Below are positions 1 through 64,000 of a DNA stretch of 64,000 nt, one piece after another. Position numbers and translations under genes: made by a program. The stretch lies in assembly GCA_039024555.1 (NCBI GenBank), contig JBCCQQ010000006.1:1-64000 (forward strand), written 5' to 3'. The notes beneath the pieces are model-generated. The model searched no databases and was not told the origin of the DNA. It was given only the letters and a program-made list of their open reading frames with translations. The DNA is from Cyanobacteria bacterium P01_D01_bin.156 (GTDB lineage Bacteria > Cyanobacteriota > Cyanobacteriia > Phormidesmidales > Phormidesmidaceae). How positions within the stretch are numbered: the first letter of the stretch is position 1; every line of letters starts with the position of its first letter.

Positions 1-132
1 CGAATATGTGTCCCTTTACAGAAACGCTATGCAAGGACTGGCTGAAAATCCTTGCCTCTAGGAAAGGGACTACTGACCCTGTCTGGGCGATGGGATAACC
101 CCTGAGATTTCTATTCAGTTTTTCAGCAAACC
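1..132. mobile_element. Terminal portion of a probable IS5-family element or derived MITE; the rest lies outside the window
   Basis: Ends ...TTTTTCAGCAAACC (reverse complement GGTTTGCTGAAAAA, resembling cyanobacterial IS5-type terminal repeats). It is followed by CTAA (133-136), a YTAR-type target. The junction is exactly where FHA-like sequence begins. No transposase is visible in the window. Confidence 0.6.
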
Positions 133-2694
133 CTAATTAATCCAGCGGGTATTGTGTTTGGTGAGAATGCAGCGCTGAATCTTGATGGGGCATTCACAGC
201 GGCAACAGCAACAGGCTTAGGGTTTGGCGATCATCTTTTTGATGTATTTGATACAAATAGCTATTTAGAGCTAACCGGCAATCCAAACAGTTTTATCTTT
301 GCGTCTGAAACACCAGGATCTATTGTCAATGAAGGAAATCTAACGGGTGATACTGGTAAAAGTATCATGTTGCTAGGAGGCAGTGTGATCAATACAGGTA
401 GCATTGTTGCTCCAGATGGTGGAGAGATTACTGTAGCTGCGGTTCCTGGTGAAAACCAGGTACGGATTAGCCAGGAGAATATGCTGTTGAGCCTAACGCT
501 GGAAACACTACCAGAAAAAGCCACTGCATCTACGCCAACAGGAATTGAAGCATTAGCTTTACCTGAGTTGCTAACGGGAATGCCCGAAAATATGGGCGAG
601 CTGTCGTTATCGGCTAATCAAGATGGTACAGTTGCGCTGACACATACAAATTCAACACTATCAGATATCCCTGAGTTAGCCCTTATAACAGGAACTCTGG
701 ATGCTTCAGGTGATATAGGTGGTGATGTAGCCGTGCTGGGAGATCGGGTTGCCCTTGTTGGCGCTACTGTTAATGCCTCTGGCGATGTAGAAGGTGGAAA
801 TGCTCGAATTGGTGGAGACTATCAGGGGCAGGGGAACATACCCAATGCAACGCAGACCTATGTAAGTGCAGATTCAGTAATCAATGCTGATGCCGTGGTA
901 AAAGGTGACGGTGGGCGAGTTATTGTATGGGCTGATGAAGGGACACAAGTTAACGGTCAGATAACTGCACTTGGTGGGAACAGTGGCGGCAATGGTGGTT
1001 TTGTAGAGATTTCTGGTCAAGATAGTCTAGTATTTACCGGTGAAGTAGATGTAACAGCACCATTGGGTATAGATGGAACTGTACTATTTGATCCTACTAA
1101 CATAGAGATTCGAGATGGTAGTGGAACTGGTACTAATGATAACCTGTTGCCAGAACTACTTTTTTCAAATACTAGCGATGGAGAGACTCCTTTTGTACTC
1201 TATGAAGAGTACCTAGAGAGTCTTGAAGGCAATATTATATTACAGGCAACAGAAAATATTATAATTAAAGACTTGTCCGATAATGCCCTTAGCTTTAGTA
1301 CCTTGCAACAAAATGGTACAGATACCACACCAACTCGTGTCGAGTTTATTACAACAAATGGTAATTTTAGAATGGAGGGGGAAGACGATTCCGTAGTACT
1401 CAACGGACGCGACCTTATCGTTTCTTCTACATCAATTAGAGCAGGTGATATCACTATAGATTTTTCACCACAAAGTAAGTTTGATAGTTCCATTTTTATG
1501 ACAGCCTCTTCAGGGGATATCTTAACAGGCGATATTATGGCAGCAGGTAGAGTAGAGTTGTCAGCTCAGGGAAGTATTGTAACTGAAGAAATTCTAAATT
1601 TTGGCGATATAGGTCTTAGTGAGGAAAGGTTACAAGATCGGATTGATAATGGTGGAGTTTTTCTGACGGCTAACAAAGATGTCCGCGTGGTTGGCATAAG
1701 TTCCTCACCCGGAAGAATTAATGTTTCTGCAGGGGGACTTTTTCAAGCAACAGGTACAATTACTACAATCAGCAATATTAGTGGTACTGACGGGATCCAG
1801 ATATCGGCCTCTGTGTTAGATGAAGGCAGAGTGAGTATAGATGCGGATGAAAATACTGATATCAAAGAGTTTTTAATAGCAAGAAGATTGCTAAATGCAC
1901 AAGACGGAAGCTTTAATGATGAATTTGTGACATCGAACGGGGAAGTATTTGTACATATAAAAAAAGACGAAGATAGTTTGGCAGAAATAGCAGAGCGTGA
2001 TGCTCAGGGAAACATCGTTTTCCTTCCTATCGAAGAGACGACTGAACGTGATGCCAGAAAATTTTCACTGATTGATACCAATTCAGAAGATAGGTTGATT
2101 CGTCTGAGTCTAAACAATACTCCTGTTAGTATAAATGCCCTATTTTTCTTTGCTGCTCCTGCAGCTGTGCCTCCTAGTGTTCAAATCACTCATTCTGGGA
2201 GGAGTATTGAGACGGGTTCTGAAAATATTTCTATCAATGGTGAAGGCGAAGGACAGTTTATTATAGGTCCTAGGGTAATAGATCTTGATGGTAATTTTAG
2301 GTTTGATGAATATCTTAGTGGCGGGAGCGGACTTGCTTTAGCTCGTGTAGATTACTCATCACAGCTAGACTTTGGTTCTGACAATTTTCCTAACGATGTG
2401 AGCGGTACTGCAGGAGCTATAACTATCGGTTTGACTAGCAATGCAACCCTAGATTCTTTGGCACTAGGAGTTGAGTATGATCCACCGGATATAGTTAACT
2501 CAATCGAGAATTCTGTTGCCCTGAACGCTACATTGCCAACAGATAATCTAAGCTCTGAAAAAAGTTCAGAAGATATAGAGAGCTTAGTTAATGAGGATGT
2601 TAAAGAATCTTCAGACAGTGGCGACTTGTGTAGCGCCTTCAACGTTACAGAACTTCTTTCAGTTAGCGAAATCTTACCCGAAGAATGTCAGTAG
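133..2694 (+). pseudogene. 5'-truncated filamentous haemagglutinin/TPS-domain exoprotein
   Basis: The frame reads LINPAGIVFGENAALNL from 133, i.e. mid-TPS domain (compare NLFLLNPNGFIFGPNAALDV in the paralog at 32219). There is an in-frame TGA at 103-105 and no signal peptide. Gly/Asn/Thr-rich beta-helix motifs follow (GGRVIVWAD, GGFVEISG). Confidence 0.75.
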
Positions 2695-2739
2695 GAAAGA
2701 TAGTTACAATAGAATCTAAACTTTAGTGGGGATTAATAG

Positions 2740-5256
2740 ATGCTCAGATTCAAGCGAGTAACCACTTTTCCCATTACTTTGGCAAGGGCTAGCTTAATTG
2801 TGCTTGTTTCTTCTGGTGTAGGAAGTAATAACATCTTATTAGCAGCAGTCCCCCAACACAGTAGGAGTATATTTGTAAATCACCTAGCCCAAAATAGTTC
2901 AGAGAATCTTTTTGAGGAAGGGCTTGCAGCTTATAAAGATAAAAATTTTGAGCACGCTGCATACTTGTGGCAACAAGCATTAGACCAGTATCAAGCTAAC
3001 CATAACCTTGCAGGGGAAATAGCCACTCTAGAAGCTTTGGGGGCCGCTTATCTTAAGTTGCAGCAATATGACCAGGTTGTTCACTATCTTCAACCCTTGC
3101 TAGCCATGTCAGCAGAAGAGGTGAGTTGGCAAACCCAAGCAGCGGCTGGAAGTAACCTAGCATTAGCCCTACGTAGGATTGGCAACTATGTTGATGCGCT
3201 TAGCCAACAGTATCAGGTTCTGAAACTTCGTCAAGACAATCAAGATATCCGTGGTGAAGCTGAAGCTGCCTTAAATCTGGGACAAATCTACCAGCTTTTA
3301 GGTAATTATGATCAGGCAGTTAACCTATATCAAAAAAGTCTAGAACTTATTAAAGAAGTACAAAGTCCTCAAACTGAGGCGATTATTCTCACGAGCATCG
3401 GCACCGTATATTTTGATCAGGGGCAATACTCGCAAGCACTTACTTACTACGAGAGGAGTAGGGCTATTGCTGATGATATTGGCAATCTAAAAATAGAAGC
3501 CTATGCTCTTGCCAATATCGGTAATGTTTATCTTCTTGCCTATGAAGACGATGAGGCTGCTATGCAGTCTTGGAATCAAGCATTAGAACTATCCAGACAG
3601 ATCTCAGATGGTTGGCTAACAGCTAAAAATGCTTCGAGTCTTGGACTAGTTTATGCAAAACTTTCCCGTTTTGAAAAGGCCTTATCTTTTCACAGTAAAG
3701 CACAACAACAATTTCAAGCAATTGGCTCTAAGCCAGATATCGCTAGGAGCTTGAATAATCGAGCCCACAGTCTTTTAGAATGGGGCAAGGTATTCAAAGC
3801 TGATGGTGATTCACGACAGGCGACGGAGAAATTCCAAGCAGCTGCTAGTAGCCTGACTGAAGCAGTTGCACTGTTAGATTCTATTCGTGGCGGGTTGTCT
3901 ACAGATGCACAGCGGGTTTCTGTATTTGACACCCAGACTATGACGTATAACCTGTTGCAGCAGGTATTTATTGAGCAAAGTGAAAATGAAGTAGCTCTCC
4001 AGATTTCTGAACAAGGCCGTGCCCGTGCTTTTTCAACATTGATTGCTGAGCAGCAATCTGTTTCGGAAGACTTTTCTTTAGAGAAGTTCAAAGCGATTGC
4101 ACGCAACCAAAATGTCACTTTAGTGGAATACTCAATCATTCCTAAAAATGAGGTTGTCCACCAGGGAAAAGAAAAGGGAGAAGCAGGTGAGCTTTATATT
4201 TGGGTAGTGACACCCACAGGTGATATTAAATTCCATCGAGAAAACCTAGATGATATTAGCTTAAAAGAGCTAATTGAAGCATCCCGAATTTCTATTGGAG
4301 TAAACAATCGTGGTGGTCTTGTCGCTGCAAATGATTCATCTGTCGATCCTACTCAAAGTCTAAAGGACCTTCATAAGATATTGATTGACCCTATTCAGAA
4401 CTGGTTGCCTAGAGATAAGTCTAGTTCTGACACTGAACAGGTTGTAATTATCCCTCAGGGAGAACTCTTTTTAGTGCCTTTCCCAGCTTTGATAGATGAG
4501 CAGGATAGCTATTTAATCGAAAAACATACTCTTTTGACAGCACCTTCAATGCAGACATTGTCTTTCAGTCATCAACTTTATCAATCTAGAGATAAACGTG
4601 ATTTTTCTGAATTAACGGAGGACGATTGGCTAGTTGTTGGAAATCCTACAATGCCAGAAGTGTGGAGCTCTGAGAAGACCCAGAAGATTACTTTACAAAG
4701 TTTGCCAGGGGCTGAACAGGAAGCAAATGCAATTGCAACCCAGTTTGGCATTGCCCCCTTTATTGGTAATGAGGCAACCGAAAGCAATATCAGGCAACGG
4801 CTGGAATCCTCCCGAGTGATACACCTAGCGACCCATGGTCTGCTTGAGTACGGCAATCCTAAAGACTCTGGCATTAGCGATACACCAGGAGCAATTGCTT
4901 TAACACCGGATGATACTCATGATGGGTTACTAACGGCAGCAGAGCTGTCCGAATTTAATCTGAATGCAGATTTAGTAGTGCTAAGCGCCTGTGACACCGG
5001 GTTGGGTGACATTACAGGTGATGGCGTAATTGGTCTGTCCCGTTCATTGATGCAGGCAGGCGCCCCTAGTGTTGTTGTGTCCCTTTGGGCTGTACCTGAT
5101 GCCCCGACTGCCAAACTAATGACTGATTTTTATAATCAGCTAAAGCAAGGTGAGAATAAAGCTCAAGCATTACGACAAGCCATGCTGAAAACCTTAAGAA
5201 GCCATCCAGAGCCTAGAAACTGGGCTGCTTTTACGTTAGTGGGTTCTGTTCAGTAG
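2740..5256 (+). CDS. TPR-repeat CHAT-domain (caspase-like, HetF-related) protease
   Basis: Signal-like N-terminus, many TPR repeats, catalytic motifs IHLATHG and LSACDTG, VVSLWAV, and C-terminal WAAFTLVG. Confidence 0.93.
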   Translation: MLRFKRVTTFPITLARASLIVLVSSGVGSNNILLAAVPQHSRSIFVNHLAQNSSENLFEEGLAAYKDKNFEHAAYLWQQALDQYQANHNLAGEIATLEALGAAYLKLQQYDQVVHYLQPLLAMSAEEVSWQTQAAAGSNLALALRRIGNYVDALSQQYQVLKLRQDNQDIRGEAEAALNLGQIYQLLGNYDQAVNLYQKSLELIKEVQSPQTEAIILTSIGTVYFDQGQYSQALTYYERSRAIADDIGNLKIEAYALANIGNVYLLAYEDDEAAMQSWNQALELSRQISDGWLTAKNASSLGLVYAKLSRFEKALSFHSKAQQQFQAIGSKPDIARSLNNRAHSLLEWGKVFKADGDSRQATEKFQAAASSLTEAVALLDSIRGGLSTDAQRVSVFDTQTMTYNLLQQVFIEQSENEVALQISEQGRARAFSTLIAEQQSVSEDFSLEKFKAIARNQNVTLVEYSIIPKNEVVHQGKEKGEAGELYIWVVTPTGDIKFHRENLDDISLKELIEASRISIGVNNRGGLVAANDSSVDPTQSLKDLHKILIDPIQNWLPRDKSSSDTEQVVIIPQGELFLVPFPALIDEQDSYLIEKHTLLTAPSMQTLSFSHQLYQSRDKRDFSELTEDDWLVVGNPTMPEVWSSEKTQKITLQSLPGAEQEANAIATQFGIAPFIGNEATESNIRQRLESSRVIHLATHGLLEYGNPKDSGISDTPGAIALTPDDTHDGLLTAAELSEFNLNADLVVLSACDTGLGDITGDGVIGLSRSLMQAGAPSVVVSLWAVPDAPTAKLMTDFYNQLKQGENKAQALRQAMLKTLRSHPEPRNWAAFTLVGSVQ

Positions 5257-5258
5257 CG

Positions 5259-6074
5259 TTAACTAGATAGTATGGATTCAGTATTGAGTAGACTGCAGGC
5301 CGCCTGATCCGCTAGAAGCCTATGTTGGCCATCGCTACCTAGCCGCAGCATTGAAGCAGGACAGGCCGTTGATGGAGGAACGGTTAATAATGTGCGGAGA
5401 ATCTTGGCTTTTGATGTTCCAAAGATGCAACAAAGCGTATGTCTAGCACTTTGAATGGCACTCAGCGTCAGTGTGAGGGCGTGGGTGGGTACATCCTCAA
5501 GTTGAGAAAAGTATTCAGAGGTCAGCTGTTGTTGACGATTAGCCTCGTCTAAACGCACCAGTTTGACCCAGCGCGGATCTTCAAAATCAGCAACAGCTGG
5601 ATCGTTAAATGCTAAGTGGCCATTATTTCCCACCCCTAGTAAACAAAGGTCAATGGGGTTTTGAGACAGCAGATTGGTGTAGCGATCGCACTCTTGTATC
5701 GGTTCCAAAGCATCACCATAGAGATAATGAAATGCTTGGAAGGGTAACCATTGAGCAATGTGCTGCTGTAGATAATGGCCAAAACTAGCAGGATGCTGTG
5801 ACGATAACCCCAAAAACTCATCAAGATGTAGGCCGATAACCCGCGACCAGTCTACAGTACGGTCATGGCGCAGGTAATTTAAAGGCCCCAGTTGGGACCG
5901 TCCTGTGGCAAAGATAATAGTGGCTGTATCTTGATGTTGTAACGCTTGTTTCAGCTGAGTAACAACTTGCTGCGCAGCAGCCCGGCCCAGATCGTTTGGG
6001 TCGGTATAAATCTCTATCTGGAGACCATCGGCTTGATGAGTGTGGCGTCTAATTTGACTAGATTGGCTGATCAT
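5259..6074 (-). CDS. nagB: Glucosamine-6-phosphate deaminase family protein
   Basis: Motifs FATGRSQ, HLDEF and LLGVGNNGHLAFNDP. ATG at 6074 preferred over TTG at 6140. Confidence 0.8.
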   Translation of the reverse strand: MISQSSQIRRHTHQADGLQIEIYTDPNDLGRAAAQQVVTQLKQALQHQDTATIIFATGRSQLGPLNYLRHDRTVDWSRVIGLHLDEFLGLSSQHPASFGHYLQQHIAQWLPFQAFHYLYGDALEPIQECDRYTNLLSQNPIDLCLLGVGNNGHLAFNDPAVADFEDPRWVKLVRLDEANRQQQLTSEYFSQLEDVPTHALTLTLSAIQSARHTLCCIFGTSKAKILRTLLTVPPSTACPASMLRLGSDGQHRLLADQAACSLLNTESILSS

Positions 6075-6301
6075 TTTGATTGGCCCAGAGAAACTCTCAC
6101 AGTGCTGTAGCGTCAGCATTGCATCTAAGTTTCCCGACAATCAATGACGGTCAGATATGACTATCAGCAATGTCAACGCTACAAAACTTAATCCTAGGTC
6201 TATCCCCAAGAACTGTTGGCTTTCCGATAACAACTTGAAATAACCCTATGGGATTCGTTAGCTTGCGCTAAGCTTTTTAAGCGTTATTGATAGGCTAAAG
6301 C

Positions 6302-9088
6302 ATGAGTGCAAAGTGGTTATGGGTACTGTTCGGAGGATTTATTGCCATTATTTTCTCCGGTTCAATGGTGCACTTGATTACGGAGATTTGGTGGTTTGAG
6401 TCCGTCGGTTTTGCCGATGTGCTCTGGACGCGCCTGCGTTGGCAAGCTGCGATCGCACTAGCAGCCTTTCTGATTTGGTGGCTTGTCCTATTTATTAACT
6501 ATGCCATTGCCCAACGATTAACCCGCGACCGTCCCCTACAGGTAGTGCAAAATCCCCAATGGGATCCCTACCTACCTGGGTTAATCCGCTATACCAGTTT
6601 CATTTTTATTACCTTATTGGCGTTCACCGCCGCCATCAACGGCGTTGAGACTTGGGAAACAGTCATCAAATTTCTAAATCCCGTTGATTTTAACACCCAA
6701 GATCCTCTTTATGGTCGGGACATCAGTTTCTATATTTTTCAACTACCTCTATTTGAAATCCTACACCGGGCAGCCATTGAACTACTGATCTGGAGTCTGC
6801 TACTTTCTGCCTGTATTTACGGTATCAAAGGAGAAATCCGCCCAGAACGAGGATGGAAATATTTTCTCACCGGAGAAGTCAAAACCCACTTCTGTGTGCT
6901 TCTAGCCGCTTTCGCCACCATTTTTGCCCTAGGGTTTTGGCTCGCTCGCTACGAACTGCTCTATTCTCCAACGGGGGTAGTCTTTGGCGCTGGTTATACC
7001 GATGTCAACGCCCGGATGCAAGCCTACGGCATCATGGGATTTATCACAGTTGCCATTGGCATTGTATTTGTGATTTCCCTATGGCGCAGTGGTTTTCTCC
7101 TGCCCCTCACAGCCATTAGCCTATACGCAGCCGTGTTTGTCGTGGTTACAGGGGCGTACCCTTGGGCTCAACAAACCTTTGTCGTAGAACCCAACGAACT
7201 CCAAAAAGAATCTCCCTACATTGCCGATAATATAGCCCTCACCCGCCAGGCTTATGGCCTAGATAACGTTCAGCAAGAATCTTTTGAAGTTAAAAATCAG
7301 CTCGATGCTGATGCCCTAGATCGTAACAGCAGCACTATCGATAACATTCGTCTCTGGGATTATCGCCCTCTGCAGAGCACCTACAGTAGTTTACAAACCC
7401 TACGCCCCTACTATCGATTTCAAGACGTTGATATTGATCGCTACACCCTTAATAATGACTACCGCCAGGTCATGCTCTCCCCTAGGGAACTGGTGGACGA
7501 TGCCCTACCTGCTCAGGCACAAACATGGGTAACACAACATCTCATCTATACCCATGGCTATGGCGTGGCTATGAGTCCAGTCAACAAAGTCACCCAAGAC
7601 GGTCTACCGGAGCTATTCATTAAAGATCTCCCCCCTAATATTTCGGTTGATCTAACCATAGATCAACCTAGAATTTACTATGGTGAAGCCACCGATCGAT
7701 ATATTCTCACAGGTACCGACCAGGCAGAATTTGACTACCCTCTAGGTAACGATAACGCTCAGTATAACTATACTGGCCCTGGAGGAGTGTCCATCGGTAC
7801 CCCCCTAAAACGTCTAATCTATGCCTACAATCTGGGAGACTGGCAAATGTTGTTGTCTAATTCCTTAGGCGACAATTCACGTATCCATTATCATCGTCTG
7901 ATTCAAGATCGTATTCGTCAGCTTGCCCCCTTTCTCTCTTTGGATAGTGACCCCTACATGGCCATTATTGATGGTCGTATGCAGTGGATTGTAGATGCCT
8001 ATACCCTGAGCAATCGTTATCCTTACTCCGAACCCCTCCAGCGCAGCGACGGGATCCAGGCAATTATTCAAAATCGAGCCATGGATACCCTTGTCAAAAC
8101 AGGTACGAACTACATTCGTAATCCGGTCAAAGCAGTCGTGGATGCCTATGATGGCACCCTCAAACTCTATGTTGTTGATAATTCTGATCCAATTCTTGCC
8201 TCATTTCAACAGAGTTTTCCAAGCCTGTTTGAGCCATTAGAAAATGCACCAGCCAGTCTCCAGGCCCATTTTCGCTATCCTCAGATGTTGTTTAAGATCC
8301 AGACTCAAATGTATCGGGCCTATCACATGGAGCGGCCCGAAGTATTCTATAAACAAGAAGACCTGTGGGACTTTCCTACCCAAATTACTCGGGAAGAAAA
8401 CCCAGAAATTTTGGAACCCTATTACGTCATTATGAGGCTTCCAGAAACAAATGAAGAGGAGTTTATGCTGATTATTCCCTTTACTCCTGTGCGTAAAAAC
8501 AATATGGTCGCTTGGATGGCCGCTCGCTGTGATGGGGAAAACTACGGCAAACTTTTGGTCTATGAATTTTCGAGGCAAGCCCTACTCTACGGACCTCAAC
8601 AAATTGACTCTCGTATTGATCAAAATACGGAAATTTCGCAACAGTTGACGCTGTGGAATCAAGAAGGGTCACAGGTGTTTCGAGGAGATTTATTAGTTAT
8701 TCCCATTGAACAGTCTTTACTGTATGTAAAACCTGTTTATCTTCAGGCCCGAGGGCAAAATAACAACAGCAATGCGATTCCAGAGCTTAAACGGGTGATC
8801 TTAGCCTACAAAGATTCCATCGTTATGGAACAGACTTTGGAAGATGGTCTGACTAAACTTTTTGGTCAACGTCAAACACCCCGTGCAGAGACACCGGCAG
8901 CTCCATTATCATCTACCCCGGAAAACCTATCTACAGAGCAACGCTCTTTAATTCAATCAGCGCTGGAAGCTTATACCCAAAGTCAACAGGCTCTCCAGCA
9001 GGGTGATTGGCAAGCCTATGGAGCGGCCCAAGAACGTTTGGGCCGCTTGCTTGATCAGCTAAATACTCGTGATCGTCCTGGACAATAG
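6302..9088 (+). CDS. UPF0182 family membrane protein
   Basis: N-terminal TM helices, NIRLWD, YTHGYG, PRIYYGE and NYIRNPVKAVVDAYDG motifs; 928 aa. Confidence 0.93.
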   Translation: MSAKWLWVLFGGFIAIIFSGSMVHLITEIWWFESVGFADVLWTRLRWQAAIALAAFLIWWLVLFINYAIAQRLTRDRPLQVVQNPQWDPYLPGLIRYTSFIFITLLAFTAAINGVETWETVIKFLNPVDFNTQDPLYGRDISFYIFQLPLFEILHRAAIELLIWSLLLSACIYGIKGEIRPERGWKYFLTGEVKTHFCVLLAAFATIFALGFWLARYELLYSPTGVVFGAGYTDVNARMQAYGIMGFITVAIGIVFVISLWRSGFLLPLTAISLYAAVFVVVTGAYPWAQQTFVVEPNELQKESPYIADNIALTRQAYGLDNVQQESFEVKNQLDADALDRNSSTIDNIRLWDYRPLQSTYSSLQTLRPYYRFQDVDIDRYTLNNDYRQVMLSPRELVDDALPAQAQTWVTQHLIYTHGYGVAMSPVNKVTQDGLPELFIKDLPPNISVDLTIDQPRIYYGEATDRYILTGTDQAEFDYPLGNDNAQYNYTGPGGVSIGTPLKRLIYAYNLGDWQMLLSNSLGDNSRIHYHRLIQDRIRQLAPFLSLDSDPYMAIIDGRMQWIVDAYTLSNRYPYSEPLQRSDGIQAIIQNRAMDTLVKTGTNYIRNPVKAVVDAYDGTLKLYVVDNSDPILASFQQSFPSLFEPLENAPASLQAHFRYPQMLFKIQTQMYRAYHMERPEVFYKQEDLWDFPTQITREENPEILEPYYVIMRLPETNEEEFMLIIPFTPVRKNNMVAWMAARCDGENYGKLLVYEFSRQALLYGPQQIDSRIDQNTEISQQLTLWNQEGSQVFRGDLLVIPIEQSLLYVKPVYLQARGQNNNSNAIPELKRVILAYKDSIVMEQTLEDGLTKLFGQRQTPRAETPAAPLSSTPENLSTEQRSLIQSALEAYTQSQQALQQGDWQAYGAAQERLGRLLDQLNTRDRPGQ

Positions 9089-9123
9089 ATGAATCGTTGG
9101 CTATCGCGCACAGTAGATACAAT

Positions 9124-9226
9124 AGCTTGGCTGATCCTCGCCGTGATTTTATCTGTAATATCCAGCTCTTTGGCCAGCCCTCTGGCCAGTTTCATCGATT
9201 ATTTCATACCCTAAATTAGCAACGGT
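9124..9226. repeat. Dispersed ~90-100 bp element with inverted ends, copy 1
   Basis: Left end GGCTGATCCTCGCCGTGATTTT; right end TTCATACCCTAAATTAGCAACGGT. Confidence 0.7.
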
Positions 9227-9348
9227 CGTAAAATCACAGTTTGGCACCAAACTTTTACCTCTGCCCTCCTGACGCCTTTGGGATTGTCTGGAAAATGAGT
9301 CATATTCATTTTCTAACTCCACAACCCAGTCAGGGAAGCTAGATAAGC

Positions 9349-11328
9349 GTGAAAAATCGATCCCAGAGCCTGTTGCTGCGGCTCATCACTCCCCTTTCCC
9401 TATTGTCTGCAGCTACGGTGCTGACGATTTCAGTCAGTACTTATTTTTCAGCTCGTGAAACTCTAAAGCAGTCACTGTATGAGCGTTTGAGAGTAGCCGT
9501 TACCCTCAAGGAAAAGGAGTTAACCCAGTGGTTTGAAGCACAGCGCAATGACATCCTGCTACTCGCTCGCTTACCTGAAATTCAATCCCAAACGGCTGTA
9601 CTCTTATCCAACTCCAAACCAGATGTATCTGAGCCAGAGGAGGCTGCATTACCGGCTGATGCAGCCCTCAAAGATATTGCTAAACAGCAGCTCAGTACCT
9701 ACCTCAGAAATATTACTGGGTTAAAAACTAACTTAGTAGAAATTTCTCTTGTGGCAGACGATGGCACCACACTTTATTCAACTAATAAAGCCTTAGAAAA
9801 TTCAAAACAATCCATTAGCGGTGAGCAGATAACTTACTTTGCCGATGCATCAGTCAAAGTCCAGCCTAACCTTTACACATCGGAGGTAACTGGTGCCACC
9901 GCGATTACCTTTGCTACACCTATCCTAGATCGAGAGAACAATCAAATAGGTGTACTGTTAGCTACCCTAGATCTACAAGATGTGGATTCCCTACTTCAGG
10001 ATCGTACAGGTTTGGGTAAAACAGGCACCACTTACCTAGTGGGCCAAGTGGATGACCAAAATCGATTTTTGGCCTCAAAACAAACGGAAGAAATAACTGG
10101 CAACATTAATAGCTTTGCCATCGATGCTGCAATCTCTGGAGAAAGCGGCTTTGGTCTATATCAGAATTATGCTGGTGAACCGGTGATTGGGGTTTACCAG
10201 TGGATTGACGATCAAAGCCTCGCTATGCTGGCTGAAATCAATCAGAGTGAGGCGTTTTCCCCGGCCCAAACATTGGCTCGCAATATCCTTTTAATTGGTC
10301 TTGTTGCTACGGGCCTACTACTATCGGGAATTTATATTCTCTCTCGCCGTATTACCCGACCCATTAGCCAGATTACCCAAGCAGCAATTCAGCTCCAAAG
10401 TGGTCAGCTGGCTCAAACTTTACCGGTTGTTCACCAGGATGAAATCGGAATTCTGGCCCAAGCGTTTAATCATATGGCGCGCCAGTTAAAACAGTCATTC
10501 ACCATGTTAGAAGACCAGAATCAAGCATTGGAGCAGCATGTCCAGGAACGTACAGCAGAGCTAGAAAAAGCAAAAGAAGCTGCCGAATCTGCCACTCGCA
10601 CGAAGAGTGCTTTTTTAGCCAATATGAGCCACGAGCTCCGCACCCCCCTTAACAGCATCATTGGCTATAGCGAGATCCTTGAGGAAGATATGGAGCTTAT
10701 GGTGGATAGTAGTTTGCTACCAGACGTCCGTAAAATTCAAGGCTCCAGTAAGCATTTGCTCAACCTAATCAATAGCGTTTTAGATCTGTCTAAAATTGAA
10801 ACTGGGCGAATGGAGCTTCATCTTGAGTCGACTAATATTGCAGCACTCATAGATGAGGTCGTAACCAACATTGGTCCCGCCATCGAGAAAAAATCTAATT
10901 ACTTTACCCTCAAAAATCAAAGCTCCATTGCTTCAATCGAAACCGATGCAGCGAAGCTACGCCAATGTCTGCTAAATCTACTGAGCAATGCCAATAAATT
11001 TACAGATAGAGGACAGATTAATCTAATTGTCACCACCCCTTACTACGGGGATGAAACCTACTTGGAATTTACCGTTGAAGATACGGGTATTGGCATTGCC
11101 CCAGACCAGTTAGAACATGTGTTTGAAGCCTTTAAACAGGCAGATGTATCATCCACTCGTCGCTACGAGGGAACCGGTCTGGGATTAACCATCACCCGCG
11201 AGTTTGTGTACATGCTTGGGGGCGTTGTCACTGCTCAAAATCGCCCCGGTGGCGGTTCTGTCTTTACACTGCGTATTCCTCAGGTTATACCCATGGTGCG
11301 ACAGCAGTCTCTAACAGTCGCCCAGTAG
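9349..11328 (+). CDS. Membrane sensor histidine kinase (Cache-like, HAMP, HisKA, HATPase)
   Basis: Two TM helices, HAMP (DEIGILAQAFNHM), H-box FLANMSHELRTPLN, and NLLSNANKFT, DTGIGI and GTGLGL motifs. No receiver domain. Confidence 0.93.
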   Translation: MKNRSQSLLLRLITPLSLLSAATVLTISVSTYFSARETLKQSLYERLRVAVTLKEKELTQWFEAQRNDILLLARLPEIQSQTAVLLSNSKPDVSEPEEAALPADAALKDIAKQQLSTYLRNITGLKTNLVEISLVADDGTTLYSTNKALENSKQSISGEQITYFADASVKVQPNLYTSEVTGATAITFATPILDRENNQIGVLLATLDLQDVDSLLQDRTGLGKTGTTYLVGQVDDQNRFLASKQTEEITGNINSFAIDAAISGESGFGLYQNYAGEPVIGVYQWIDDQSLAMLAEINQSEAFSPAQTLARNILLIGLVATGLLLSGIYILSRRITRPISQITQAAIQLQSGQLAQTLPVVHQDEIGILAQAFNHMARQLKQSFTMLEDQNQALEQHVQERTAELEKAKEAAESATRTKSAFLANMSHELRTPLNSIIGYSEILEEDMELMVDSSLLPDVRKIQGSSKHLLNLINSVLDLSKIETGRMELHLESTNIAALIDEVVTNIGPAIEKKSNYFTLKNQSSIASIETDAAKLRQCLLNLLSNANKFTDRGQINLIVTTPYYGDETYLEFTVEDTGIGIAPDQLEHVFEAFKQADVSSTRRYEGTGLGLTITREFVYMLGGVVTAQNRPGGGSVFTLRIPQVIPMVRQQSLTVAQ

Positions 11329-11402
11329 ATAGCCTTACATTTACATTGATGCAGTTAAAACCTAGGCGTTCCTTAAATGCTGTTCAGTTTCTGCCAGACC
11401 AG

Positions 11403-11455
11403 TTAGTGCCATGGATATAGTCCCTAAGTACTAGGGACTATATCCATGGCACTAA
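11403..11455. terminator. Perfect 24-bp inverted repeat between convergent genes (bidirectional terminator-like)
   Basis: TTAGTGCCATGGATATAGTCCCTA-agtac-TAGGGACTATATCCATGGCACTAA. Confidence 0.65.
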
Positions 11456-11474
11456 TTAACGATGGTCAAACTAA

Positions 11475-12761
11475 CTAAGGCTCAATCGAAGCATTTTTTG
11501 CCCTTAAAACTGATGACATCGTAGACGGCATAGTGGCGTCTACCACACTGGTAAGCAAAGACTCATATCCATCCAGAGCCTGCTCAAAGGAATAGTTTGC
11601 CAGTGCATAGGCCCGGCCCAAACGACCCAATTCATCCCCTTGTTCTGGATTTTCATAAAGCTGATGAATTGCATTTGCCAACGCTTTTGGCTTTTCAGGC
11701 TTTACAACTAATCCACCATTGCTATCCCGAACAGCTTGGGCAGCTGATCCGCTCTCAGGCACAGATGCCACGATGGGGCGACCACTAGCCATCAGCACCA
11801 TGGTCTTAGAAGGCATATTAAATCCTACTACGCTAGCCTTTTGCATGATCAAAGAGACATCTGCGGCGGCAAGCATGGTCGGCAGTTGCTTGCGGGGTGT
11901 AAATGGCAATAGCGTTATATTTTTAACGCCTAGTTCCTTTTGCAAATCCTCAAGATCGTAGAGCTGGCGTTGCTCGCCCACAATGACAAATTCAATATCA
12001 CGGATATGCTCTAGCATTTGAGCTGCATAAATGATTGCCCGCGCTCCCTGGGTGCGGGCAATATTCCCTGAATACAGAACAATAAATTTATCCTCTAGGC
12101 CGTTATCTCGTCGAAACTGGTTGTCGTGCTTTGGTAAGGGTTGAATAAAGTTCACGTCCACCCAGTTGGAAATGCGTTTGATTTTGCTTAAAGGAACGCC
12201 CTTGCTGACTAGATTTTCGGAAAAACTATCGGTAATCACACCAATCCGAGTAGCACTAGCGTAGGCAAATTTTTCTAAGACCTCAAACACACGAATTGCC
12301 ATGCGATTGCTAATGAGTCCGGTTCTGACAGCGGCCTCTGGCAAAATATCCTGCAGACTGAGAACCGTAGGGCAGCCGTAAATTATCTTGAGTAATGCAA
12401 CTGGGATACAAGCGGGTAGAGAAGGGCTTGTAGATAAAATAACTTCTGGTCGCCAGCCCTTGAAGGCATGGAAAAAGCTCAACAACGCAAAACTACCATC
12501 CAATAAGATACGAGTCAGCACACCGGGATTTGGGTGAATGGCCACGTAACAGCGTTGAATTTTAACGCCGTTGCGTTCCTCTTCAGAATATAGTCGACCA
12601 CGATAATCAGGATAGATTCTGCGTTCAGGGTAGTTAGGCATGGCCGTTACAACCCGTACCTCATGACCTTTGGCTACCAATCCTTCTGCCAGTTCGGTCA
12701 TAAGAGGGGCAATACCAATGGGTTCAGGATGGTAATTGTATGAATAAAGGAGTATGCGCAT
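11475..12761 (-). CDS. Glycosyltransferase family 4 (WcaI-like)
   Basis: MRILLYSYNYHPEPIGIA, MPNYP, LYSGNI and MPSK...MASGRP motifs. Start placed at ATG 12761. Confidence 0.9.
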   Translation of the reverse strand: MRILLYSYNYHPEPIGIAPLMTELAEGLVAKGHEVRVVTAMPNYPERRIYPDYRGRLYSEEERNGVKIQRCYVAIHPNPGVLTRILLDGSFALLSFFHAFKGWRPEVILSTSPSLPACIPVALLKIIYGCPTVLSLQDILPEAAVRTGLISNRMAIRVFEVLEKFAYASATRIGVITDSFSENLVSKGVPLSKIKRISNWVDVNFIQPLPKHDNQFRRDNGLEDKFIVLYSGNIARTQGARAIIYAAQMLEHIRDIEFVIVGEQRQLYDLEDLQKELGVKNITLLPFTPRKQLPTMLAAADVSLIMQKASVVGFNMPSKTMVLMASGRPIVASVPESGSAAQAVRDSNGGLVVKPEKPKALANAIHQLYENPEQGDELGRLGRAYALANYSFEQALDGYESLLTSVVDATMPSTMSSVLRAKNASIEP

Positions 12762-13668
12762 GAAAATCGCTCTGACTACTGATGTCGTGGCCAATAAATA
12801 AGCAACAACCGCAAGAAATGTGTAAAGAACTAGGGGCCTACACTCTGTAACCCCAATGAAATGCACTCAGCTATTCAGCTTCGTTAACACAGTCCTACAG
12901 CATGTCCCTGATGTCTTTCGTAATGTGCCCGATAGATGGCACTTCTCTGTAGATAGATGCAAGCAAGTCCAGGGTTCCCGAAACTGCTCTCAGAAAACCT
13001 CCAAAAATTAACCAGATAGCACGACTCCAAAGAACTATGGTCCCCAGTAATATTGCTACCAACCCAGGAATAACCTAACCAATACTAATTTCTACAGTCT
13101 GCAAACAATGGCCTTAAAAAGCAAGCTTCTAGGCCACATCAGTAGATTAATCAGCTCCAAAAGAATAAATAAAGAACAAGGAACCCACTGAATTACTTCA
13201 AGATTACTTTATGAAAAGCATAAGAGACTTCACAAAGGACTAATGTCACTAATGCGTTAAGGGATAGTGCAATACGTGGATATACCTATCAATAGGTGTC
13301 GTTTATCAAGCTGTACTGAGAAATAGCGTTAACTAAAAAAAATAAGCGATTTAACTGTATGCAAGCGCTGACACAAGTGAGGTTTTTGGGTCCAAATAAG
13401 ACTCGGTAACTCCAAACGACTTTGAGACAGAGCTGAGTTATCAATAACTTTAAATACAATAGAGCTCCCTAGGCACCGCACACATGCTGTAAAGCTATCT
13501 TCATGGTAAGTAAGCAAAAATGCCTATCTTGCTAGGCATAGTCTTCACAGAAAGTACGTTGGCAATCTATTTTGGCTGGGTCTACGTATTAAACGGTCTG
13601 TTCACTTTGTAGGCTATTGGCAGAGTCTGGAAGGTTGCAGTGGCAGCAAGTTGTTAATGAACACCCCA

Positions 13669-13709
13669 AACTAATGGGTCTTAAGCAAATTGCTTAAGAC
13701 CCATTAGTT
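13669..13709. terminator. Perfect 20-bp inverted repeat downstream of the DUF3318 gene
   Basis: AACTAATGGGTCTTAAGCAA-a-TTGCTTAAGACCCATTAGTT, about 25 bp past the stop codon. Confidence 0.6.
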
Positions 13710-13733
13710 CTATAAAAATGATGAGTAGTATCC

Positions 13734-14381
13734 CTAGTAGGTGCGTGATGTATCGCGTTCTGAACGCAGACGGTCTTTAGCTCGGTTAGCACTGCGTTTT
13801 AATGCTTCTAAACGCTTCACGTAGCGATCGCGTTGCTTTTTCTTAGGAGTTTGCTCAATTAAGGTTTTTAGAGCACTGCCCAAACTCTTATAAGCGTTGG
13901 GTAAGGAGTAGCCAAACCGAGTGGCTAATGAGATTGCTTTTTCATCGGCATCCATGGCTTCCCGCAAGGTTTTCTCTGCGTTATTACGCTTATACAGACG
14001 CCAACCTGAGATACCACACAGACCTAGCGCCAGTATCAGCAGTAAACCATCCTGTACCCACAGCTCACCGACAGCACCCCCCAGACCAATGGCTAAAGCT
14101 GCCATCTCCCAACCATCACGGGGAATAGTGTCATTTTGCACGCGGGCAACTTCGTGCCAAAACAGCAAATTACGCTGATCGATAGCCAGCTGTTCCCACT
14201 TAGGTAAATCGATCTGGACTTCTACTTGGTCCTTACCGAGCTCCTCCGATGTAATCAGCGGTGGCCCCACATCCATAGCGGGCTCTACCGTAACCCAGCT
14301 TTGCAGTTCGGGAGGTAACAGACTACGTAAACGGCGAAGCTCGCCCATGTCTGCTCTTGAACTGTAGGTGGCGTATGACAT
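13734..14381 (-). CDS. DUF3318 family cyanobacterial membrane protein
   Basis: ELRRLRSLLPPEL and DQRNLLFWHEVAR motifs plus a hydrophobic hairpin; lies next to dusB. Confidence 0.8.
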   Translation of the reverse strand: MSYATYSSRADMGELRRLRSLLPPELQSWVTVEPAMDVGPPLITSEELGKDQVEVQIDLPKWEQLAIDQRNLLFWHEVARVQNDTIPRDGWEMAALAIGLGGAVGELWVQDGLLLILALGLCGISGWRLYKRNNAEKTLREAMDADEKAISLATRFGYSLPNAYKSLGSALKTLIEQTPKKKQRDRYVKRLEALKRSANRAKDRLRSERDTSRTY

Positions 14382-14415
14382 GCTGATGATTGACTCGGAA
14401 ACGCTTAGAAAATGC

Positions 14416-15519
14416 TTATACTATAGCGGTCTTTAGGGGACTATGGGTGCGCTCTTCTGGAGAGATTACCGTAATTGCTCCATCCAGTAATCTACAGCCC
14501 TCCTCTACGGTTTCAATCCGGCACAACCGTTCCCGTAGCTCGGCTGCTCCATTAAAGCCTTTGGCATACCAGGCCATGTGTTTTCGTGCCTGACGAATCC
14601 CGCTTTGCCCCTTATAGTCTGCCAGCATGATCAGATGTTCCTGGGCGCAACGCAATCGTTCTACGGTCGTTGGCAATGGCAACCGCTCACCAGTTTTTAA
14701 GAAATGATCGATTTCTCCAACTAAAAATGGATATCCCAAGGTGCCTCGGGAACACATAACACCATCAGCCTGGGTTTGCTCTAAACAACCAATCGCTGCA
14801 TCCACTGAAAAAATATCCCCATTGGCAATGACTGGAATGGATATTGCCTGTTTTACCTGGGCAATCCAACTCCAATCGGCAGTGCCGTTGTACCCTTGGG
14901 ACCGGGTACGACCGTGCAGCGTTAGCATTTGAGCTCCAGCGGCTTCAAGACGACGGGCAAAATCCACCGCGTTGATGTCATCTTCAGACCAGCCAATACG
15001 AGTTTTTGCCGTCACCGGAATCGATACGGCAGCGCTGACGGTTTCAATAATGCGGGCAGCTGTGTCAGGATCTCGTAAAAGCGAGGAGCCACCACCGTTC
15101 TTAGTGATCTTGTTGACAGGGCAACCCATATTGATGTCAATGGTGTCCGCACCCTGGTCCACCGCTTTTTTGGCCGCTTCTGCAAGAAACTCAGGGCGTC
15201 GATCAAATAGTTGAATACTGATGGGGCGTTCCTCAGGATCCACCTCCATGACTTTAGGTAGCTGACGTACATGATGCAGTTCAGCAGCACTCACCATTTC
15301 GGTATACATCATCGACTGGGGAGCGTAGCGGCGTACGAGTCGACGAAAAACTAAATCAGTTACCCCGGACAGCGGTGACTGTAGTACCCGGCTACGTACC
15401 TCACATGTGCCAATTTTGAGGGGAGTTGCCAGGCGAGCTTTTAGATTATGGGAAAGGGAGATTTGAGGCTTGAGGTAGGAGGGGTGATTGGTTTGCTCAA
15501 GGTTGAGGGCGACTGACAT
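14416..15519 (-). CDS. dusB: tRNA-dihydrouridine synthase DusB
   Basis: SPLSGVTD, DINMGCP, TLHGRT, IANGDI and ARKHMAWY motifs. Confidence 0.93.
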   Translation of the reverse strand: MSVALNLEQTNHPSYLKPQISLSHNLKARLATPLKIGTCEVRSRVLQSPLSGVTDLVFRRLVRRYAPQSMMYTEMVSAAELHHVRQLPKVMEVDPEERPISIQLFDRRPEFLAEAAKKAVDQGADTIDINMGCPVNKITKNGGGSSLLRDPDTAARIIETVSAAVSIPVTAKTRIGWSEDDINAVDFARRLEAAGAQMLTLHGRTRSQGYNGTADWSWIAQVKQAISIPVIANGDIFSVDAAIGCLEQTQADGVMCSRGTLGYPFLVGEIDHFLKTGERLPLPTTVERLRCAQEHLIMLADYKGQSGIRQARKHMAWYAKGFNGAAELRERLCRIETVEEGCRLLDGAITVISPEERTHSPLKTAIV

Positions 15520-15655
15520 GAATTTTGGCGGGTTGCCATGTAACGACCAGACCGATAGATAGGCCTGTCTCTAGGATGCCATTAACGAACCCACACGTTA
15601 GAACTCTTGTACGATGCCTTTAGATTAAAAACTCACAATTGAGCACCGAATAGGG

Positions 15656-16540
15656 ATGTTTCAAGGGGAAATTGCAGCGCTGAGTGCGGCGGGGCTATGG
15701 GCGTTTGCAACGTTAATGTTTGGGCGGTTGGGCAAGCAATTATCACCCCTGATGCTCAACTTAGTTAAGGGGATAATTGCCGTTGGGTTTATTGTGCTTA
15801 CACTGCCGATACGGCAACAGTTGCTGGCTTCGTTACCGATGAAGTCAGTCGTGCTGCTCTTGATTAGTGGTGTGGTCGGAATTGGACTAGGCGATACGGC
15901 TTACTTTGCCACGGTAAACACATTGGGGCCACGACAGGCATTATTGCTGGAAATGCTGGCTCCACCGATGGCTGCTTTGATGTCGCTGGTGTTTTTGCAA
16001 GAACAATTACCGGTATTGGCGTGGGTTGGCATGGCACTGACGCTGGCAGGCATCGTTTGGGTAGTCAGTGAGCGCAGCCCCAAGGCCAATAGTCATAATC
16101 CAAAACCGACGATTATCCGGGGTCTGTGTTTTGGGATCGTGGCTGCCCTTGGGCAGTCCATTGGTAGTGTGCTTTCGCGAGCGGCGTTAGCAGACACAGC
16201 TGTAGATCCATTGTGGAGTACCCTGCTGAGACTGTCGGCAGGGTTGGTCTGTATTGGGGGATTGTTGCTATTTCGTAGACAAGCACAAACATGTATTCGC
16301 CCGTCTAGTCGGTTGTTGGGGGGCGTTGCGATCGCAGCCTTTTTTGGTACCTATCTCGGAATTTGGCTACAGCAAGTTGCCCTCAAATATTCCCCAACGG
16401 GCGTTGCTCAATCGCTACTGGCCACAAGCCCGATCATGGTGCTGCCGATGGCTCTGATCATTGGAGAACGAGTCACGTTTCGAGCTGTCTGCGGTGCGAT
16501 AGTGGCTTTGGTGGGTGTGTGGCTATTGTTTAGTCGCTAA
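15656..16540 (+). CDS. DMT/EamA family transporter
   Basis: About 10 TM helices in two EamA repeats; GIGLGDTAYF. Confidence 0.88.
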   Translation: MFQGEIAALSAAGLWAFATLMFGRLGKQLSPLMLNLVKGIIAVGFIVLTLPIRQQLLASLPMKSVVLLLISGVVGIGLGDTAYFATVNTLGPRQALLLEMLAPPMAALMSLVFLQEQLPVLAWVGMALTLAGIVWVVSERSPKANSHNPKPTIIRGLCFGIVAALGQSIGSVLSRAALADTAVDPLWSTLLRLSAGLVCIGGLLLFRRQAQTCIRPSSRLLGGVAIAAFFGTYLGIWLQQVALKYSPTGVAQSLLATSPIMVLPMALIIGERVTFRAVCGAIVALVGVWLLFSR

Positions 16541-16582
16541 CTTAGAAGTAGGTAGATTGATTGCACACCCCTTCGTTAATCT

Positions 16583-16616
16583 ATATGAATCATATTTCAT
16601 ATGAATCTCAGTTCAT
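16583..16616. promoter_or_regulatory. ArsR/SmtB-type operator (two overlapping inverted repeats)
   Basis: ATATGAA-TCATAT-TTCATAT (16583-16602) overlaps ATGAA-TCTCAG-TTCAT (16601-16616). It matches the TGAA-N6-TTCA core and lies directly upstream of the ArsR gene. Confidence 0.75.
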
Positions 16617-16645
16617 TCTAAGCTGTCCCTGTCATTCTCAAGGTT

Positions 16646-16936
16646 ATGGATCAGGTCACTTGCGCTGATAAACTCAAGATTTTGGCGGATACCACACGGT
16701 TAGGCGTATTACAAAAATTGCAGTCTGGACCTCAGTCAGTGGGGGCTTTAATGACTGCTTTGGATGTAGAGCAAACGCTTTTATCCCATCATTTGCGTGT
16801 ATTACGACAGGCTAAGTTTGTAATCGCTGAAAGGAGTGGTAAGCAAGTACTCTATCGGCTAGCGCCCGATGTGTTGATTGAGCAAAATGGCTTAAACCTA
16901 AACTGTTGTGTTCTATCGTTTCAGTCAGGTTTTTGA
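16646..16936 (+). CDS. ArsR/SmtB family transcriptional regulator
   Basis: LKILADTTRL, LSHHLRVLR and RSGKQVLYRL motifs; Cys6 and a C-terminal Cys87-Cys88 pair. Confidence 0.9.
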   Translation: MDQVTCADKLKILADTTRLGVLQKLQSGPQSVGALMTALDVEQTLLSHHLRVLRQAKFVIAERSGKQVLYRLAPDVLIEQNGLNLNCCVLSFQSGF

Positions 16937-17003
16937 GCTGTTCTCTATCGCTTGTGTTTAACACGATGACCTGATCGATTATCTTCTAACGGATACTGGG
17001 TCT

Positions 17004-17855
17004 ATGGTGAAAGCGCTTTTTGCAAAGAGATTAGGATTAACTGTCTTGGTCCTGGCTGGTTTATCAGCCTGTTCATCATCAAAAGAAACTGTTGATGGCG
17101 AACTAAGAGGAAAAGTTATTTTGACAGGGTCTAGTACGGTAGCCCCCCTTGCCTCTGAGCTAGGTAAACGCTTTGAGCAGGAAAATCCTGAGGTGCGGAT
17201 AGATGTGCAGACAGGCGGCTCCTCAAGGGGATTGGCCGATGCCCGCAGCGGTCAGGCAGATATTGGTATGATGTCGCGGGATTTAGCCTCGGATGAAGCG
17301 GATGTCAAAGCCCATGCTGTGGCCCGTGATGGTGTGGCAATGATTATCCATGCCGATAATCCAGTGACGGAGCTGAGCCCTGAACAGGTGATAGATATTT
17401 ACACCGGTGACATTACCCAATGGTCAGCCGTGGGCGGTAACGACGGTCCCGTAAGTGTTGTTAATAAGGCGGAAGGTCGCTCTACGCTAGAGGTATTTCT
17501 CAAACACTTTGACTTAGCAAACAGTGAGATCGCAGCCCAAGTCATTATTGGTGACAATGAACAGGGAATTAAAACCGTCACTGGTAATCCAAATGCCATT
17601 GGCTATGTGTCCATTGGTGCTGCGGAAAACAGTATCACTCGAGGTGAACCCTTAAAACTGTTGCCGTTAGAGGGCGTTAATCCAAGTACAGCAGCGTTAC
17701 AGGATGGGACATTTCCGCTATCACGCACTCTGAACTTTGTCACCAAAGGTGAGCCAGAAACCCTTACTAAGGCATTTATTGATTTTGCTCAGTCCCCTGA
17801 AGTGCATGACATTGTGGAGCAACAGAACTTTGTCCCCATTGATTTTTCCCAGTAA
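17004..17855 (+). CDS. pstS: Phosphate ABC transporter substrate-binding lipoprotein
   Basis: Lipobox LSAC; TGSSTV, GGSSRG and DIGMMSR motifs. Confidence 0.88.
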   Translation: MVKALFAKRLGLTVLVLAGLSACSSSKETVDGELRGKVILTGSSTVAPLASELGKRFEQENPEVRIDVQTGGSSRGLADARSGQADIGMMSRDLASDEADVKAHAVARDGVAMIIHADNPVTELSPEQVIDIYTGDITQWSAVGGNDGPVSVVNKAEGRSTLEVFLKHFDLANSEIAAQVIIGDNEQGIKTVTGNPNAIGYVSIGAAENSITRGEPLKLLPLEGVNPSTAALQDGTFPLSRTLNFVTKGEPETLTKAFIDFAQSPEVHDIVEQQNFVPIDFSQ

Positions 17856-18762
17856 AGAGAATTTATCTCATCAGCTGGATTCATCTGCCTCTCTCAGGCA
17901 AGCTAGACGCAATGATTGGCTGTTGCTCAATGGTCTACGTGGGTTGGCAGGGATCACTGCCGCTATCGGCCTACTGATTACGGTGTTTATTTTTAGGGAG
18001 GCGCTGCCTGCTTTGAGAGCTATCGATGTGTTGCGATTTGTGGGAGATGAAGCTTGGCATCCATTGGAGGGACAGTTTAACCTCATGCCAATTTTGTTGG
18101 GAACCGTGTTGACGGCATTGGGAGGAATTGCGATCGCAACTCCTGTCGGTATATTCTCAGCTCTCTTCTGCCAGTTTTACGCTCCCCAGTCGCTGGCGTT
18201 TTTCTATCAGCGATTATTAGAGTTGTTAGACGGTATTCCCTCCGTGGTCTACGGTTTTTGGGGGTTAGTCATTCTGGTGCCCAAGATTAATCAGATTCAT
18301 CCACCAGGGCAAAGCTTACTGGCAGGAATTTTAATTCTGAGTTTGATGATATTGCCAACAGTCGCGTTACTCTCAAAAACTAGTCTGGGGGATGTCCCGA
18401 ATGATTATTTAAAGGCTGCTGAGGCCCTTAGTTTATCAAGATGGACAACGCTGAGTCAGATTGTTTTACCTACAGCAAAATCTGGCTTAATCACAGCTGT
18501 TGTTCTGGCGACAGGTCGTGCATTGGGAGAAACTATGGCGGTGCTGATGGTCTGCGGTAATGTGGTGCAGATTCCAGACTCTGTCTTTGACCCAGTGCGC
18601 TCTTTGGCTGCCAATATTGCTTTGGAGATGGCCTATGCAACAACGGATCATCGTTCAGTATTGTTTGTTAGTGGCTTGGTGCTATTGGGTCTGGTGGGAT
18701 TTTTGGTAATGATTGCATCTGTTCTAAGTACGGAAAAGCGAGGAAACCCATATGGTGTTTAG
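17830..18762 (+). CDS. pstC: Phosphate ABC transporter permease PstC (start uncertain)
   Basis: ELLDGIPSVVYGFWG and GRALGETMAV motifs. Candidate starts are 17806, 17830 and 17839. Confidence 0.88.
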   Translation: MSPLIFPSKENLSHQLDSSASLRQARRNDWLLLNGLRGLAGITAAIGLLITVFIFREALPALRAIDVLRFVGDEAWHPLEGQFNLMPILLGTVLTALGGIAIATPVGIFSALFCQFYAPQSLAFFYQRLLELLDGIPSVVYGFWGLVILVPKINQIHPPGQSLLAGILILSLMILPTVALLSKTSLGDVPNDYLKAAEALSLSRWTTLSQIVLPTAKSGLITAVVLATGRALGETMAVLMVCGNVVQIPDSVFDPVRSLAANIALEMAYATTDHRSVLFVSGLVLLGLVGFLVMIASVLSTEKRGNPYGV

Positions 18763-19609
18763 AACAGTTTCTCACGCAGACTCTATAAGATGGCTGGATC
18801 GCTTATTAACATTGATAACTTGGGCCACAGCGCTTAGTGTTACTACTGCTTTTCTATGGATTGTGTGGTCAATGGTTGAGCAGGGGTTAGGGCAACTATC
18901 CCTAGATTTTCTCTTAACTGAACCGGCAAATGCGGGCAGGGCAGGAGGAATTGCGCCTATTCTCGTGTCTACTCTGTTGATTTTGGGGGTGTGCCTAACC
19001 ATTGCGCTACCCTTGGGATTGGCTACAGCACTGTTACTCGCAGAGTATACGGTAAGTGATAAACGATTGGGGGCATGGGTTCGGCGCAGTTTAGACTTTT
19101 TAGCTGGGGTGCCATCGATTGTATTTGGGTTGTTTGGCAGTGTGTTTTTCTCCAAGACTTTGGGATTAGGGTTTTCGATTCTTTCTGGAGGTTTAACACT
19201 GGCATGTATGGTACTGCCGTTGTTGATTCGGGCGACGGAGGAGGGGTTGCGCTCTCAACCAGCTAGCTATCGCCAAGGAGCGGCTGCTTTGGGCCTCTCA
19301 AAGACAACAACGTTGTTTAAGATTCTTTTGCCAGCAGCATTGCCGGGACTAATGGTGGGGCTGGTGTTATCGATGGGGCGAGCTTTAGCAGAAACAGCAG
19401 CTTTGATTTTTACAAGTGGCTATGTGGATCGGTTTCCAGAATCACTTCTAGATTCAGGACGGGCATTATCGATTCATATTTTTGATTTGTCGATGAATGT
19501 GCCAGGTGGGGATGGAAATGCGGCAGCATCGTCGTTGGTATTGTTGGGCATGTTGTTAACTTTGAATGGATTGGCCGCTTGGATTACCGTACGTTACTCG
19601 ATTAAGTGA
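18752..19609 (+). CDS. pstA: Phosphate ABC transporter permease PstA
   Basis: GGIAP, LAGVPSIVFGLFG and GRALAETAAL motifs; overlaps the pstC stop. Confidence 0.9.
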   Translation: MVFRTVSHADSIRWLDRLLTLITWATALSVTTAFLWIVWSMVEQGLGQLSLDFLLTEPANAGRAGGIAPILVSTLLILGVCLTIALPLGLATALLLAEYTVSDKRLGAWVRRSLDFLAGVPSIVFGLFGSVFFSKTLGLGFSILSGGLTLACMVLPLLIRATEEGLRSQPASYRQGAAALGLSKTTTLFKILLPAALPGLMVGLVLSMGRALAETAALIFTSGYVDRFPESLLDSGRALSIHIFDLSMNVPGGDGNAAASSLVLLGMLLTLNGLAAWITVRYSIK

Positions 19610-19655
19610 AGTCAAAATTTACATTTTCTACTAAACACTCAATATTTTTTCAGAT

Positions 19656-20465
19656 ATGCTTTCCTCTCATTCACAGCCTGCTCCCACTGTTGTTGAGGCA
19701 TCTCCTTTACTAAAGGTCCAAGATTTAACCTTACGCTATGGTCGTCATATCGCTTTTGAGGAAGTCTCTTTACCAATTTATGCCGGACAAATTACAGCGA
19801 TTGTAGGCCCTTCTGGCTGTGGGAAGAGTAGTTTCTTGAGCTGTTTAAACCGAATGAGTGATTTGGTACCCGATTGTCATGTAGCGGGGGAAATTCGGTT
19901 GGCAGGGGTAGATACTTTAAATCCGAATACAGACACTCTGTCTCTACGTCGTCGGGTGGGGATGATTTTCCAGCGACCTAATCCGTTTCCACTGAGCATT
20001 TGGGAGAATCTAGCACTGCCCTTACGAGAGCATGGGATGGTGCAACGCAACCGTTTGGCGGAGACGATTGAAGCTGTGCTTCGAGATGTGGGTTTGTGGT
20101 CAGAGGTGAAGGACCGTTTGCGCAAATCAGCACTAGCCCTATCGGGTGGGCAACAGCAGCGACTGTGCATTGCCCGAGCCTTGGTGCTGCAGCCAGAGAT
20201 TTTGCTTTTGGATGAGCCCTGCAGTGCTCTTGACCCGATTGCTAGTGGCATTGTTGAGGATTTAATTGTGAGGTTACGCCCTCGCTATACCCAAGTGGTG
20301 ATTACGCATAATTTGGCTCAGGCTCATCGAATTGCCGATCAGGTAGGCATGTTTTGGGTTCAAAGTAACGTAGGGCGATTAATTGAATTCGGCACTGCCC
20401 AGCAGATTTTTGAAGCACCAAACCATGAACTGACTGCAGCCTATGTGAGCGGTGGCAAAGGTTAA
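19656..20465 (+). CDS. pstB: Phosphate ABC transporter ATPase PstB
   Basis: GPSGCGKS, FQRPNPFP, LSGGQQQRLCIAR and DEPCSALDP motifs. Confidence 0.92.
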   Translation: MLSSHSQPAPTVVEASPLLKVQDLTLRYGRHIAFEEVSLPIYAGQITAIVGPSGCGKSSFLSCLNRMSDLVPDCHVAGEIRLAGVDTLNPNTDTLSLRRRVGMIFQRPNPFPLSIWENLALPLREHGMVQRNRLAETIEAVLRDVGLWSEVKDRLRKSALALSGGQQQRLCIARALVLQPEILLLDEPCSALDPIASGIVEDLIVRLRPRYTQVVITHNLAQAHRIADQVGMFWVQSNVGRLIEFGTAQQIFEAPNHELTAAYVSGGKG

Positions 20466-20468
20466 TTT

Positions 20469-21593
20469 TTATTCTGCAGCGACTCCTGCCCCTGAGCCTT
20501 CGACTAAAACAGGCTGGTTAAAAGAGCTCGGTTTATCACCGACAGTTGCCCCGCCGTTGATCATGCCCTGCAAACTGGGTTCAAAGAAGGTATAAGGAAA
20601 ACGAGATTCTGGGCGACTAACATCATCTAAACGCTGCTGAAGTTCAGCGGGAATCTCAAAATCCAGGGCACCCAAATTATCTTGCAGCTGGTGCAGTTTA
20701 GTAGCACCGATAATCACAGATGCCACGGCAGGACGATTAACGACCCAGTTCAAGGCCACCTGTGCCATGGAACGTCCTAGCTCTTTAGCAACTTGCTCTA
20801 ATTCGGCCACAATGGCCCAATTTTTATCCGTAAATTTGTCAAAAGCTGGGTTGCCGCTATTGGCCAACATGGCCAGTCGCCCTGAACCTTCTCCCCCTTG
20901 TTCAGAAGGTTTGTATTTTCCAGAGAGTAGGCCGCTGGCTAAGGGAGACCACACCATTAAACTGGTGCCTAAGTTTTTGGCTAGGGCAGTGTATTCAAAT
21001 TCGATGTTGCGTTCTGTCAAGGAATATTCCAGCTGTACAGTGCTGATGGGTTCCCAATGGCGTTCTTGGGCTAGAGTCTGGGCTTGAGCTACATACCAGG
21101 CAGGGGCATCGGATAGGGCAACATGGCGAACTTGGCCTGACCGTACCAGGTCATCTAGGGTACGCATGACTTCTGCGGCCGGGGTGACTTGGTCCCAGGT
21201 GTGGAGCATATAGACATCGATGTAGTCGGTGCCGAGGCGTTCCAGGGAACCTTCCACAGCTCGCAAAATATTTTTTCGACCGTTGCCGCCTGCGTTGGGG
21301 TTGCCCGGCTCAGCGTTGTAACTGAATTTTGTGGTGATAATGATGCGATCGCGAGTTTTACTATCCTTGATAAACCGTCCCAGCATACGCTCACTATTGC
21401 CATTAGTGTACATATCCGCTGTATCAACGAAATTACCACCCGCTTCCACATAGGCATCAAATAGCTGACGCGCATTCGCTTCATCAGCCCCCCAGCCCCA
21501 GTCATCACCAAATGTCATGGTACCAAGGGCCAATCGACTGACTTTCAGCCCTGTATTTCCTAACGTGTAATAGTCCATAGCTATCTTTTCCAT
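20469..21593 (-). CDS. Aldo/keto reductase
   Basis: LALGTMTFG, DTADMY, SLERLGTDYID and WSPLASGLLSGKY motifs. Confidence 0.93.
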   Translation of the reverse strand: MEKIAMDYYTLGNTGLKVSRLALGTMTFGDDWGWGADEANARQLFDAYVEAGGNFVDTADMYTNGNSERMLGRFIKDSKTRDRIIITTKFSYNAEPGNPNAGGNGRKNILRAVEGSLERLGTDYIDVYMLHTWDQVTPAAEVMRTLDDLVRSGQVRHVALSDAPAWYVAQAQTLAQERHWEPISTVQLEYSLTERNIEFEYTALAKNLGTSLMVWSPLASGLLSGKYKPSEQGGEGSGRLAMLANSGNPAFDKFTDKNWAIVAELEQVAKELGRSMAQVALNWVVNRPAVASVIIGATKLHQLQDNLGALDFEIPAELQQRLDDVSRPESRFPYTFFEPSLQGMINGGATVGDKPSSFNQPVLVEGSGAGVAAE

Positions 21594-21652
21594 CCAGTAA
21601 TTGGCTTACAGTCACCACTATGAACCAAACGTTAGAATGATTCTTGAATAGG

Positions 21653-21680
21653 ATTGCTCAGTTTTAGTACAAAATTGCTC
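21653..21680 (-). promoter_or_regulatory. Putative AraC-family binding site (direct repeat)
   Basis: ATTGCTC at 21653 and 21674, a 21-bp period, between the divergent AKR and AraC genes. Confidence 0.55.
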
Positions 21681-21703
21681 CCCATCTAAGCCCCAAAACA
21701 TCT

Positions 21704-22594
21704 GTGGATAGCCAGATCGACTTTGTTGACAGTCAAACTCTTACACCAAAGCCCGATGTCACCCCAGGGCGCATTCTGGTATCTAGCAAAAATTTAAACT
21801 GGCAGGGTATTCATATCGAAAAAGGTGAAAACGAAGGCTTTACTCCCGATGATGTCACCGTTACCCAGCACTATTTTGCTATGAATACCGGCCCGGCCCT
21901 GGAGTGGGAATGGAAAGATGGAAATCAATTTAAGACCCATCGCTACGAGACTGGAGATTTATGGATTAACCCGGCGGGTGTTCCCTTTTCCCATCGGATT
22001 GATGGCCATAACCAATTTGTTCTTTTAACCCTAGATCCTGAAAAGCTCGCTGCTCTATTACCCGATGGCTTGAAGCATCAAAGTTTTCAACGACGGCATC
22101 AATCAAAAGACAAACATTTGCAAATGCTGATACAGGCATTACTCATTGAAGCAGAAATGTGTGGCCCCAATGGAACTCTGTACGTTGAGAGTCTGGCTAC
22201 CGCGTTAGCAACCCACTATGCCAATCACTATCTTAGTGAACCATCCGTCGAGCTACAACGTTTTCATGCCCTCTCTGAGCGCCAACGTTTTTCACCTGTC
22301 CTTGACTATATCGAAGCACATCTAACTGAAGATATTAGTCTCTCAGAATTATCTCTTCAAGCAGGATTAAGCAAGTTTCATTTTTCAAGATTGTTCAAAC
22401 AGGCTCTGGGGTTAACTCCCCACAAATATTTGATCAAACGCCGCATTGAACAGGCCACTCAACAGCTAAAAAAGGGACAACCCATCAATCAAGTGGCTCA
22501 CCAATTTGGGTTTAGCGATCAGTCTCACTTCACGCGCATGTTCAAACAGGTTCAAGGCTGCACTCCGCGACAATATCTTAAAAGGCTTTTGTAA
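21704..22594 (+). CDS. AraC family transcriptional regulator
   Basis: C-terminal double HTH: LSKFHFSRLFKQ and GFSDQSHFTRMFK. Confidence 0.93.
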   Translation: MDSQIDFVDSQTLTPKPDVTPGRILVSSKNLNWQGIHIEKGENEGFTPDDVTVTQHYFAMNTGPALEWEWKDGNQFKTHRYETGDLWINPAGVPFSHRIDGHNQFVLLTLDPEKLAALLPDGLKHQSFQRRHQSKDKHLQMLIQALLIEAEMCGPNGTLYVESLATALATHYANHYLSEPSVELQRFHALSERQRFSPVLDYIEAHLTEDISLSELSLQAGLSKFHFSRLFKQALGLTPHKYLIKRRIEQATQQLKKGQPINQVAHQFGFSDQSHFTRMFKQVQGCTPRQYLKRLL

Positions 22595-22972
22595 CGATAT
22601 TTAGAAATTACCACCGTATCCATCAAAAAGTTTGCAAAGAATAGGTGATTAACCTTGTTTGGTTTTAGTGTCCTCTCAAGATTCTACTAATAAGCAGGAG
22701 GAACAAACTTCTCTCCTAGTTTCGCGGTTGCTTCTAAAACAACATAATGAATGTATTCTATTGCTACTAACGACGCTGAAGGTTAAACAGAAGTGCAAGG
22801 AAATAAAGAGCCTTCCTTGTAGGAATTTACGAACTCGTTCTAATGGCTACACGCATAGCCTCACATTAGAAGTGTTTGAATCCAACCACATTTGTGCATA
22901 TTTCCTCGATATAACACCCAAAACGAATGGTCATCAGCTAGAGTTGTTGATCTTGAAAGCTCAATAACCTCT

Positions 22973-23731
22973 ATGCATTTAAGTATTGATATTGCAGCAC
23001 TGTTATTCGCGGTTGCCATGGTTGCAGGCTGTATAGATACTATTGCTGGTGGTGGTGGACTAATTGTTCTGCCCACTCTCCTATTAATAGGAATTCCCCC
23101 AGCGGTAGCCCTTGCCACCAATAAGCTACAGGGCAGTGGAGGCACCTTAGCCGCATCTATATTTTTTCTGCGGAAACAGATTGTTCAGTTACGTGACATT
23201 CAATTAACGATTTTAATGACCTTCTTAGGAGCCGTCTTTGGAGTCTGGCTAGTGCTGCAGATAAATAGCACCGCTCTCAACGCAATTATCCCTTTCCTTC
23301 TGATCGGGATGGGAGCCTACTTTACCCTATCCCGTCAACTGGGAGCTATTGACCGGCAACACCTGATAGACCATGGTTTATTTTCCCTATTAATTGCTCC
23401 CTTGCTAGGTTTCTACGATGGTTTTTTTGGACCAGGTGCAGGTATGTGGATGACCCTATCTCTAGTAAGTCTACGGGGCCATAACCTTACAAAGGCAACT
23501 GCCCATACAAAGATTCTCAACGGCACCAGCAATGTATCATCGCTGATATATTTCTTGATATTCGGCAACATCTATTGGCAAGTGGGTTTAGTGATGCTGA
23601 TCGGACAAATCATTGGCTCATCTATTGGGGCTAGACTTGTTCTAGCTAAAGGTACCAGCTTAATCCGTCCAGTTGTTGCCACAGTATGCTTTTTAATGGC
23701 GTCAAAACTATTGCTAGACACACTAAATTAG
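22973..23731 (+). CDS. TSUP (TauE/SafE, YfcA-like) transporter
   Basis: AGCIDTIAGGGGLI, ATNKLQ and GFYDGFFGPGAG motifs. Start placed at ATG 22973. Confidence 0.9.
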   Translation: MHLSIDIAALLFAVAMVAGCIDTIAGGGGLIVLPTLLLIGIPPAVALATNKLQGSGGTLAASIFFLRKQIVQLRDIQLTILMTFLGAVFGVWLVLQINSTALNAIIPFLLIGMGAYFTLSRQLGAIDRQHLIDHGLFSLLIAPLLGFYDGFFGPGAGMWMTLSLVSLRGHNLTKATAHTKILNGTSNVSSLIYFLIFGNIYWQVGLVMLIGQIIGSSIGARLVLAKGTSLIRPVVATVCFLMASKLLLDTLN

Positions 23732-23736
23732 TATCC

Positions 23737-23973
23737 TTATCCGTCCAGGTATTCAGTTAGCACCTCACAGGGGGTGTCTTCAACACCGTCGTAAATAGAG
23801 GGATTAGGGGAAAAGGGGGGAATTGGTTTATCGTTTATACCTAAATGATTGTAGGCAATGGTGAGAATAGCTTCAGATACAGAAGTAATATCGTGCTCTT
23901 GCTGATAAGAGCGAAGCTGTTCTAAAATTTCTGGAGTGAGCAACAATGTTACAGGTGTTCTGGGAGCTGGCAT
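23737..23973 (-). CDS. Small protein, possibly ribbon-helix-helix DNA-binding
   Basis: 78 aa with a strand-helix-helix pattern (VTLLLTPEILEQL...SVSEAI) and an acidic tail. Confidence 0.55.
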   Translation of the reverse strand: MPAPRTPVTLLLTPEILEQLRSYQQEHDITSVSEAILTIAYNHLGINDKPIPPFSPNPSIYDGVEDTPCEVLTEYLDG

Positions 23974-24146
23974 GATTTTAACCGTACAATTAGGGCAATC
24001 TTTTGAATAAACTTGGCAAATTAACTTTGCTCATAACGACATTACCGTAAGCTTAGTACAGATATTCTATTACCGAAGCAATAATATCTACTATCCTATC
24101 AAGCACCTAAGGTGTTCTTGTCGTATGAGCATACAATGTTACCGCC

Positions 24147-26777
24147 ATGGAGCTGTCGGGTAATCTGGGGTCACCTTACTGTATTTTCCTTAGCCCCAAC
24201 GTTTTATCTTCTGCTGTGCCTCCAGTATTACTGAAGAAAATTTATTCGGCCACTGCAACGCATATCAAGGCTTTACCGTTTTCAAAAGCCCGTCTGCGGG
24301 GGCAATGGCCGTTGATATTGATCTCGATCATGGTGACAGGAGCCATGGTGGGTGTAAGACAGCTTGGTCTATCTCAGCCCTTGGAGTTAGCACTTTATGA
24401 TTGGTTTTTGCGATCGCAACCACATACCACTCCAGATCCTCGAATCCTGGTAGTAGGCATTACCGAAGAGGATATTCAGCAGCAACAAACCTGGCCCTTA
24501 CCAGATGAAGTCATTGCCCAGTTATTAAGCCAACTACAACAGCATAATCCCGCAGCTATTGGTCTAGATCTCTATCGAGATATTCCTCATCCCCCTGGTG
24601 AGCAACAACTCACACAACAACTCCAAACTGAAAACGTTGTTGTTATTGAAAAACTGGGAGGGAAGGGCACTTATCAAGTTCCACCTCCTGCAAATGTCCC
24701 TCCGCAACAAATAGGATTTAATGATTTTGTCATTGATCCAGATGGAGTGGTCCGGCGTAATTTTATGTTTGCTGCCTTGGGTGAAAAACATTATCAATCC
24801 TTATCTTTACGCCTCAGTCAACTTTATCTGGTAAAAAATCATCCAGAACTGTTTTCAGAATTCAAGGTTACAGCAAATGCTCTACATGTAGGCGATGCTG
24901 AATTTTATCGACTTAAGCAGAACTCTGGGGCCTATCAGTCAATTGATAACTCAGGCTACCAATCACTCTTAAGATATCGTTCTCAGAGTTATCCAGCTCA
25001 GGTTATTTCTCTTGATGATGTCCTCAATAATCGTTTTGATCCTAACTGGGTAAACAATAAAATTGTTTTAATTGGGACTACTGCCCTAAGTGAAAAAGAT
25101 TACTTCTATACACCCTATGGTGCATCTGAAACCAATCAACTGGTTATGCCTGGTGTGATTGTTCACGCTCACCTGACCAGTCAAATTGTTGGTGCTGCTT
25201 TAGGGGAAAGCTCCTTAATAAGATTTTGGCCAGAATTCTTGGAAGTAGTTTGGATCGGCTTTTGGACAATAACTAGCAGCATCCTTATTTATCGTACTGA
25301 TCGACTAAAGTTTCTTAGTTTAATCAGCATTGGCAGTATTTTTAGTATTTCAAGTACTGCTCTGGTTAGTCTTATCCAGGGCTTTTGGATTCCTTGCGCA
25401 ATACCCTTACTCGGTTTTAGCGCAGCAGGGACAATCACACTTGCATACAAAGAGTTTTACAGGCGATTTTTTGACGAAATCACAGGGCTGTCTAACCGGA
25501 ATTTCTTTATTCAGAATCTAGATAAAGCGCTTGAGCCCGATCCTAGCAAAGTAGGAAATAACGTAACGATCTTATTTATTGATATTGATCAATTTACATT
25601 GATTAACGATAATTTTGGTCGGGCTACCGGGGATGAGCTATTGCGTATTATTACATCTCGCATATGCTCTAAAATCCCCCCTCACAGCAAATTAGCTAGG
25701 TTAGATGGAGATGATTTTGTTGTTTTATTAAAGCAATGCGATGGTTTGAGTATGGCAGCTAATCTAGCTGACCAAATGCAAGCTAGCGTATCACAGCCAA
25801 TCTATATTAAGCAGCAAAAGCTGATTTTAACAGCCAGTATTGGGATTGCTATTAGTGAAGCTGGTAGTCATAAACAACCAGAGGCAATTATACGCGATGC
25901 TCAAATGGCGATGTATCGTGCTAAATCTATGGGCAAGGCTCGATATGAAGTCTTCTCTGCTCAGATGCGTACCCAGTCAGCCATTCAATTTTCATTGAAG
26001 TCCGACTTACATCAAGCTATTGAACAAAATCAGCTACGCTTGCATTATCAACCATTAGTTCACCTGGAAACAGGAGAGATTCAAGGATTTGAAGCTTTAG
26101 TCAGGTGGCAACATCCCCAAAGAGGCCTAATCTATCCTGGAGAATTCATCTCCTTGGCTGAAGAAAGTGGTCTGATTGTTCCACTAGGTTATTGGGTTCT
26201 TAAAGAAGCCTGCCGACAAAATCAAGCGTGGAATCAAACCTATCTCAAAGAACAGCACCCATTATTTATTAGTGTGAATCTTTCAGGACGCCAATTTAGG
26301 GACAAAAATTTGATCGAAAATATTCAGGAAATTACTGAAGAAGTTCAGCTCTGGCCCCATACACTCAAGCTAGAACTAACCGAGAGCGTTGTCATGGATG
26401 ATGTGGAAATATCCATTGAAGGATTGTTACATCTAAAGAAGCTACACATCAAACTGGGTATTGACGACTTTGGGACAGGCTATTCTTCTCTCAGTTATTT
26501 ACACCGGTTTCCAGTAGATACGTTGAAAGTTGATCGCTCATTTGTAATGCGTATGCATGATGCCTCAGAAAACGAAGCGATTGTTAGAACCATCATTGCC
26601 TTAAGTCACAATCTGAACATGGATGTTGTGGCAGAGGGTATTGAAACGGCTAGTCAGGCAGCAAAACTTAGAGCTTGGAATTGTGAATATGGACAAGGTT
26701 ATTTTTTCTCCAGACCAGTTCCACCCGAGAAAGCCGAGCTTTTACTGATAAATCCTCCTCAATGGGAAACTCCATAG
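24147..26777 (+). CDS. CHASE2-GGDEF(degenerate)-EAL protein, likely c-di-GMP phosphodiesterase
   Basis: CHASE2 motifs IGLDLYRD, DPDGVVRR and PGVIVHA; 3 TM helices; DGDDF; GFEALVRW; DDFGTGYSS. Confidence 0.92.
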   Translation: MELSGNLGSPYCIFLSPNVLSSAVPPVLLKKIYSATATHIKALPFSKARLRGQWPLILISIMVTGAMVGVRQLGLSQPLELALYDWFLRSQPHTTPDPRILVVGITEEDIQQQQTWPLPDEVIAQLLSQLQQHNPAAIGLDLYRDIPHPPGEQQLTQQLQTENVVVIEKLGGKGTYQVPPPANVPPQQIGFNDFVIDPDGVVRRNFMFAALGEKHYQSLSLRLSQLYLVKNHPELFSEFKVTANALHVGDAEFYRLKQNSGAYQSIDNSGYQSLLRYRSQSYPAQVISLDDVLNNRFDPNWVNNKIVLIGTTALSEKDYFYTPYGASETNQLVMPGVIVHAHLTSQIVGAALGESSLIRFWPEFLEVVWIGFWTITSSILIYRTDRLKFLSLISIGSIFSISSTALVSLIQGFWIPCAIPLLGFSAAGTITLAYKEFYRRFFDEITGLSNRNFFIQNLDKALEPDPSKVGNNVTILFIDIDQFTLINDNFGRATGDELLRIITSRICSKIPPHSKLARLDGDDFVVLLKQCDGLSMAANLADQMQASVSQPIYIKQQKLILTASIGIAISEAGSHKQPEAIIRDAQMAMYRAKSMGKARYEVFSAQMRTQSAIQFSLKSDLHQAIEQNQLRLHYQPLVHLETGEIQGFEALVRWQHPQRGLIYPGEFISLAEESGLIVPLGYWVLKEACRQNQAWNQTYLKEQHPLFISVNLSGRQFRDKNLIENIQEITEEVQLWPHTLKLELTESVVMDDVEISIEGLLHLKKLHIKLGIDDFGTGYSSLSYLHRFPVDTLKVDRSFVMRMHDASENEAIVRTIIALSHNLNMDVVAEGIETASQAAKLRAWNCEYGQGYFFSRPVPPEKAELLLINPPQWETP

Positions 26778-26966
26778 AATATTCATCCTCAGTAGAACAT
26801 CAATCTAATGGAAGTATCTGCTGACAAAACTCTTTAAAGCAGCCTCCCCCCTCAGTAAACTAAGGTAGTATTGGCAAGCTTTCATAATATGGTTTTGATT
26901 GGCGAGGATCTGAACAACACTTATATGGTCAATTAGGTGTTATGGTGCAGTCCATGCGCTCTATTC

Positions 26967-27057
26967 GTTGTTGCTGATTTAGTGCATGAATCTCTCAGTT
27001 GGACTCGCAATAGAACAAAGGCTTCTGGATGAATTCATATCGAGGATCAGCGACGCC
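26967..27057. repeat. Dispersed element, copy 2
   Basis: GTTGTTGCTGATTTAGTGCATGAA ... TTCATATCGAGGATCAGCGACGCC. Confidence 0.7.
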
Positions 27058-27060
27058 CTT

Positions 27061-27771
27061 CTATTCTAGTATGGGAATATCAGCAACGGACTCCAAATCA
27101 GCTCCTGCTAAAATACTTTGCCAAGCATGATGAACATCTTGATTATCAGGCTCTTGTCTCCTCAAATCTGCCAAAAGTGCAATCATGTCATACCAAAGAT
27201 GCTCATCACGGTATGTAACAGCTTGAGATAATGAATTGGCTGCATCGGTGGATTCACCTGGCTGCAGTTGAATCCATCCATGTAAAACAGGACTATCAGG
27301 TCTTACCTCATCATTACACATGATGATCAATGACCATTGATATAGCTGATTATCAACTAAAGCAGGGGCCTCATTGGGGAAACTAACACTGACAATTCCA
27401 GGATTGTCTGGAAACTCAATGTAGGTCTCATAGTAATAACCATTATCTGACTGTACGCTAAATAAAGCCTGCCGAGGCGTATTTACCGATGTTGCCACTA
27501 AGATTTCAGGATGTGATTTACGCGTAAAGCCATACTGAGACGTAGGCAATAGCGGCGTCATTTCATGATTGGAACAACTATCTCGAGAGGCACCGCTGAC
27601 GGTTCCCTTAGGGGCCCGATCATTATCATCAGGCCAAAAAGACCAATCATTTGTTGGCCAAGTAGCAACCTCGAGTGAGTTTGTTGTAGTTTGAGCTACA
27701 GCATGACTCTGATTTATGTTGCCTAAAGCTATGGTTGATATGAATAGGCCCAGTGATAGATAATGTCGCAT
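27061..27771 (-). CDS. DUF928 family secreted protein
   Basis: Signal peptide; SGASRDSC, YQWSLIIMC and LWYDMIALL motifs. Confidence 0.85.
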   Translation of the reverse strand: MRHYLSLGLFISTIALGNINQSHAVAQTTTNSLEVATWPTNDWSFWPDDNDRAPKGTVSGASRDSCSNHEMTPLLPTSQYGFTRKSHPEILVATSVNTPRQALFSVQSDNGYYYETYIEFPDNPGIVSVSFPNEAPALVDNQLYQWSLIIMCNDEVRPDSPVLHGWIQLQPGESTDAANSLSQAVTYRDEHLWYDMIALLADLRRQEPDNQDVHHAWQSILAGADLESVADIPILE

Positions 27772-27843
27772 TGTGAGTCTAATTACACGTCTTGATAAGA
27801 GCTAACTATTTTGCAGGAATTAACTTTAGGTAGATTGTTATGG

Positions 27844-28626
27844 CTATTGAGTTGTTGTTACTGTAGACACTCTAACTGTTGAGGCTGCGTTAAGTTCTGT
27901 GAGATTAACAGCTTCTAACAAGCTAAACCATTCTTTAGCAATAGTCTGATTATTGGGGTTAGCTTGGTGTAAGTCTTCTAATATTAAGGCAGCATCATGC
28001 CATAAATGTGCTTCCTGATACAATAATTGAGCTTTCTCTAAAGGGGGAGCGGTGCTTAATCTGACAGCTAGATCCGGCGTTAAGGTTTGTTCTTCAATCC
28101 ATGTATGCAAATCAACACGGCGGGTCCAACCATCTACAGAAATGTCCTGCGCTCGATCATCTGCGATAATGGAAAAGTACCAGCGGTAGTTCTCATCGAC
28201 TTGTAATGGTTCTAGCCCTTCTACACTAGCTAAATCAATGCTAAAGATGCCTGATCTAGAGTCTACGGAAACTGTTGTGTCGTACACTAGCTCATCTGCT
28301 TCGTTACGTAAGACATATTCAACTTTCCGGATTCCCTCAGCGTTGGGTAAATAAAATAAGAAGCGTGGGTAAGCCGCTGTAGTCACTCCTAAATTAGTTT
28401 CAGGTACTAGCGCAATTAGGGGCATCTGTGGTGTATACCCAGAGACTTCAGGCCCACGGGTGCCTCCGCCCAGACGACGCCCTGGTAATCCCTGACTGGG
28501 TATATTGTCAGACTGGCCAGAGGCATTAGCTAAACCGGGTATTGCTCCCAAGTTGAGAGTGAGCAGACAGCCTAAGCTAACTGCAAAGATAGATCGATAG
28601 GACTTAGTTATGGCCATGGTTTTCAA
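27844..28626 (-). CDS. DUF928 family secreted protein
   Basis: Signal peptide; PGRRLGGGTRG, LIALVP, YRWYFSI and LWHDAA motifs. Confidence 0.88.
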   Translation of the reverse strand: MKTMAITKSYRSIFAVSLGCLLTLNLGAIPGLANASGQSDNIPSQGLPGRRLGGGTRGPEVSGYTPQMPLIALVPETNLGVTTAAYPRFLFYLPNAEGIRKVEYVLRNEADELVYDTTVSVDSRSGIFSIDLASVEGLEPLQVDENYRWYFSIIADDRAQDISVDGWTRRVDLHTWIEEQTLTPDLAVRLSTAPPLEKAQLLYQEAHLWHDAALILEDLHQANPNNQTIAKEWFSLLEAVNLTELNAASTVRVSTVTTTQ

Positions 28627-29275
28627 TCACAATGCAAGAGGATAGATGTTGTAGACTTAGCCTATTTAGTGCCTACACAGTTCGCATTTGTAGAACTGAC
28701 CTCACTTCACAAATGCAGTCTTACACCCATATTGCAATCTGAATGACATGACAAACCATTGTAGTTACACGTATATAGTTGAGATACTAGAACACTGCTG
28801 TTTGCGTAGGGCATAGAGTATAAGCACTGTCTGAGGTTGTTATGTGTATCGATCATCTTACAAATAAACAATAATCTTTGAGAGACCTTAATAATTAACG
28901 GTATTCATTTCAGTAAATTCTTTGATCTTTTCTAGTCGAGATAGTCTCCAGTCTCTTGGAAGCCAGTGTATTCAATTATTTTATATGTGCTCATTTGTTA
29001 AAGATTTCAAGAAAAAGATAAGGTTTTAAGCAGAACACTAATAAAAAATCATGTGGAAAAGCAGATTCAAATATTTATTTTGGAGATTAGATACTTAATG
29101 CTTTCAAACTTTTTATGAATGGAAAAGGAAGCGTAGGATGGACTAAGTTTAACCTGAGTCGAAAAAATAAACGTTGTTCATCTAGTGAGCGATAGCCGTT
29201 TCTGGACTATTGCCAAGTCTTTCTTGAATGACAATTAACAATGGTATGTGTCGTCAGCTGTGAGTATTATCAAAT

Positions 29276-31891
29276 TTATAGCCAATTCCCTACCAAAACG
29301 TAGGGAGCCCAATAAATAGGATGACGATATTGAGGATCCTGTAACAGGGTTAACTGAGCTTGGCGTAAGGCCTTAGCTCGAGTGGTGTTCGGTTGCGTTA
29401 GTGCCTGATAAAACTTTCCAATTAAATGGGCAGTCGCTTGGTCATTGATGGACCATAGTGTTGCTAAAGTACTACGTGCACCAGCATTGATAGCGGTTCC
29501 TGCTAGACCGAGTGCGGCCCGCTTATCTCCTGATGCTGTTTCGCAAGCACTCAAAACCAGTAGTTCAATTGCCTGTTCCCCAAACGCCAGGCTTGCCTGT
29601 AATGTTTGATCAAGCTCTGTTACATTAATGCGTTTGTCCCAAGCAAGGAGAAAAGTTTCTTCTGCCTTAGAGCTAAATTTTCCATGGGTGGCAATATGCA
29701 CAATTGGAAAGGACTGAGAGGTTAGTTTATGTTGCAATGCTGTTCGGGTAAATGCTTGATCAAGAAGTATTTCTTTATGTTGAACACTATTTTTAATTGC
29801 CTGCACTTCTTGAACTACATAATCTAAGGGGGAGAAACCTTGGCGAGCTTGAGTTAAACCAGCGACTAGTATTTTAATACTATCCTGGTGTAATGTCTGA
29901 GGAGAGATAAGCTTCAGCCCAGGTGTGAGAGCAATACTAAAGTCTTCGACTAGAAAGTGACTGCCATCATGCAAAACTGCCATAGGGATATTTTGAAGGG
30001 GACCGTCTAGTACAAAGACTAGGGTCTCGACATTACTATTTTTTAAGTCTGCAGAAATAGGACGAATTATCCAATCATATAGTTGTTGCGCAGGTGCAAG
30101 ATATTGACGTCGACTACGAACAACCAGAGTATTTCGCAGTTGCTCTACCAGTTGATCAATTTTCTGATCAGATACTTGTATCGATAAATGTTTTAGGGGT
30201 TGATGAGGTAACCGTATAATAGTGTCGAGATGATTCCCTAACAAAATTGGATAGATGATGGCGGCTCGTTCATCAATTTTATCAATTTGTACAGGTACAA
30301 CATCTAAACAAGCTTCTTTAAAGAAATTATCTAGCTCTGCTAGTTTCAGAGATTCAATGATATCTCGTGCTTGTTCTAGTTTCTCTTGGGAAACTGGTTG
30401 CATAGATTCAGGTTGAAGTAATAAAGCTACAAGTTCTCGATAGATAGGCTCTACACTTTCCTGAAAGGAAAACTGTACTTCTGAGCCAATAGCAACTAAA
30501 TCACCGCGCAGATTCTTTAGCAGTTCAATAGCTTGATCGTAGTGGATTATCGCATCTGCAATATTGCCCTGGGCTTTGAGTAATCGTCCTAGTTGCCATT
30601 GCCACTGGTATTCAATATCAGTGGCTTGGTGTAACTGAGCTAGGGTCAATGCTTGTTCAGTTAATTGATACGCATAGGCCCATTGCCGAGACTGCTCATA
30701 CACTTTAGCTAAATATCCTAAAGCGTAGGATTCAGCTCGTTGATCTGCTAGAACTTGAGCCTGCTGTACAGCACCTAACAAAACTTGAGCAACATTTATC
30801 TGTTCAAACTTTAAAATGGTTTGAGCACTCTCATTTTGTATGAGATTTAGTAAAATTTTTGCAAAATAGATTCGACTATAAATCGAGTTTCGATTTGAGG
30901 GAGACTTGGCTAATTCTTGTTGAATTTGAAGCCAATTTTTATGAATCTGCTCCCATTTTGATTGTTTAACCCAAACATTTAAGCGTGATAATTGACTATG
31001 AATTGTAAGAGCTGGTGAGAGTTGTAATTCTAATGCCCGATCGTAGAAGTTTAGTGCTTCATCCAGCTGCTCTCGTTTCTCAGCAATATTGCCACGCAAT
31101 GTAAGCATTTGGGCAATTTCTTTGTCAATCTGGAGAGTTTGAGCCATACTGATGCCCTTTTCTACTACTTGTTGTGATTCCTCCATCTGTCCTAACAAAA
31201 AGTACAAATGTCCTAGCCGTCTCAAGGCAACAAGACAAAGTAATGATGCTGGTTCTTTTGTCAAGGATGTGGTCGTCTCTCGCAGTTGTTCGGCTGCTCG
31301 TTGATAAAATCCTAAAGACTGAAGTGCCTGTGCCTGGTTAATTTGACTGCGGATTACTCCCGCACTATCGTGAAGTCGAAGATATAGCTCATATGCTTGT
31401 TGCCAACTGTCCAGAGCCTGTTCAGATTTTCCTTCGGCCAGCTGTAGGCTTCCGCGATTATTTAAGTTTTGAGCATAAAGTTGTAAAACCTGAGCATTCA
31501 AGTTGCTTGATAACTGATCTGGTAAATGATTGAGAGCCGTTTCAAGGGACTGATAGGCTTCATCCCAGCGTCCTAATTGCTGGTAAGCAAGTGCCAATAA
31601 GTTGTTTATCCGACTCTGAGCTAGAGTGTTTCCCTGGTTATGATAGTTAACTAATGCAGTTCGCCAATTTGAGATCGCACTTTCATACTCATCTGTCTCA
31701 TAAGCCGCCAGGCCTTGTTCTTCTGATTGATCAACAGTTTCTCTATGAACGTTATCAGTCTGTATAGCTGGCACAGGAAGCCGTTCGGATGAAACAGCCT
31801 GTCCTGCTATTAACAGGCTAAGACTCAGTCCTAGTAGCGATATTAAGATGAGTTTTATAGAACGATAGACTCTACACAACAAGAGAATCAT
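29276..31891 (-). CDS. TPR-repeat CHAT-domain protease with signal peptide
   Basis: Hydrophobic N-terminus, TPRs, LAELDNFFKEAC, catalytic VHIATHG and LSACETA, and YWAPYVLVGNW. Confidence 0.93.
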   Translation of the reverse strand: MILLLCRVYRSIKLILISLLGLSLSLLIAGQAVSSERLPVPAIQTDNVHRETVDQSEEQGLAAYETDEYESAISNWRTALVNYHNQGNTLAQSRINNLLALAYQQLGRWDEAYQSLETALNHLPDQLSSNLNAQVLQLYAQNLNNRGSLQLAEGKSEQALDSWQQAYELYLRLHDSAGVIRSQINQAQALQSLGFYQRAAEQLRETTTSLTKEPASLLCLVALRRLGHLYFLLGQMEESQQVVEKGISMAQTLQIDKEIAQMLTLRGNIAEKREQLDEALNFYDRALELQLSPALTIHSQLSRLNVWVKQSKWEQIHKNWLQIQQELAKSPSNRNSIYSRIYFAKILLNLIQNESAQTILKFEQINVAQVLLGAVQQAQVLADQRAESYALGYLAKVYEQSRQWAYAYQLTEQALTLAQLHQATDIEYQWQWQLGRLLKAQGNIADAIIHYDQAIELLKNLRGDLVAIGSEVQFSFQESVEPIYRELVALLLQPESMQPVSQEKLEQARDIIESLKLAELDNFFKEACLDVVPVQIDKIDERAAIIYPILLGNHLDTIIRLPHQPLKHLSIQVSDQKIDQLVEQLRNTLVVRSRRQYLAPAQQLYDWIIRPISADLKNSNVETLVFVLDGPLQNIPMAVLHDGSHFLVEDFSIALTPGLKLISPQTLHQDSIKILVAGLTQARQGFSPLDYVVQEVQAIKNSVQHKEILLDQAFTRTALQHKLTSQSFPIVHIATHGKFSSKAEETFLLAWDKRINVTELDQTLQASLAFGEQAIELLVLSACETASGDKRAALGLAGTAINAGARSTLATLWSINDQATAHLIGKFYQALTQPNTTRAKALRQAQLTLLQDPQYRHPIYWAPYVLVGNWL

Positions 31892-32218
31892 AGATATTTC
31901 ATCAAAGAATTACCCAATACATATGAGCAACCTAGGCTCCAACCGGTTCACTTCAGGCACACACACTTCCAGCCTTCCCTACTCGTAAAAAAGAAACTCT
32001 ATGTAAGTGACCAAATATATATATATTTTTTGATATGTAGTTGAAGGCTCTAGCTAGTGTTTGGGCATATTTGAAGCAATGATAACTAGACTTCTATTGT
32101 CAATAAACTCTAGTTATTGCAACAAGACCATTGTCCTAAGTATTTTTACTTGCCGAACCACTGTCCATGGTTACAGTCCAAGAAACACTTAGCGACTTGC
32201 GATCGCATCACCCATATC

Positions 32219-34897
32219 ATGAAGGATTGCTTAAGGACCGCATTGATAGCTCAAGGAATTGTCTTGGCGGGCCTAGGCTTAAGTGATATCAGCTTAGCTC
32301 AGGTGATACCTGACGCATCTTTGCCGATAGATTCACTGGTTGATTTTCCTGGCTGTAATACCCTCTGTACAATTACAGGCGGAACAGCTCAAGGAGCTAA
32401 TTTATTTCATAGCTTTAGTGAATTTTCACTACCCACAGGAGGGGTAGCAGCCTTTGATGAAAGCCTCACAATTGAAACAATCATTGGGCGAGTGACTAGC
32501 GACAAGGTTTCCAACATTGATGGCACTCTCCGCAGCAATCAGGCAAATCTGTTTTTGCTCAACCCCAATGGATTTATCTTTGGTCCCAATGCCGCTTTAG
32601 ATGTAGGGGGGGCTTTTGTCGCAACTACTGCGGAAAGCATACAGTTTCAAGATGGTACTAATTTCCGTGTTGCTGATGCAGCTCCACTGTTATCCGTCAG
32701 TACTCCAGTGGGACTGCAATTGGGTGAACAAGCCGGAATTATTCAAGTGGGAACAACCGCAACACCAGGCATTGGAAATCAGCTGTATCTCAATCCTAAT
32801 GGTTCCATTAATCGAACTGATAAAAGTAGCGGTGGTGGTTTGGCTGTTGACAGTGGTCAAACGTTAGCCCTATTGGCCAATGGAATCTCGCTTGTTGGAG
32901 GTAACTTGGCTGCCCCCGAGGGGCATATTGACTTGGGTAGTGTTAGTGAACCAGCTTTCATTTCCATAGAGCAGACTAATACCACTTGGCAGTTTGACTA
33001 TAGCGGTGTCGATGACTTTGGTGATATCACCCTAACCCAAGCAGCTTCTGTTGACGTAAGCGGAGATAGTAGCGGTAGTCTTCAAATAATCGGTAATCAT
33101 ATTGACTTAGCAGATGGCTCAGCTCTGATTGCCGAAACGCTGGGTAATGGAATAGGAGGGTTCATCAATGTTCAAGCAAAAGATATTAAGTTGGAGGGTA
33201 TATCTTCCCTTGCTCCTCCAGCTTCCCCGCCAATACCAGGACTCCTCTCTAATCTTCCCTTGGTAACTGGCATCTTTGCCAATGTGGCTTTGGCACAATC
33301 AGGGGAAGGTAGTGACCTGACTATCAATACCCAAAGTTTAACGGTGACTGATGGGGCTCAGGTTACAGCGGCAACTTTTGGGGCAGGCGCAAGCGGTAAT
33401 CTAACTGTTAATGCCCAAGATATTAGGGTAAGTGGAGGTACACCTGGAGGTCCCAGTGGGTTGCTAGCAGCGGTTGCTCCTCGCACACCAATTTATGGTG
33501 ATGCCGGACAGACACTGGTTGATGCGGGCCTTGCTGAGTTACGAATCCCCCCTAACTCAGGTTCACCTCTATTATTTGCACTTCCCCCTGTTGCCACAGG
33601 TAATAGTGGCAACGTAACGATTGAAACTCAATCTCTCGTTGTTGAAGATGGAGCTCAAATCTATTCAAGGAGTGCAGGCTTGGGAAATGCTGGTAGTCTG
33701 CATATCCAAGCTGACACCATAGACATCACTGGTAGTAATCTGGGGGGGCCGAGTACGCTACAGGCATCTGCAGAAACTCCTATTGATGGAGCAGGCAATG
33801 CCAGTGATATCACAATCAACACTCGCCTACTCAATGTTAGCGATGGAGGGCAGATTTCCACAGGAACCCAAGGCCCCGGTGATGGGGGGAATGTATTGAT
33901 CAATGCAACAGAATCAGTGTCTCTTTCAGGCAACGATGAAGCCGGACGAAGCGGTATTTTTAGTAGTGCCATTAGTCTAGCGGGTTTTTCTGCAGGCACT
34001 GGTCAGGGAGGAAATGTTACGGTAAACACGCCATATCTGGAAATTCGTGAGGGCGCTAACATCAGTGCCAGTAATTTTCCGAGTACTGAGAATCCAAGAC
34101 TTGCTCCAGGGACGGGGGCCGCCGGTACAGTGAATCTCAACATCCAAGGTGATGAAGGAATACTCCTGTTAGATGAGGGAGAAATTACTGCAGCATCCTT
34201 ATTAGAAAATGGCGGTAATATCAACTTAGATGTTCAAGATATATTACTGCTGCGCAATGAAAGCCACATTACAGCACGGGCAGGTACAGGTGGAGCTGGA
34301 GGCAACATCAACATTACAACCCCTTTTCTAGTAGCTATTCCCAACGAGGACAGCGATATTATTGCTAGCGCTTTGAATGGTCCCGGTGGCAACATAGTGA
34401 TTACTGCATCCAGCATTCTTAGCTTGCAAGAGCGCCCTGCTATTCCAGGTAATGGAACCAACGATATTGACGCAAGCTCCCAATTTGGCCTAGATGGTAC
34501 TGTAACTATTCAGAATCCGGAGTTAGATCCGGGCCAGGGGCTAACTACCCTTCCTACCAACTTGATCGACCGTTCAACCTTATTTTCCCAATCTTGTGGG
34601 GTCGATGATACGAGTACTAATTATTTCACTCTGACAGGGCGAGGTGGGGTACCTTCTCATCCTGGCTACACATTAGAAGACTCTACAGCGCTTGCGGATC
34701 TCGGCAGTCGTTCGAATCATGTAACCAATAGTCAAATACAGCCCACCAATTCAGATAGCTTACCAAAAGCGTTCGGCACTACGAGCGTTGTGGAGGCACG
34801 CAGCTGGACAACAAATGATGCAGGGGAACCAGTCCTAATAGCTCGAGCCAATACGGCTATTTCTCAAACAAACGCGCTTCCCTATGCTTCATGCTAG
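32219..34897 (+). CDS. Filamentous haemagglutinin N-terminal (TPS) domain exoprotein
   Basis: Signal peptide ending SLAQ, NLFHSFSEF, NLFLLNPNG, beta-helix repeats and C-terminal FTLTGRGGVP. ATG 32219 preferred over TTG 32117. Confidence 0.92.
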   Translation: MKDCLRTALIAQGIVLAGLGLSDISLAQVIPDASLPIDSLVDFPGCNTLCTITGGTAQGANLFHSFSEFSLPTGGVAAFDESLTIETIIGRVTSDKVSNIDGTLRSNQANLFLLNPNGFIFGPNAALDVGGAFVATTAESIQFQDGTNFRVADAAPLLSVSTPVGLQLGEQAGIIQVGTTATPGIGNQLYLNPNGSINRTDKSSGGGLAVDSGQTLALLANGISLVGGNLAAPEGHIDLGSVSEPAFISIEQTNTTWQFDYSGVDDFGDITLTQAASVDVSGDSSGSLQIIGNHIDLADGSALIAETLGNGIGGFINVQAKDIKLEGISSLAPPASPPIPGLLSNLPLVTGIFANVALAQSGEGSDLTINTQSLTVTDGAQVTAATFGAGASGNLTVNAQDIRVSGGTPGGPSGLLAAVAPRTPIYGDAGQTLVDAGLAELRIPPNSGSPLLFALPPVATGNSGNVTIETQSLVVEDGAQIYSRSAGLGNAGSLHIQADTIDITGSNLGGPSTLQASAETPIDGAGNASDITINTRLLNVSDGGQISTGTQGPGDGGNVLINATESVSLSGNDEAGRSGIFSSAISLAGFSAGTGQGGNVTVNTPYLEIREGANISASNFPSTENPRLAPGTGAAGTVNLNIQGDEGILLLDEGEITAASLLENGGNINLDVQDILLLRNESHITARAGTGGAGGNINITTPFLVAIPNEDSDIIASALNGPGGNIVITASSILSLQERPAIPGNGTNDIDASSQFGLDGTVTIQNPELDPGQGLTTLPTNLIDRSTLFSQSCGVDDTSTNYFTLTGRGGVPSHPGYTLEDSTALADLGSRSNHVTNSQIQPTNSDSLPKAFGTTSVVEARSWTTNDAGEPVLIARANTAISQTNALPYASC

Positions 34898-35040
34898 GGA
34901 TGATAGGTTATTGCACATGGGTAGGCATACAAAATTTTTACAAGGGACTTTAACAGAATGGCTTGATTTTAGGCAGTTATTTAGGGCCTGTTCTGTAACT
35001 AATTCTGCATAGACACTTAACAATCGAACATAGTCCTTTT

Positions 35041-35130
35041 ACCGTTGCTGATTTATGGGATGGACCGATCTGATGATGCTTAACTGTGCCGACTGTTTCA
35101 GGAAAAATCATCCCGAGGCTCAGCAACGCC
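35041..35130. repeat. Dispersed element, copy 3
   Basis: ACCGTTGCTGATTTATGGGATG ... CATCCCGAGGCTCAGCAACGCC. Confidence 0.75.
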
Positions 35131-35400
35131 GTCCTTGTTAATTGGGAGCATCAAGATTAACGTGTTTCAGACATATCCATACAATAAATAATTAAATAGC
35201 CAGAAGTGGCAGAATTTACCCCAGTCTTTATGCAGATTAATTCGCGCTAAATATTATTCAGAATATGTTTCATTTTTTAGCAAACGCGCTACTAATGTAA
35301 AAAATAGCACCTCTGCCAAGGCACAATACAGTCAAGGCGCATCAGCACATCTACCAGTTGCTGGTTCGGTGAAACTCTGAACTGCTGCTTAAGATATCCC

Positions 35401-38400
35401 ATGTCATCAGCCTCCCTTTCTCTCCAGGATGCATTTATTTCCTATGGAAGAGTCGATAGTAAAGAATTTGCCAGTAAGCTGAATCACTGTCTTGTTGAGC
35501 AAGGTTTGGAGGTATGGTTTGACTTTGATGACATTCCTCTAGGGGTGGACTATCAAAATCAGATTGATGATGGCATTGAGCGTAGCCAAAACTTTTTGTT
35601 CATTATTTCTCCCCATTCAGTCAACTCTGCCTACTGCCGCTTAGAAATTGAACATGCCCTACAGTTAGGAAAACGTATTATCCCTCTGTTGCATGTAGAA
35701 AACATTGGAAGAGATACCTGGCAAGCGCGTAATCCTGGCGGAACTGAGACAGATTGGCAAGATTATCAAGCCAAGGGGATGCATTCAAGTTATCCCAATA
35801 TGCATCCCATTATCAGTAAGATCAACTGGGTGTATTTTCGTGAGGGTATTGATGATTTTCAAACATCTCTTAAGGGACTGCTAGAGATTTTTGAGCGTCA
35901 GCAGGACTATGTTCATCGACACACTGTACTACTTTCTCAGGCATTGACCTGGCAGCGAAACCAAAAACAGGCCCAATATTTACTGACAGGACAAAACCGT
36001 ATTCAGGCAGAGAAGTGGCTTAAGCAGCGGTTCACAGTCGAACAAGCTCCCTGTCAACTCATTGATCTCCACTGTGAGTTTATTTGCGAAAGCATTAAAA
36101 ATGGCAACGGGTTGATGACCGATATCTTCCTATCTTATTCGGAAAAAGATAGGGAGCTGATGGACCAGCTACGTCAGTCCTTAATGAGAGAAGGGTTTAC
36201 GACTTGGATCAATCGTACTGATATTCAGGTCAGTGGTGATTTCCAAATGGCTATCAATAAAGGGATTGAAGAGGCTAGCCGGATGGTGTATTTGATTTCA
36301 CCAGATTCTTTGACCTCTCAATATTGTCAACAGGAGTTGAACTATGCCCGTCAGCTTAATAAGCAAATCATTCCCTTATTGATGCGGCCGGTTGATTTGG
36401 ATCAGATGGCAGATGATTTAAGGGCACTCCAGTTTATTAATTTTGCAAATAATGCCGACGGTGACACAGTTGCTTATCAGAAGGATATGGATAAGCTGGT
36501 TAAACTCCTTCAAGAGGACAGTGATTATTATCATCAGCATAAACACTTGCTGGTAAAAGCTTTAAAGTGGCAGCAAAATCAACACAATCCTAGCTTGTTG
36601 TTACGGGGATATAATCTAGGCCACGCTGAAGCTTGGCTAAAGATAGGACGCAAGCATGGTCAGCAAAAGCCATTGACGCTACAGGAAGAATTTATCCAGG
36701 AAAGTCTGCGTCAGCCGCCCAACCAGTCTACTGATGTTTTTGTTTCTTACTCTCGGGCAGACTCTGACTTTGCTCGTCAGCTAAACGACGCTCTTCAGTT
36801 GCAGGGGAAAACCACCTGGTTTGATCAAGAGAGCATTGTTGCTGGAGCAGCAAATTTTAAAGAGGAGATTTTTAGTGGTATTGAGAGTGCCGACCATTTT
36901 TTGTTTATCATTTCTCCTCGGTCCATTCAATCTCCTTACTGTGCTGAAGAAGTAGAGTATGCTCAAAGTTTGAATAAACGGATGCTGACAGTATTGCATC
37001 AGCCTATCAATATAAAGGAGTTGCATTCAGCTCTAGCATCCGTACAGTGGATTGACTTTCATAGCAAGACGAATGATTTTAATGCTAATTTTAGTACTCT
37101 TCTGCGAGCGTTAGATAACGATCCGGTTCATTTAAGATTTCACACCCGGCTTTTGGTTCAAGCGCTAGAGTGGGATCAACAAGATCGAGATGAGAGTCTG
37201 TTGTTGCGAGGTAAAGCTCGACGAGAGACTGAAACTTGGTTGTTAGAATCTAAGGGGAAATCTCCAAAACCAACTAGTCTGCAGCAGGATTTTGTTACAG
37301 CCTCTGCTTCTGAAGAAATTCGTCGGCAGCGCTCAGCCATCCGTTTGCAGAGGATTGGCATTGGGGTTATTAGCGTTGTTTCCTTGGTTGCGATCGCACT
37401 CGGGATTGTTGCTAATCAGCTGAGAAGCCGTGCTCGCGCTGAAACTGCTCGCGCTGAAACCGCGCAACAGGAAGCTGAGCTGCAACAAATCATAGCTCGT
37501 ACAGAAACCTCTGAGGCTCTTTTTGAGTCGGATCAGCCGTTTGAAGCACTTTTAGAAGCTATGCAGGCTGGTATCGAACTGAAGAATAAAGAGGATGAAC
37601 TCAACAGTAACGGTGACGAAGCTGATGAGGTAAATCAATCTAAATTAGCTACATCCCATGTGGAAGTGGTCACAGCTCTCCAGCAGGCTGTTTTTTGGGT
37701 ACGGGAGAAGAATAATCTGGATGGACATGACGGCATCATTTGGGACACGGCTATCAGTAAGAATGGCAAGATGATTGCATCGGCTAGTGCCGATGGCTCA
37801 GCTCGGTTGTGGAAAACAGATGGTAGCCAGTTAGGAGAGCCATTTTCTGCAGACGATACTCAAGTTCTTAGTGTTGCCTTTAGCCCTGATGCGAGACTAT
37901 TAGCGATAGGCTTGGAAAAGGGCGAAATTCAACTATGGCAGATAGAACCAAAGCGGTTATTGTTGACCACTATGGTACATAGTGAAGCGCCAGTAACAGA
38001 TCTTGCTTTCTCAAGTGACGGTCAGATTATTGCGTCGGCTAGTGAAGATAAAACGGTTCGTCTGTGGAAGCCGGATGGCACTTCCCTAAAAACTTTGACA
38101 CAACATATTGCAGCTGTGCGGGCAGTAGAATTTAGCCCAGATGGAAAGTTGTTAGCCACTGGAGCAGACGATAGCACCATTCGGTTATATACTCCCAGTG
38201 GAGATTTTCTAAAGACTCTTAGTGGACATAACGCTCAGGTAAAAGGGATTGCCTTTAGTCCTGACAGTTCTATGTTGGCATCAGCTAGCTGGGATGAGAC
38301 TGTACGCCTTTGGAAAACTTCAGGCGAGCTGATTAAAGATATACGTGGTCACAATACCCTAGTTTACGATGTGAGTTTTAGCCCAGATGGTAAATATTTA

Positions 38401-39588
38401 GCTTCTGCCAGCTGGGATAAAACTATTAAAACCTGGACTTTAAAGGGAGAATCAATCACCACTGTCTATGGGCACACTGCTCAGATCCACAGCATTGGGT
38501 TCATAACCCTTGACGACTCAAATCATCAACTTGTATCCGGTGGTGGTGACCGTACCATTCGCCTTTGGAAATTAAATCGTCCCTTAATTACTTCTCTACG
38601 GGACCATCAGGCTGGTGTATATAGTGTCGTCTTTTCGCCAGATGACGACACTATCGCTTCAGCTGGTGCCGATAATACTATTCGACTTTGGGATAAACAG
38701 GGCAATATCCGTGACAGGCTCACAGGCCATACATCAGTTATTTGGAAAGTACTCTACAGCCCAGATGGTAAAACTTTGGCATCAGCTAGCTCAGACTATA
38801 CTGCTAAACTCTGGAGCCATGAAGGTAAGTTGTTGAGGACTCTAGAAGAGCATAAGGGACCTGTTTATGCTTTGGCCTTTAGTCCAGATGGTAAATTATT
38901 GGCCACTGGAGCTGCGGATCGCACTATTCGCATTTTTCAACTAGATGGGACTTTAGTTACCGAGATTCCTGATTTGGATAAGGATGTATTGAGTTTAGCC
39001 TTTAGCCCAGATGGTAAAACTTTGGCCAGTTCCGGATGGGAACATTTTGTTCGTCGATGGACCTTAGATGGCAAAGAACTAGAGCCCTTAAAGGGGCATC
39101 GAGGCTGGATCCAGGAGGTAATCTATAGTCCAGATGGAAAGACTATTGCTACCGCTAGTTCCGACAACACCGCTAAAATTTGGGATCCTAATTCTGGGGA
39201 TTTACTCCACACCTTAGAAGGTCATCAGGATGGAGTGATTACCGTGCAGTTTAGCCACGATCAATCAAATCCAGATAAGAAATTAATTGCTACAGGCAGC
39301 TATGATCATACGGTGAAGCTATGGACCGCTTCTGGAGAGCTGCTGACTACTTTACGGGGACATGAAGGTCGAGTAAATGGCTTAAGCATCAGTCATGACC
39401 AAAAAATCCTGGCTACCGTAGGAGAAGATAAGCGACTACTATTATGGGATTTGAACCTGCAAGGCGAATTAAATTTGCTTCTCAAGCAAGGTTGTAATTG
39501 GTTAGAGGGGTATCAAAATACTAACCCTAAGGCTCCTCTAGAAATCAAAAATTACTGTAGTCAACAGTCCATAGAAACTACACCTTGA
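35401..39588 (+). CDS. Triple-TIR, TM-helix, ~14x WD40 protein
   Basis: Three TIR starts (DAFISYG, DIFLSYS, DVFVSYS), each with S-x-Y-C-x-x-E. Hydrophobic helix at about aa 652-671, then 14 WD40 repeats. No P-loop. Confidence 0.9.
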   Translation: MSSASLSLQDAFISYGRVDSKEFASKLNHCLVEQGLEVWFDFDDIPLGVDYQNQIDDGIERSQNFLFIISPHSVNSAYCRLEIEHALQLGKRIIPLLHVENIGRDTWQARNPGGTETDWQDYQAKGMHSSYPNMHPIISKINWVYFREGIDDFQTSLKGLLEIFERQQDYVHRHTVLLSQALTWQRNQKQAQYLLTGQNRIQAEKWLKQRFTVEQAPCQLIDLHCEFICESIKNGNGLMTDIFLSYSEKDRELMDQLRQSLMREGFTTWINRTDIQVSGDFQMAINKGIEEASRMVYLISPDSLTSQYCQQELNYARQLNKQIIPLLMRPVDLDQMADDLRALQFINFANNADGDTVAYQKDMDKLVKLLQEDSDYYHQHKHLLVKALKWQQNQHNPSLLLRGYNLGHAEAWLKIGRKHGQQKPLTLQEEFIQESLRQPPNQSTDVFVSYSRADSDFARQLNDALQLQGKTTWFDQESIVAGAANFKEEIFSGIESADHFLFIISPRSIQSPYCAEEVEYAQSLNKRMLTVLHQPINIKELHSALASVQWIDFHSKTNDFNANFSTLLRALDNDPVHLRFHTRLLVQALEWDQQDRDESLLLRGKARRETETWLLESKGKSPKPTSLQQDFVTASASEEIRRQRSAIRLQRIGIGVISVVSLVAIALGIVANQLRSRARAETARAETAQQEAELQQIIARTETSEALFESDQPFEALLEAMQAGIELKNKEDELNSNGDEADEVNQSKLATSHVEVVTALQQAVFWVREKNNLDGHDGIIWDTAISKNGKMIASASADGSARLWKTDGSQLGEPFSADDTQVLSVAFSPDARLLAIGLEKGEIQLWQIEPKRLLLTTMVHSEAPVTDLAFSSDGQIIASASEDKTVRLWKPDGTSLKTLTQHIAAVRAVEFSPDGKLLATGADDSTIRLYTPSGDFLKTLSGHNAQVKGIAFSPDSSMLASASWDETVRLWKTSGELIKDIRGHNTLVYDVSFSPDGKYLASASWDKTIKTWTLKGESITTVYGHTAQIHSIGFITLDDSNHQLVSGGGDRTIRLWKLNRPLITSLRDHQAGVYSVVFSPDDDTIASAGADNTIRLWDKQGNIRDRLTGHTSVIWKVLYSPDGKTLASASSDYTAKLWSHEGKLLRTLEEHKGPVYALAFSPDGKLLATGAADRTIRIFQLDGTLVTEIPDLDKDVLSLAFSPDGKTLASSGWEHFVRRWTLDGKELEPLKGHRGWIQEVIYSPDGKTIATASSDNTAKIWDPNSGDLLHTLEGHQDGVITVQFSHDQSNPDKKLIATGSYDHTVKLWTASGELLTTLRGHEGRVNGLSISHDQKILATVGEDKRLLLWDLNLQGELNLLLKQGCNWLEGYQNTNPKAPLEIKNYCSQQSIETTP

Positions 39589-39601
39589 TCACTTGTAAAC
39601 A

Positions 39602-40696
39602 TTACTGAGCGGGTGTTTGCATATTCATGAGACTAAATAGCTTGTAGAGTATACGGGCACTGACATTACCATCCCACTCATGATTGCCTGTTTCACAAAT
39701 GTCGCAACCGATGATGTACCGACCGCTGTGAACTACCTCACGCCACAGACAGTAGACCTCTTCTAGGTTTAATCCACCGGGTACAGGTGTTCCGGTATGG
39801 GGGCAAAGCTTTGGATCAAGGCCATCTACATCACAGCTGATGTAAATATTTTGGGGTAGGTGCTTAACAATCTCTTGACACTGTTCTAGCCAACCTTGGC
39901 CTGCGTAGGCTGACTGTTTTAGTTGAGTATCTAAATAGGTGATAATCCGTTTGTTAGATTGTTGAATTAGATTCATTTCACCATGGGAAATATCGCGAAT
40001 GCCCACCTGTACTAGTTTTGAAATCTGAGGTATTTGTATGGCATTAAACATAATGGAAGCATGGGACTGTTGAAATCCTTCATAGGCATTACGCAAGTCG
40101 CCATGAGCATCAACATGGAGGATGCCAAAATTAGAATACTGTTGAGCTAATGCCTGTAAAGTGCCCAATGGAACACTATGGTCGCCGCCAATAATAATAA
40201 TTTTCTTGTTATATCTCAAAGCAACTCGGGTCTGATAATTTACCCAGCGAGTCATCGTTTGGCAGCCTTGATTAACTCTTTCTAACGCTAGAGCTAGCTT
40301 TGGGTTACCCTCCGGAGTTATCCCCTGTTCTGCACCTCGAATGATTGCGATCGCATCCAATCGTAGTCGCCGATTTTTTGCCAACAGCCATTCCGGAATA
40401 GGCAGCATATAAATACCCTGTCGCCAGCCATCTGGATTATCAAAATCGTAAAAGTCTAGCTGGGGCGACGCTTTTAGAATAGCTGCAGGTCCTTCGCACG
40501 TGCCATCCTGGTAGGAGGTGGTTACATCCCAAGGTACTCCAATAACAATTGTGCTGGCATGGGCATAGTCATGGGGAAATCCAAAGACGTTACCATTAAC
40601 AGCTCCTACACCCCCTGGATCAAAGTTCGCGACTGCCTCAGCCACCCTATAGCGTATGTTAGGGACTTTTTTACTAGGGCGAGACCTTTTTGTCAT
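39602..40696 (-). CDS. speB: Agmatinase (ureohydrolase family)
   Basis: GGDHS, HVDAHGD and DVDGLDP...TGTPVPGG motifs. Confidence 0.85.
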   Translation of the reverse strand: MTKRSRPSKKVPNIRYRVAEAVANFDPGGVGAVNGNVFGFPHDYAHASTIVIGVPWDVTTSYQDGTCEGPAAILKASPQLDFYDFDNPDGWRQGIYMLPIPEWLLAKNRRLRLDAIAIIRGAEQGITPEGNPKLALALERVNQGCQTMTRWVNYQTRVALRYNKKIIIIGGDHSVPLGTLQALAQQYSNFGILHVDAHGDLRNAYEGFQQSHASIMFNAIQIPQISKLVQVGIRDISHGEMNLIQQSNKRIITYLDTQLKQSAYAGQGWLEQCQEIVKHLPQNIYISCDVDGLDPKLCPHTGTPVPGGLNLEEVYCLWREVVHSGRYIIGCDICETGNHEWDGNVSARILYKLFSLMNMQTPAQ

Positions 40697-40864
40697 ACTC
40701 TCCTTCAGCTAAAGTAGTTAATAATAGTAAGGGTTTCAATCATACGTTGTCCGCAAACTGGCATTTAATATTTGCGCAATAATTTTGGTTGACGACAGAT
40801 ATCAGAAAATATCTTGTTCCCTAAATGAAAGACAAGATATTTAACTATGATGTCGTGTTAAAAC

Positions 40865-42148
40865 TTATTGGTTCAGCATTTTGTTGATAAATGTAGGTAA
40901 GCAAAATGCAGCTTTATGGATATCCCTGTTGTAATACTGTAAATTAAATTGATCCGAAATATTTTGTGCTCTTTCTTGGTCAATATCATTGACAGGATGC
41001 TTTCCATCCTTTGTGCAGTAGGTAAAACTCCACATACCTGTAGGGTAAGTGGGAATAAATGCTAAGTAGCAAAAGACATTTTCAGTTTGAAAAATATTCT
41101 TCAAACAGTGATTTAAATCTATAAACGCTTTTTGATTAAAGTGAGGAGATTCGCTCTGAGCCGTCATCACGCCACCAGGTCTTAAACAGCGATAAACGTC
41201 TTGATAGAAGTCCTTGGAGAACAGTCCCTCTGCAGGCCCAACTGGATCGGATGAATCCACCACAATCATGTCAAAACTATTCGCAGCAGACTGTTTTATA
41301 TAGTTAATGCCGTCGTCAATGACGAGATTGAGCTTGGGATGATCAAAGGCTGACGACAAACTAGGTAAAAATTCTTTTGATGCTCTAACAACAGCCTCAT
41401 CAATTTCTACCATGGTGACGCTGTTCACCTGTTCATGGCGTAGAATCTCCCGAATACTACCTCCATCCCCACCACCAATGACCAGCACATCCTTCACATC
41501 TGGCTGTATTACCATCGGCACATGAATTATCATTTCATGATAACCTTTTTCATCCTTTTCACTGCACATGACCATCTTGTCAACAGCCAACAGTTTGCCA
41601 TATTCAAATGTATCAAATACCTCTACAGTTTGATAAGGAGACTTTTCTCGAAATAGACAGTCTCCCTTATGACGTATTGAAAGAGCAATATTCTCGTTTC
41701 GATCCGTAAACCAAACACTACGACTATACTTGGGTACCAACAGTTGCTGCGCTGCATCCTCGCGCAGCTCTCCTAGCTCTATACTAGCCTTTTCCAACAG
41801 ATCCAGTTGTCCTCGGTTAATCTCCACTGCGGACCCATGCTCTGCGTGAAAAGCATGTTTAAGTATTTTATAGGATATCCATGGATTAACAGAGTCACCA
41901 CAGGTAAACAAATCCACTGCTGCATAGCGATATTCTGGCCAGGTATGAATAGCTAGATGACTTTCTTGAATAACGACCACACCCGACACACCAAAAGGAG
42001 AAAAATGATGAAATGCTGAACTAATAATAGTCGCACCAGCTTCTTTGGCTGCATTGACCATACTAGACTCAATACATGGGACATCGTTCAGGACCTCAGA
42101 AGAGCATCCGTGGAACTCTACTAAAATATGACGACCAAGAGATTTCAT
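40865..42148 (-). CDS. speD-speE: S-adenosylmethionine decarboxylase / aminopropyltransferase (spermidine synthase) fusion
   Basis: N-terminal pyruvoyl site [14 protein letters not shown] and DLFTCG; C-terminal [17 protein letters not shown] and VDSSDP motifs. Confidence 0.92.
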
Positions 42149-42397
42149 AAATGTATAGCTCAGAGATAATTTATCTACAACAAGTTCCCTGTTTAACTAC
42201 TGGGAGCAACGGTGTCAAATACATAGCTGCTATATTGACCAAATGATGCGTGGAGCCAATAATCAACTGAGAATTAACGTGTTAGAAATCAACAATAGAC
42301 CACTATTAGATTAACTTAGCTAAATCAGTGTATACCTAATTGGGACACCATGTACCAAAGGCACATTAATCATAATTTTATTGCAGGGTTATCATAA

Positions 42398-44986
42398 TTA
42401 AATGTCAATTGACCAGCGTTTATGATCAGCAAGTAACTGGGTTGCTTGCTCCATGGGAACAGGTTTAGAGAAGAAATACCCTTGGGCATAGTGGCATTGC
42501 AATCCCTTTAGGAGAAATGCCTGTTCAATGGTCTCCACCCCCTCAGCAACGATATCCAACTTAAGGCGATGAGCTAAGGCAACGATGGTACCGACAATAT
42601 CCTCATTTTCATTATTGGTTTCCATATGGTCAACAAATGATTTATCAATTTTGAGACAGTCGATAGGCAAGCGGTGAAGATAACTTAGAGATGAATAGCC
42701 AGTACCAAAATCATCTAAGCTAATGTGCAATCCTGCTTTTTTAAGCTGGCTGAGCTGCTGAATAGCTGACTCTACATTCTCCATTGCTACACTTTCCGTC
42801 AGTTCTAATTTGAGACCACGGGGGTCGAGTTGATACTTTTGCACTACATCGGCAATTGTTGTTGCTAAATCCCGTTGTACAAATTGACGGCTGGAAAGAT
42901 TTATACCAACAAAGAGTGGCTGGCCCTTAGGAAACATTTGCTGCCACTGTTTTACTTGATAACAAGCTTCATTGAGAATCCATTCTCCCATAGCTAAAAT
43001 TAGCCCGGTGTCTTCCGCAAGCCCGATAAAATCATTAGGTGGCACTAAACCACGTTCAGGATGTTGCCATCGAATTAAGGCTTCAAATCCGGCAATTTCA
43101 CCTGTGTTGAGGTCTATAACCGGTTGATAGTAAAGCTGAAATTGCTTACCCTCTCCTGCATAACGTAGCTCCATTTCTAACTGAAATTGAGAAACTGAAT
43201 GGGTCCGCATATTTTCATTAAAGACCTCATGACAGTCACGCCCCTTCTTCTTTGCTTTACCAAGGGCACGGTGAGCGTCTTGCAATAGAGCATGGGCAGA
43301 ATAGCCTTGGCCTTTAGAATGTAAAGCAATACCGATGCTGATAGTGGCCCTGACGGATTGATCGTTAATTTGGATAGTTTCTGATAAACCGTTACGTACA
43401 CGCTTTGTTAGGGTAATCGCCTCTTGGGTATGGGTAATTGATGGCAGGATTGCGGTAAATTGGTCTCCGCCTACTCTAGCAACTGACGCTTCAGGCATAT
43501 GGTACAGAATGCGTCCAGCGATAATCTGTAACAGTTGGTCAGCTACTTTAGCACCTAAACTCTCATTTACAGCTTTAAAGAGATCTAAATCAATCAGCAA
43601 TAAAGCAACCATCGGCTGTCGGAGACTTTGCTGATTGAGATGGTGTTGAAGACGTTTTAGGCTGGAAAATCGATTGGGTAAACAGGTGAGTGGATCATAG
43701 AAGGTGCGATAAAAAACCTGGTAGGCAATTGTAAAACTCACGGCTAGGGCAAAGCCTATTGCTGGAGGTGTAATGGGAATCCAACCACCAAGGAAAAATA
43801 GTCCCCATCCAATACTCATCAATGCCAGCATTGCGATCGCACTGACCACAATCAAATCAAATAGCCGTTGAATATGCCAGGTTAAAACCCCACCGGCAAG
43901 ACACCAAGCAATGATCCACCCCTTTTCCTGCCACTGGGACCAGCTCCAAATTAAAGAATATTCTCCTTTTACAACCGACAAAATTTGATCAACAGCTTGG
44001 GCATGAATCACCACTCCAGGAGTTACCGGTGCTGAGCGTCTAGCTGTATTAAACGGCGTAAAAAAAGTGTCTTTAACACTGGGTGCTACAGTGCCCACTA
44101 AAACTACCTTGTTTCTGAACCAGTCAGGCTGAACGTTCCCATCCAAGACATCTCTCAAGGAGACTTGGCGAATCACTTCCTTTCTAGCTCGATACTGCAG
44201 CATGACCTGATAGCCTCCCATGTCTTCATCGTGATAGCCTCCCATGTCGGCCGAGAGGGTGGGAAAGAGTTTCCCCGCAATATTTATCCCTGACGCACTG
44301 GGCTGGAAAACATCTGGGCCATAGCGATCGCGTAAAACATGAAGACTTAATCGTAAACTCAGAGCATAAAATTCATTCGGTTCAAGGGATGCAAACATGA
44401 AATGGCGACGGATTATCCCATCAGCATCGGCAACAAAGTCTGCAAATCCAACACGTTCGAGAGGCATCTCCACGGGAGCTGGACTGTTGCGATCCGGGTC
44501 GATACCGACATCGTACACACCATAAACATTCTCAACCGCTAGCTGTTGAAGTAGTTCGTCTCGGCCAGGAGGATGTTCAATATCGCGATATATATCCAAA
44601 CCAATGGCGGCTGGTTGATAGGTTTGTAATTGCGCAAGCAAGGCTGCTACCGTAGCATCACTTAAAGGCCAGTTGTTGTAATAACGAATGTCAGCCTCGG
44701 TAATACCTACCACGACGACATCAGCAGCCTTCTCACTAATCGCATGATGACGTACCTGTCGGTCAAAAGTTTTTAATTCCAAGCCCTGGAACCCACCTAC
44801 CTGGCGAATACTAATGATAAGTAGGGCCATCAGAAGACCGATTAAAATATATCCATACCGTTGCAACTGTCGCCATAACCAAAGTTGCAGCGAACGAAAA
44901 GTACCTCTATGAACGTTACCGAAGCGCAATGGTTCCCCCCCAATAATTAGGCAGCTAAATGAATTCAGAGCGACGAACAATTGCAC
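42398..44986 (-). CDS. CHASE2-GGDEF(variant)-EAL protein (start uncertain)
   Basis: IGLDIYRD, DADGIIRR and PGVVIHA motifs; 3 TM helices; GGDQF; GFEALIRW; DDFGTGYSS. Confidence 0.92.
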   Translation of the reverse strand: MQLFVALNSFSCLIIGGEPLRFGNVHRGTFRSLQLWLWRQLQRYGYILIGLLMALLIISIRQVGGFQGLELKTFDRQVRHHAISEKAADVVVVGITEADIRYYNNWPLSDATVAALLAQLQTYQPAAIGLDIYRDIEHPPGRDELLQQLAVENVYGVYDVGIDPDRNSPAPVEMPLERVGFADFVADADGIIRRHFMFASLEPNEFYALSLRLSLHVLRDRYGPDVFQPSASGINIAGKLFPTLSADMGGYHDEDMGGYQVMLQYRARKEVIRQVSLRDVLDGNVQPDWFRNKVVLVGTVAPSVKDTFFTPFNTARRSAPVTPGVVIHAQAVDQILSVVKGEYSLIWSWSQWQEKGWIIAWCLAGGVLTWHIQRLFDLIVVSAIAMLALMSIGWGLFFLGGWIPITPPAIGFALAVSFTIAYQVFYRTFYDPLTCLPNRFSSLKRLQHHLNQQSLRQPMVALLLIDLDLFKAVNESLGAKVADQLLQIIAGRILYHMPEASVARVGGDQFTAILPSITHTQEAITLTKRVRNGLSETIQINDQSVRATISIGIALHSKGQGYSAHALLQDAHRALGKAKKKGRDCHEVFNENMRTHSVSQFQLEMELRYAGEGKQFQLYYQPVIDLNTGEIAGFEALIRWQHPERGLVPPNDFIGLAEDTGLILAMGEWILNEACYQVKQWQQMFPKGQPLFVGINLSSRQFVQRDLATTIADVVQKYQLDPRGLKLELTESVAMENVESAIQQLSQLKKAGLHISLDDFGTGYSSLSYLHRLPIDCLKIDKSFVDHMETNNENEDIVGTIVALAHRLKLDIVAEGVETIEQAFLLKGLQCHYAQGYFFSKPVPMEQATQLLADHKRWSIDI

Positions 44987-45087
44987 GGGTAACCATGCTT
45001 ACCAAGGATTCCCAATCAGAGCTAAACCAGACCAATTGATTAGACAACTGGAGCTCTAATGATTATTAATTTCTAAATTAGCGAAAT

Positions 45088-45177
45088 GGCGCTGCTGATC
45101 CTCGGGATAATTTTAGTTCTCCAATTCTGAATCTTGCAAAAATTTGCGGATCGTTTTGTGCCCTAAGTCTGCAATTG
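45088..45177. repeat. Dispersed element, copy 4 (one end degenerate)
   Basis: GGCGCTGCTGATCCTCGGGATAATTTT ... TTGTGCCCTAAGTCTGCAAT. Confidence 0.6.
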
Positions 45178-45316
45178 TAGGTAAATAGTCAAGTATTGTT
45201 CGTTGGGTGTTGTACACACCAATGAGTCAGACATAGCATATACAGAATCTTCCAGATGAATTCAGACCAATGTTGAGCCTGACAATTTGCTCAGCTCGTT
45301 TTGAGGTATGGAGTAG

Positions 45317-48151
45317 TTACTCCTCAGGTTGAATGTTCACACCATCGCAGAGTTGACGATCGCCATCCTCGATTAGTTGATTTGTTCCCAAATAGTCATC
45401 GACTACCTGACAGGCACTACCCATTAAGTTGTTTAGGGTCAGATCGGCCAAACCCCATACAATTACCTGATCATCAGCTCCTGCGGATACTAAAGACATG
45501 TTGCTAGGGGTAAACTCAAGGCTATTAATTCTGTTTTTGTAATTAATGAGGGAGAGTAGTGGGGTTAGCTGAGTTTTATCCACGGTCCACATATTAATGT
45601 GATTATCTGCATCAATAGCGGCCAGGTATTGACCATTATTACTAAATTGAATGCGATTAAAGGTGGTCTCATTGCGAATAATCGTTTGCTGTTTTCCGTT
45701 TATGCTCCATAGGCGGAGTGAATTGTCATCACTACCGGTAGCCAGAATTGGCTCCACATCTTGCGATGAGCTGAAGCTGACAGGGTTAAAGCTAAAGGAT
45801 TGAATTGTATCGTCATGGGTGATATTAGTGACGGCGTTCTCATTACCTTCGTTGTTAAGGTGCCATATTTTTAGCGTGTTTCCCCGAGGCAAAATAGCAA
45901 TATGTTGACCGTCGGGACTGAAGCGAACTTTTTGGATGGGAGGTCGTTGAGCTGTTTCAGCATTTGTAACATCGGGTAGGGGCTTAACTTGCTGACCATC
46001 TGTAGATGATACTAAATAAACCTCCGGGCCACTGGCGACCAGCAGCATGGTGCCATCTGGACTGATATCCACACTGTTGATTGGTTTTGGATAGGTCCAC
46101 GTTTTTTTATTTTTGCCAGTCAACGTTTGTAAATGAATGTTGTTGCCACTGGCAATGGCAATTATCTCTTCGGTGCTTTCTTCAGTGTTATTTGGCTTAG
46201 GGCCAATGCTTAGATCGCTGAGAGATTCTTTGAATGACCAGGATTGTATGGGTTGGCCATCTTGGGTCCAGAGTTGAAGCTTTGAACCAATGGTGGTGAC
46301 TACTTTTGAGCCATCACCATTAAAGCTAAGCTGATTAGCAGTTCCTTGATAAAGGGGCGGAGTAATAACGTCTTGCCCCTGTCGCCAGAGATGAATCTCG
46401 TTGTCGCGACTGGCAATGACCAGCGTTTTTCCATCTGGGCTAAAGATCGCGTCTACGGTATCTCGCTCTTGGACAAATGGCTGAGCTTTTTGGTTGTCTA
46501 AATTCCATACAGTAATGCGTCTAGAGCTATCAGTTGTGATGATATGCTGCCCATCGGGGCTAAAGCGAATGCTGTTGACCCAATCGTAGTGGGGGAGGCT
46601 GTGTAGTTTTTTCCCATCCATAGTCCATAGCTGAACGGATCTATTACCTGCGGCTGCAATTATCGGGGGCTGACCTGGCCGATCAGGGCTAAAGCGAACC
46701 ATATTGACCCAATTGTCGTTAGGCATATTCTGGAGCATTTCTCCGTCCAGGTTCCAGAGCTGGGTTGCTTGGCGGGTAGCCGTTAGCAGGTTTTTCCCGT
46801 CGTTACTAAACTGAACACTATTAACCCAGTCTGAATGAGGGAAACGATGAATGATCTCTCCATCTAGGTTAACAAGTAGCACTTGCCGATGTGTTGCGAT
46901 CGCAAGCTGATTACCATCTGGGCTAAAGCTCACATCTTTGGTCTTATCGTCAAATGTTTGCGAGCTTACTAGCGTGCCATCTAGCGCCCATAGATTAACC
47001 GTCTGGTCTGTGCTAGCTGAAGCCAGGGTGTTACCATCTGGGCTAAACACCACACTTGTAACAGAGTTACTGTGGCCCTCTAGGGTATGTAGCAAGTTGC
47101 CCTGCATATCCCAGAGTCGCACCGTATGGTCACGGCTGGCAGAAGCAATGGTCTGCCCATCGGGACTCATAGCCAAACGATTCACATCATTGGTATGGCC
47201 CCTCAGGCGGTTATGTTCTCGCCAGCCATCTTCATAAATAGCCGCCTGTAGTGCGGTCAATACGCGACTGTGGGTGTTAGCATCTGCTCGATTGAGCTGT
47301 TTGCGCAATTGCTGGCCTGCTCGTAGCGCTTCTAGTAAGGCATCAAAGGGTTTACCCGATTCTGTTAGGGATAGAGAATAGCGGCTAAGGGCATTGATTT
47401 GGCTTTGTTGGACGGTCTCAATTTGGCGCTTTTGGTTAACGGCAAAGATAGCCAACCCGGCCATAACAACAGTTGCTACCATGGCCCCTAATACCACCCG
47501 TCGAGCGTGTCGAAGTTCCTGTTGTTGTTCTTGTTGTTCTTCTTTGAACAAACGATCTCGTAGTGCTTGGCTAGCTTGAATAAAAGCTATCTGCAGGGGG
47601 GTGGGTATGGGCTGTTTCGTCTCAACCAGTTCCTGCTGCAACCAGTTATTGGCCTGGGTTAACTCACTACCGCGTAATAAGATATCATCGGTTTTATCTT
47701 TGTTTGTCCACTCGATTGCCTTGACCAGCAGTTTGGTGTGGGTTTTTACGTGGTCTAAATCTGTATTGAGTGTTTCTACCAATGAGTTAAATGCCGTATC
47801 AAAGTCATTTTGCTCTTGGAAAAATAGCCAGTTTGCCTTGCCTAATTCTGGATGTACTATTTCCATGTCGAACCCTTCTCGGCGCACGATGGGGACTAAT
47901 CGTTTGTTGTGTTCGACGGCGTGGTCAATTTCTTGCCCGCAGACCTTAGAGGAAATTGAGTCTGGGCTGATTACAAAAATAAACGTATCAGCGGCTTCAA
48001 TTCCGGTTTGAATTTCTGCCCACCAGTCCGCTGTTAGGGGAATATCTTCCCAATCTACCCAGGAGTCATAGTTGCTCTTTTCCAGAGCCTTGTGGAGCAC
48101 CTTTACAAAGGTCTTATCTTTGCGGGAGTAGGAGATGAAGACGTCAGTCAT
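45317..48151 (-). CDS. TIR, TM-helix, WD40-repeat protein
   Basis: MTDVFISYSRKD and SKVCGQEIDHA, hydrophobic helix VVLGAMVATVVMAGLAIFAV, many WD40 repeats, no P-loop. Confidence 0.9.
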   Translation of the reverse strand: MTDVFISYSRKDKTFVKVLHKALEKSNYDSWVDWEDIPLTADWWAEIQTGIEAADTFIFVISPDSISSKVCGQEIDHAVEHNKRLVPIVRREGFDMEIVHPELGKANWLFFQEQNDFDTAFNSLVETLNTDLDHVKTHTKLLVKAIEWTNKDKTDDILLRGSELTQANNWLQQELVETKQPIPTPLQIAFIQASQALRDRLFKEEQQEQQQELRHARRVVLGAMVATVVMAGLAIFAVNQKRQIETVQQSQINALSRYSLSLTESGKPFDALLEALRAGQQLRKQLNRADANTHSRVLTALQAAIYEDGWREHNRLRGHTNDVNRLAMSPDGQTIASASRDHTVRLWDMQGNLLHTLEGHSNSVTSVVFSPDGNTLASASTDQTVNLWALDGTLVSSQTFDDKTKDVSFSPDGNQLAIATHRQVLLVNLDGEIIHRFPHSDWVNSVQFSNDGKNLLTATRQATQLWNLDGEMLQNMPNDNWVNMVRFSPDRPGQPPIIAAAGNRSVQLWTMDGKKLHSLPHYDWVNSIRFSPDGQHIITTDSSRRITVWNLDNQKAQPFVQERDTVDAIFSPDGKTLVIASRDNEIHLWRQGQDVITPPLYQGTANQLSFNGDGSKVVTTIGSKLQLWTQDGQPIQSWSFKESLSDLSIGPKPNNTEESTEEIIAIASGNNIHLQTLTGKNKKTWTYPKPINSVDISPDGTMLLVASGPEVYLVSSTDGQQVKPLPDVTNAETAQRPPIQKVRFSPDGQHIAILPRGNTLKIWHLNNEGNENAVTNITHDDTIQSFSFNPVSFSSSQDVEPILATGSDDNSLRLWSINGKQQTIIRNETTFNRIQFSNNGQYLAAIDADNHINMWTVDKTQLTPLLSLINYKNRINSLEFTPSNMSLVSAGADDQVIVWGLADLTLNNLMGSACQVVDDYLGTNQLIEDGDRQLCDGVNIQPEE

Positions 48152-48491
48152 GGCTGAGGCATGGGAATGAGGGAAGGTTCCAATAATGTGCTTCAAAGAC
48201 TGGCACGATTATTTCGAAAATGCCGGTGCTGATCTAGGGCATAAAACGCGCCATAAGCCCCTGAACCCTGAGGTTGTCAACGATGTACGCTGGGCTATAA
48301 GTAGCAACGTCTTGATACTAGAGTTTGTGCAATCTGCCGAACGAATTAATCAGGCTACTCTAGTATGGACAGTTACCAAGTCCAACTCGCTAAGGGCTGG
48401 GTAAAACTTAGAAGCATGACCTTGTGCATTTAAATATCATGGCTTAACAAGCGTTTTAGGCTTAAACCGTGAAGTCGTTGCTTAACAGTTC

Positions 48492-50249
48492 CTAAGGTGG
48501 GGACATTGGCCGGGGATCTTGGCCCCAAGACTTAATGTGAGTTTTTCGCCACTGGGCATCGGCTTTACGATCTGTGCGAAATTCTAACACTCTTAAAGAT
48601 GACTGGTTGGTGAGGGCTAGCTCTTGAACTTTCTGGGTCAGCTGTTCCCAGGTTTGGATTAAAGTATGTTGGACACCATAGGCCTGACAGAGTTCTGAAA
48701 TATTCACTGTTTGGGGTGTGGCACAGTACTCCTCGAAGGGAGGTTCAAAGTTAGCAATCGGCAGCATTTCAAAGATACCGCCACCTTGATTGTTAATGAG
48801 GATCACAGTAAGCGAACCCTTTAGATGACGAGTGTTTAGCAAGCCATTGGTATCATGGAGAAAGGCCAGATCCCCGGTCAGCAAGAGACTATGTTGACTG
48901 TTGTGGGCAATCCCCATGGCAGTGGATAAGGTGCCATCAATACCGTTGGCACCTCGGCTAAAGTAGGGTTGAATATGTTGGTCGTTAGGCTGCCAGAAGG
49001 ATTCCATATCGCGAATGGGCATGCTGTTGGCGATCATTAGGGGTGTCCCTTCGGGAAGAGACTGGGAGAGTATCCAGGAGATCTTTCCTTCAAACGGAGT
49101 TTCAAGGGATTGAAAGGTGTGTGTAAGCTTTTGGCTGATGGCGCGATCGCAATCAATCCAATCTTGACAATATGCGCTCGTTTCACCAATGGGCTTTTCT
49201 GAGGCAATCAATTTCCCTAGGCACTCAACAGAGAGGGATAAACTTTGAGTTCTGCCATGGAGCGGGTCTAGGTTCAGGGCGTGGGGCATCACCTGATATG
49301 TGAGTGGCTGATGCTGAGATAGCCACTGTCGCAATGCCTTACTAGTGGGTAACGGCCCCAGCTGAATCACATACTCTGGAATCAGTTGCTCGGCAGTATG
49401 CCGCAATAAACTATCGTAGGTGCTGATTAAATACGGATTAAGAGATTGATAGTTTCGTAGTGGAGAAAGACTTTCTGCAAGGACTGGATACCCTAAGGTT
49501 TGTGATAGCTGCGCAACGGCACGACAGTATTTTTCCGGACTTTGAGGCTGAGCCGGACCTGCCACAATCAGTCCCCGTTCGCTGTTAACCCAGCGGCTTA
49601 CAAGGGATTTTGGAAGTAGGTCTGGGGTAATATTGCCGAGTATAGGAGGGACAACGGCGGAAAAAAACCTGTTTTCATCAAGCTGTAGAGCTGTGGAATC
49701 GGATAAAGGCGCTAGCGGATCTCTAAAGGGGCAGTTAATGTGAACGGGGCCTGCTGTGGGCAATAGCGCCTTGGTCCAGGTGTGTACCATGGTCTGGCGA
49801 GCATAGTGAAGCAGTGGGGATTCAGGGACGGCCATTTCTCCATAACTGTTGACAAATGCACCGTATAACTTTTGTTGATCGATGGTTTGTCCTGAGGCAC
49901 AGGCGTGCATTTCAGGAGGGCGATCTGCAGTCAAAACGATTAAGGGAACATGACTCTCTTTAGCTTCAATAATGGCCGGAAAAAAGTTAGCCCCCGCCGT
50001 ACCGGATGTGCAGACTAATACAACGGGCTGGTGCGATCGCTTAGCAACGCCTAATGCAAAAAATGCAGCTGAACGCTCATCTAAAATAGGAATCGCTTCA
50101 ATAGAGGGATGTCTTGCTAAGGCAAGGGTCAACGGTGTGGAACGGGAGCCTGGGCAGACCACCGCTGTTGTTAGTCCTAGACGATGCAGGGTTTCCACCA
50201 TAACCGACGCCCAGAGAGTATTTAAATTTCGGTAGTCTAACATGGTCAC
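48492..50249 (-). CDS. menD: SEPHCHC synthase MenD
   Basis: CPGSRSTPL, DERSAAFFALG, CTSGTA and RGANGIDG...GDLAFLHD motifs. Confidence 0.96.
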   Translation of the reverse strand: MTMLDYRNLNTLWASVMVETLHRLGLTTAVVCPGSRSTPLTLALARHPSIEAIPILDERSAAFFALGVAKRSHQPVVLVCTSGTAGANFFPAIIEAKESHVPLIVLTADRPPEMHACASGQTIDQQKLYGAFVNSYGEMAVPESPLLHYARQTMVHTWTKALLPTAGPVHINCPFRDPLAPLSDSTALQLDENRFFSAVVPPILGNITPDLLPKSLVSRWVNSERGLIVAGPAQPQSPEKYCRAVAQLSQTLGYPVLAESLSPLRNYQSLNPYLISTYDSLLRHTAEQLIPEYVIQLGPLPTSKALRQWLSQHQPLTYQVMPHALNLDPLHGRTQSLSLSVECLGKLIASEKPIGETSAYCQDWIDCDRAISQKLTHTFQSLETPFEGKISWILSQSLPEGTPLMIANSMPIRDMESFWQPNDQHIQPYFSRGANGIDGTLSTAMGIAHNSQHSLLLTGDLAFLHDTNGLLNTRHLKGSLTVILINNQGGGIFEMLPIANFEPPFEEYCATPQTVNISELCQAYGVQHTLIQTWEQLTQKVQELALTNQSSLRVLEFRTDRKADAQWRKTHIKSWGQDPRPMSPP

Positions 50250-51673
50250 ACGAGTGTTCCCAATAGTGCTTGGAGCTTGAGTTTCACTTCGGCGAGTTCA
50301 CGACTCGGATCGGACTGCGCAACAATACCTGCCCCAGCAAACAGTCTTGCCTGGCGATAGTCGATCAGGGCCGAACGGATACCTACAATGAATTCACTAT
50401 TGCCATTGGCATCGATCCAACCCAGGGGAGCGGCATAAAGTTCTCGATCAAAGGATTCTGTTGTTTGAATTAATTGACTTGCTGTAGGTCTTGGTAAGCC
50501 AGCGACTGCGGGGGTAGGGTGTAATCTCTTAACCAGAGCTAATGGGGTAAATCCCTTAGGTAGCAGGGCTTTAATGGGGGTGTGCAAATGTTGAATATTA
50601 GCTAGGCGAAGGAGTTTTGGATGACTATCGAGCAAAGGCTGAAGTCCAAACCGGTTAAGCTGTTCTGCAATAAAGTCAACAACAACTTGATGTTCGTAGC
50701 GCTCCTTTGGGTTATTGAGTAGCTGCTGGCCGATAGCCTGATCTATAGAAGATGTTTCTCCACGAGCGGCAGAACCTGCTAATGCATCCGTTGTCAGAAC
50801 TTTATCGTCACCAGCTGATTGAATGCTCAATAGTCTTTCTGGACTAGCCCCGATAAAGACAGGGCCATTACCATTGCTGATGGAGAAAACACAGCAATCA
50901 GGGTGAGCTTCCCCCAGAGCCTTTAAAGAGGCTGGGATATTAAACGGTCTGCTGGACAGTACGTCGAGGGCATCTGCAAGAACAACTTTATAGAGATGAT
51001 GTTTTTGGAGGGTTGGGAGAACACTCCTGACCATTTGTTCAAAATTTCCAACATCTCTAATCACTTTTGGAGCCTTAGGAAGAGCTGGCAGAGCTTCTGG
51101 ACTGTTCTGATTGATTTCTGCAGCTGAGTTCTCGATGCTTTGCAGCTGTTGTCGGATGTCGTCAACCAGGCGATTAATGTTGGTGTCATCATCAATGAGA
51201 CAGTTTAAGCTAGCGGTGGTTTCTCCATGATGTTGCACAATCTGTAGCTGGGGGATAAATACTTGGGCGGCCTTAAATCCGTTTTCTGAGGCAGATTGGT
51301 CAAAAAACGTGAAACTACAGAGAAAATAGGGCTTGATGGTTACAGTATTTAGGCTAGATGAAATGATGTGACGTTTCCAGACATCAATAAACTGTTGCAT
51401 GCGTTCAAACCGGTCAGCCCCTGCGGTTTGTTGGGTGATAGTAACTCCCAAGCCTAAAAGAGTATATTGGGTGGTCGAATAGTAAAAATGTATGGGATAA
51501 GCGGTTTCTAGTTGCTGTAATGCTTGCCAAGGCGCAATCGGGTCAATCGGGACTGTAATGTTTACAATCTTGGCATGCTGAGCCTGGGTTGCCTGTCGTT
51601 GGCAATCTGATAAAAATCCGTGGATTTCTTTATACCTTTTGAAGAGGCCAGACTGGTACGGTGCAACGGTCAT
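50246..51673 (-). CDS. menF: Isochorismate synthase MenF
   Basis: GASPERL, ALAGSAAR, LHPTPAVAG and FAGAGIV motifs; overlaps the menD start. Confidence 0.93.
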   Translation of the reverse strand: MTVAPYQSGLFKRYKEIHGFLSDCQRQATQAQHAKIVNITVPIDPIAPWQALQQLETAYPIHFYYSTTQYTLLGLGVTITQQTAGADRFERMQQFIDVWKRHIISSSLNTVTIKPYFLCSFTFFDQSASENGFKAAQVFIPQLQIVQHHGETTASLNCLIDDDTNINRLVDDIRQQLQSIENSAAEINQNSPEALPALPKAPKVIRDVGNFEQMVRSVLPTLQKHHLYKVVLADALDVLSSRPFNIPASLKALGEAHPDCCVFSISNGNGPVFIGASPERLLSIQSAGDDKVLTTDALAGSAARGETSSIDQAIGQQLLNNPKERYEHQVVVDFIAEQLNRFGLQPLLDSHPKLLRLANIQHLHTPIKALLPKGFTPLALVKRLHPTPAVAGLPRPTASQLIQTTESFDRELYAAPLGWIDANGNSEFIVGIRSALIDYRQARLFAGAGIVAQSDPSRELAEVKLKLQALLGTLV

Positions 51674-52104
51674 AAATTGGGATTAAAAATGAGTTTAATT
51701 AATGAAATATTTCTACAGGTAACATACTTTTAGGTGTGTGAGCTAGCGGCTGTAAAGAGTCATGAATATTGGGATAGAGCACTGGTCAAGACGTCGATTT
51801 AGTGCTGACGATATTTATTTGCTAGGACGACTATTTAAATAGACATGAGGCTGTGGAAAAGATATGCCTTTTGATAGGTCATCGATAGCATAGGAAACTC
51901 TCAGGAGCTGTATAACTTCTGGCAGATCCCATCTTTTTGGGTCAAGTTAGCTATTGTGATTTGATACTGTCAGGGATATCTGTTGTTCTCAATCACCTAA
52001 CAGAAAGTGTGGAAACGATATCGGCTAGAGACTTTCGTTCCGATTGAGCGGTTGGGAAAAGAGTTTTAGCCTTGGCTAAAGGACTCAATCACACCGAATT
52101 CGCC

Positions 52105-53820
52105 CTAGTAGTGGTTGCCTGTTTTTCGATGGTGAACAGCCGTTTTTGAGTTGCTGTCAAGCACCTGGCCGCTGTCGATGGTGGCGTAGATCACCCAGTG
52201 ATCACCGCAGTCCATACGATTTTTAACGGTGCATTCTAAGTACGCGATCGCATCCTTCAGAATATAGGCCCCATTATCTGCAACATCTACATCTACACCT
52301 TCGAACCGATTTTCCCCTGGGTTAAATGGTTTCAGAAACTGCTTCATGGGACCGAGCTGCTTGCCTTCTCCAAGAATGTTGAGGACAAACCCATTATTGG
52401 GATAGACCAGGGTTTCAATGGCTCGTTCCTTAGCCACGGAAACGGTAAAACCGGGAGGGCTAAAGGTGGCCTGGGCAACCCATGACGCTAGCATGGCGCT
52501 GGCCACTTCACCTTGCTTGGCGGTGACAACACATAGGGAGCCCACCAGGCGACCCACAGCCTTCTCCACATCACTAGCTGGTGTGCGAGGAGCTTTGGCT
52601 CGTCTAGCTTTTTTGAGCGCTTGGGCAAAGTCGGTACCCGCTTCTTCGCAGTACTTGAGGGTGACATCGTCGGGTTTGAATTTAACTCGAATTGGGTCAA
52701 ACCCGAAGCTGTAGCCACCATCTCTGAGCTTGTTTTCAAGTAGATCAATGGCTTCTCCACTCCAGCCATAGGAGCCAAACACGCCAGCGAGTTTATTCTT
52801 GGAGGCAGTTGACAGTAACAGCCCCAGGGCGGTTTGGATTTGGGTGGGGGCATGGCCGCCGAGGGTGGGGGAACCGATAATAAAACCAGCACAGGTTTCA
52901 GCAGCGGTTTTAATATCTTTTTGAGGAGCCTGTTCCGCATTGATGGATTCAACGGCTACACCGGCCTTGGTAATGCCGCGGGCAATGGCCTGGCCGATGG
53001 TGGCTGTATTGCCGTAGGCAGAAGCATAAATCAATGCCACGCTAAGGGTTTGTTGCTTTTGCTGTTCGCACCACTGCTTATACTGCAGGGTAAGTTCATG
53101 GATGCCATATTTCACTAACGGTCCATGGCCAGCACCATAGAGATGGGCTGGAAAATCACTGAGCTTTTCAAGCACCGTGGCCACCTGTTTGGCATTGGGG
53201 GCCATTACGGTTTCGAAATAGTAACGACGGTCTGCTAGCAGGTCTTCCCACTTGAGATCGTAGGCTTCTTCACTACAGATGTGGGTGCAGAAGAATTTAT
53301 CTGTGTAGAGAATGCTGTCGCAGGGGTCATAGGTGCTCAAACCGTCGGGCCAGCGAGGGGTGGGGATGGGCATAAACTGCAGGTGGTGGCCCTGACCTAG
53401 GTCGAGGGTCGTGTCGCTGTTTTTAATAATGAATAGGGGCTTTTGCAGGGGGAGTTTAGCTGATTGGATTGCGATCGCACCTGGATTAGAGCATACAATC
53501 GTCACCTGGGGAGCTTCGTTAATCAGGTGCTGTAGGGTTTCTAGACGGTTTGGATTACTGTGGCCCAGAATAATATAGTCCAGCTGGTCTAGAGCAATCC
53601 GTGACTTTAACTCCTCTAGAAAGATGGTTGTAAATGACCCTCCAGGCGGGTCGATAAGAGCTATCTTGTCAGCCTGAATTAAGTAAGAGTTGGCCGTGGT
53701 TCCTTTCTCTAAGGCATACTCGACTTCAAAGCGTAGGCGATTCCAACTGCGGGAGCGTAGGGCCAGCGTGTCGGTAGCAATGGATAATACTTGAACATCC
53801 CTTTGTTTTGTCTGATCCAT
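52105..53820 (-). CDS. flv1: Class C flavodiiron protein, Flv1 type
   Basis: Metallo-beta-lactamase, flavodoxin (YASAYGNT) and flavin reductase domains. It has HSNPNR instead of the canonical HTEPDH, typical of the Flv1/Flv2 clade. Confidence 0.85.
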   Translation of the reverse strand: MDQTKQRDVQVLSIATDTLALRSRSWNRLRFEVEYALEKGTTANSYLIQADKIALIDPPGGSFTTIFLEELKSRIALDQLDYIILGHSNPNRLETLQHLINEAPQVTIVCSNPGAIAIQSAKLPLQKPLFIIKNSDTTLDLGQGHHLQFMPIPTPRWPDGLSTYDPCDSILYTDKFFCTHICSEEAYDLKWEDLLADRRYYFETVMAPNAKQVATVLEKLSDFPAHLYGAGHGPLVKYGIHELTLQYKQWCEQQKQQTLSVALIYASAYGNTATIGQAIARGITKAGVAVESINAEQAPQKDIKTAAETCAGFIIGSPTLGGHAPTQIQTALGLLLSTASKNKLAGVFGSYGWSGEAIDLLENKLRDGGYSFGFDPIRVKFKPDDVTLKYCEEAGTDFAQALKKARRAKAPRTPASDVEKAVGRLVGSLCVVTAKQGEVASAMLASWVAQATFSPPGFTVSVAKERAIETLVYPNNGFVLNILGEGKQLGPMKQFLKPFNPGENRFEGVDVDVADNGAYILKDAIAYLECTVKNRMDCGDHWVIYATIDSGQVLDSNSKTAVHHRKTGNHY

Positions 53821-53977
53821 GGTGTGCCTCACTATCCGTCCGTCTCGTGTGCAGGCCGCAACGGCTCTTAATTTATCTTAACGGTATCTGTAGGGACTCA
53901 CGATTGGTTCCTTTAATGGCAGATGGTTATACCGTAGACAATTATTATCAATCCTGCTGTACACCAAAGACGCTGGC

Positions 53978-54895
53978 ATGAACCGAACAACTGCGGCTAA
54001 TCGTCCTGATTTAGGGCACCAGCGTCTTTGGTATTGGCGTGGTTGGCGAGTGCGCTACACCTATTGGATGCCCGATGATCCAGCGGCCCAGCAAAACCCT
54101 CCGATGCTGTTGATTCATGGGTTTGGGGCGAGTTTAGAACAATGGCGTTCCAACCTAGGCACTTGGGGGCAAAAACGCCCTGTATATGCGCTAGACCTGC
54201 TGGGCTTTGGTCATTCTCAGAAGGCGGCTGTGCTGCTGGGGGCCGATGTGTGGCAAACCCAAGTTTATGACTTTTGGCAAGCGTGTATTGGCCAGCCGGT
54301 GGTTTTAGTGGGCCATTCCCTGGGGGCGTTGGTGGCGCTGACCGCCAATGCTAAACACCCATCTATGGTTAAACAGCTGATTTTATTGACACTGCCCTTA
54401 GCTCGGGAGGAATTGGTGTCAGGGTGGTTAGACCAGCTATCTAGACGGGTGGAACGTTTATTTGCCACCCCCATTTTGTTACGTCCCCTATTTGCATTGG
54501 TGCGTCAGCCCGGCTTTATTCGAAAGGCCTTGACCAACATTTATCAGAACCCTGAGCGGGTCGATCACAAGCTGGTGGATCTGTTTGTCCGGCCAACCCT
54601 AGAACGCGGAGCTGCCCGCACCCTCTGCTATTTGGTCAAGTCTCGTACCCGTTCAGATTTTAGTGAGGTGACAGCCGATTTGCTACGTCAGGTATCGACC
54701 CCAATTCTGTTGCTGTGGGGCAGTCGCGATCGCATACTACCCTTGGCCTGGGCGCGTCAGATTTTGGCCCTTAATCCGCAAATTGCTTACCAAGAAATTG
54801 ATGGAGCTGGCCACTGTCTTTATGATGAAGTGCCCACAGTTTTGGATGAGGTGATTCAAGCATGGCTTGGTGAAACTGATGCGCCCACTGGCTGA
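53978..54895 (+). CDS. Alpha/beta hydrolase
   Basis: HGFGAS, DLLGFG, GHSLG and AGHC motifs. Confidence 0.9.
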   Translation: MNRTTAANRPDLGHQRLWYWRGWRVRYTYWMPDDPAAQQNPPMLLIHGFGASLEQWRSNLGTWGQKRPVYALDLLGFGHSQKAAVLLGADVWQTQVYDFWQACIGQPVVLVGHSLGALVALTANAKHPSMVKQLILLTLPLAREELVSGWLDQLSRRVERLFATPILLRPLFALVRQPGFIRKALTNIYQNPERVDHKLVDLFVRPTLERGAARTLCYLVKSRTRSDFSEVTADLLRQVSTPILLLWGSRDRILPLAWARQILALNPQIAYQEIDGAGHCLYDEVPTVLDEVIQAWLGETDAPTG

Positions 54896-54899
54896 GATA

Positions 54900-55967
54900 T
54901 CACAGGGGAAAGACCGGCCCGGTTCTAGAGCTATTCTTTTGGTGCCGGCGTTGGCGCAGACGGCGGATGGCAGCAGCCCGCCGCTGAATCGGTGACTGAT
55001 TTGCCTCTAGGTCCATATCGGTGGTTCCTTCCGGCTGTGATGGAGTGTCTGCCTTGGGGACCCGGTTTAAACAGCGTTCCAGGTTACTGTAATGGGCATC
55101 AAGCTGGAGAGCTCGCTGCACTTCATCGATGCGTCTAAACCGTTCCGATAGATCGGTGGTCACCATTCTTTCCAGCAGACGTTCAAATGGTCTGCTGACA
55201 TTAACAGAGCGTTGCCAGTTAAGTTCTTGGGTATCTGGATCAATATCGAATTCTACTGGGGATTTGCCACTGAGCAAATACAGGCAAGTAACGCCGAGGG
55301 CGTAGATATCGCTGCTGTAAGTGGGACGTAAGGCTAGCTGCTCTGGGGGTGCAAAGCCCATGGTGCCAACAAAGTGGGTAGTGGGGCTAGCGGCATGATC
55401 CCCTGGATCGTCATCGTGGTGCAGGCATTCCCGTACGGCCCCAAAATCTAGGAGAACTAAACGCTGGTCGTCCCGACAGCGAATAATATTGGGGGGTTTA
55501 ATGTCTCGGTGGATAACGCGATTTCTATGAATATATCGGACCGCTGGCAGAATCTCGGCTAAAAACCGCTTGACGACGGCTTCCTTCTGCGCGCCCCCTT
55601 TACGTACTTCGCGACTCAGGGTATCTCCATGGATATATTCTTGAACTAAAAAGAACTCCCCTTTAAATGTGAAGTAGTCCAGCAGCATCGGTAGCTGGGA
55701 GTGGCTGCCCAGACGTCCTAGTATTCTTGCTTCACGACGAAAACGCTGCTTTGCCCGCTCTAGGGCGATAGGGTGGCTTACCTTTGGAAACAGCTGCTTG
55801 ATGACGCATAGAGGAGACCCCGGTAGCATGCGATCGCGAGCTAGATGCGTTACTCCAAACCCGCCTCGACCTAAAATACGTACTACTTCATAGCGATCGC
55901 GAAATAGCTGACCAGAGTCACACAACCGTTTATTAAGGCGAGGATCTTGGGAATTCAATTCGGGCAT
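54900..55967 (-). CDS. Serine/threonine protein kinase (Hanks type)
   Basis: LGRGGFG, CVIKQ, HRDIKPPN, DFG and APPE motifs. Start placed at ATG 55967. Confidence 0.92.
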   Translation of the reverse strand: MPELNSQDPRLNKRLCDSGQLFRDRYEVVRILGRGGFGVTHLARDRMLPGSPLCVIKQLFPKVSHPIALERAKQRFRREARILGRLGSHSQLPMLLDYFTFKGEFFLVQEYIHGDTLSREVRKGGAQKEAVVKRFLAEILPAVRYIHRNRVIHRDIKPPNIIRCRDDQRLVLLDFGAVRECLHHDDDPGDHAASPTTHFVGTMGFAPPEQLALRPTYSSDIYALGVTCLYLLSGKSPVEFDIDPDTQELNWQRSVNVSRPFERLLERMVTTDLSERFRRIDEVQRALQLDAHYSNLERCLNRVPKADTPSQPEGTTDMDLEANQSPIQRRAAAIRRLRQRRHQKNSSRTGPVFPL

Positions 55968-56180
55968 GGACGATATTGCGCAAACAGCAAATCGCTGCAA
56001 ACTAAGGCAGACTCAGGAACAGTCTTGGAAAGACCTACATAGATACTGGAAATCCAGTGGGAACAGGGAATCCCAATTAGTCGAATGTCCGCTAGAACGG
56101 CCATCGGTATTAACTATTATGGCCCATAAGCGGATTGCCTGTGGTTTGCCAGGGACCATCTACGCTAAAACTTAGTGGGT

Positions 56181-57278
56181 TTACATAGCTTTTGGTAACC
56201 AAAACTGAAATGTGCTGCCATGGTCAACCTTGCTACTGACCGAGATCTCTCCACCCTGTAACTCAACTAAGCGTTTACAGATGGCTAAACCAATACCCGT
56301 CCCACCGGAACGACGGTTGCGGGAGCGGTCGGCGCGCCAAAACCGCTCAAATACGTGGGGTAGGTCATCCGCTGCAATGCCAATGCCCGTATCTGTCACC
56401 GCTAGCCAAACTTGATGCCCCTGCTGCCACCCTTTGACCATAATCTGTCCCGTATCCGTATATTGAAGAGCATTCCCCAACAAATTAACTAAAATTTGTT
56501 CCGTCCGGGTGGGGTCTGCACAGGCTGCGGGCATATTTGCGGGCATATCAACAATCAGCTGTGGTGCATCTGTGGGCAGCTGCTGGTCACGAAAGTTCTG
56601 GACTACCCGTTTCACCAGCGGTTCTAGCTCTACTACTTGCTGTTGAATAGGCAAATAGCCAGCCTCTAGCTTAGAGAGTTCCTGTAGATTCTCGATCAGC
56701 TGCTGCAGGCGCTGGGTTTCTCGAATCAATCTGGCATAGGTATCGGGTGTAGCGGGCAGGTGTTGATCGCTGAGGGCTTCTAGATATCCCCGGATGATGG
56801 TTAACGGCGTACGTAGTTCGTGGGAAAGATCGCTAACGAGTTCCCGCCGTTGCTGTTCCACCTGTTCTAATTCGCTAGCCATGTGGTTAAAACTGTGGCC
56901 GAGCTGATGTAGCTCTGGAATGTCAGAGGGGGGGACGCGGACTCCCCAATCTCCAGCGGCAAACTGTTGGGTAATGTCTTCCATCCGCGTCAGAGGGCGA
57001 ATAATGCGCCGTGATAACAGATAGCTGATGGCCCCAGCTGCACCCCCACCCAACAGGACAGACCACACCATGCCTCGGGTCCAAGCATCTGCGAAACTTT
57101 CTAAAATTTGTCCGCGCATTTGTTGGATGCGGATGCCTCGTCCTTCTAGACGTTCTAGGGTGACGACAAAATAGCGAGGCGTAGACAGACGGCTAACTCC
57201 GGCCAGGGCAATGATGGCTACTGCCATAACAACCAGGTGGGAGATAAATAAGCGGGTCCTGAGGGGGACTTTGGGCAT
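56181..57278 (-). CDS. HAMP sensor histidine kinase (BaeS-like)
   Basis: SHELRTPL, NLLGNA, DTGIGI and GGTGIGL motifs. ATG 57278 preferred; 57392 possible. Confidence 0.92.
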   Translation of the reverse strand: MPKVPLRTRLFISHLVVMAVAIIALAGVSRLSTPRYFVVTLERLEGRGIRIQQMRGQILESFADAWTRGMVWSVLLGGGAAGAISYLLSRRIIRPLTRMEDITQQFAAGDWGVRVPPSDIPELHQLGHSFNHMASELEQVEQQRRELVSDLSHELRTPLTIIRGYLEALSDQHLPATPDTYARLIRETQRLQQLIENLQELSKLEAGYLPIQQQVVELEPLVKRVVQNFRDQQLPTDAPQLIVDMPANMPAACADPTRTEQILVNLLGNALQYTDTGQIMVKGWQQGHQVWLAVTDTGIGIAADDLPHVFERFWRADRSRNRRSGGTGIGLAICKRLVELQGGEISVSSKVDHGSTFQFWLPKAM

Positions 57279-57331
57279 GGGTGATTGATATTTATGAGGT
57301 GTAGAAGAAAGCCAGACTGAGTCGGAGGTCA

Positions 57332-57352
57332 GAATTCGGAATTCGGAATTCG
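57332..57352. repeat. Heptamer tandem repeat (GAATTCG)x3, STRR-like
   Basis: GAATTCGGAATTCGGAATTCG between the response regulator and kinase genes. Confidence 0.65.
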
Positions 57353-57425
57353 GAAAGGAAAGCAGAGGCAGAATTTTCTCCTTGTTTGGCATTTTGCTCT
57401 CTTGGGTTGATACCTTTGTAGAAAG

Positions 57426-58145
57426 CTAAGTGCTGGTGGGGGTATCTTCAAATCGGTAGCCTACACCGACTACGGTTTTGATAAATGTGGGCTGGGTGGG
57501 ATTTGGTTCAATCTTTTTCCGCAGACGGGCAATGTGGGTATCCACTACCCGCTCATCACCAAAAAAATTATCTCCCCAGAGCTTTTCGATCAGTTGGGGC
57601 CGATTCCAAACGCGGCCAGGGGCACTTAAAAAGGTAGCTAATAGGTCAAATTCTAGGGGGGTTAGGTCCAGAAGACCGACATGCTTGGCCTTAGCCTCGG
57701 GGGACAGATGAACTGTACGTTGGTCCAGATCCAAGGCAAAATGGGCTGTTTGATAGGTGGTATTGGGGGATGTGCCCCGGAGGCTGCGTCGCAACAAAGC
57801 CCGCACACGGGCTACCAACTCCCGAGGACTAAAGGGTTTGACCATGTAGTCATCGGCTCCGGTGGACAATCCAATAATGCGATCCAGTTCTTCTCCTTTG
57901 GATGTCAGCATCAATATATAGGGATCTTTGATGCTGGCTGCTTGGCGAATGCGCGTACACACCTCTAAGCCATCAAGCTCGGGGAGCATCAAGTCCAGGA
58001 TAATCAGATCGGGCTGAAACTGATGGAATCGGGCTAACGCTTCAGTGCCGGTTGCACAAATTTCAGTCGTAAAGTTCTCATTGGTTAAATAAAGCTGAAT
58101 TAGTTCAGCAATGTCAGCTTCGTCTTCGACGATTAGGACGTTCAT
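57426..58145 (-). CDS. OmpR-family response regulator
   Basis: IVEDE, LDLMLP, GADDYMVKPF and TVVGVGYRF motifs. Confidence 0.95.
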   Translation of the reverse strand: MNVLIVEDEADIAELIQLYLTNENFTTEICATGTEALARFHQFQPDLIILDLMLPELDGLEVCTRIRQAASIKDPYILMLTSKGEELDRIIGLSTGADDYMVKPFSPRELVARVRALLRRSLRGTSPNTTYQTAHFALDLDQRTVHLSPEAKAKHVGLLDLTPLEFDLLATFLSAPGRVWNRPQLIEKLWGDNFFGDERVVDTHIARLRKKIEPNPTQPTFIKTVVGVGYRFEDTPTST

Positions 58146-58389
58146 GGGCGTTGAGATTTGTTCCGAATCTTATGGAGATTATGCCAAGCCAAATTGAACA
58201 AAGGATAAAGGGCTTGCGAAAACGTAAACAATAGGCCACTATTCAAGAGCCTTATTATCTGCCTAAAGCTTGAACAGCCAAACGGAGTTGTAAAAGCTAG
58301 ATTAAAGGGCCGCGCGATGACCCGGCAATAAACACTGGCGTTGTGCGCGGGGCAATGGCCCAAGTGGTTAACGTGTGGAGGCGTAGCAT

Positions 58390-60378
58390 ATGAGTCTAGC
58401 GTCGGCATTTACCCTCAGTCGTCTATCAGCTGACCTGACCCATGATTTAAGTCACTTACCGGAGATGCCTGGAGATTTGGCGGTCCAGTGTGCGGTGAGT
58501 CGGGGCAAGGTCATGGTGCTGTTGGAAAGTGCCCAGGCCTGCCCTGCTGCTCAGGTGTTTTCTCTGGTAGAGACCTTGATCCGCCGTCGTTTAGCCATGG
58601 ATGGGCTGCCGGTGGAAGCGGAACCGCTAGGAGCCACGGGTAATTCCGTTCCCATTAAGCTTTTTCTCAAGCAGAAAACCCTATCGAAGCCCAGCGCCGC
58701 CCACCATTTTGACTGGCTGGCATCCGAGGAAACGCCACTGGAGATCGAGGAGCTGACCGAACAGGCATTGGAGCCCTTATTAAATCTGCAGCCGGACGTC
58801 GCTCCTGACAGTTTGGTGGACCACGGCGATGATAGCGACGATGTTACCCTGGAGCTCTCAACGGGAGAGTTGCCCATTGGTCAAGAGCGGTTGTTTGGTG
58901 AAGATTTAGAGTCTGAAGAAGAGTTTTCATTGGATCAGGCTCCTGCAGTTGATGAATTACTGGATTTAGACGGTCTCTATGATTCCTCTGCGGAGGATGA
59001 GATGGGTGAGCCAGTGGTCTTGGAAGACAGGCAAGGCGGGCAGAATGAGCAATCTGGCAACCGAGGGATTTTAATCGCAGCGGGTATTGGTATCGCGGCT
59101 GTCTTTGGGGCGTTGGGGTATGTTGTCAGTCGCCCCTGTGTTATCGGTGGATGTGATCGCATCCAGCAAGCCCAGGCCCTAGGCGATGCAGCCCTCATTG
59201 CCCTGAGGGATCAGCCCACCCCCCAGACTGTTCTAGACATGGGGGACCAGTTAAACATTGCTGTACAAACCCTAAAACCCATTCCCCCCTGGTCTCGATA
59301 TCGCAACCAGGCCCAGGGCCTATTGGCCAACTACCAAGGCGAAGCTGATCTGCTCAATGCAGTGGCTACAGCCCAACAAAATGCTTTACAGGCGGCTAAT
59401 GAAAGCCAAAACCCTCCCCACCCCATTGCCCACTGGGAAGGAATTGCCGAGCGCTGGCGTGAAACCATTGCTCAGCTAGAGGAAATTCCTGCCGGGAGCC
59501 CTATCCACACCGCATTTGTAGCACCTAAGCTAGTGGAGTATCGCACCAATTTAGCCACCATTGAGGGGCGTGTTTTAGCCGAAAAATCTGCTGAAGAAAA
59601 TCTCAATCAAGCTCAGCTCACGGCTTCCCTAGCAAAGGATCAAGCGGAAATTGCCAATACCCTGCCGGCCTGGGAAACAGCGTTCAATTCCTGGGATAAA
59701 GCCGTTAAACAGCTTAAACTGATTCCCCAAGGCACCTTAGCCTATGGAGAAGCGCGGCAGCTGCGGCCAAAATATGAATCCGACTTAGCAGAGGTACGGA
59801 CAAGGGTGCAACAAGAACAGGCCGCTGACCAGTTTTACAACGAAGCCGTACGCTATGCAGCCACGGCTCGCCAGTATGAATCTGAAGAACAGTGGACCCT
59901 AGCCATGCTGGGGTGGCGCGATGCCATTACCCAGATTAAAGGCGTTCCTGTGGGCACATCGCGCTATGCCGATGGACAAAACCTCCTAAAGACCTATGAA
60001 CCCTCCCTTTCCAAGGCCCAGGAGAACCTGCGGTTAGCCCTACGTTTCCGCAAGGCGGAGGAGAACTTTAGCCGTGTGTGTAATCCAGAATTCTGTGATT
60101 TTGGCCTGAAAAGAGGCACTGTACAGTTGGCCCTAGCCAAAGACTACGACGCCCTGGCAGATTTTTCTATCTCTGACCCAACCACCCGGACGGGGATTAA
60201 TGTGCCAGCATCCGGGCAAATGATTACTGATGTCAATCAGCTGCTACAAGAGGTGATCAACATCGGCAAACGGACCCAGCTGCCCATCGAACTCTACAGT
60301 GCCAATGGAGACTTTATTGCCCGGTTTAGTCCAGAGCTAGAAGGCTACGTTAAGACTGTTGTTGTCGATCCTAACTAA
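58390..60378 (+). CDS. Hypothetical single-TM protein with acidic linker and helical repeats
   Basis: 662-aa ORF; a TM helix followed by RPCVIGGC and repeated W..A...L..IP.G units. Confidence 0.75.
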   Translation: MSLASAFTLSRLSADLTHDLSHLPEMPGDLAVQCAVSRGKVMVLLESAQACPAAQVFSLVETLIRRRLAMDGLPVEAEPLGATGNSVPIKLFLKQKTLSKPSAAHHFDWLASEETPLEIEELTEQALEPLLNLQPDVAPDSLVDHGDDSDDVTLELSTGELPIGQERLFGEDLESEEEFSLDQAPAVDELLDLDGLYDSSAEDEMGEPVVLEDRQGGQNEQSGNRGILIAAGIGIAAVFGALGYVVSRPCVIGGCDRIQQAQALGDAALIALRDQPTPQTVLDMGDQLNIAVQTLKPIPPWSRYRNQAQGLLANYQGEADLLNAVATAQQNALQAANESQNPPHPIAHWEGIAERWRETIAQLEEIPAGSPIHTAFVAPKLVEYRTNLATIEGRVLAEKSAEENLNQAQLTASLAKDQAEIANTLPAWETAFNSWDKAVKQLKLIPQGTLAYGEARQLRPKYESDLAEVRTRVQQEQAADQFYNEAVRYAATARQYESEEQWTLAMLGWRDAITQIKGVPVGTSRYADGQNLLKTYEPSLSKAQENLRLALRFRKAEENFSRVCNPEFCDFGLKRGTVQLALAKDYDALADFSISDPTTRTGINVPASGQMITDVNQLLQEVINIGKRTQLPIELYSANGDFIARFSPELEGYVKTVVVDPN

Positions 60379-60460
60379 TGGGTAGTAATGCTGCTGTTTG
60401 TTAACCTCCAAGCGATCCGTCAAGATGACGTCAATCCATTTTCCTACAACAATCTATCTC

Positions 60461-61066
60461 TCAACAACTTAATCGTTGTCGCAACATCGCCTCTAGTTCC
60501 TGAGACTGACGCTGGAAAAAATCAGCCTCCATGGAAAACATGCAGTAGTGCAACGCCACCCCATCGATGGCACTCACCAGCATACGTGCCAGAGCCTTAG
60601 CATCCACATCAGGATTGATTTTTTCTCCCTGCTGACCGGCAACTAGCTCCGTTATAAAAAACCTGTTGAGCTGCTCCAGGTAATCCTCAAAATACTCTTT
60701 CAACCCCAAAGATTCACTCAGAGCCTTATCCCCTAGCAACTCAAAACAAAGGGTTGTTACGACAGCAAACTCATCCATTCCTTCAAAACTGAGCCGAATG
60801 CCCGCCAAAATTACCTCAATCGGATCTTGCTCTGCCTGCTGCAGTTGTCTTAGCTGGTCATCTACACCCGCAAAAAACAAATTAAAAATTTCCTTCGGCA
60901 ACGATTCCTTGGTTGGAAAGTATTCATAAAGCGTTCCCTTACCCATGCCTGCGGCCACGGCAATATCGGCCACTTTGGCACTGTGGTAACCCTTCTCCAC
61001 AAAGACTGCGATCGCAGCTTCCAAAATCTCTTGCCGCTTAGCCGCCTTGTCTACAATTTTAGGCAT
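60461..61066 (-). CDS. TetR/AcrR family regulator
   Basis: ILEAAIAVF...DIAVAAGMGKGTLYEYFPTKE. Confidence 0.94.
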   Translation of the reverse strand: MPKIVDKAAKRQEILEAAIAVFVEKGYHSAKVADIAVAAGMGKGTLYEYFPTKESLPKEIFNLFFAGVDDQLRQLQQAEQDPIEVILAGIRLSFEGMDEFAVVTTLCFELLGDKALSESLGLKEYFEDYLEQLNRFFITELVAGQQGEKINPDVDAKALARMLVSAIDGVALHYCMFSMEADFFQRQSQELEAMLRQRLSC

Positions 61067-61139
61067 CAGGTGCAGGTGTGGAACTACAGGGCTGTACCTT
61101 ATACCTTAACCCTAGAGGAGGAAATAATAATCACCTTTC

Positions 61140-61168
61140 TTGACATTGACCGACTAGTCGGTCAAAAT
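61140..61168 (+). promoter_or_regulatory. Sigma70-like promoter containing a perfect 20-bp TetR-type operator
   Basis: TTGACA (61140-61145), 17-bp spacer, CAAAAT (61163-61168). The palindrome TTGACCGACTAGTCGGTCAA spans 61146-61165. Confidence 0.8.
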
Positions 61169-61200
61169 AAAAACATCAAGCGCGGCTAGTTCTCCATATT

Positions 61201-61293
61201 GACGTTTCTGATTTAGGGAATGAGTCGATCTCAAAAGGATCGCAGTCGATCTAGGTCTGGTAGATAAAGTCATCCCGCGAGGAGCGGCAGGCC
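61201..61293. repeat. Dispersed element, copy 5 (degenerate)
   Basis: GACGTTTCTGATTTAGGGAATGA ... TCATCCCGCGAGGAGCGGCAGGCC. Confidence 0.6.
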
Positions 61294-61343
61294 CCAATAT
61301 GGATTAGCGGCGAATCGTAATCATCGTGTTTAGGAGTAATTCG

Positions 61344-62321
61344 ATGACTCACCTCAAGCCTCCCTATTTTCAATCAGTCACCTGGACCTTGCCTGCGGTC
61401 CGTGCCGTTTTGTCCGCCATGAAAACAGTGGCCACCCTACAAGATTCTCGCCCCCTGGATGACGTTTCACGGGAAATGTTAGAAGCCACCCGTGACTCCG
61501 TCTTTCAAGCGTCGGTCGTATTGGATGAACTCACTGGCATTTCGCCAAAGGACCTAGCAAGCCAGGTGCAGGAACGGCGACAGCGACAGCAGGCTCTACA
61601 GTTTTTAATTTTGATGCCCTACCTGGATACCCAGGTGGATTTAGCTGAAGTGGCATTGGTCAATGCCTATGCTCAGGCATTTGAACTGGCTCCCCATACG
61701 CTACAGAGCTTGCGCTTGGTGTGCGATCGCAAGTTAAACCAGCTGTTGTTTAACTACACCCGACGTACCCTTAACAACCTTCTGCCAAGTCATGGGTTAT
61801 GGCAAAAGGCCAAAGTTGTATTCAGTTCATTTCGTCAGTACTGGGGAGATAAGCAAGTCGCCCAGCATTACCAAGCCTTAGAGCTGTTGCCAGATAACAC
61901 CTTAGGCAAAAAACTATATCGGTATTATCGCGATCGTAACTTTCCGCTACCGGGTGAAGCCAAAAGCTTTAGCGAGCTGGTGGTGGGCCATGACCTGGTA
62001 CACCTGTTGAGCGATATTGGTACAGATATGGCGGGTGAAATTACCGTAGCCGGATTTGAGGCTGGTATGAGCAACAGTGAGTTTGGATTTGAGCTGTTGC
62101 TTGAAGTCATTCTCGACTTTCACATGGGGCTTAAATTTACCACCATGGGAGTCCTAGAAGCTGGTGTTAACCACCTTAAGCCCAAGGCTCTTATGGCAGC
62201 CTATGCCAGGGGGCTACAAATGTCATTTGATCTGCTAGACCCAGGTTGGGACTTTAAGGCAGCATTGGATCAACCCATTGAGCAACTGCGCCAACAATAC
62301 CGGCTATCACCTCAGTCTTAA
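61344..62321 (+). CDS. Coq4-like metal-binding protein with a possible TerB-like N-terminal domain
   Basis: LPDNTLG...Y and HDLVH-x12-E motifs; RBS AGGAG before ATG 61344. Confidence 0.65.
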   Translation: MTHLKPPYFQSVTWTLPAVRAVLSAMKTVATLQDSRPLDDVSREMLEATRDSVFQASVVLDELTGISPKDLASQVQERRQRQQALQFLILMPYLDTQVDLAEVALVNAYAQAFELAPHTLQSLRLVCDRKLNQLLFNYTRRTLNNLLPSHGLWQKAKVVFSSFRQYWGDKQVAQHYQALELLPDNTLGKKLYRYYRDRNFPLPGEAKSFSELVVGHDLVHLLSDIGTDMAGEITVAGFEAGMSNSEFGFELLLEVILDFHMGLKFTTMGVLEAGVNHLKPKALMAAYARGLQMSFDLLDPGWDFKAALDQPIEQLRQQYRLSPQS

Positions 62322-62441
62322 GGGTTGTTTTAGCTTCCAATAGGGGCTAAAACATTCACAACAAACCGTTTGCCTTGGATACAAAGCTAGGTGAAATACG
62401 CGGCCACATATGGTCGATAGCCCTGTTTTGAGAGGTTCGAC

Positions 62442-63083
62442 TCAAAGCGTTAACAAGCCATCGCCTGCCTGATGCACCTCATCCCATCTCGGCGAGCGGT
62501 AGTCATGATTCAAACTGCGATCAACATACCCGACAAGGCGCGGTAGGGATTCATCGCGGATTTCCTTCTGCAAAAATAGCCGAAGTTTCGTTTCCAAATC
62601 TTGGGGATAGTCGCGAACGATCGGATGCTTAACCACGATGGGCTGAGTTTCTCCTTGGGCCAAGTCAATTACAACATCCAAACTGAGTACTGCCAGAGAA
62701 CGAACAAAAATACCGGTTGCAGCAATCGTAAACTCACCATCCACCTGCTTTTGCTTGAGCACAGCCACAAAATGTCCGCCCTGGGGAACATCGTAAATCA
62801 GGCTACTGGGATCTTTTACAGGTTCAACCTCAATGTTGTATCCCTGGTTAAGTCCATCATTGAGGGTAATGTCTTCGTAATCTTGATTGGGATGGGGAAT
62901 ATAAATAGTAAATTGATGAATATCCAGCCAGGGATTATGAACTGGGTCATCACTATCTTGTTTCCAGGCATTGTACTGATGCCGCATCTCTTGTCCGAAA
63001 TGGCTTGCCGTATTACAGAGATGAATCAAGGCCATATTCAAAACGCACTGGTCAAACTTGCTGAGCAACCCAACAATCTGCAT
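62442..63083 (-). CDS. Hypothetical protein
   Basis: 213-aa ATG-started ORF with GAGGA upstream; no motif recognised. Confidence 0.65.
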   Translation of the reverse strand: MQIVGLLSKFDQCVLNMALIHLCNTASHFGQEMRHQYNAWKQDSDDPVHNPWLDIHQFTIYIPHPNQDYEDITLNDGLNQGYNIEVEPVKDPSSLIYDVPQGGHFVAVLKQKQVDGEFTIAATGIFVRSLAVLSLDVVIDLAQGETQPIVVKHPIVRDYPQDLETKLRLFLQKEIRDESLPRLVGYVDRSLNHDYRSPRWDEVHQAGDGLLTL

Positions 63084-63713
63084 GGCTGAATCCTCGTGAG
63101 GATAATCTCTAACCTAGTTATTAGGAAAGATAACAAACAAATATTCTGTATGAATAACTGCAAAATAGCTCCTGTTCAAATTCTCTTAATATCGTTTTGC
63201 TGGGCAAAATTGAGTCAATAAGCCCATAAATAAAAACACGTTTTTTGATTGTTCTTAAAAAGTTTTCAAGATGGACGGCATTATCTCGATATCTTGTATG
63301 TATAGCAACAAAATACTGACCAAAATGGTTCACTATGGACCTTAAAAGGACTGGCTCGGCTGGTGTTTAGATGTTGTGGATTCTTGTTTTACGACCTGTA
63401 CCCTAAGATAGTGATGGATATTTTCACGAGCACTCTGAAGTGAGAGTTCAACGTCAACCAAACATTCTATCCAATGCATTAACTTGTAAATCTTTCTTTC
63501 TTGGACAGGGGGGTCATGTAGCTAAAACCTATTTCGCAGGAAGCGATCGCAGATTCTGATGATGCGCTCACAATTGCGGTCATCACTAACGTTACCAGTC
63601 ACTGTATTTTGGCGATGACACTTGGACAATCGCCTGATCTCAGCTTGCGCCTATTGGACCAGAAAATGCTAGCTAGCATTAAACAGTGATGTATTACAAG
63701 TAAACGAGGCATA

Positions 63714-63899
63714 ATGAACAACTCCATGGAACCCATTACCCTTAACTCGACAGATGAAAACGCAGTGGAAGATTTGGTAATGTCTCTCATTCAGACTGAA
63801 TCCACTGATTACACTATCTTAAATGAGCACCAAGAGGACATTACCCACGAGATTAAGAAGCTCGTATCACTCATGACTAGAATGCTCAAAGGCCGATAG
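63714..63899 (+). CDS. Small hypothetical protein
   Basis: 61-aa ATG-started ORF with GAGG upstream and helical composition. Confidence 0.45.
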   Translation: MNNSMEPITLNSTDENAVEDLVMSLIQTESTDYTILNEHQEDITHEIKKLVSLMTRMLKGR

Positions 63900-64000
63900 T
63901 TTATACTCTCTTACATAATCCACCCACCAGAGGGTGTGGAGCTTTGTCATGTTTAGAGAAAATAGGCGCAGGGCTATAGTGAAGAATCGGATTGAAAGCT

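Follow-up and report, generated by a model that had tools for sequence, protein, structure and literature searches.

The window analyzed here, a 64,000-nt stretch of DNA, carries a cyanobacterial gene whose product is predicted to join three TIR units, each with a helical module behind it, to one membrane helix, a stalk and an array of WD40 repeats (Table 1). Given the Pfam domain matches and the retained TIR motifs, we rejected a chance or mis-called ORF. Pfam TIR_2 matched at three stretches (E = 1.9e-80) and WD40 at 13, and a repeat profile of our own, used with anchors, gave 14 repeats, the count reported in a first-pass annotation of this DNA; 14 repeats suggest two propellers. The common helical module described in that annotation was recovered behind all three TIRs (E = 2e-25 to 3e-21). 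A scan for promoters and terminators upstream of the gene gave matches at chance level only. The TPS gene is also found upstream of orthologues, and the TPR-CHAT protease has a hydrophobic N-terminus and His and Cys motifs. Among 75 array loci, DUF928 was present in 28, CHAT in 31 and TPS in 17. CHASE2 tails are also carried by c-di-GMP enzymes in the window.

Table 1. Features of the predicted three-TIR receptor gene and its neighbors (window coordinates).
Feature	Coordinates	Strand	Remarks
Three-TIR receptor gene, whole	35401..39588	+	TIR array, membrane helix, stalk, 14 WD40 repeats; 1395 aa; ORF + Pfam
TIR unit A, class I	35428..35898	+	residues 10-166; catalytic-position Glu82
A-unit insertion	35707-35805		30 residues, within TIR unit A; exclusive to A units
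Helical module after TIR A	35908..36099	+	residues 170-233
TIR unit B, class II	36121..36516	+	residues 241-372; Glu312 retained; A/C-invariant Arg and Asp replaced
Helical module after TIR B	36526..36711	+	residues 376-437
TIR unit C, class I	36733..37116	+	residues 445-572; Glu517
Membrane-proximal helical module	37129..37311	+	residues 577-637; homologue of AAA_35 STAND post-winged-helix segment
Predicted transmembrane helix	37354..37410	+	residues 652-670; Arg-rich stretch before
Stalk, membrane helix to repeats	37417..37710	+	residues 673-770; helical up to 689 in model
14 WD40 repeats	37717..39453	+	zero Cys; inferred double beta-propeller, predicted non-cytoplasmic
C-terminal Cys pair C1365/C1386	39493..39558	+	likely disulfide
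Paralogue	45317..48196	-	one C-type TIR, module, membrane helix, WD40 repeats
Two-partner-secretion (TPS) domain protein	32117..34897	+	directly upstream of three-TIR receptor gene
Two DUF928 genes and TPR-CHAT protease gene	27061..31891	-	recurrent family neighbors

The three TIR units are 34-37% identical to one another, and the motifs SAYCRLE, SQYCQQE and SPYCAEE place in each a Glu that aligns to the Glu of Cat1 and 7uxr. With a TIR fold, a TIR_2 match and a helix-C Glu, the units group with TIR_2 domains of the NADase type; the nearest solved TIRs are the NADases Cat1, SARM1 and AbTir (for unit C, Cat1 and then SARM1), and the fold and sequence matches also include Hydra TRR-2 and TLR TIRs. 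The Glu is present at all three positions in 47/47 three-TIR proteins, an invariance from which it is very probable that the array cleaves NAD+, as the first-pass annotation had supposed; the terminal TIR has lost it in 16 of 46 five-TIR proteins. The description of all three TIRs as catalytically intact thus stands for the Glu, but in the middle TIR two residues invariant in A and C units, an Arg and an Asp, are replaced. The residue four before the Glu is Tyr, not Trp. Predicting the product from this cyclisation-linked position was dropped, Tyr being indecisive: the cyclising TIRs given in bioRxiv 10.1101/2022.05.07.491051 have W in 9, Y in 2 and F in 1 (n = 12).

A survey of TIR copy number, as the first-pass annotation had suggested, found 1-7 units per chain in strict alternation, with 399 of 406 adjacent unit pairs across the family alternating between TIR classes. 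B units form a single branch (SH-aLRT 100 in a quick tree), and by sequence the three TIRs fall into two classes that alternate (I, II, I), an order suggesting fixed pairings within one chain. The C type is the one that occurs alone in single-TIR receptors, and A-type modules carry conserved cysteines (C218 invariant and C225 nearly invariant in 47 rows). A predicted structure of residues 1-690 contains three TIR folds and helices only (pTM 0.75); together with the strict unit order, it lends only indirect support to pre-clustering of the TIRs.

The absence of a Walker A motif reported earlier was borne out. The pattern Gx4GK[ST] does not occur in the protein, and the looser [AG]x4GK[ST] matches twice, in the third TIR (464) and in a WD repeat (1200). 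Genome searches with nSTAND1 and AAA_35 left the gene unmatched, and no hidden NTPase was found by motifs, among the best 25 of 55 Pfam families, in these searches or in the model of residues 1-690. The protein thus lacks the P-loop NTPase of STAND/NLR-like receptors (Avs, nSTAND1, AAA_35). The helical module nevertheless is, by profile comparison, derived from STAND proteins and homologous to the AAA_35 post-winged-helix segment (hhalign probability 94.8, E = 5e-8, score 39, compared with at most 13.2 for 20 column shuffles). Homology to nSTAND1 was set aside, the match to two segments being weak (E = 0.012, probability 3.6), and a search for solved relatives of the module gave 0 matches. Those AAA_35/nSTAND1 STAND proteins that have a helix and WD40 repeats share with the TIR receptors the module, helix, stalk and repeats, and AAA_35 members also the C-terminal Cys pair; they differ in having an NTPase, in place of which the receptors have TIR units, with a module after each.

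The TM-like helix of the first-pass annotation corresponds to the single hydrophobic segment of the protein (mean hydropathy 2.73; next best 1.08). In 109 of 114 homologues a helix (hydropathy at least 1.6) stands behind the last unit, with a net charge of +3.6 before it and +0.4 after. In other proteins the TIR-module-helix cassette continues into CHASE2 with additional membrane helices, or into Cache domains, both established extracytoplasmic sensors. C1365 and C1386 are the only cysteines past the helix, and WD40 tails have exactly two Cys in 41 of 59 cases and the C-terminal pair in 53. The repeats are Cys-free in 13 of the 14 helix-bearing WD40 proteins of the source genome, in contrast to 16, 10 and 3 Cys in its three helix-less P-loop-WD40 proteins. 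Because three of the five helix-less homologues retain the pair, the pair alone is no proof of location. Taken together, the sensor swaps, charge bias and cysteine pattern argue that the TIRs are inside and the propeller outside, in agreement with the earlier proposal, and a single pass with the N-terminus inside, which would place an oxidised propeller in the periplasm (or the thylakoid lumen), is highly probable.

The receptor family is widespread, mostly in filamentous or colonial cyanobacteria and also in Beggiatoaceae and Bacteroidota, with interchangeable tails (WD40, CHASE2, dCache, FGE, TPR). The source genome has 45 TIR_2 matches, some within small proteins, and receptors were found in 14/14 genomes of the same genus. 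Nucleoside-deoxyribosyltransferase domains in Beggiatoaceae arrays were discounted, the Pfam matches being below cut-off and overlapping TIR units. A fast-diversifying sensor as in fungal NLRs was not seen: the WD40 repeats are on average 39% identical to one another and conserved between orthologues, and the propellers of 14 orthologues are 75% identical, with near-invariant, repeat-specific positions. A phage trigger under rapid evolution is disfavored by these conserved propeller surfaces and by the vertical inheritance of the family.

The family travels with a gene for LSDAT, a TRPM2-like SLOG protein. In a 121-genome sample of the source organism's own family, LSDAT was present in 50 of 52 receptor-bearing genomes and 3 of 69 others (both, 50; receptor only, 2; LSDAT only, 3; neither, 66), the same four counts were 14, 1, 2 and 23 in one genus with a patchy distribution, and in a 151-genome phylum sample all 10 genomes with intact receptor units were within the 14 bearing LSDAT; since the sampled genomes are related, these counts overstate independence. 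The 75 array loci include DUF4231 in 23 and LSDAT in 8, the expectation for a single-copy gene being about 0.15. Same-strand LSDAT-DUF4231-receptor runs occur at loci L102 and L103 and LSDAT-receptor runs at L100, L101, L104 and L107, and of seven close orthologues (77-85% over the queried unit; two loci read directly), five have LSDAT 15-16 kb away. Of 34 longer LSDAT homologues, 33 are fusions with DUF4231 or SLATT, and LSDAT frequently shares an operon with the gene for a SLATT membrane protein. DUF4231 partners bear lysozyme, GH19 or C39 tails, SLATT partners often have peptidoglycan hydrolases fused to them or as neighbors, and a patatin replaces the SLATT partner in one genome.

Near the three-TIR receptor gene itself, no LSDAT or SLATT gene was found in the window by searches that included the best 25 of 55 Pfam families. 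The source genome has one LSDAT and one DUF4231 gene, both on contig C7 next to a five-TIR CHASE2 paralogue; they score above Pfam cut-offs (LSDAT_prok, 192.8 bits; DUF4231/SLATT, 100 bits). SLATT is less tightly tied to the receptors than LSDAT is. A DUF4231 query found a match in 35 of the 52 receptor genomes and in none of the 40 genomes of genus g86, where a DUF4231+SLATT_1 gene adjoined two of five LSDAT loci read and none adjoined the other three. In several genomes LSDAT adjoins the receptor and DUF4231 lies elsewhere, three genomes of one genus have LSDAT-DUF4231 with no receptor found by the query used, LSDAT-DUF4231 adjoins NAD salvage genes in three genomes, and mostly short Beggiatoaceae-type loci have an LSDAT-SLATT neighbor in 1 of 30.

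The ten best PDB matches of LSDAT are all TRPM2, aligned to MHR1/2 (E = 3e-9 to 4e-5). M215, Y295 and R358 bind ADPR in TRPM2 (bioRxiv 10.64898/2026.03.30.715250); among 21 LSDATs, M215 is kept in 17, Y295 is Trp in 21, R358 is kept in 21 and R302 in 0. Three of four binding positions are kept or conservatively changed. The resemblance to the ADPR-binding MHR1/2 thus covers M215, an aromatic at Y295 and R358, but LSDAT differs in R302 and in lacking the TRP channel domain; the pore would be the two-helix SLATT. The partner genes are members of the prokaryotic LSDAT-SLATT pairs (Pfam LSDAT_prok, DUF4231, SLATT_1, SLATT_3), for which a role as nucleotide-gated pores has been predicted (cited in PMC7159879 and PMC9503650). 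We found no paper naming a signal source for these pairs, and the defining 2015 paper may note a TIR link; the receptor family is a candidate source.

Co-inheritance of the family with a TRPM2-like sensor gene, together with the three-TIR, helix and WD40 architecture, points to a likely NAD+-cutting surface receptor. We propose that the WD40 repeats bind a ligand beyond the membrane and that the signal would pass through the stalk, membrane helix and STAND-derived modules to close TIR-TIR active sites, a step suggested because known TIR enzymes need two domains. The TIRs would then cleave NAD+ to ADPR or a cyclic isomer, LSDAT would receive this ADP-ribose-type product and SLATT would be the output pore; in the source genome, the C7 genes would serve about 14 receptors in trans. 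From the co-inheritance, operons and fusions, the roles of LSDAT as receiver and SLATT as output are reasonably probable, and the chain from surface receptor through an ADPR-type messenger to an opened pore has slightly better than even odds. The purpose most likely, though weakly inferred, would be the loss or lysis of one filament or colony cell after a conserved surface cue. Our boldest reading, tentatively held at a probability of about 0.38, is that filamentous and colonial bacteria have true cell-surface TIR receptors in which interchangeable outside sensors act through ordered, heterotypic TIR arrays and ADPR or an isomer on a split TRPM2-like LSDAT/SLATT channel, often with a wall-lytic enzyme, and so sacrifice a filament cell.

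The same receptor and NAD+-derived messenger might instead work together with the CHASE2/DUF928/CHAT/TPS cassette in ordinary signalling at the cell surface, for motility, biofilm or filament development; LSDAT would then be an eraser, buffer or direct TIR regulator and not the gate of a lethal pore. The recurrence of the cassette genes at array loci, the CHASE2 tails shared with c-di-GMP enzymes, the receptors' presence throughout the genus with conserved propellers, the LSDAT genes beside receptors but apart from DUF4231, those next to NAD salvage genes, and the proposal that some SLOG domains degrade ADPR signals (made in a review, PMC9503650) all fit this somewhat unlikely account; the near-universal LSDAT-SLATT fusion of longer homologues and the effector-type lysozyme, GH19, C39 and patatin domains do not. 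It is quite unlikely that the TIR array is itself the effector, a ligand causing bulk NAD+ depletion as in TIR-bearing Avs and Cat1 and extra copies raising activity: the similarity of unit C to Cat1 and SARM1, the Tyr at the cyclisation-linked position and the up to seven units per chain agree with this, but it would leave unexplained the near one-to-one LSDAT co-inheritance and operons and the occurrence of single-TIR members in those operons.

Two further alternatives concern the helix and the Glu. Were the helix a mere anchor or re-entrant, the TIRs and WD40 repeats would both be cytoplasmic, and the protein would sense an intracellular ligand in the manner of an NLR that has no NTPase. 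This fits the cytoplasmic location of most known WD40 sensors, the five helix-less homologues, and one homologue that joins a TIR array to an AAA_35 domain without a helix, but a single 19-residue helix with positive-inside bias, the CHASE2 and Cache tails found at the equivalent position, and the Cys-free repeats set against Cys-rich helix-less WD40 proteins make this very improbable. A true Toll-like arrangement, with the TIRs as non-enzymatic scaffolds recruiting other TIR proteins, is scarcely credible: it could draw on the many TIR_2 matches in the source genome, the resemblance to Hydra TRR-2 and TLR TIRs and the loss of Glu in some terminal units, but the Glu is invariant at each position of three-TIR proteins, and the co-inherited partner is a SLOG of nucleotide-binding type, not a TIR adaptor.

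The closest known systems are those of Thoeris, above all type I (TIR, 3'cADPR, SLOG sensor) and type VII (TIR, cADPR, SLATT effector), the latter a precedent for TIR-made cADPR with a SLATT effector (bioRxiv 10.64898/2025.12.03.692087; its main text has 0 occurrences of "WD40", "tandem", "cyanobacteria" or "patatin"). Shared between Thoeris and the present family are Glu-bearing TIRs tied to a SLOG-fold sensor and SLATT, and several TIR sensors per effector set. The family differs in its large TIR protein, a predicted single-pass receptor in which an ordered row of 1-7 TIR units is joined to an outside sensor; its SLOG is a TRPM-like LSDAT, separate from or fused to DUF4231/SLATT, and the receptors are scattered over the genome. 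A TIR gene linked to a nucleotide-sensing effector, as in Thoeris, is found for the family; for the three-TIR receptor gene itself, the linkage is in trans and via orthologues only. No whole-protein ThsB/ThcB model was reached (NCBIfam ThcB4, 103 bits, cut-off 220), and PADLOC ThsB matched single TIR stretches only.

The first-pass annotation had called the protein a Toll-like-receptor analogue. Its receptor topology is supported, but LSDAT/SLATT co-inheritance would make the output Thoeris-like rather than Toll-like, and the TIRs are probably enzymatic, unlike the scaffold TIRs of animal TLRs. The predicted likeness to animal Toll-like/IL-1 receptors (an outside repeat sensor, one membrane helix and an inside TIR) is taken as an analogy. 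The chain is reversed, with several N-terminal TIRs bearing a catalytic-type Glu instead of a C-terminal TIR, and WD40, CHASE2 or Cache replace the LRR (N-terminal in TLRs) or Ig domains. Beyond the first-pass annotation lie the two alternating TIR classes, the STAND-derived module and the LSDAT (SLOG)/SLATT co-inheritance.

We found no description of this architecture, or of a link between LSDAT and TIR receptors, in the literature, although the supplements of the Thoeris survey preprint may list such operons, and no earlier description of outside-in TIR signalling in bacteria. Bacterial TIR signalling, where it has been characterised, is to our knowledge set off by phage cues inside the cell; membrane-spanning TIR receptors (CHASE2, Cache, FGE, WD40) would extend it to extracytoplasmic cues. 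LSDAT-SLATT pairs, as bacterial relatives of the TRPM2 ADPR-binding domain, now have a named candidate signal source, and the compact three-gene operons at L102 and L103 make the proposed pathway testable by experiment in a laboratory strain. In the alternating classes there is a natural experiment on two TIRs sharing an active site. Should the output be cell loss, the family bears on the long-open trigger of single-cell programmed death in cyanobacterial filaments. If true, our boldest reading would amount to TIR signalling from the outside in, and bacteria would have their own counterpart to the ADPR-gated signalling of TRPM2.

The ORF encodes a protein of 1395 aa in which Pfam matched three TIR_2 stretches and WD40. 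As proposed in the first-pass annotation, each TIR retains its Glu (E82, E312 and E517) and is followed by the same helical module, whose profile matched after each of the three. Its single TM-like helix was recovered as residues 652-670, the sole strongly hydrophobic segment, and we likewise counted 14 WD40 repeats, which probably split into two propellers. The absence of an NTPase also held: neither a P-loop motif nor a STAND family match was found in the protein. The suggested structural check, an AlphaFold model of residues 1-690 (pLDDT 85, pTM 0.75, alignment of 47 rows), predicted three TIR folds linked by helices. The three TIR units share 34-37% identity.

The TIR copy-number survey was also carried out, using residues 1-680 as the query. 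This retrieved 1501 proteins at E<=1e-10, and among the best 120 by score, a ranking that favours multi-TIR rows, we found 48 A-B-A-B-C arrays, 47 A-B-C arrays and others of up to seven units. Class I (A or C) and class II (B) units alternated in 399 of 406 adjacent pairs once split matches were merged, and a branch supported at 100 set the B units apart in a quick tree built from 128 selected units. The Glu was kept at every one of the three positions in 47/47 three-TIR proteins, and in only 30/46 terminal units of five-TIR proteins. Despite this Glu, B units lack the second-strand Asp (0/47) and nearly always the Arg after the first strand (<=3/47), both invariant in A and C. Among the matches listed, the nearest named homologues were from Leptothoe and relatives; named sources include numerous cyanobacteria of filamentous or colonial habit, together with Parabeggiatoa and members of the Bacteroidota, Flexithrix among them. 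The source genome has 45 TIR_2 matches and carries the TIR-module cassette in 14 ORFs, with one, three or five units each. Two three-TIR paralogues appear broken, possibly through assembly error; one runs on as WD40 repeats in another frame and the other ends within its third TIR near a contig end.

Features of the putative receptor, its paralogues and associated genes (positions without a prefix are in the window; L, locus read; G, genome; C, contig)
Position	Strand	Feature
35401-39588	+	Receptor ORF
35707-35805		Conserved 30-residue insertion of A-type units; W107, R110, W119, G126, H135 and P136 invariant in 47 rows
36052-36087		Cys-bearing part of A-type module
40865-42148	-	S-adenosylmethionine decarboxylase-spermidine synthase fusion, then arginase-family gene
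154-2694	+	846-aa ORF, no Pfam match at E 1e-5
58390-60378	+	662-aa ORF, no Pfam match at E 1e-5
G000 C11:64938-77639 (L006)		Four tandem single-TIR/module/helix/WD40 paralogues, TIR units nearly identical
G000 C86:7859-12083		Apparently broken three-TIR paralogue
G000 C78:23209-24678		Apparently broken three-TIR paralogue
L100:5200-8388		Single-TIR receptor adjoining LSDAT, extra N-terminal domain
L102:5858-8983		Single-TIR receptor adjoining LSDAT, extra N-terminal domain
L103:4307-7534		Single-TIR receptor adjoining LSDAT, extra N-terminal domain
L002:2062-3609		Tailed DUF4231/SLATT protein
L082:4506-5918		Tailed DUF4231/SLATT protein
L094:8777-10534		Tailed DUF4231/SLATT protein
L098:6946-9144		Tailed DUF4231/SLATT protein
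L002:4680-5891		Peptidase M15 protein without hydrophobic segment; N-terminal domain of no assigned family
L060:13829-14155		108-aa protein without a Pfam family, encoded between the DUF4231 and M15 genes in 8/75 loci
L099:8007-9980 (G147)		Apparent deletion remnant without TIR array: truncated LSDAT, DUF4231 piece running into CHASE2-type membrane tail, then DUF928

The helical module matched the post-winged-helix segment of the source genome's AAA_35 STAND proteins (six sequences; hhalign probability 94.8, E 5e-8; score 39 versus <=13.2 in 20 column shuffles) and, weakly, two nSTAND1 segments. The receptors thus resemble STAND-helix-WD40 proteins with TIR units in place of the NTPase. One homologue, P0203, joins a three-TIR array to an AAA_35 domain and has no membrane helix.

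Several features bear on whether the propeller lies outside the membrane. Of the 114 tail-bearing homologues, 109 have a hydrophobic helix after their last unit, with a net charge of +3.6 before it and +0.4 after it. Other members join the cassette to CHASE2 plus additional membrane helices, to Cache domains, to FGE, or to WG or TPR repeats; PMC5587647 describes CHASE2 as an extracellular sensor. Exactly two cysteines occur in 41/59 WD40 tails, and the pair in the studied protein, C1365 and C1386, is nearly invariant across 38 rows. Repeats are cysteine-free in 13 of 14 helix-bearing WD40 proteins of the source genome; three helix-less P-loop-WD40 proteins, from 12 scored helix-less with contig fragments among them, have 16, 10 and 3 cysteines. 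Counter to an outside propeller, five homologues are without the helix and three of those retain the cysteine pair. The propeller side would be the periplasm or the thylakoid lumen.

We examined 75 array loci averaging 13.4 kb, drawn from the best 80 among 564 matches, with marker profiles that were derived from these loci and given names through Pfam searches of representatives. DUF4231, encoding a membrane-protein partner, was present in 23/75 and LSDAT, a TRPM2-like SLOG sensor gene, in 8/75, with about 0.15 loci expected by a rough calculation (each is single-copy in the source genome). DUF4231 adjoins both CHASE2 (13) and WD40 (7) members. CHAT (31/75), DUF928 (28/75), two-partner-secretion (TPS; 17/75) and M15 peptidase (17/75) genes also recurred. 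For five of the seven close orthologues of the gene, LSDAT sits 15-16 kb away on one contig with the orthologue, and the two such loci read have the order LSDAT, DUF4231, M15 gene, five-TIR CHASE2 receptor, TPR gene, TPS gene, orthologue. In the source genome, the first part of this cluster is on another contig, C7, and the window's three-TIR gene sits behind another TPS gene. Compact same-strand runs were LSDAT-DUF4231-receptor (L102, L103) or LSDAT-receptor (L100, L101, L104, L107). A set of 18 close pairs was picked by hand and does not represent a rate. A patatin gene separates LSDAT from the array in one genome. The extra N-terminal domain of the L100, L102 and L103 receptors, of ~110 aa, is winged-helix-like, with a weak DUF7342 match.

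LSDAT and the receptors are also co-inherited. In a phylum sample of 151 genomes, many of whose negatives come from one large family, 11 carry the receptor unit, in one case as a broken frame, and 14 carry LSDAT, among them all 10 with an intact unit. In the receptor's own family (121 genomes), 50 have both, 2 the receptor only, 3 LSDAT only and 66 neither, and in one patchy genus the corresponding counts are 14, 1, 2 and 23; these genomes are kin and the counts therefore not independent. The SLATT link is looser: the DUF4231 query finds 35 of 52 receptor genomes and 0/40 in one genus, where a DUF4231+SLATT_1 gene stands instead in 2/5 loci read. Outside cyanobacteria, an LSDAT-SLATT fusion lies upstream in 1/30 loci, mostly short. 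At L088, L089 and L090, LSDAT-DUF4231 adjoins nicotinate phosphoribosyltransferase, NrtR-type Nudix regulator and NAD synthase genes; the receptor query had no match in these three genomes.

The ten best matches of LSDAT among solved structures are TRPM2, and 33 of its 34 longer homologues carry a DUF4231 or SLATT fusion partner. Of four human TRPM2 positions reported to bind ADPR (bioRxiv 10.64898/2026.03.30.715250), R358 is kept in 21/21 LSDATs, M215 in 17/21 and R302 in 0/21, and Y295 is Trp in 21/21. DUF4231/SLATT proteins carry interchangeable GH19, phage lysozyme or C39 peptidase tails, many being tail-less, and the tailed forms recall a holin coupled to an endolysin. The lytic domains appended to many DUF4231 proteins suggest that one output may be cell loss.

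The TIR NADase active site forms between two domains (bioRxiv 10.1101/2022.05.07.491051). Ligand binding outside would be relayed by way of the stalk, the helix and the modules so that such two-domain sites close, and the alternating unit order may fix which TIR units pair. At the position four residues ahead of the Glu, Tyr is found in 47/47, 44/47 and 43/47 three-TIR proteins, by unit, and among 12 cyclising TIRs in the same source this position is W in 9, Y in 2 and F in 1; the product may thus be ADPR or a cyclic isomer. A diffusible ADPR-type product read by a single LSDAT would explain why many dispersed receptors occur alongside one LSDAT gene. Type VII Thoeris, in which a TIR product acts on a SLATT protein, offers a precedent (bioRxiv 10.64898/2025.12.03.692087).

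As for purpose, a fast-evolving phage trigger seems less likely, because receptors occur in 14/14 same-genus genomes, the propeller is 75% identical among 14 orthologues, the repeat positions that we take to be its binding face vary by only 0.03-0.04 yet differ from repeat to repeat, and the 25 of the window's 43 ORFs covered by the Pfam scan include signalling and housekeeping genes and no defence island. A conserved self or stress cue appears somewhat likelier, perhaps one from the neighbouring TPS, CHAT and DUF928 products.

The first-pass annotation had read the protein as a Toll-like-receptor analogue. By its defining features it is not a TLR, and in mode of working it is likened to Thoeris; however, it falls below the curated ThcB4 cut-off, and PADLOC models were matched by single TIR stretches only. 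Nor, by the same standard, is it a STAND protein. We found no description of the architecture or its LSDAT link in the literature searched, including, for the architecture, the accessible portions of PMC8195603, PMC7159879, PMC9503650, PMC5587647 and bioRxiv 10.1101/2023.05.26.542521, though the SLOG/SLATT-defining papers and Thoeris survey supplements may mention such operons. Tentatively, with a probability of 0.38, the protein may represent a bacterial surface TIR receptor that gates a split TRPM2-like pore.
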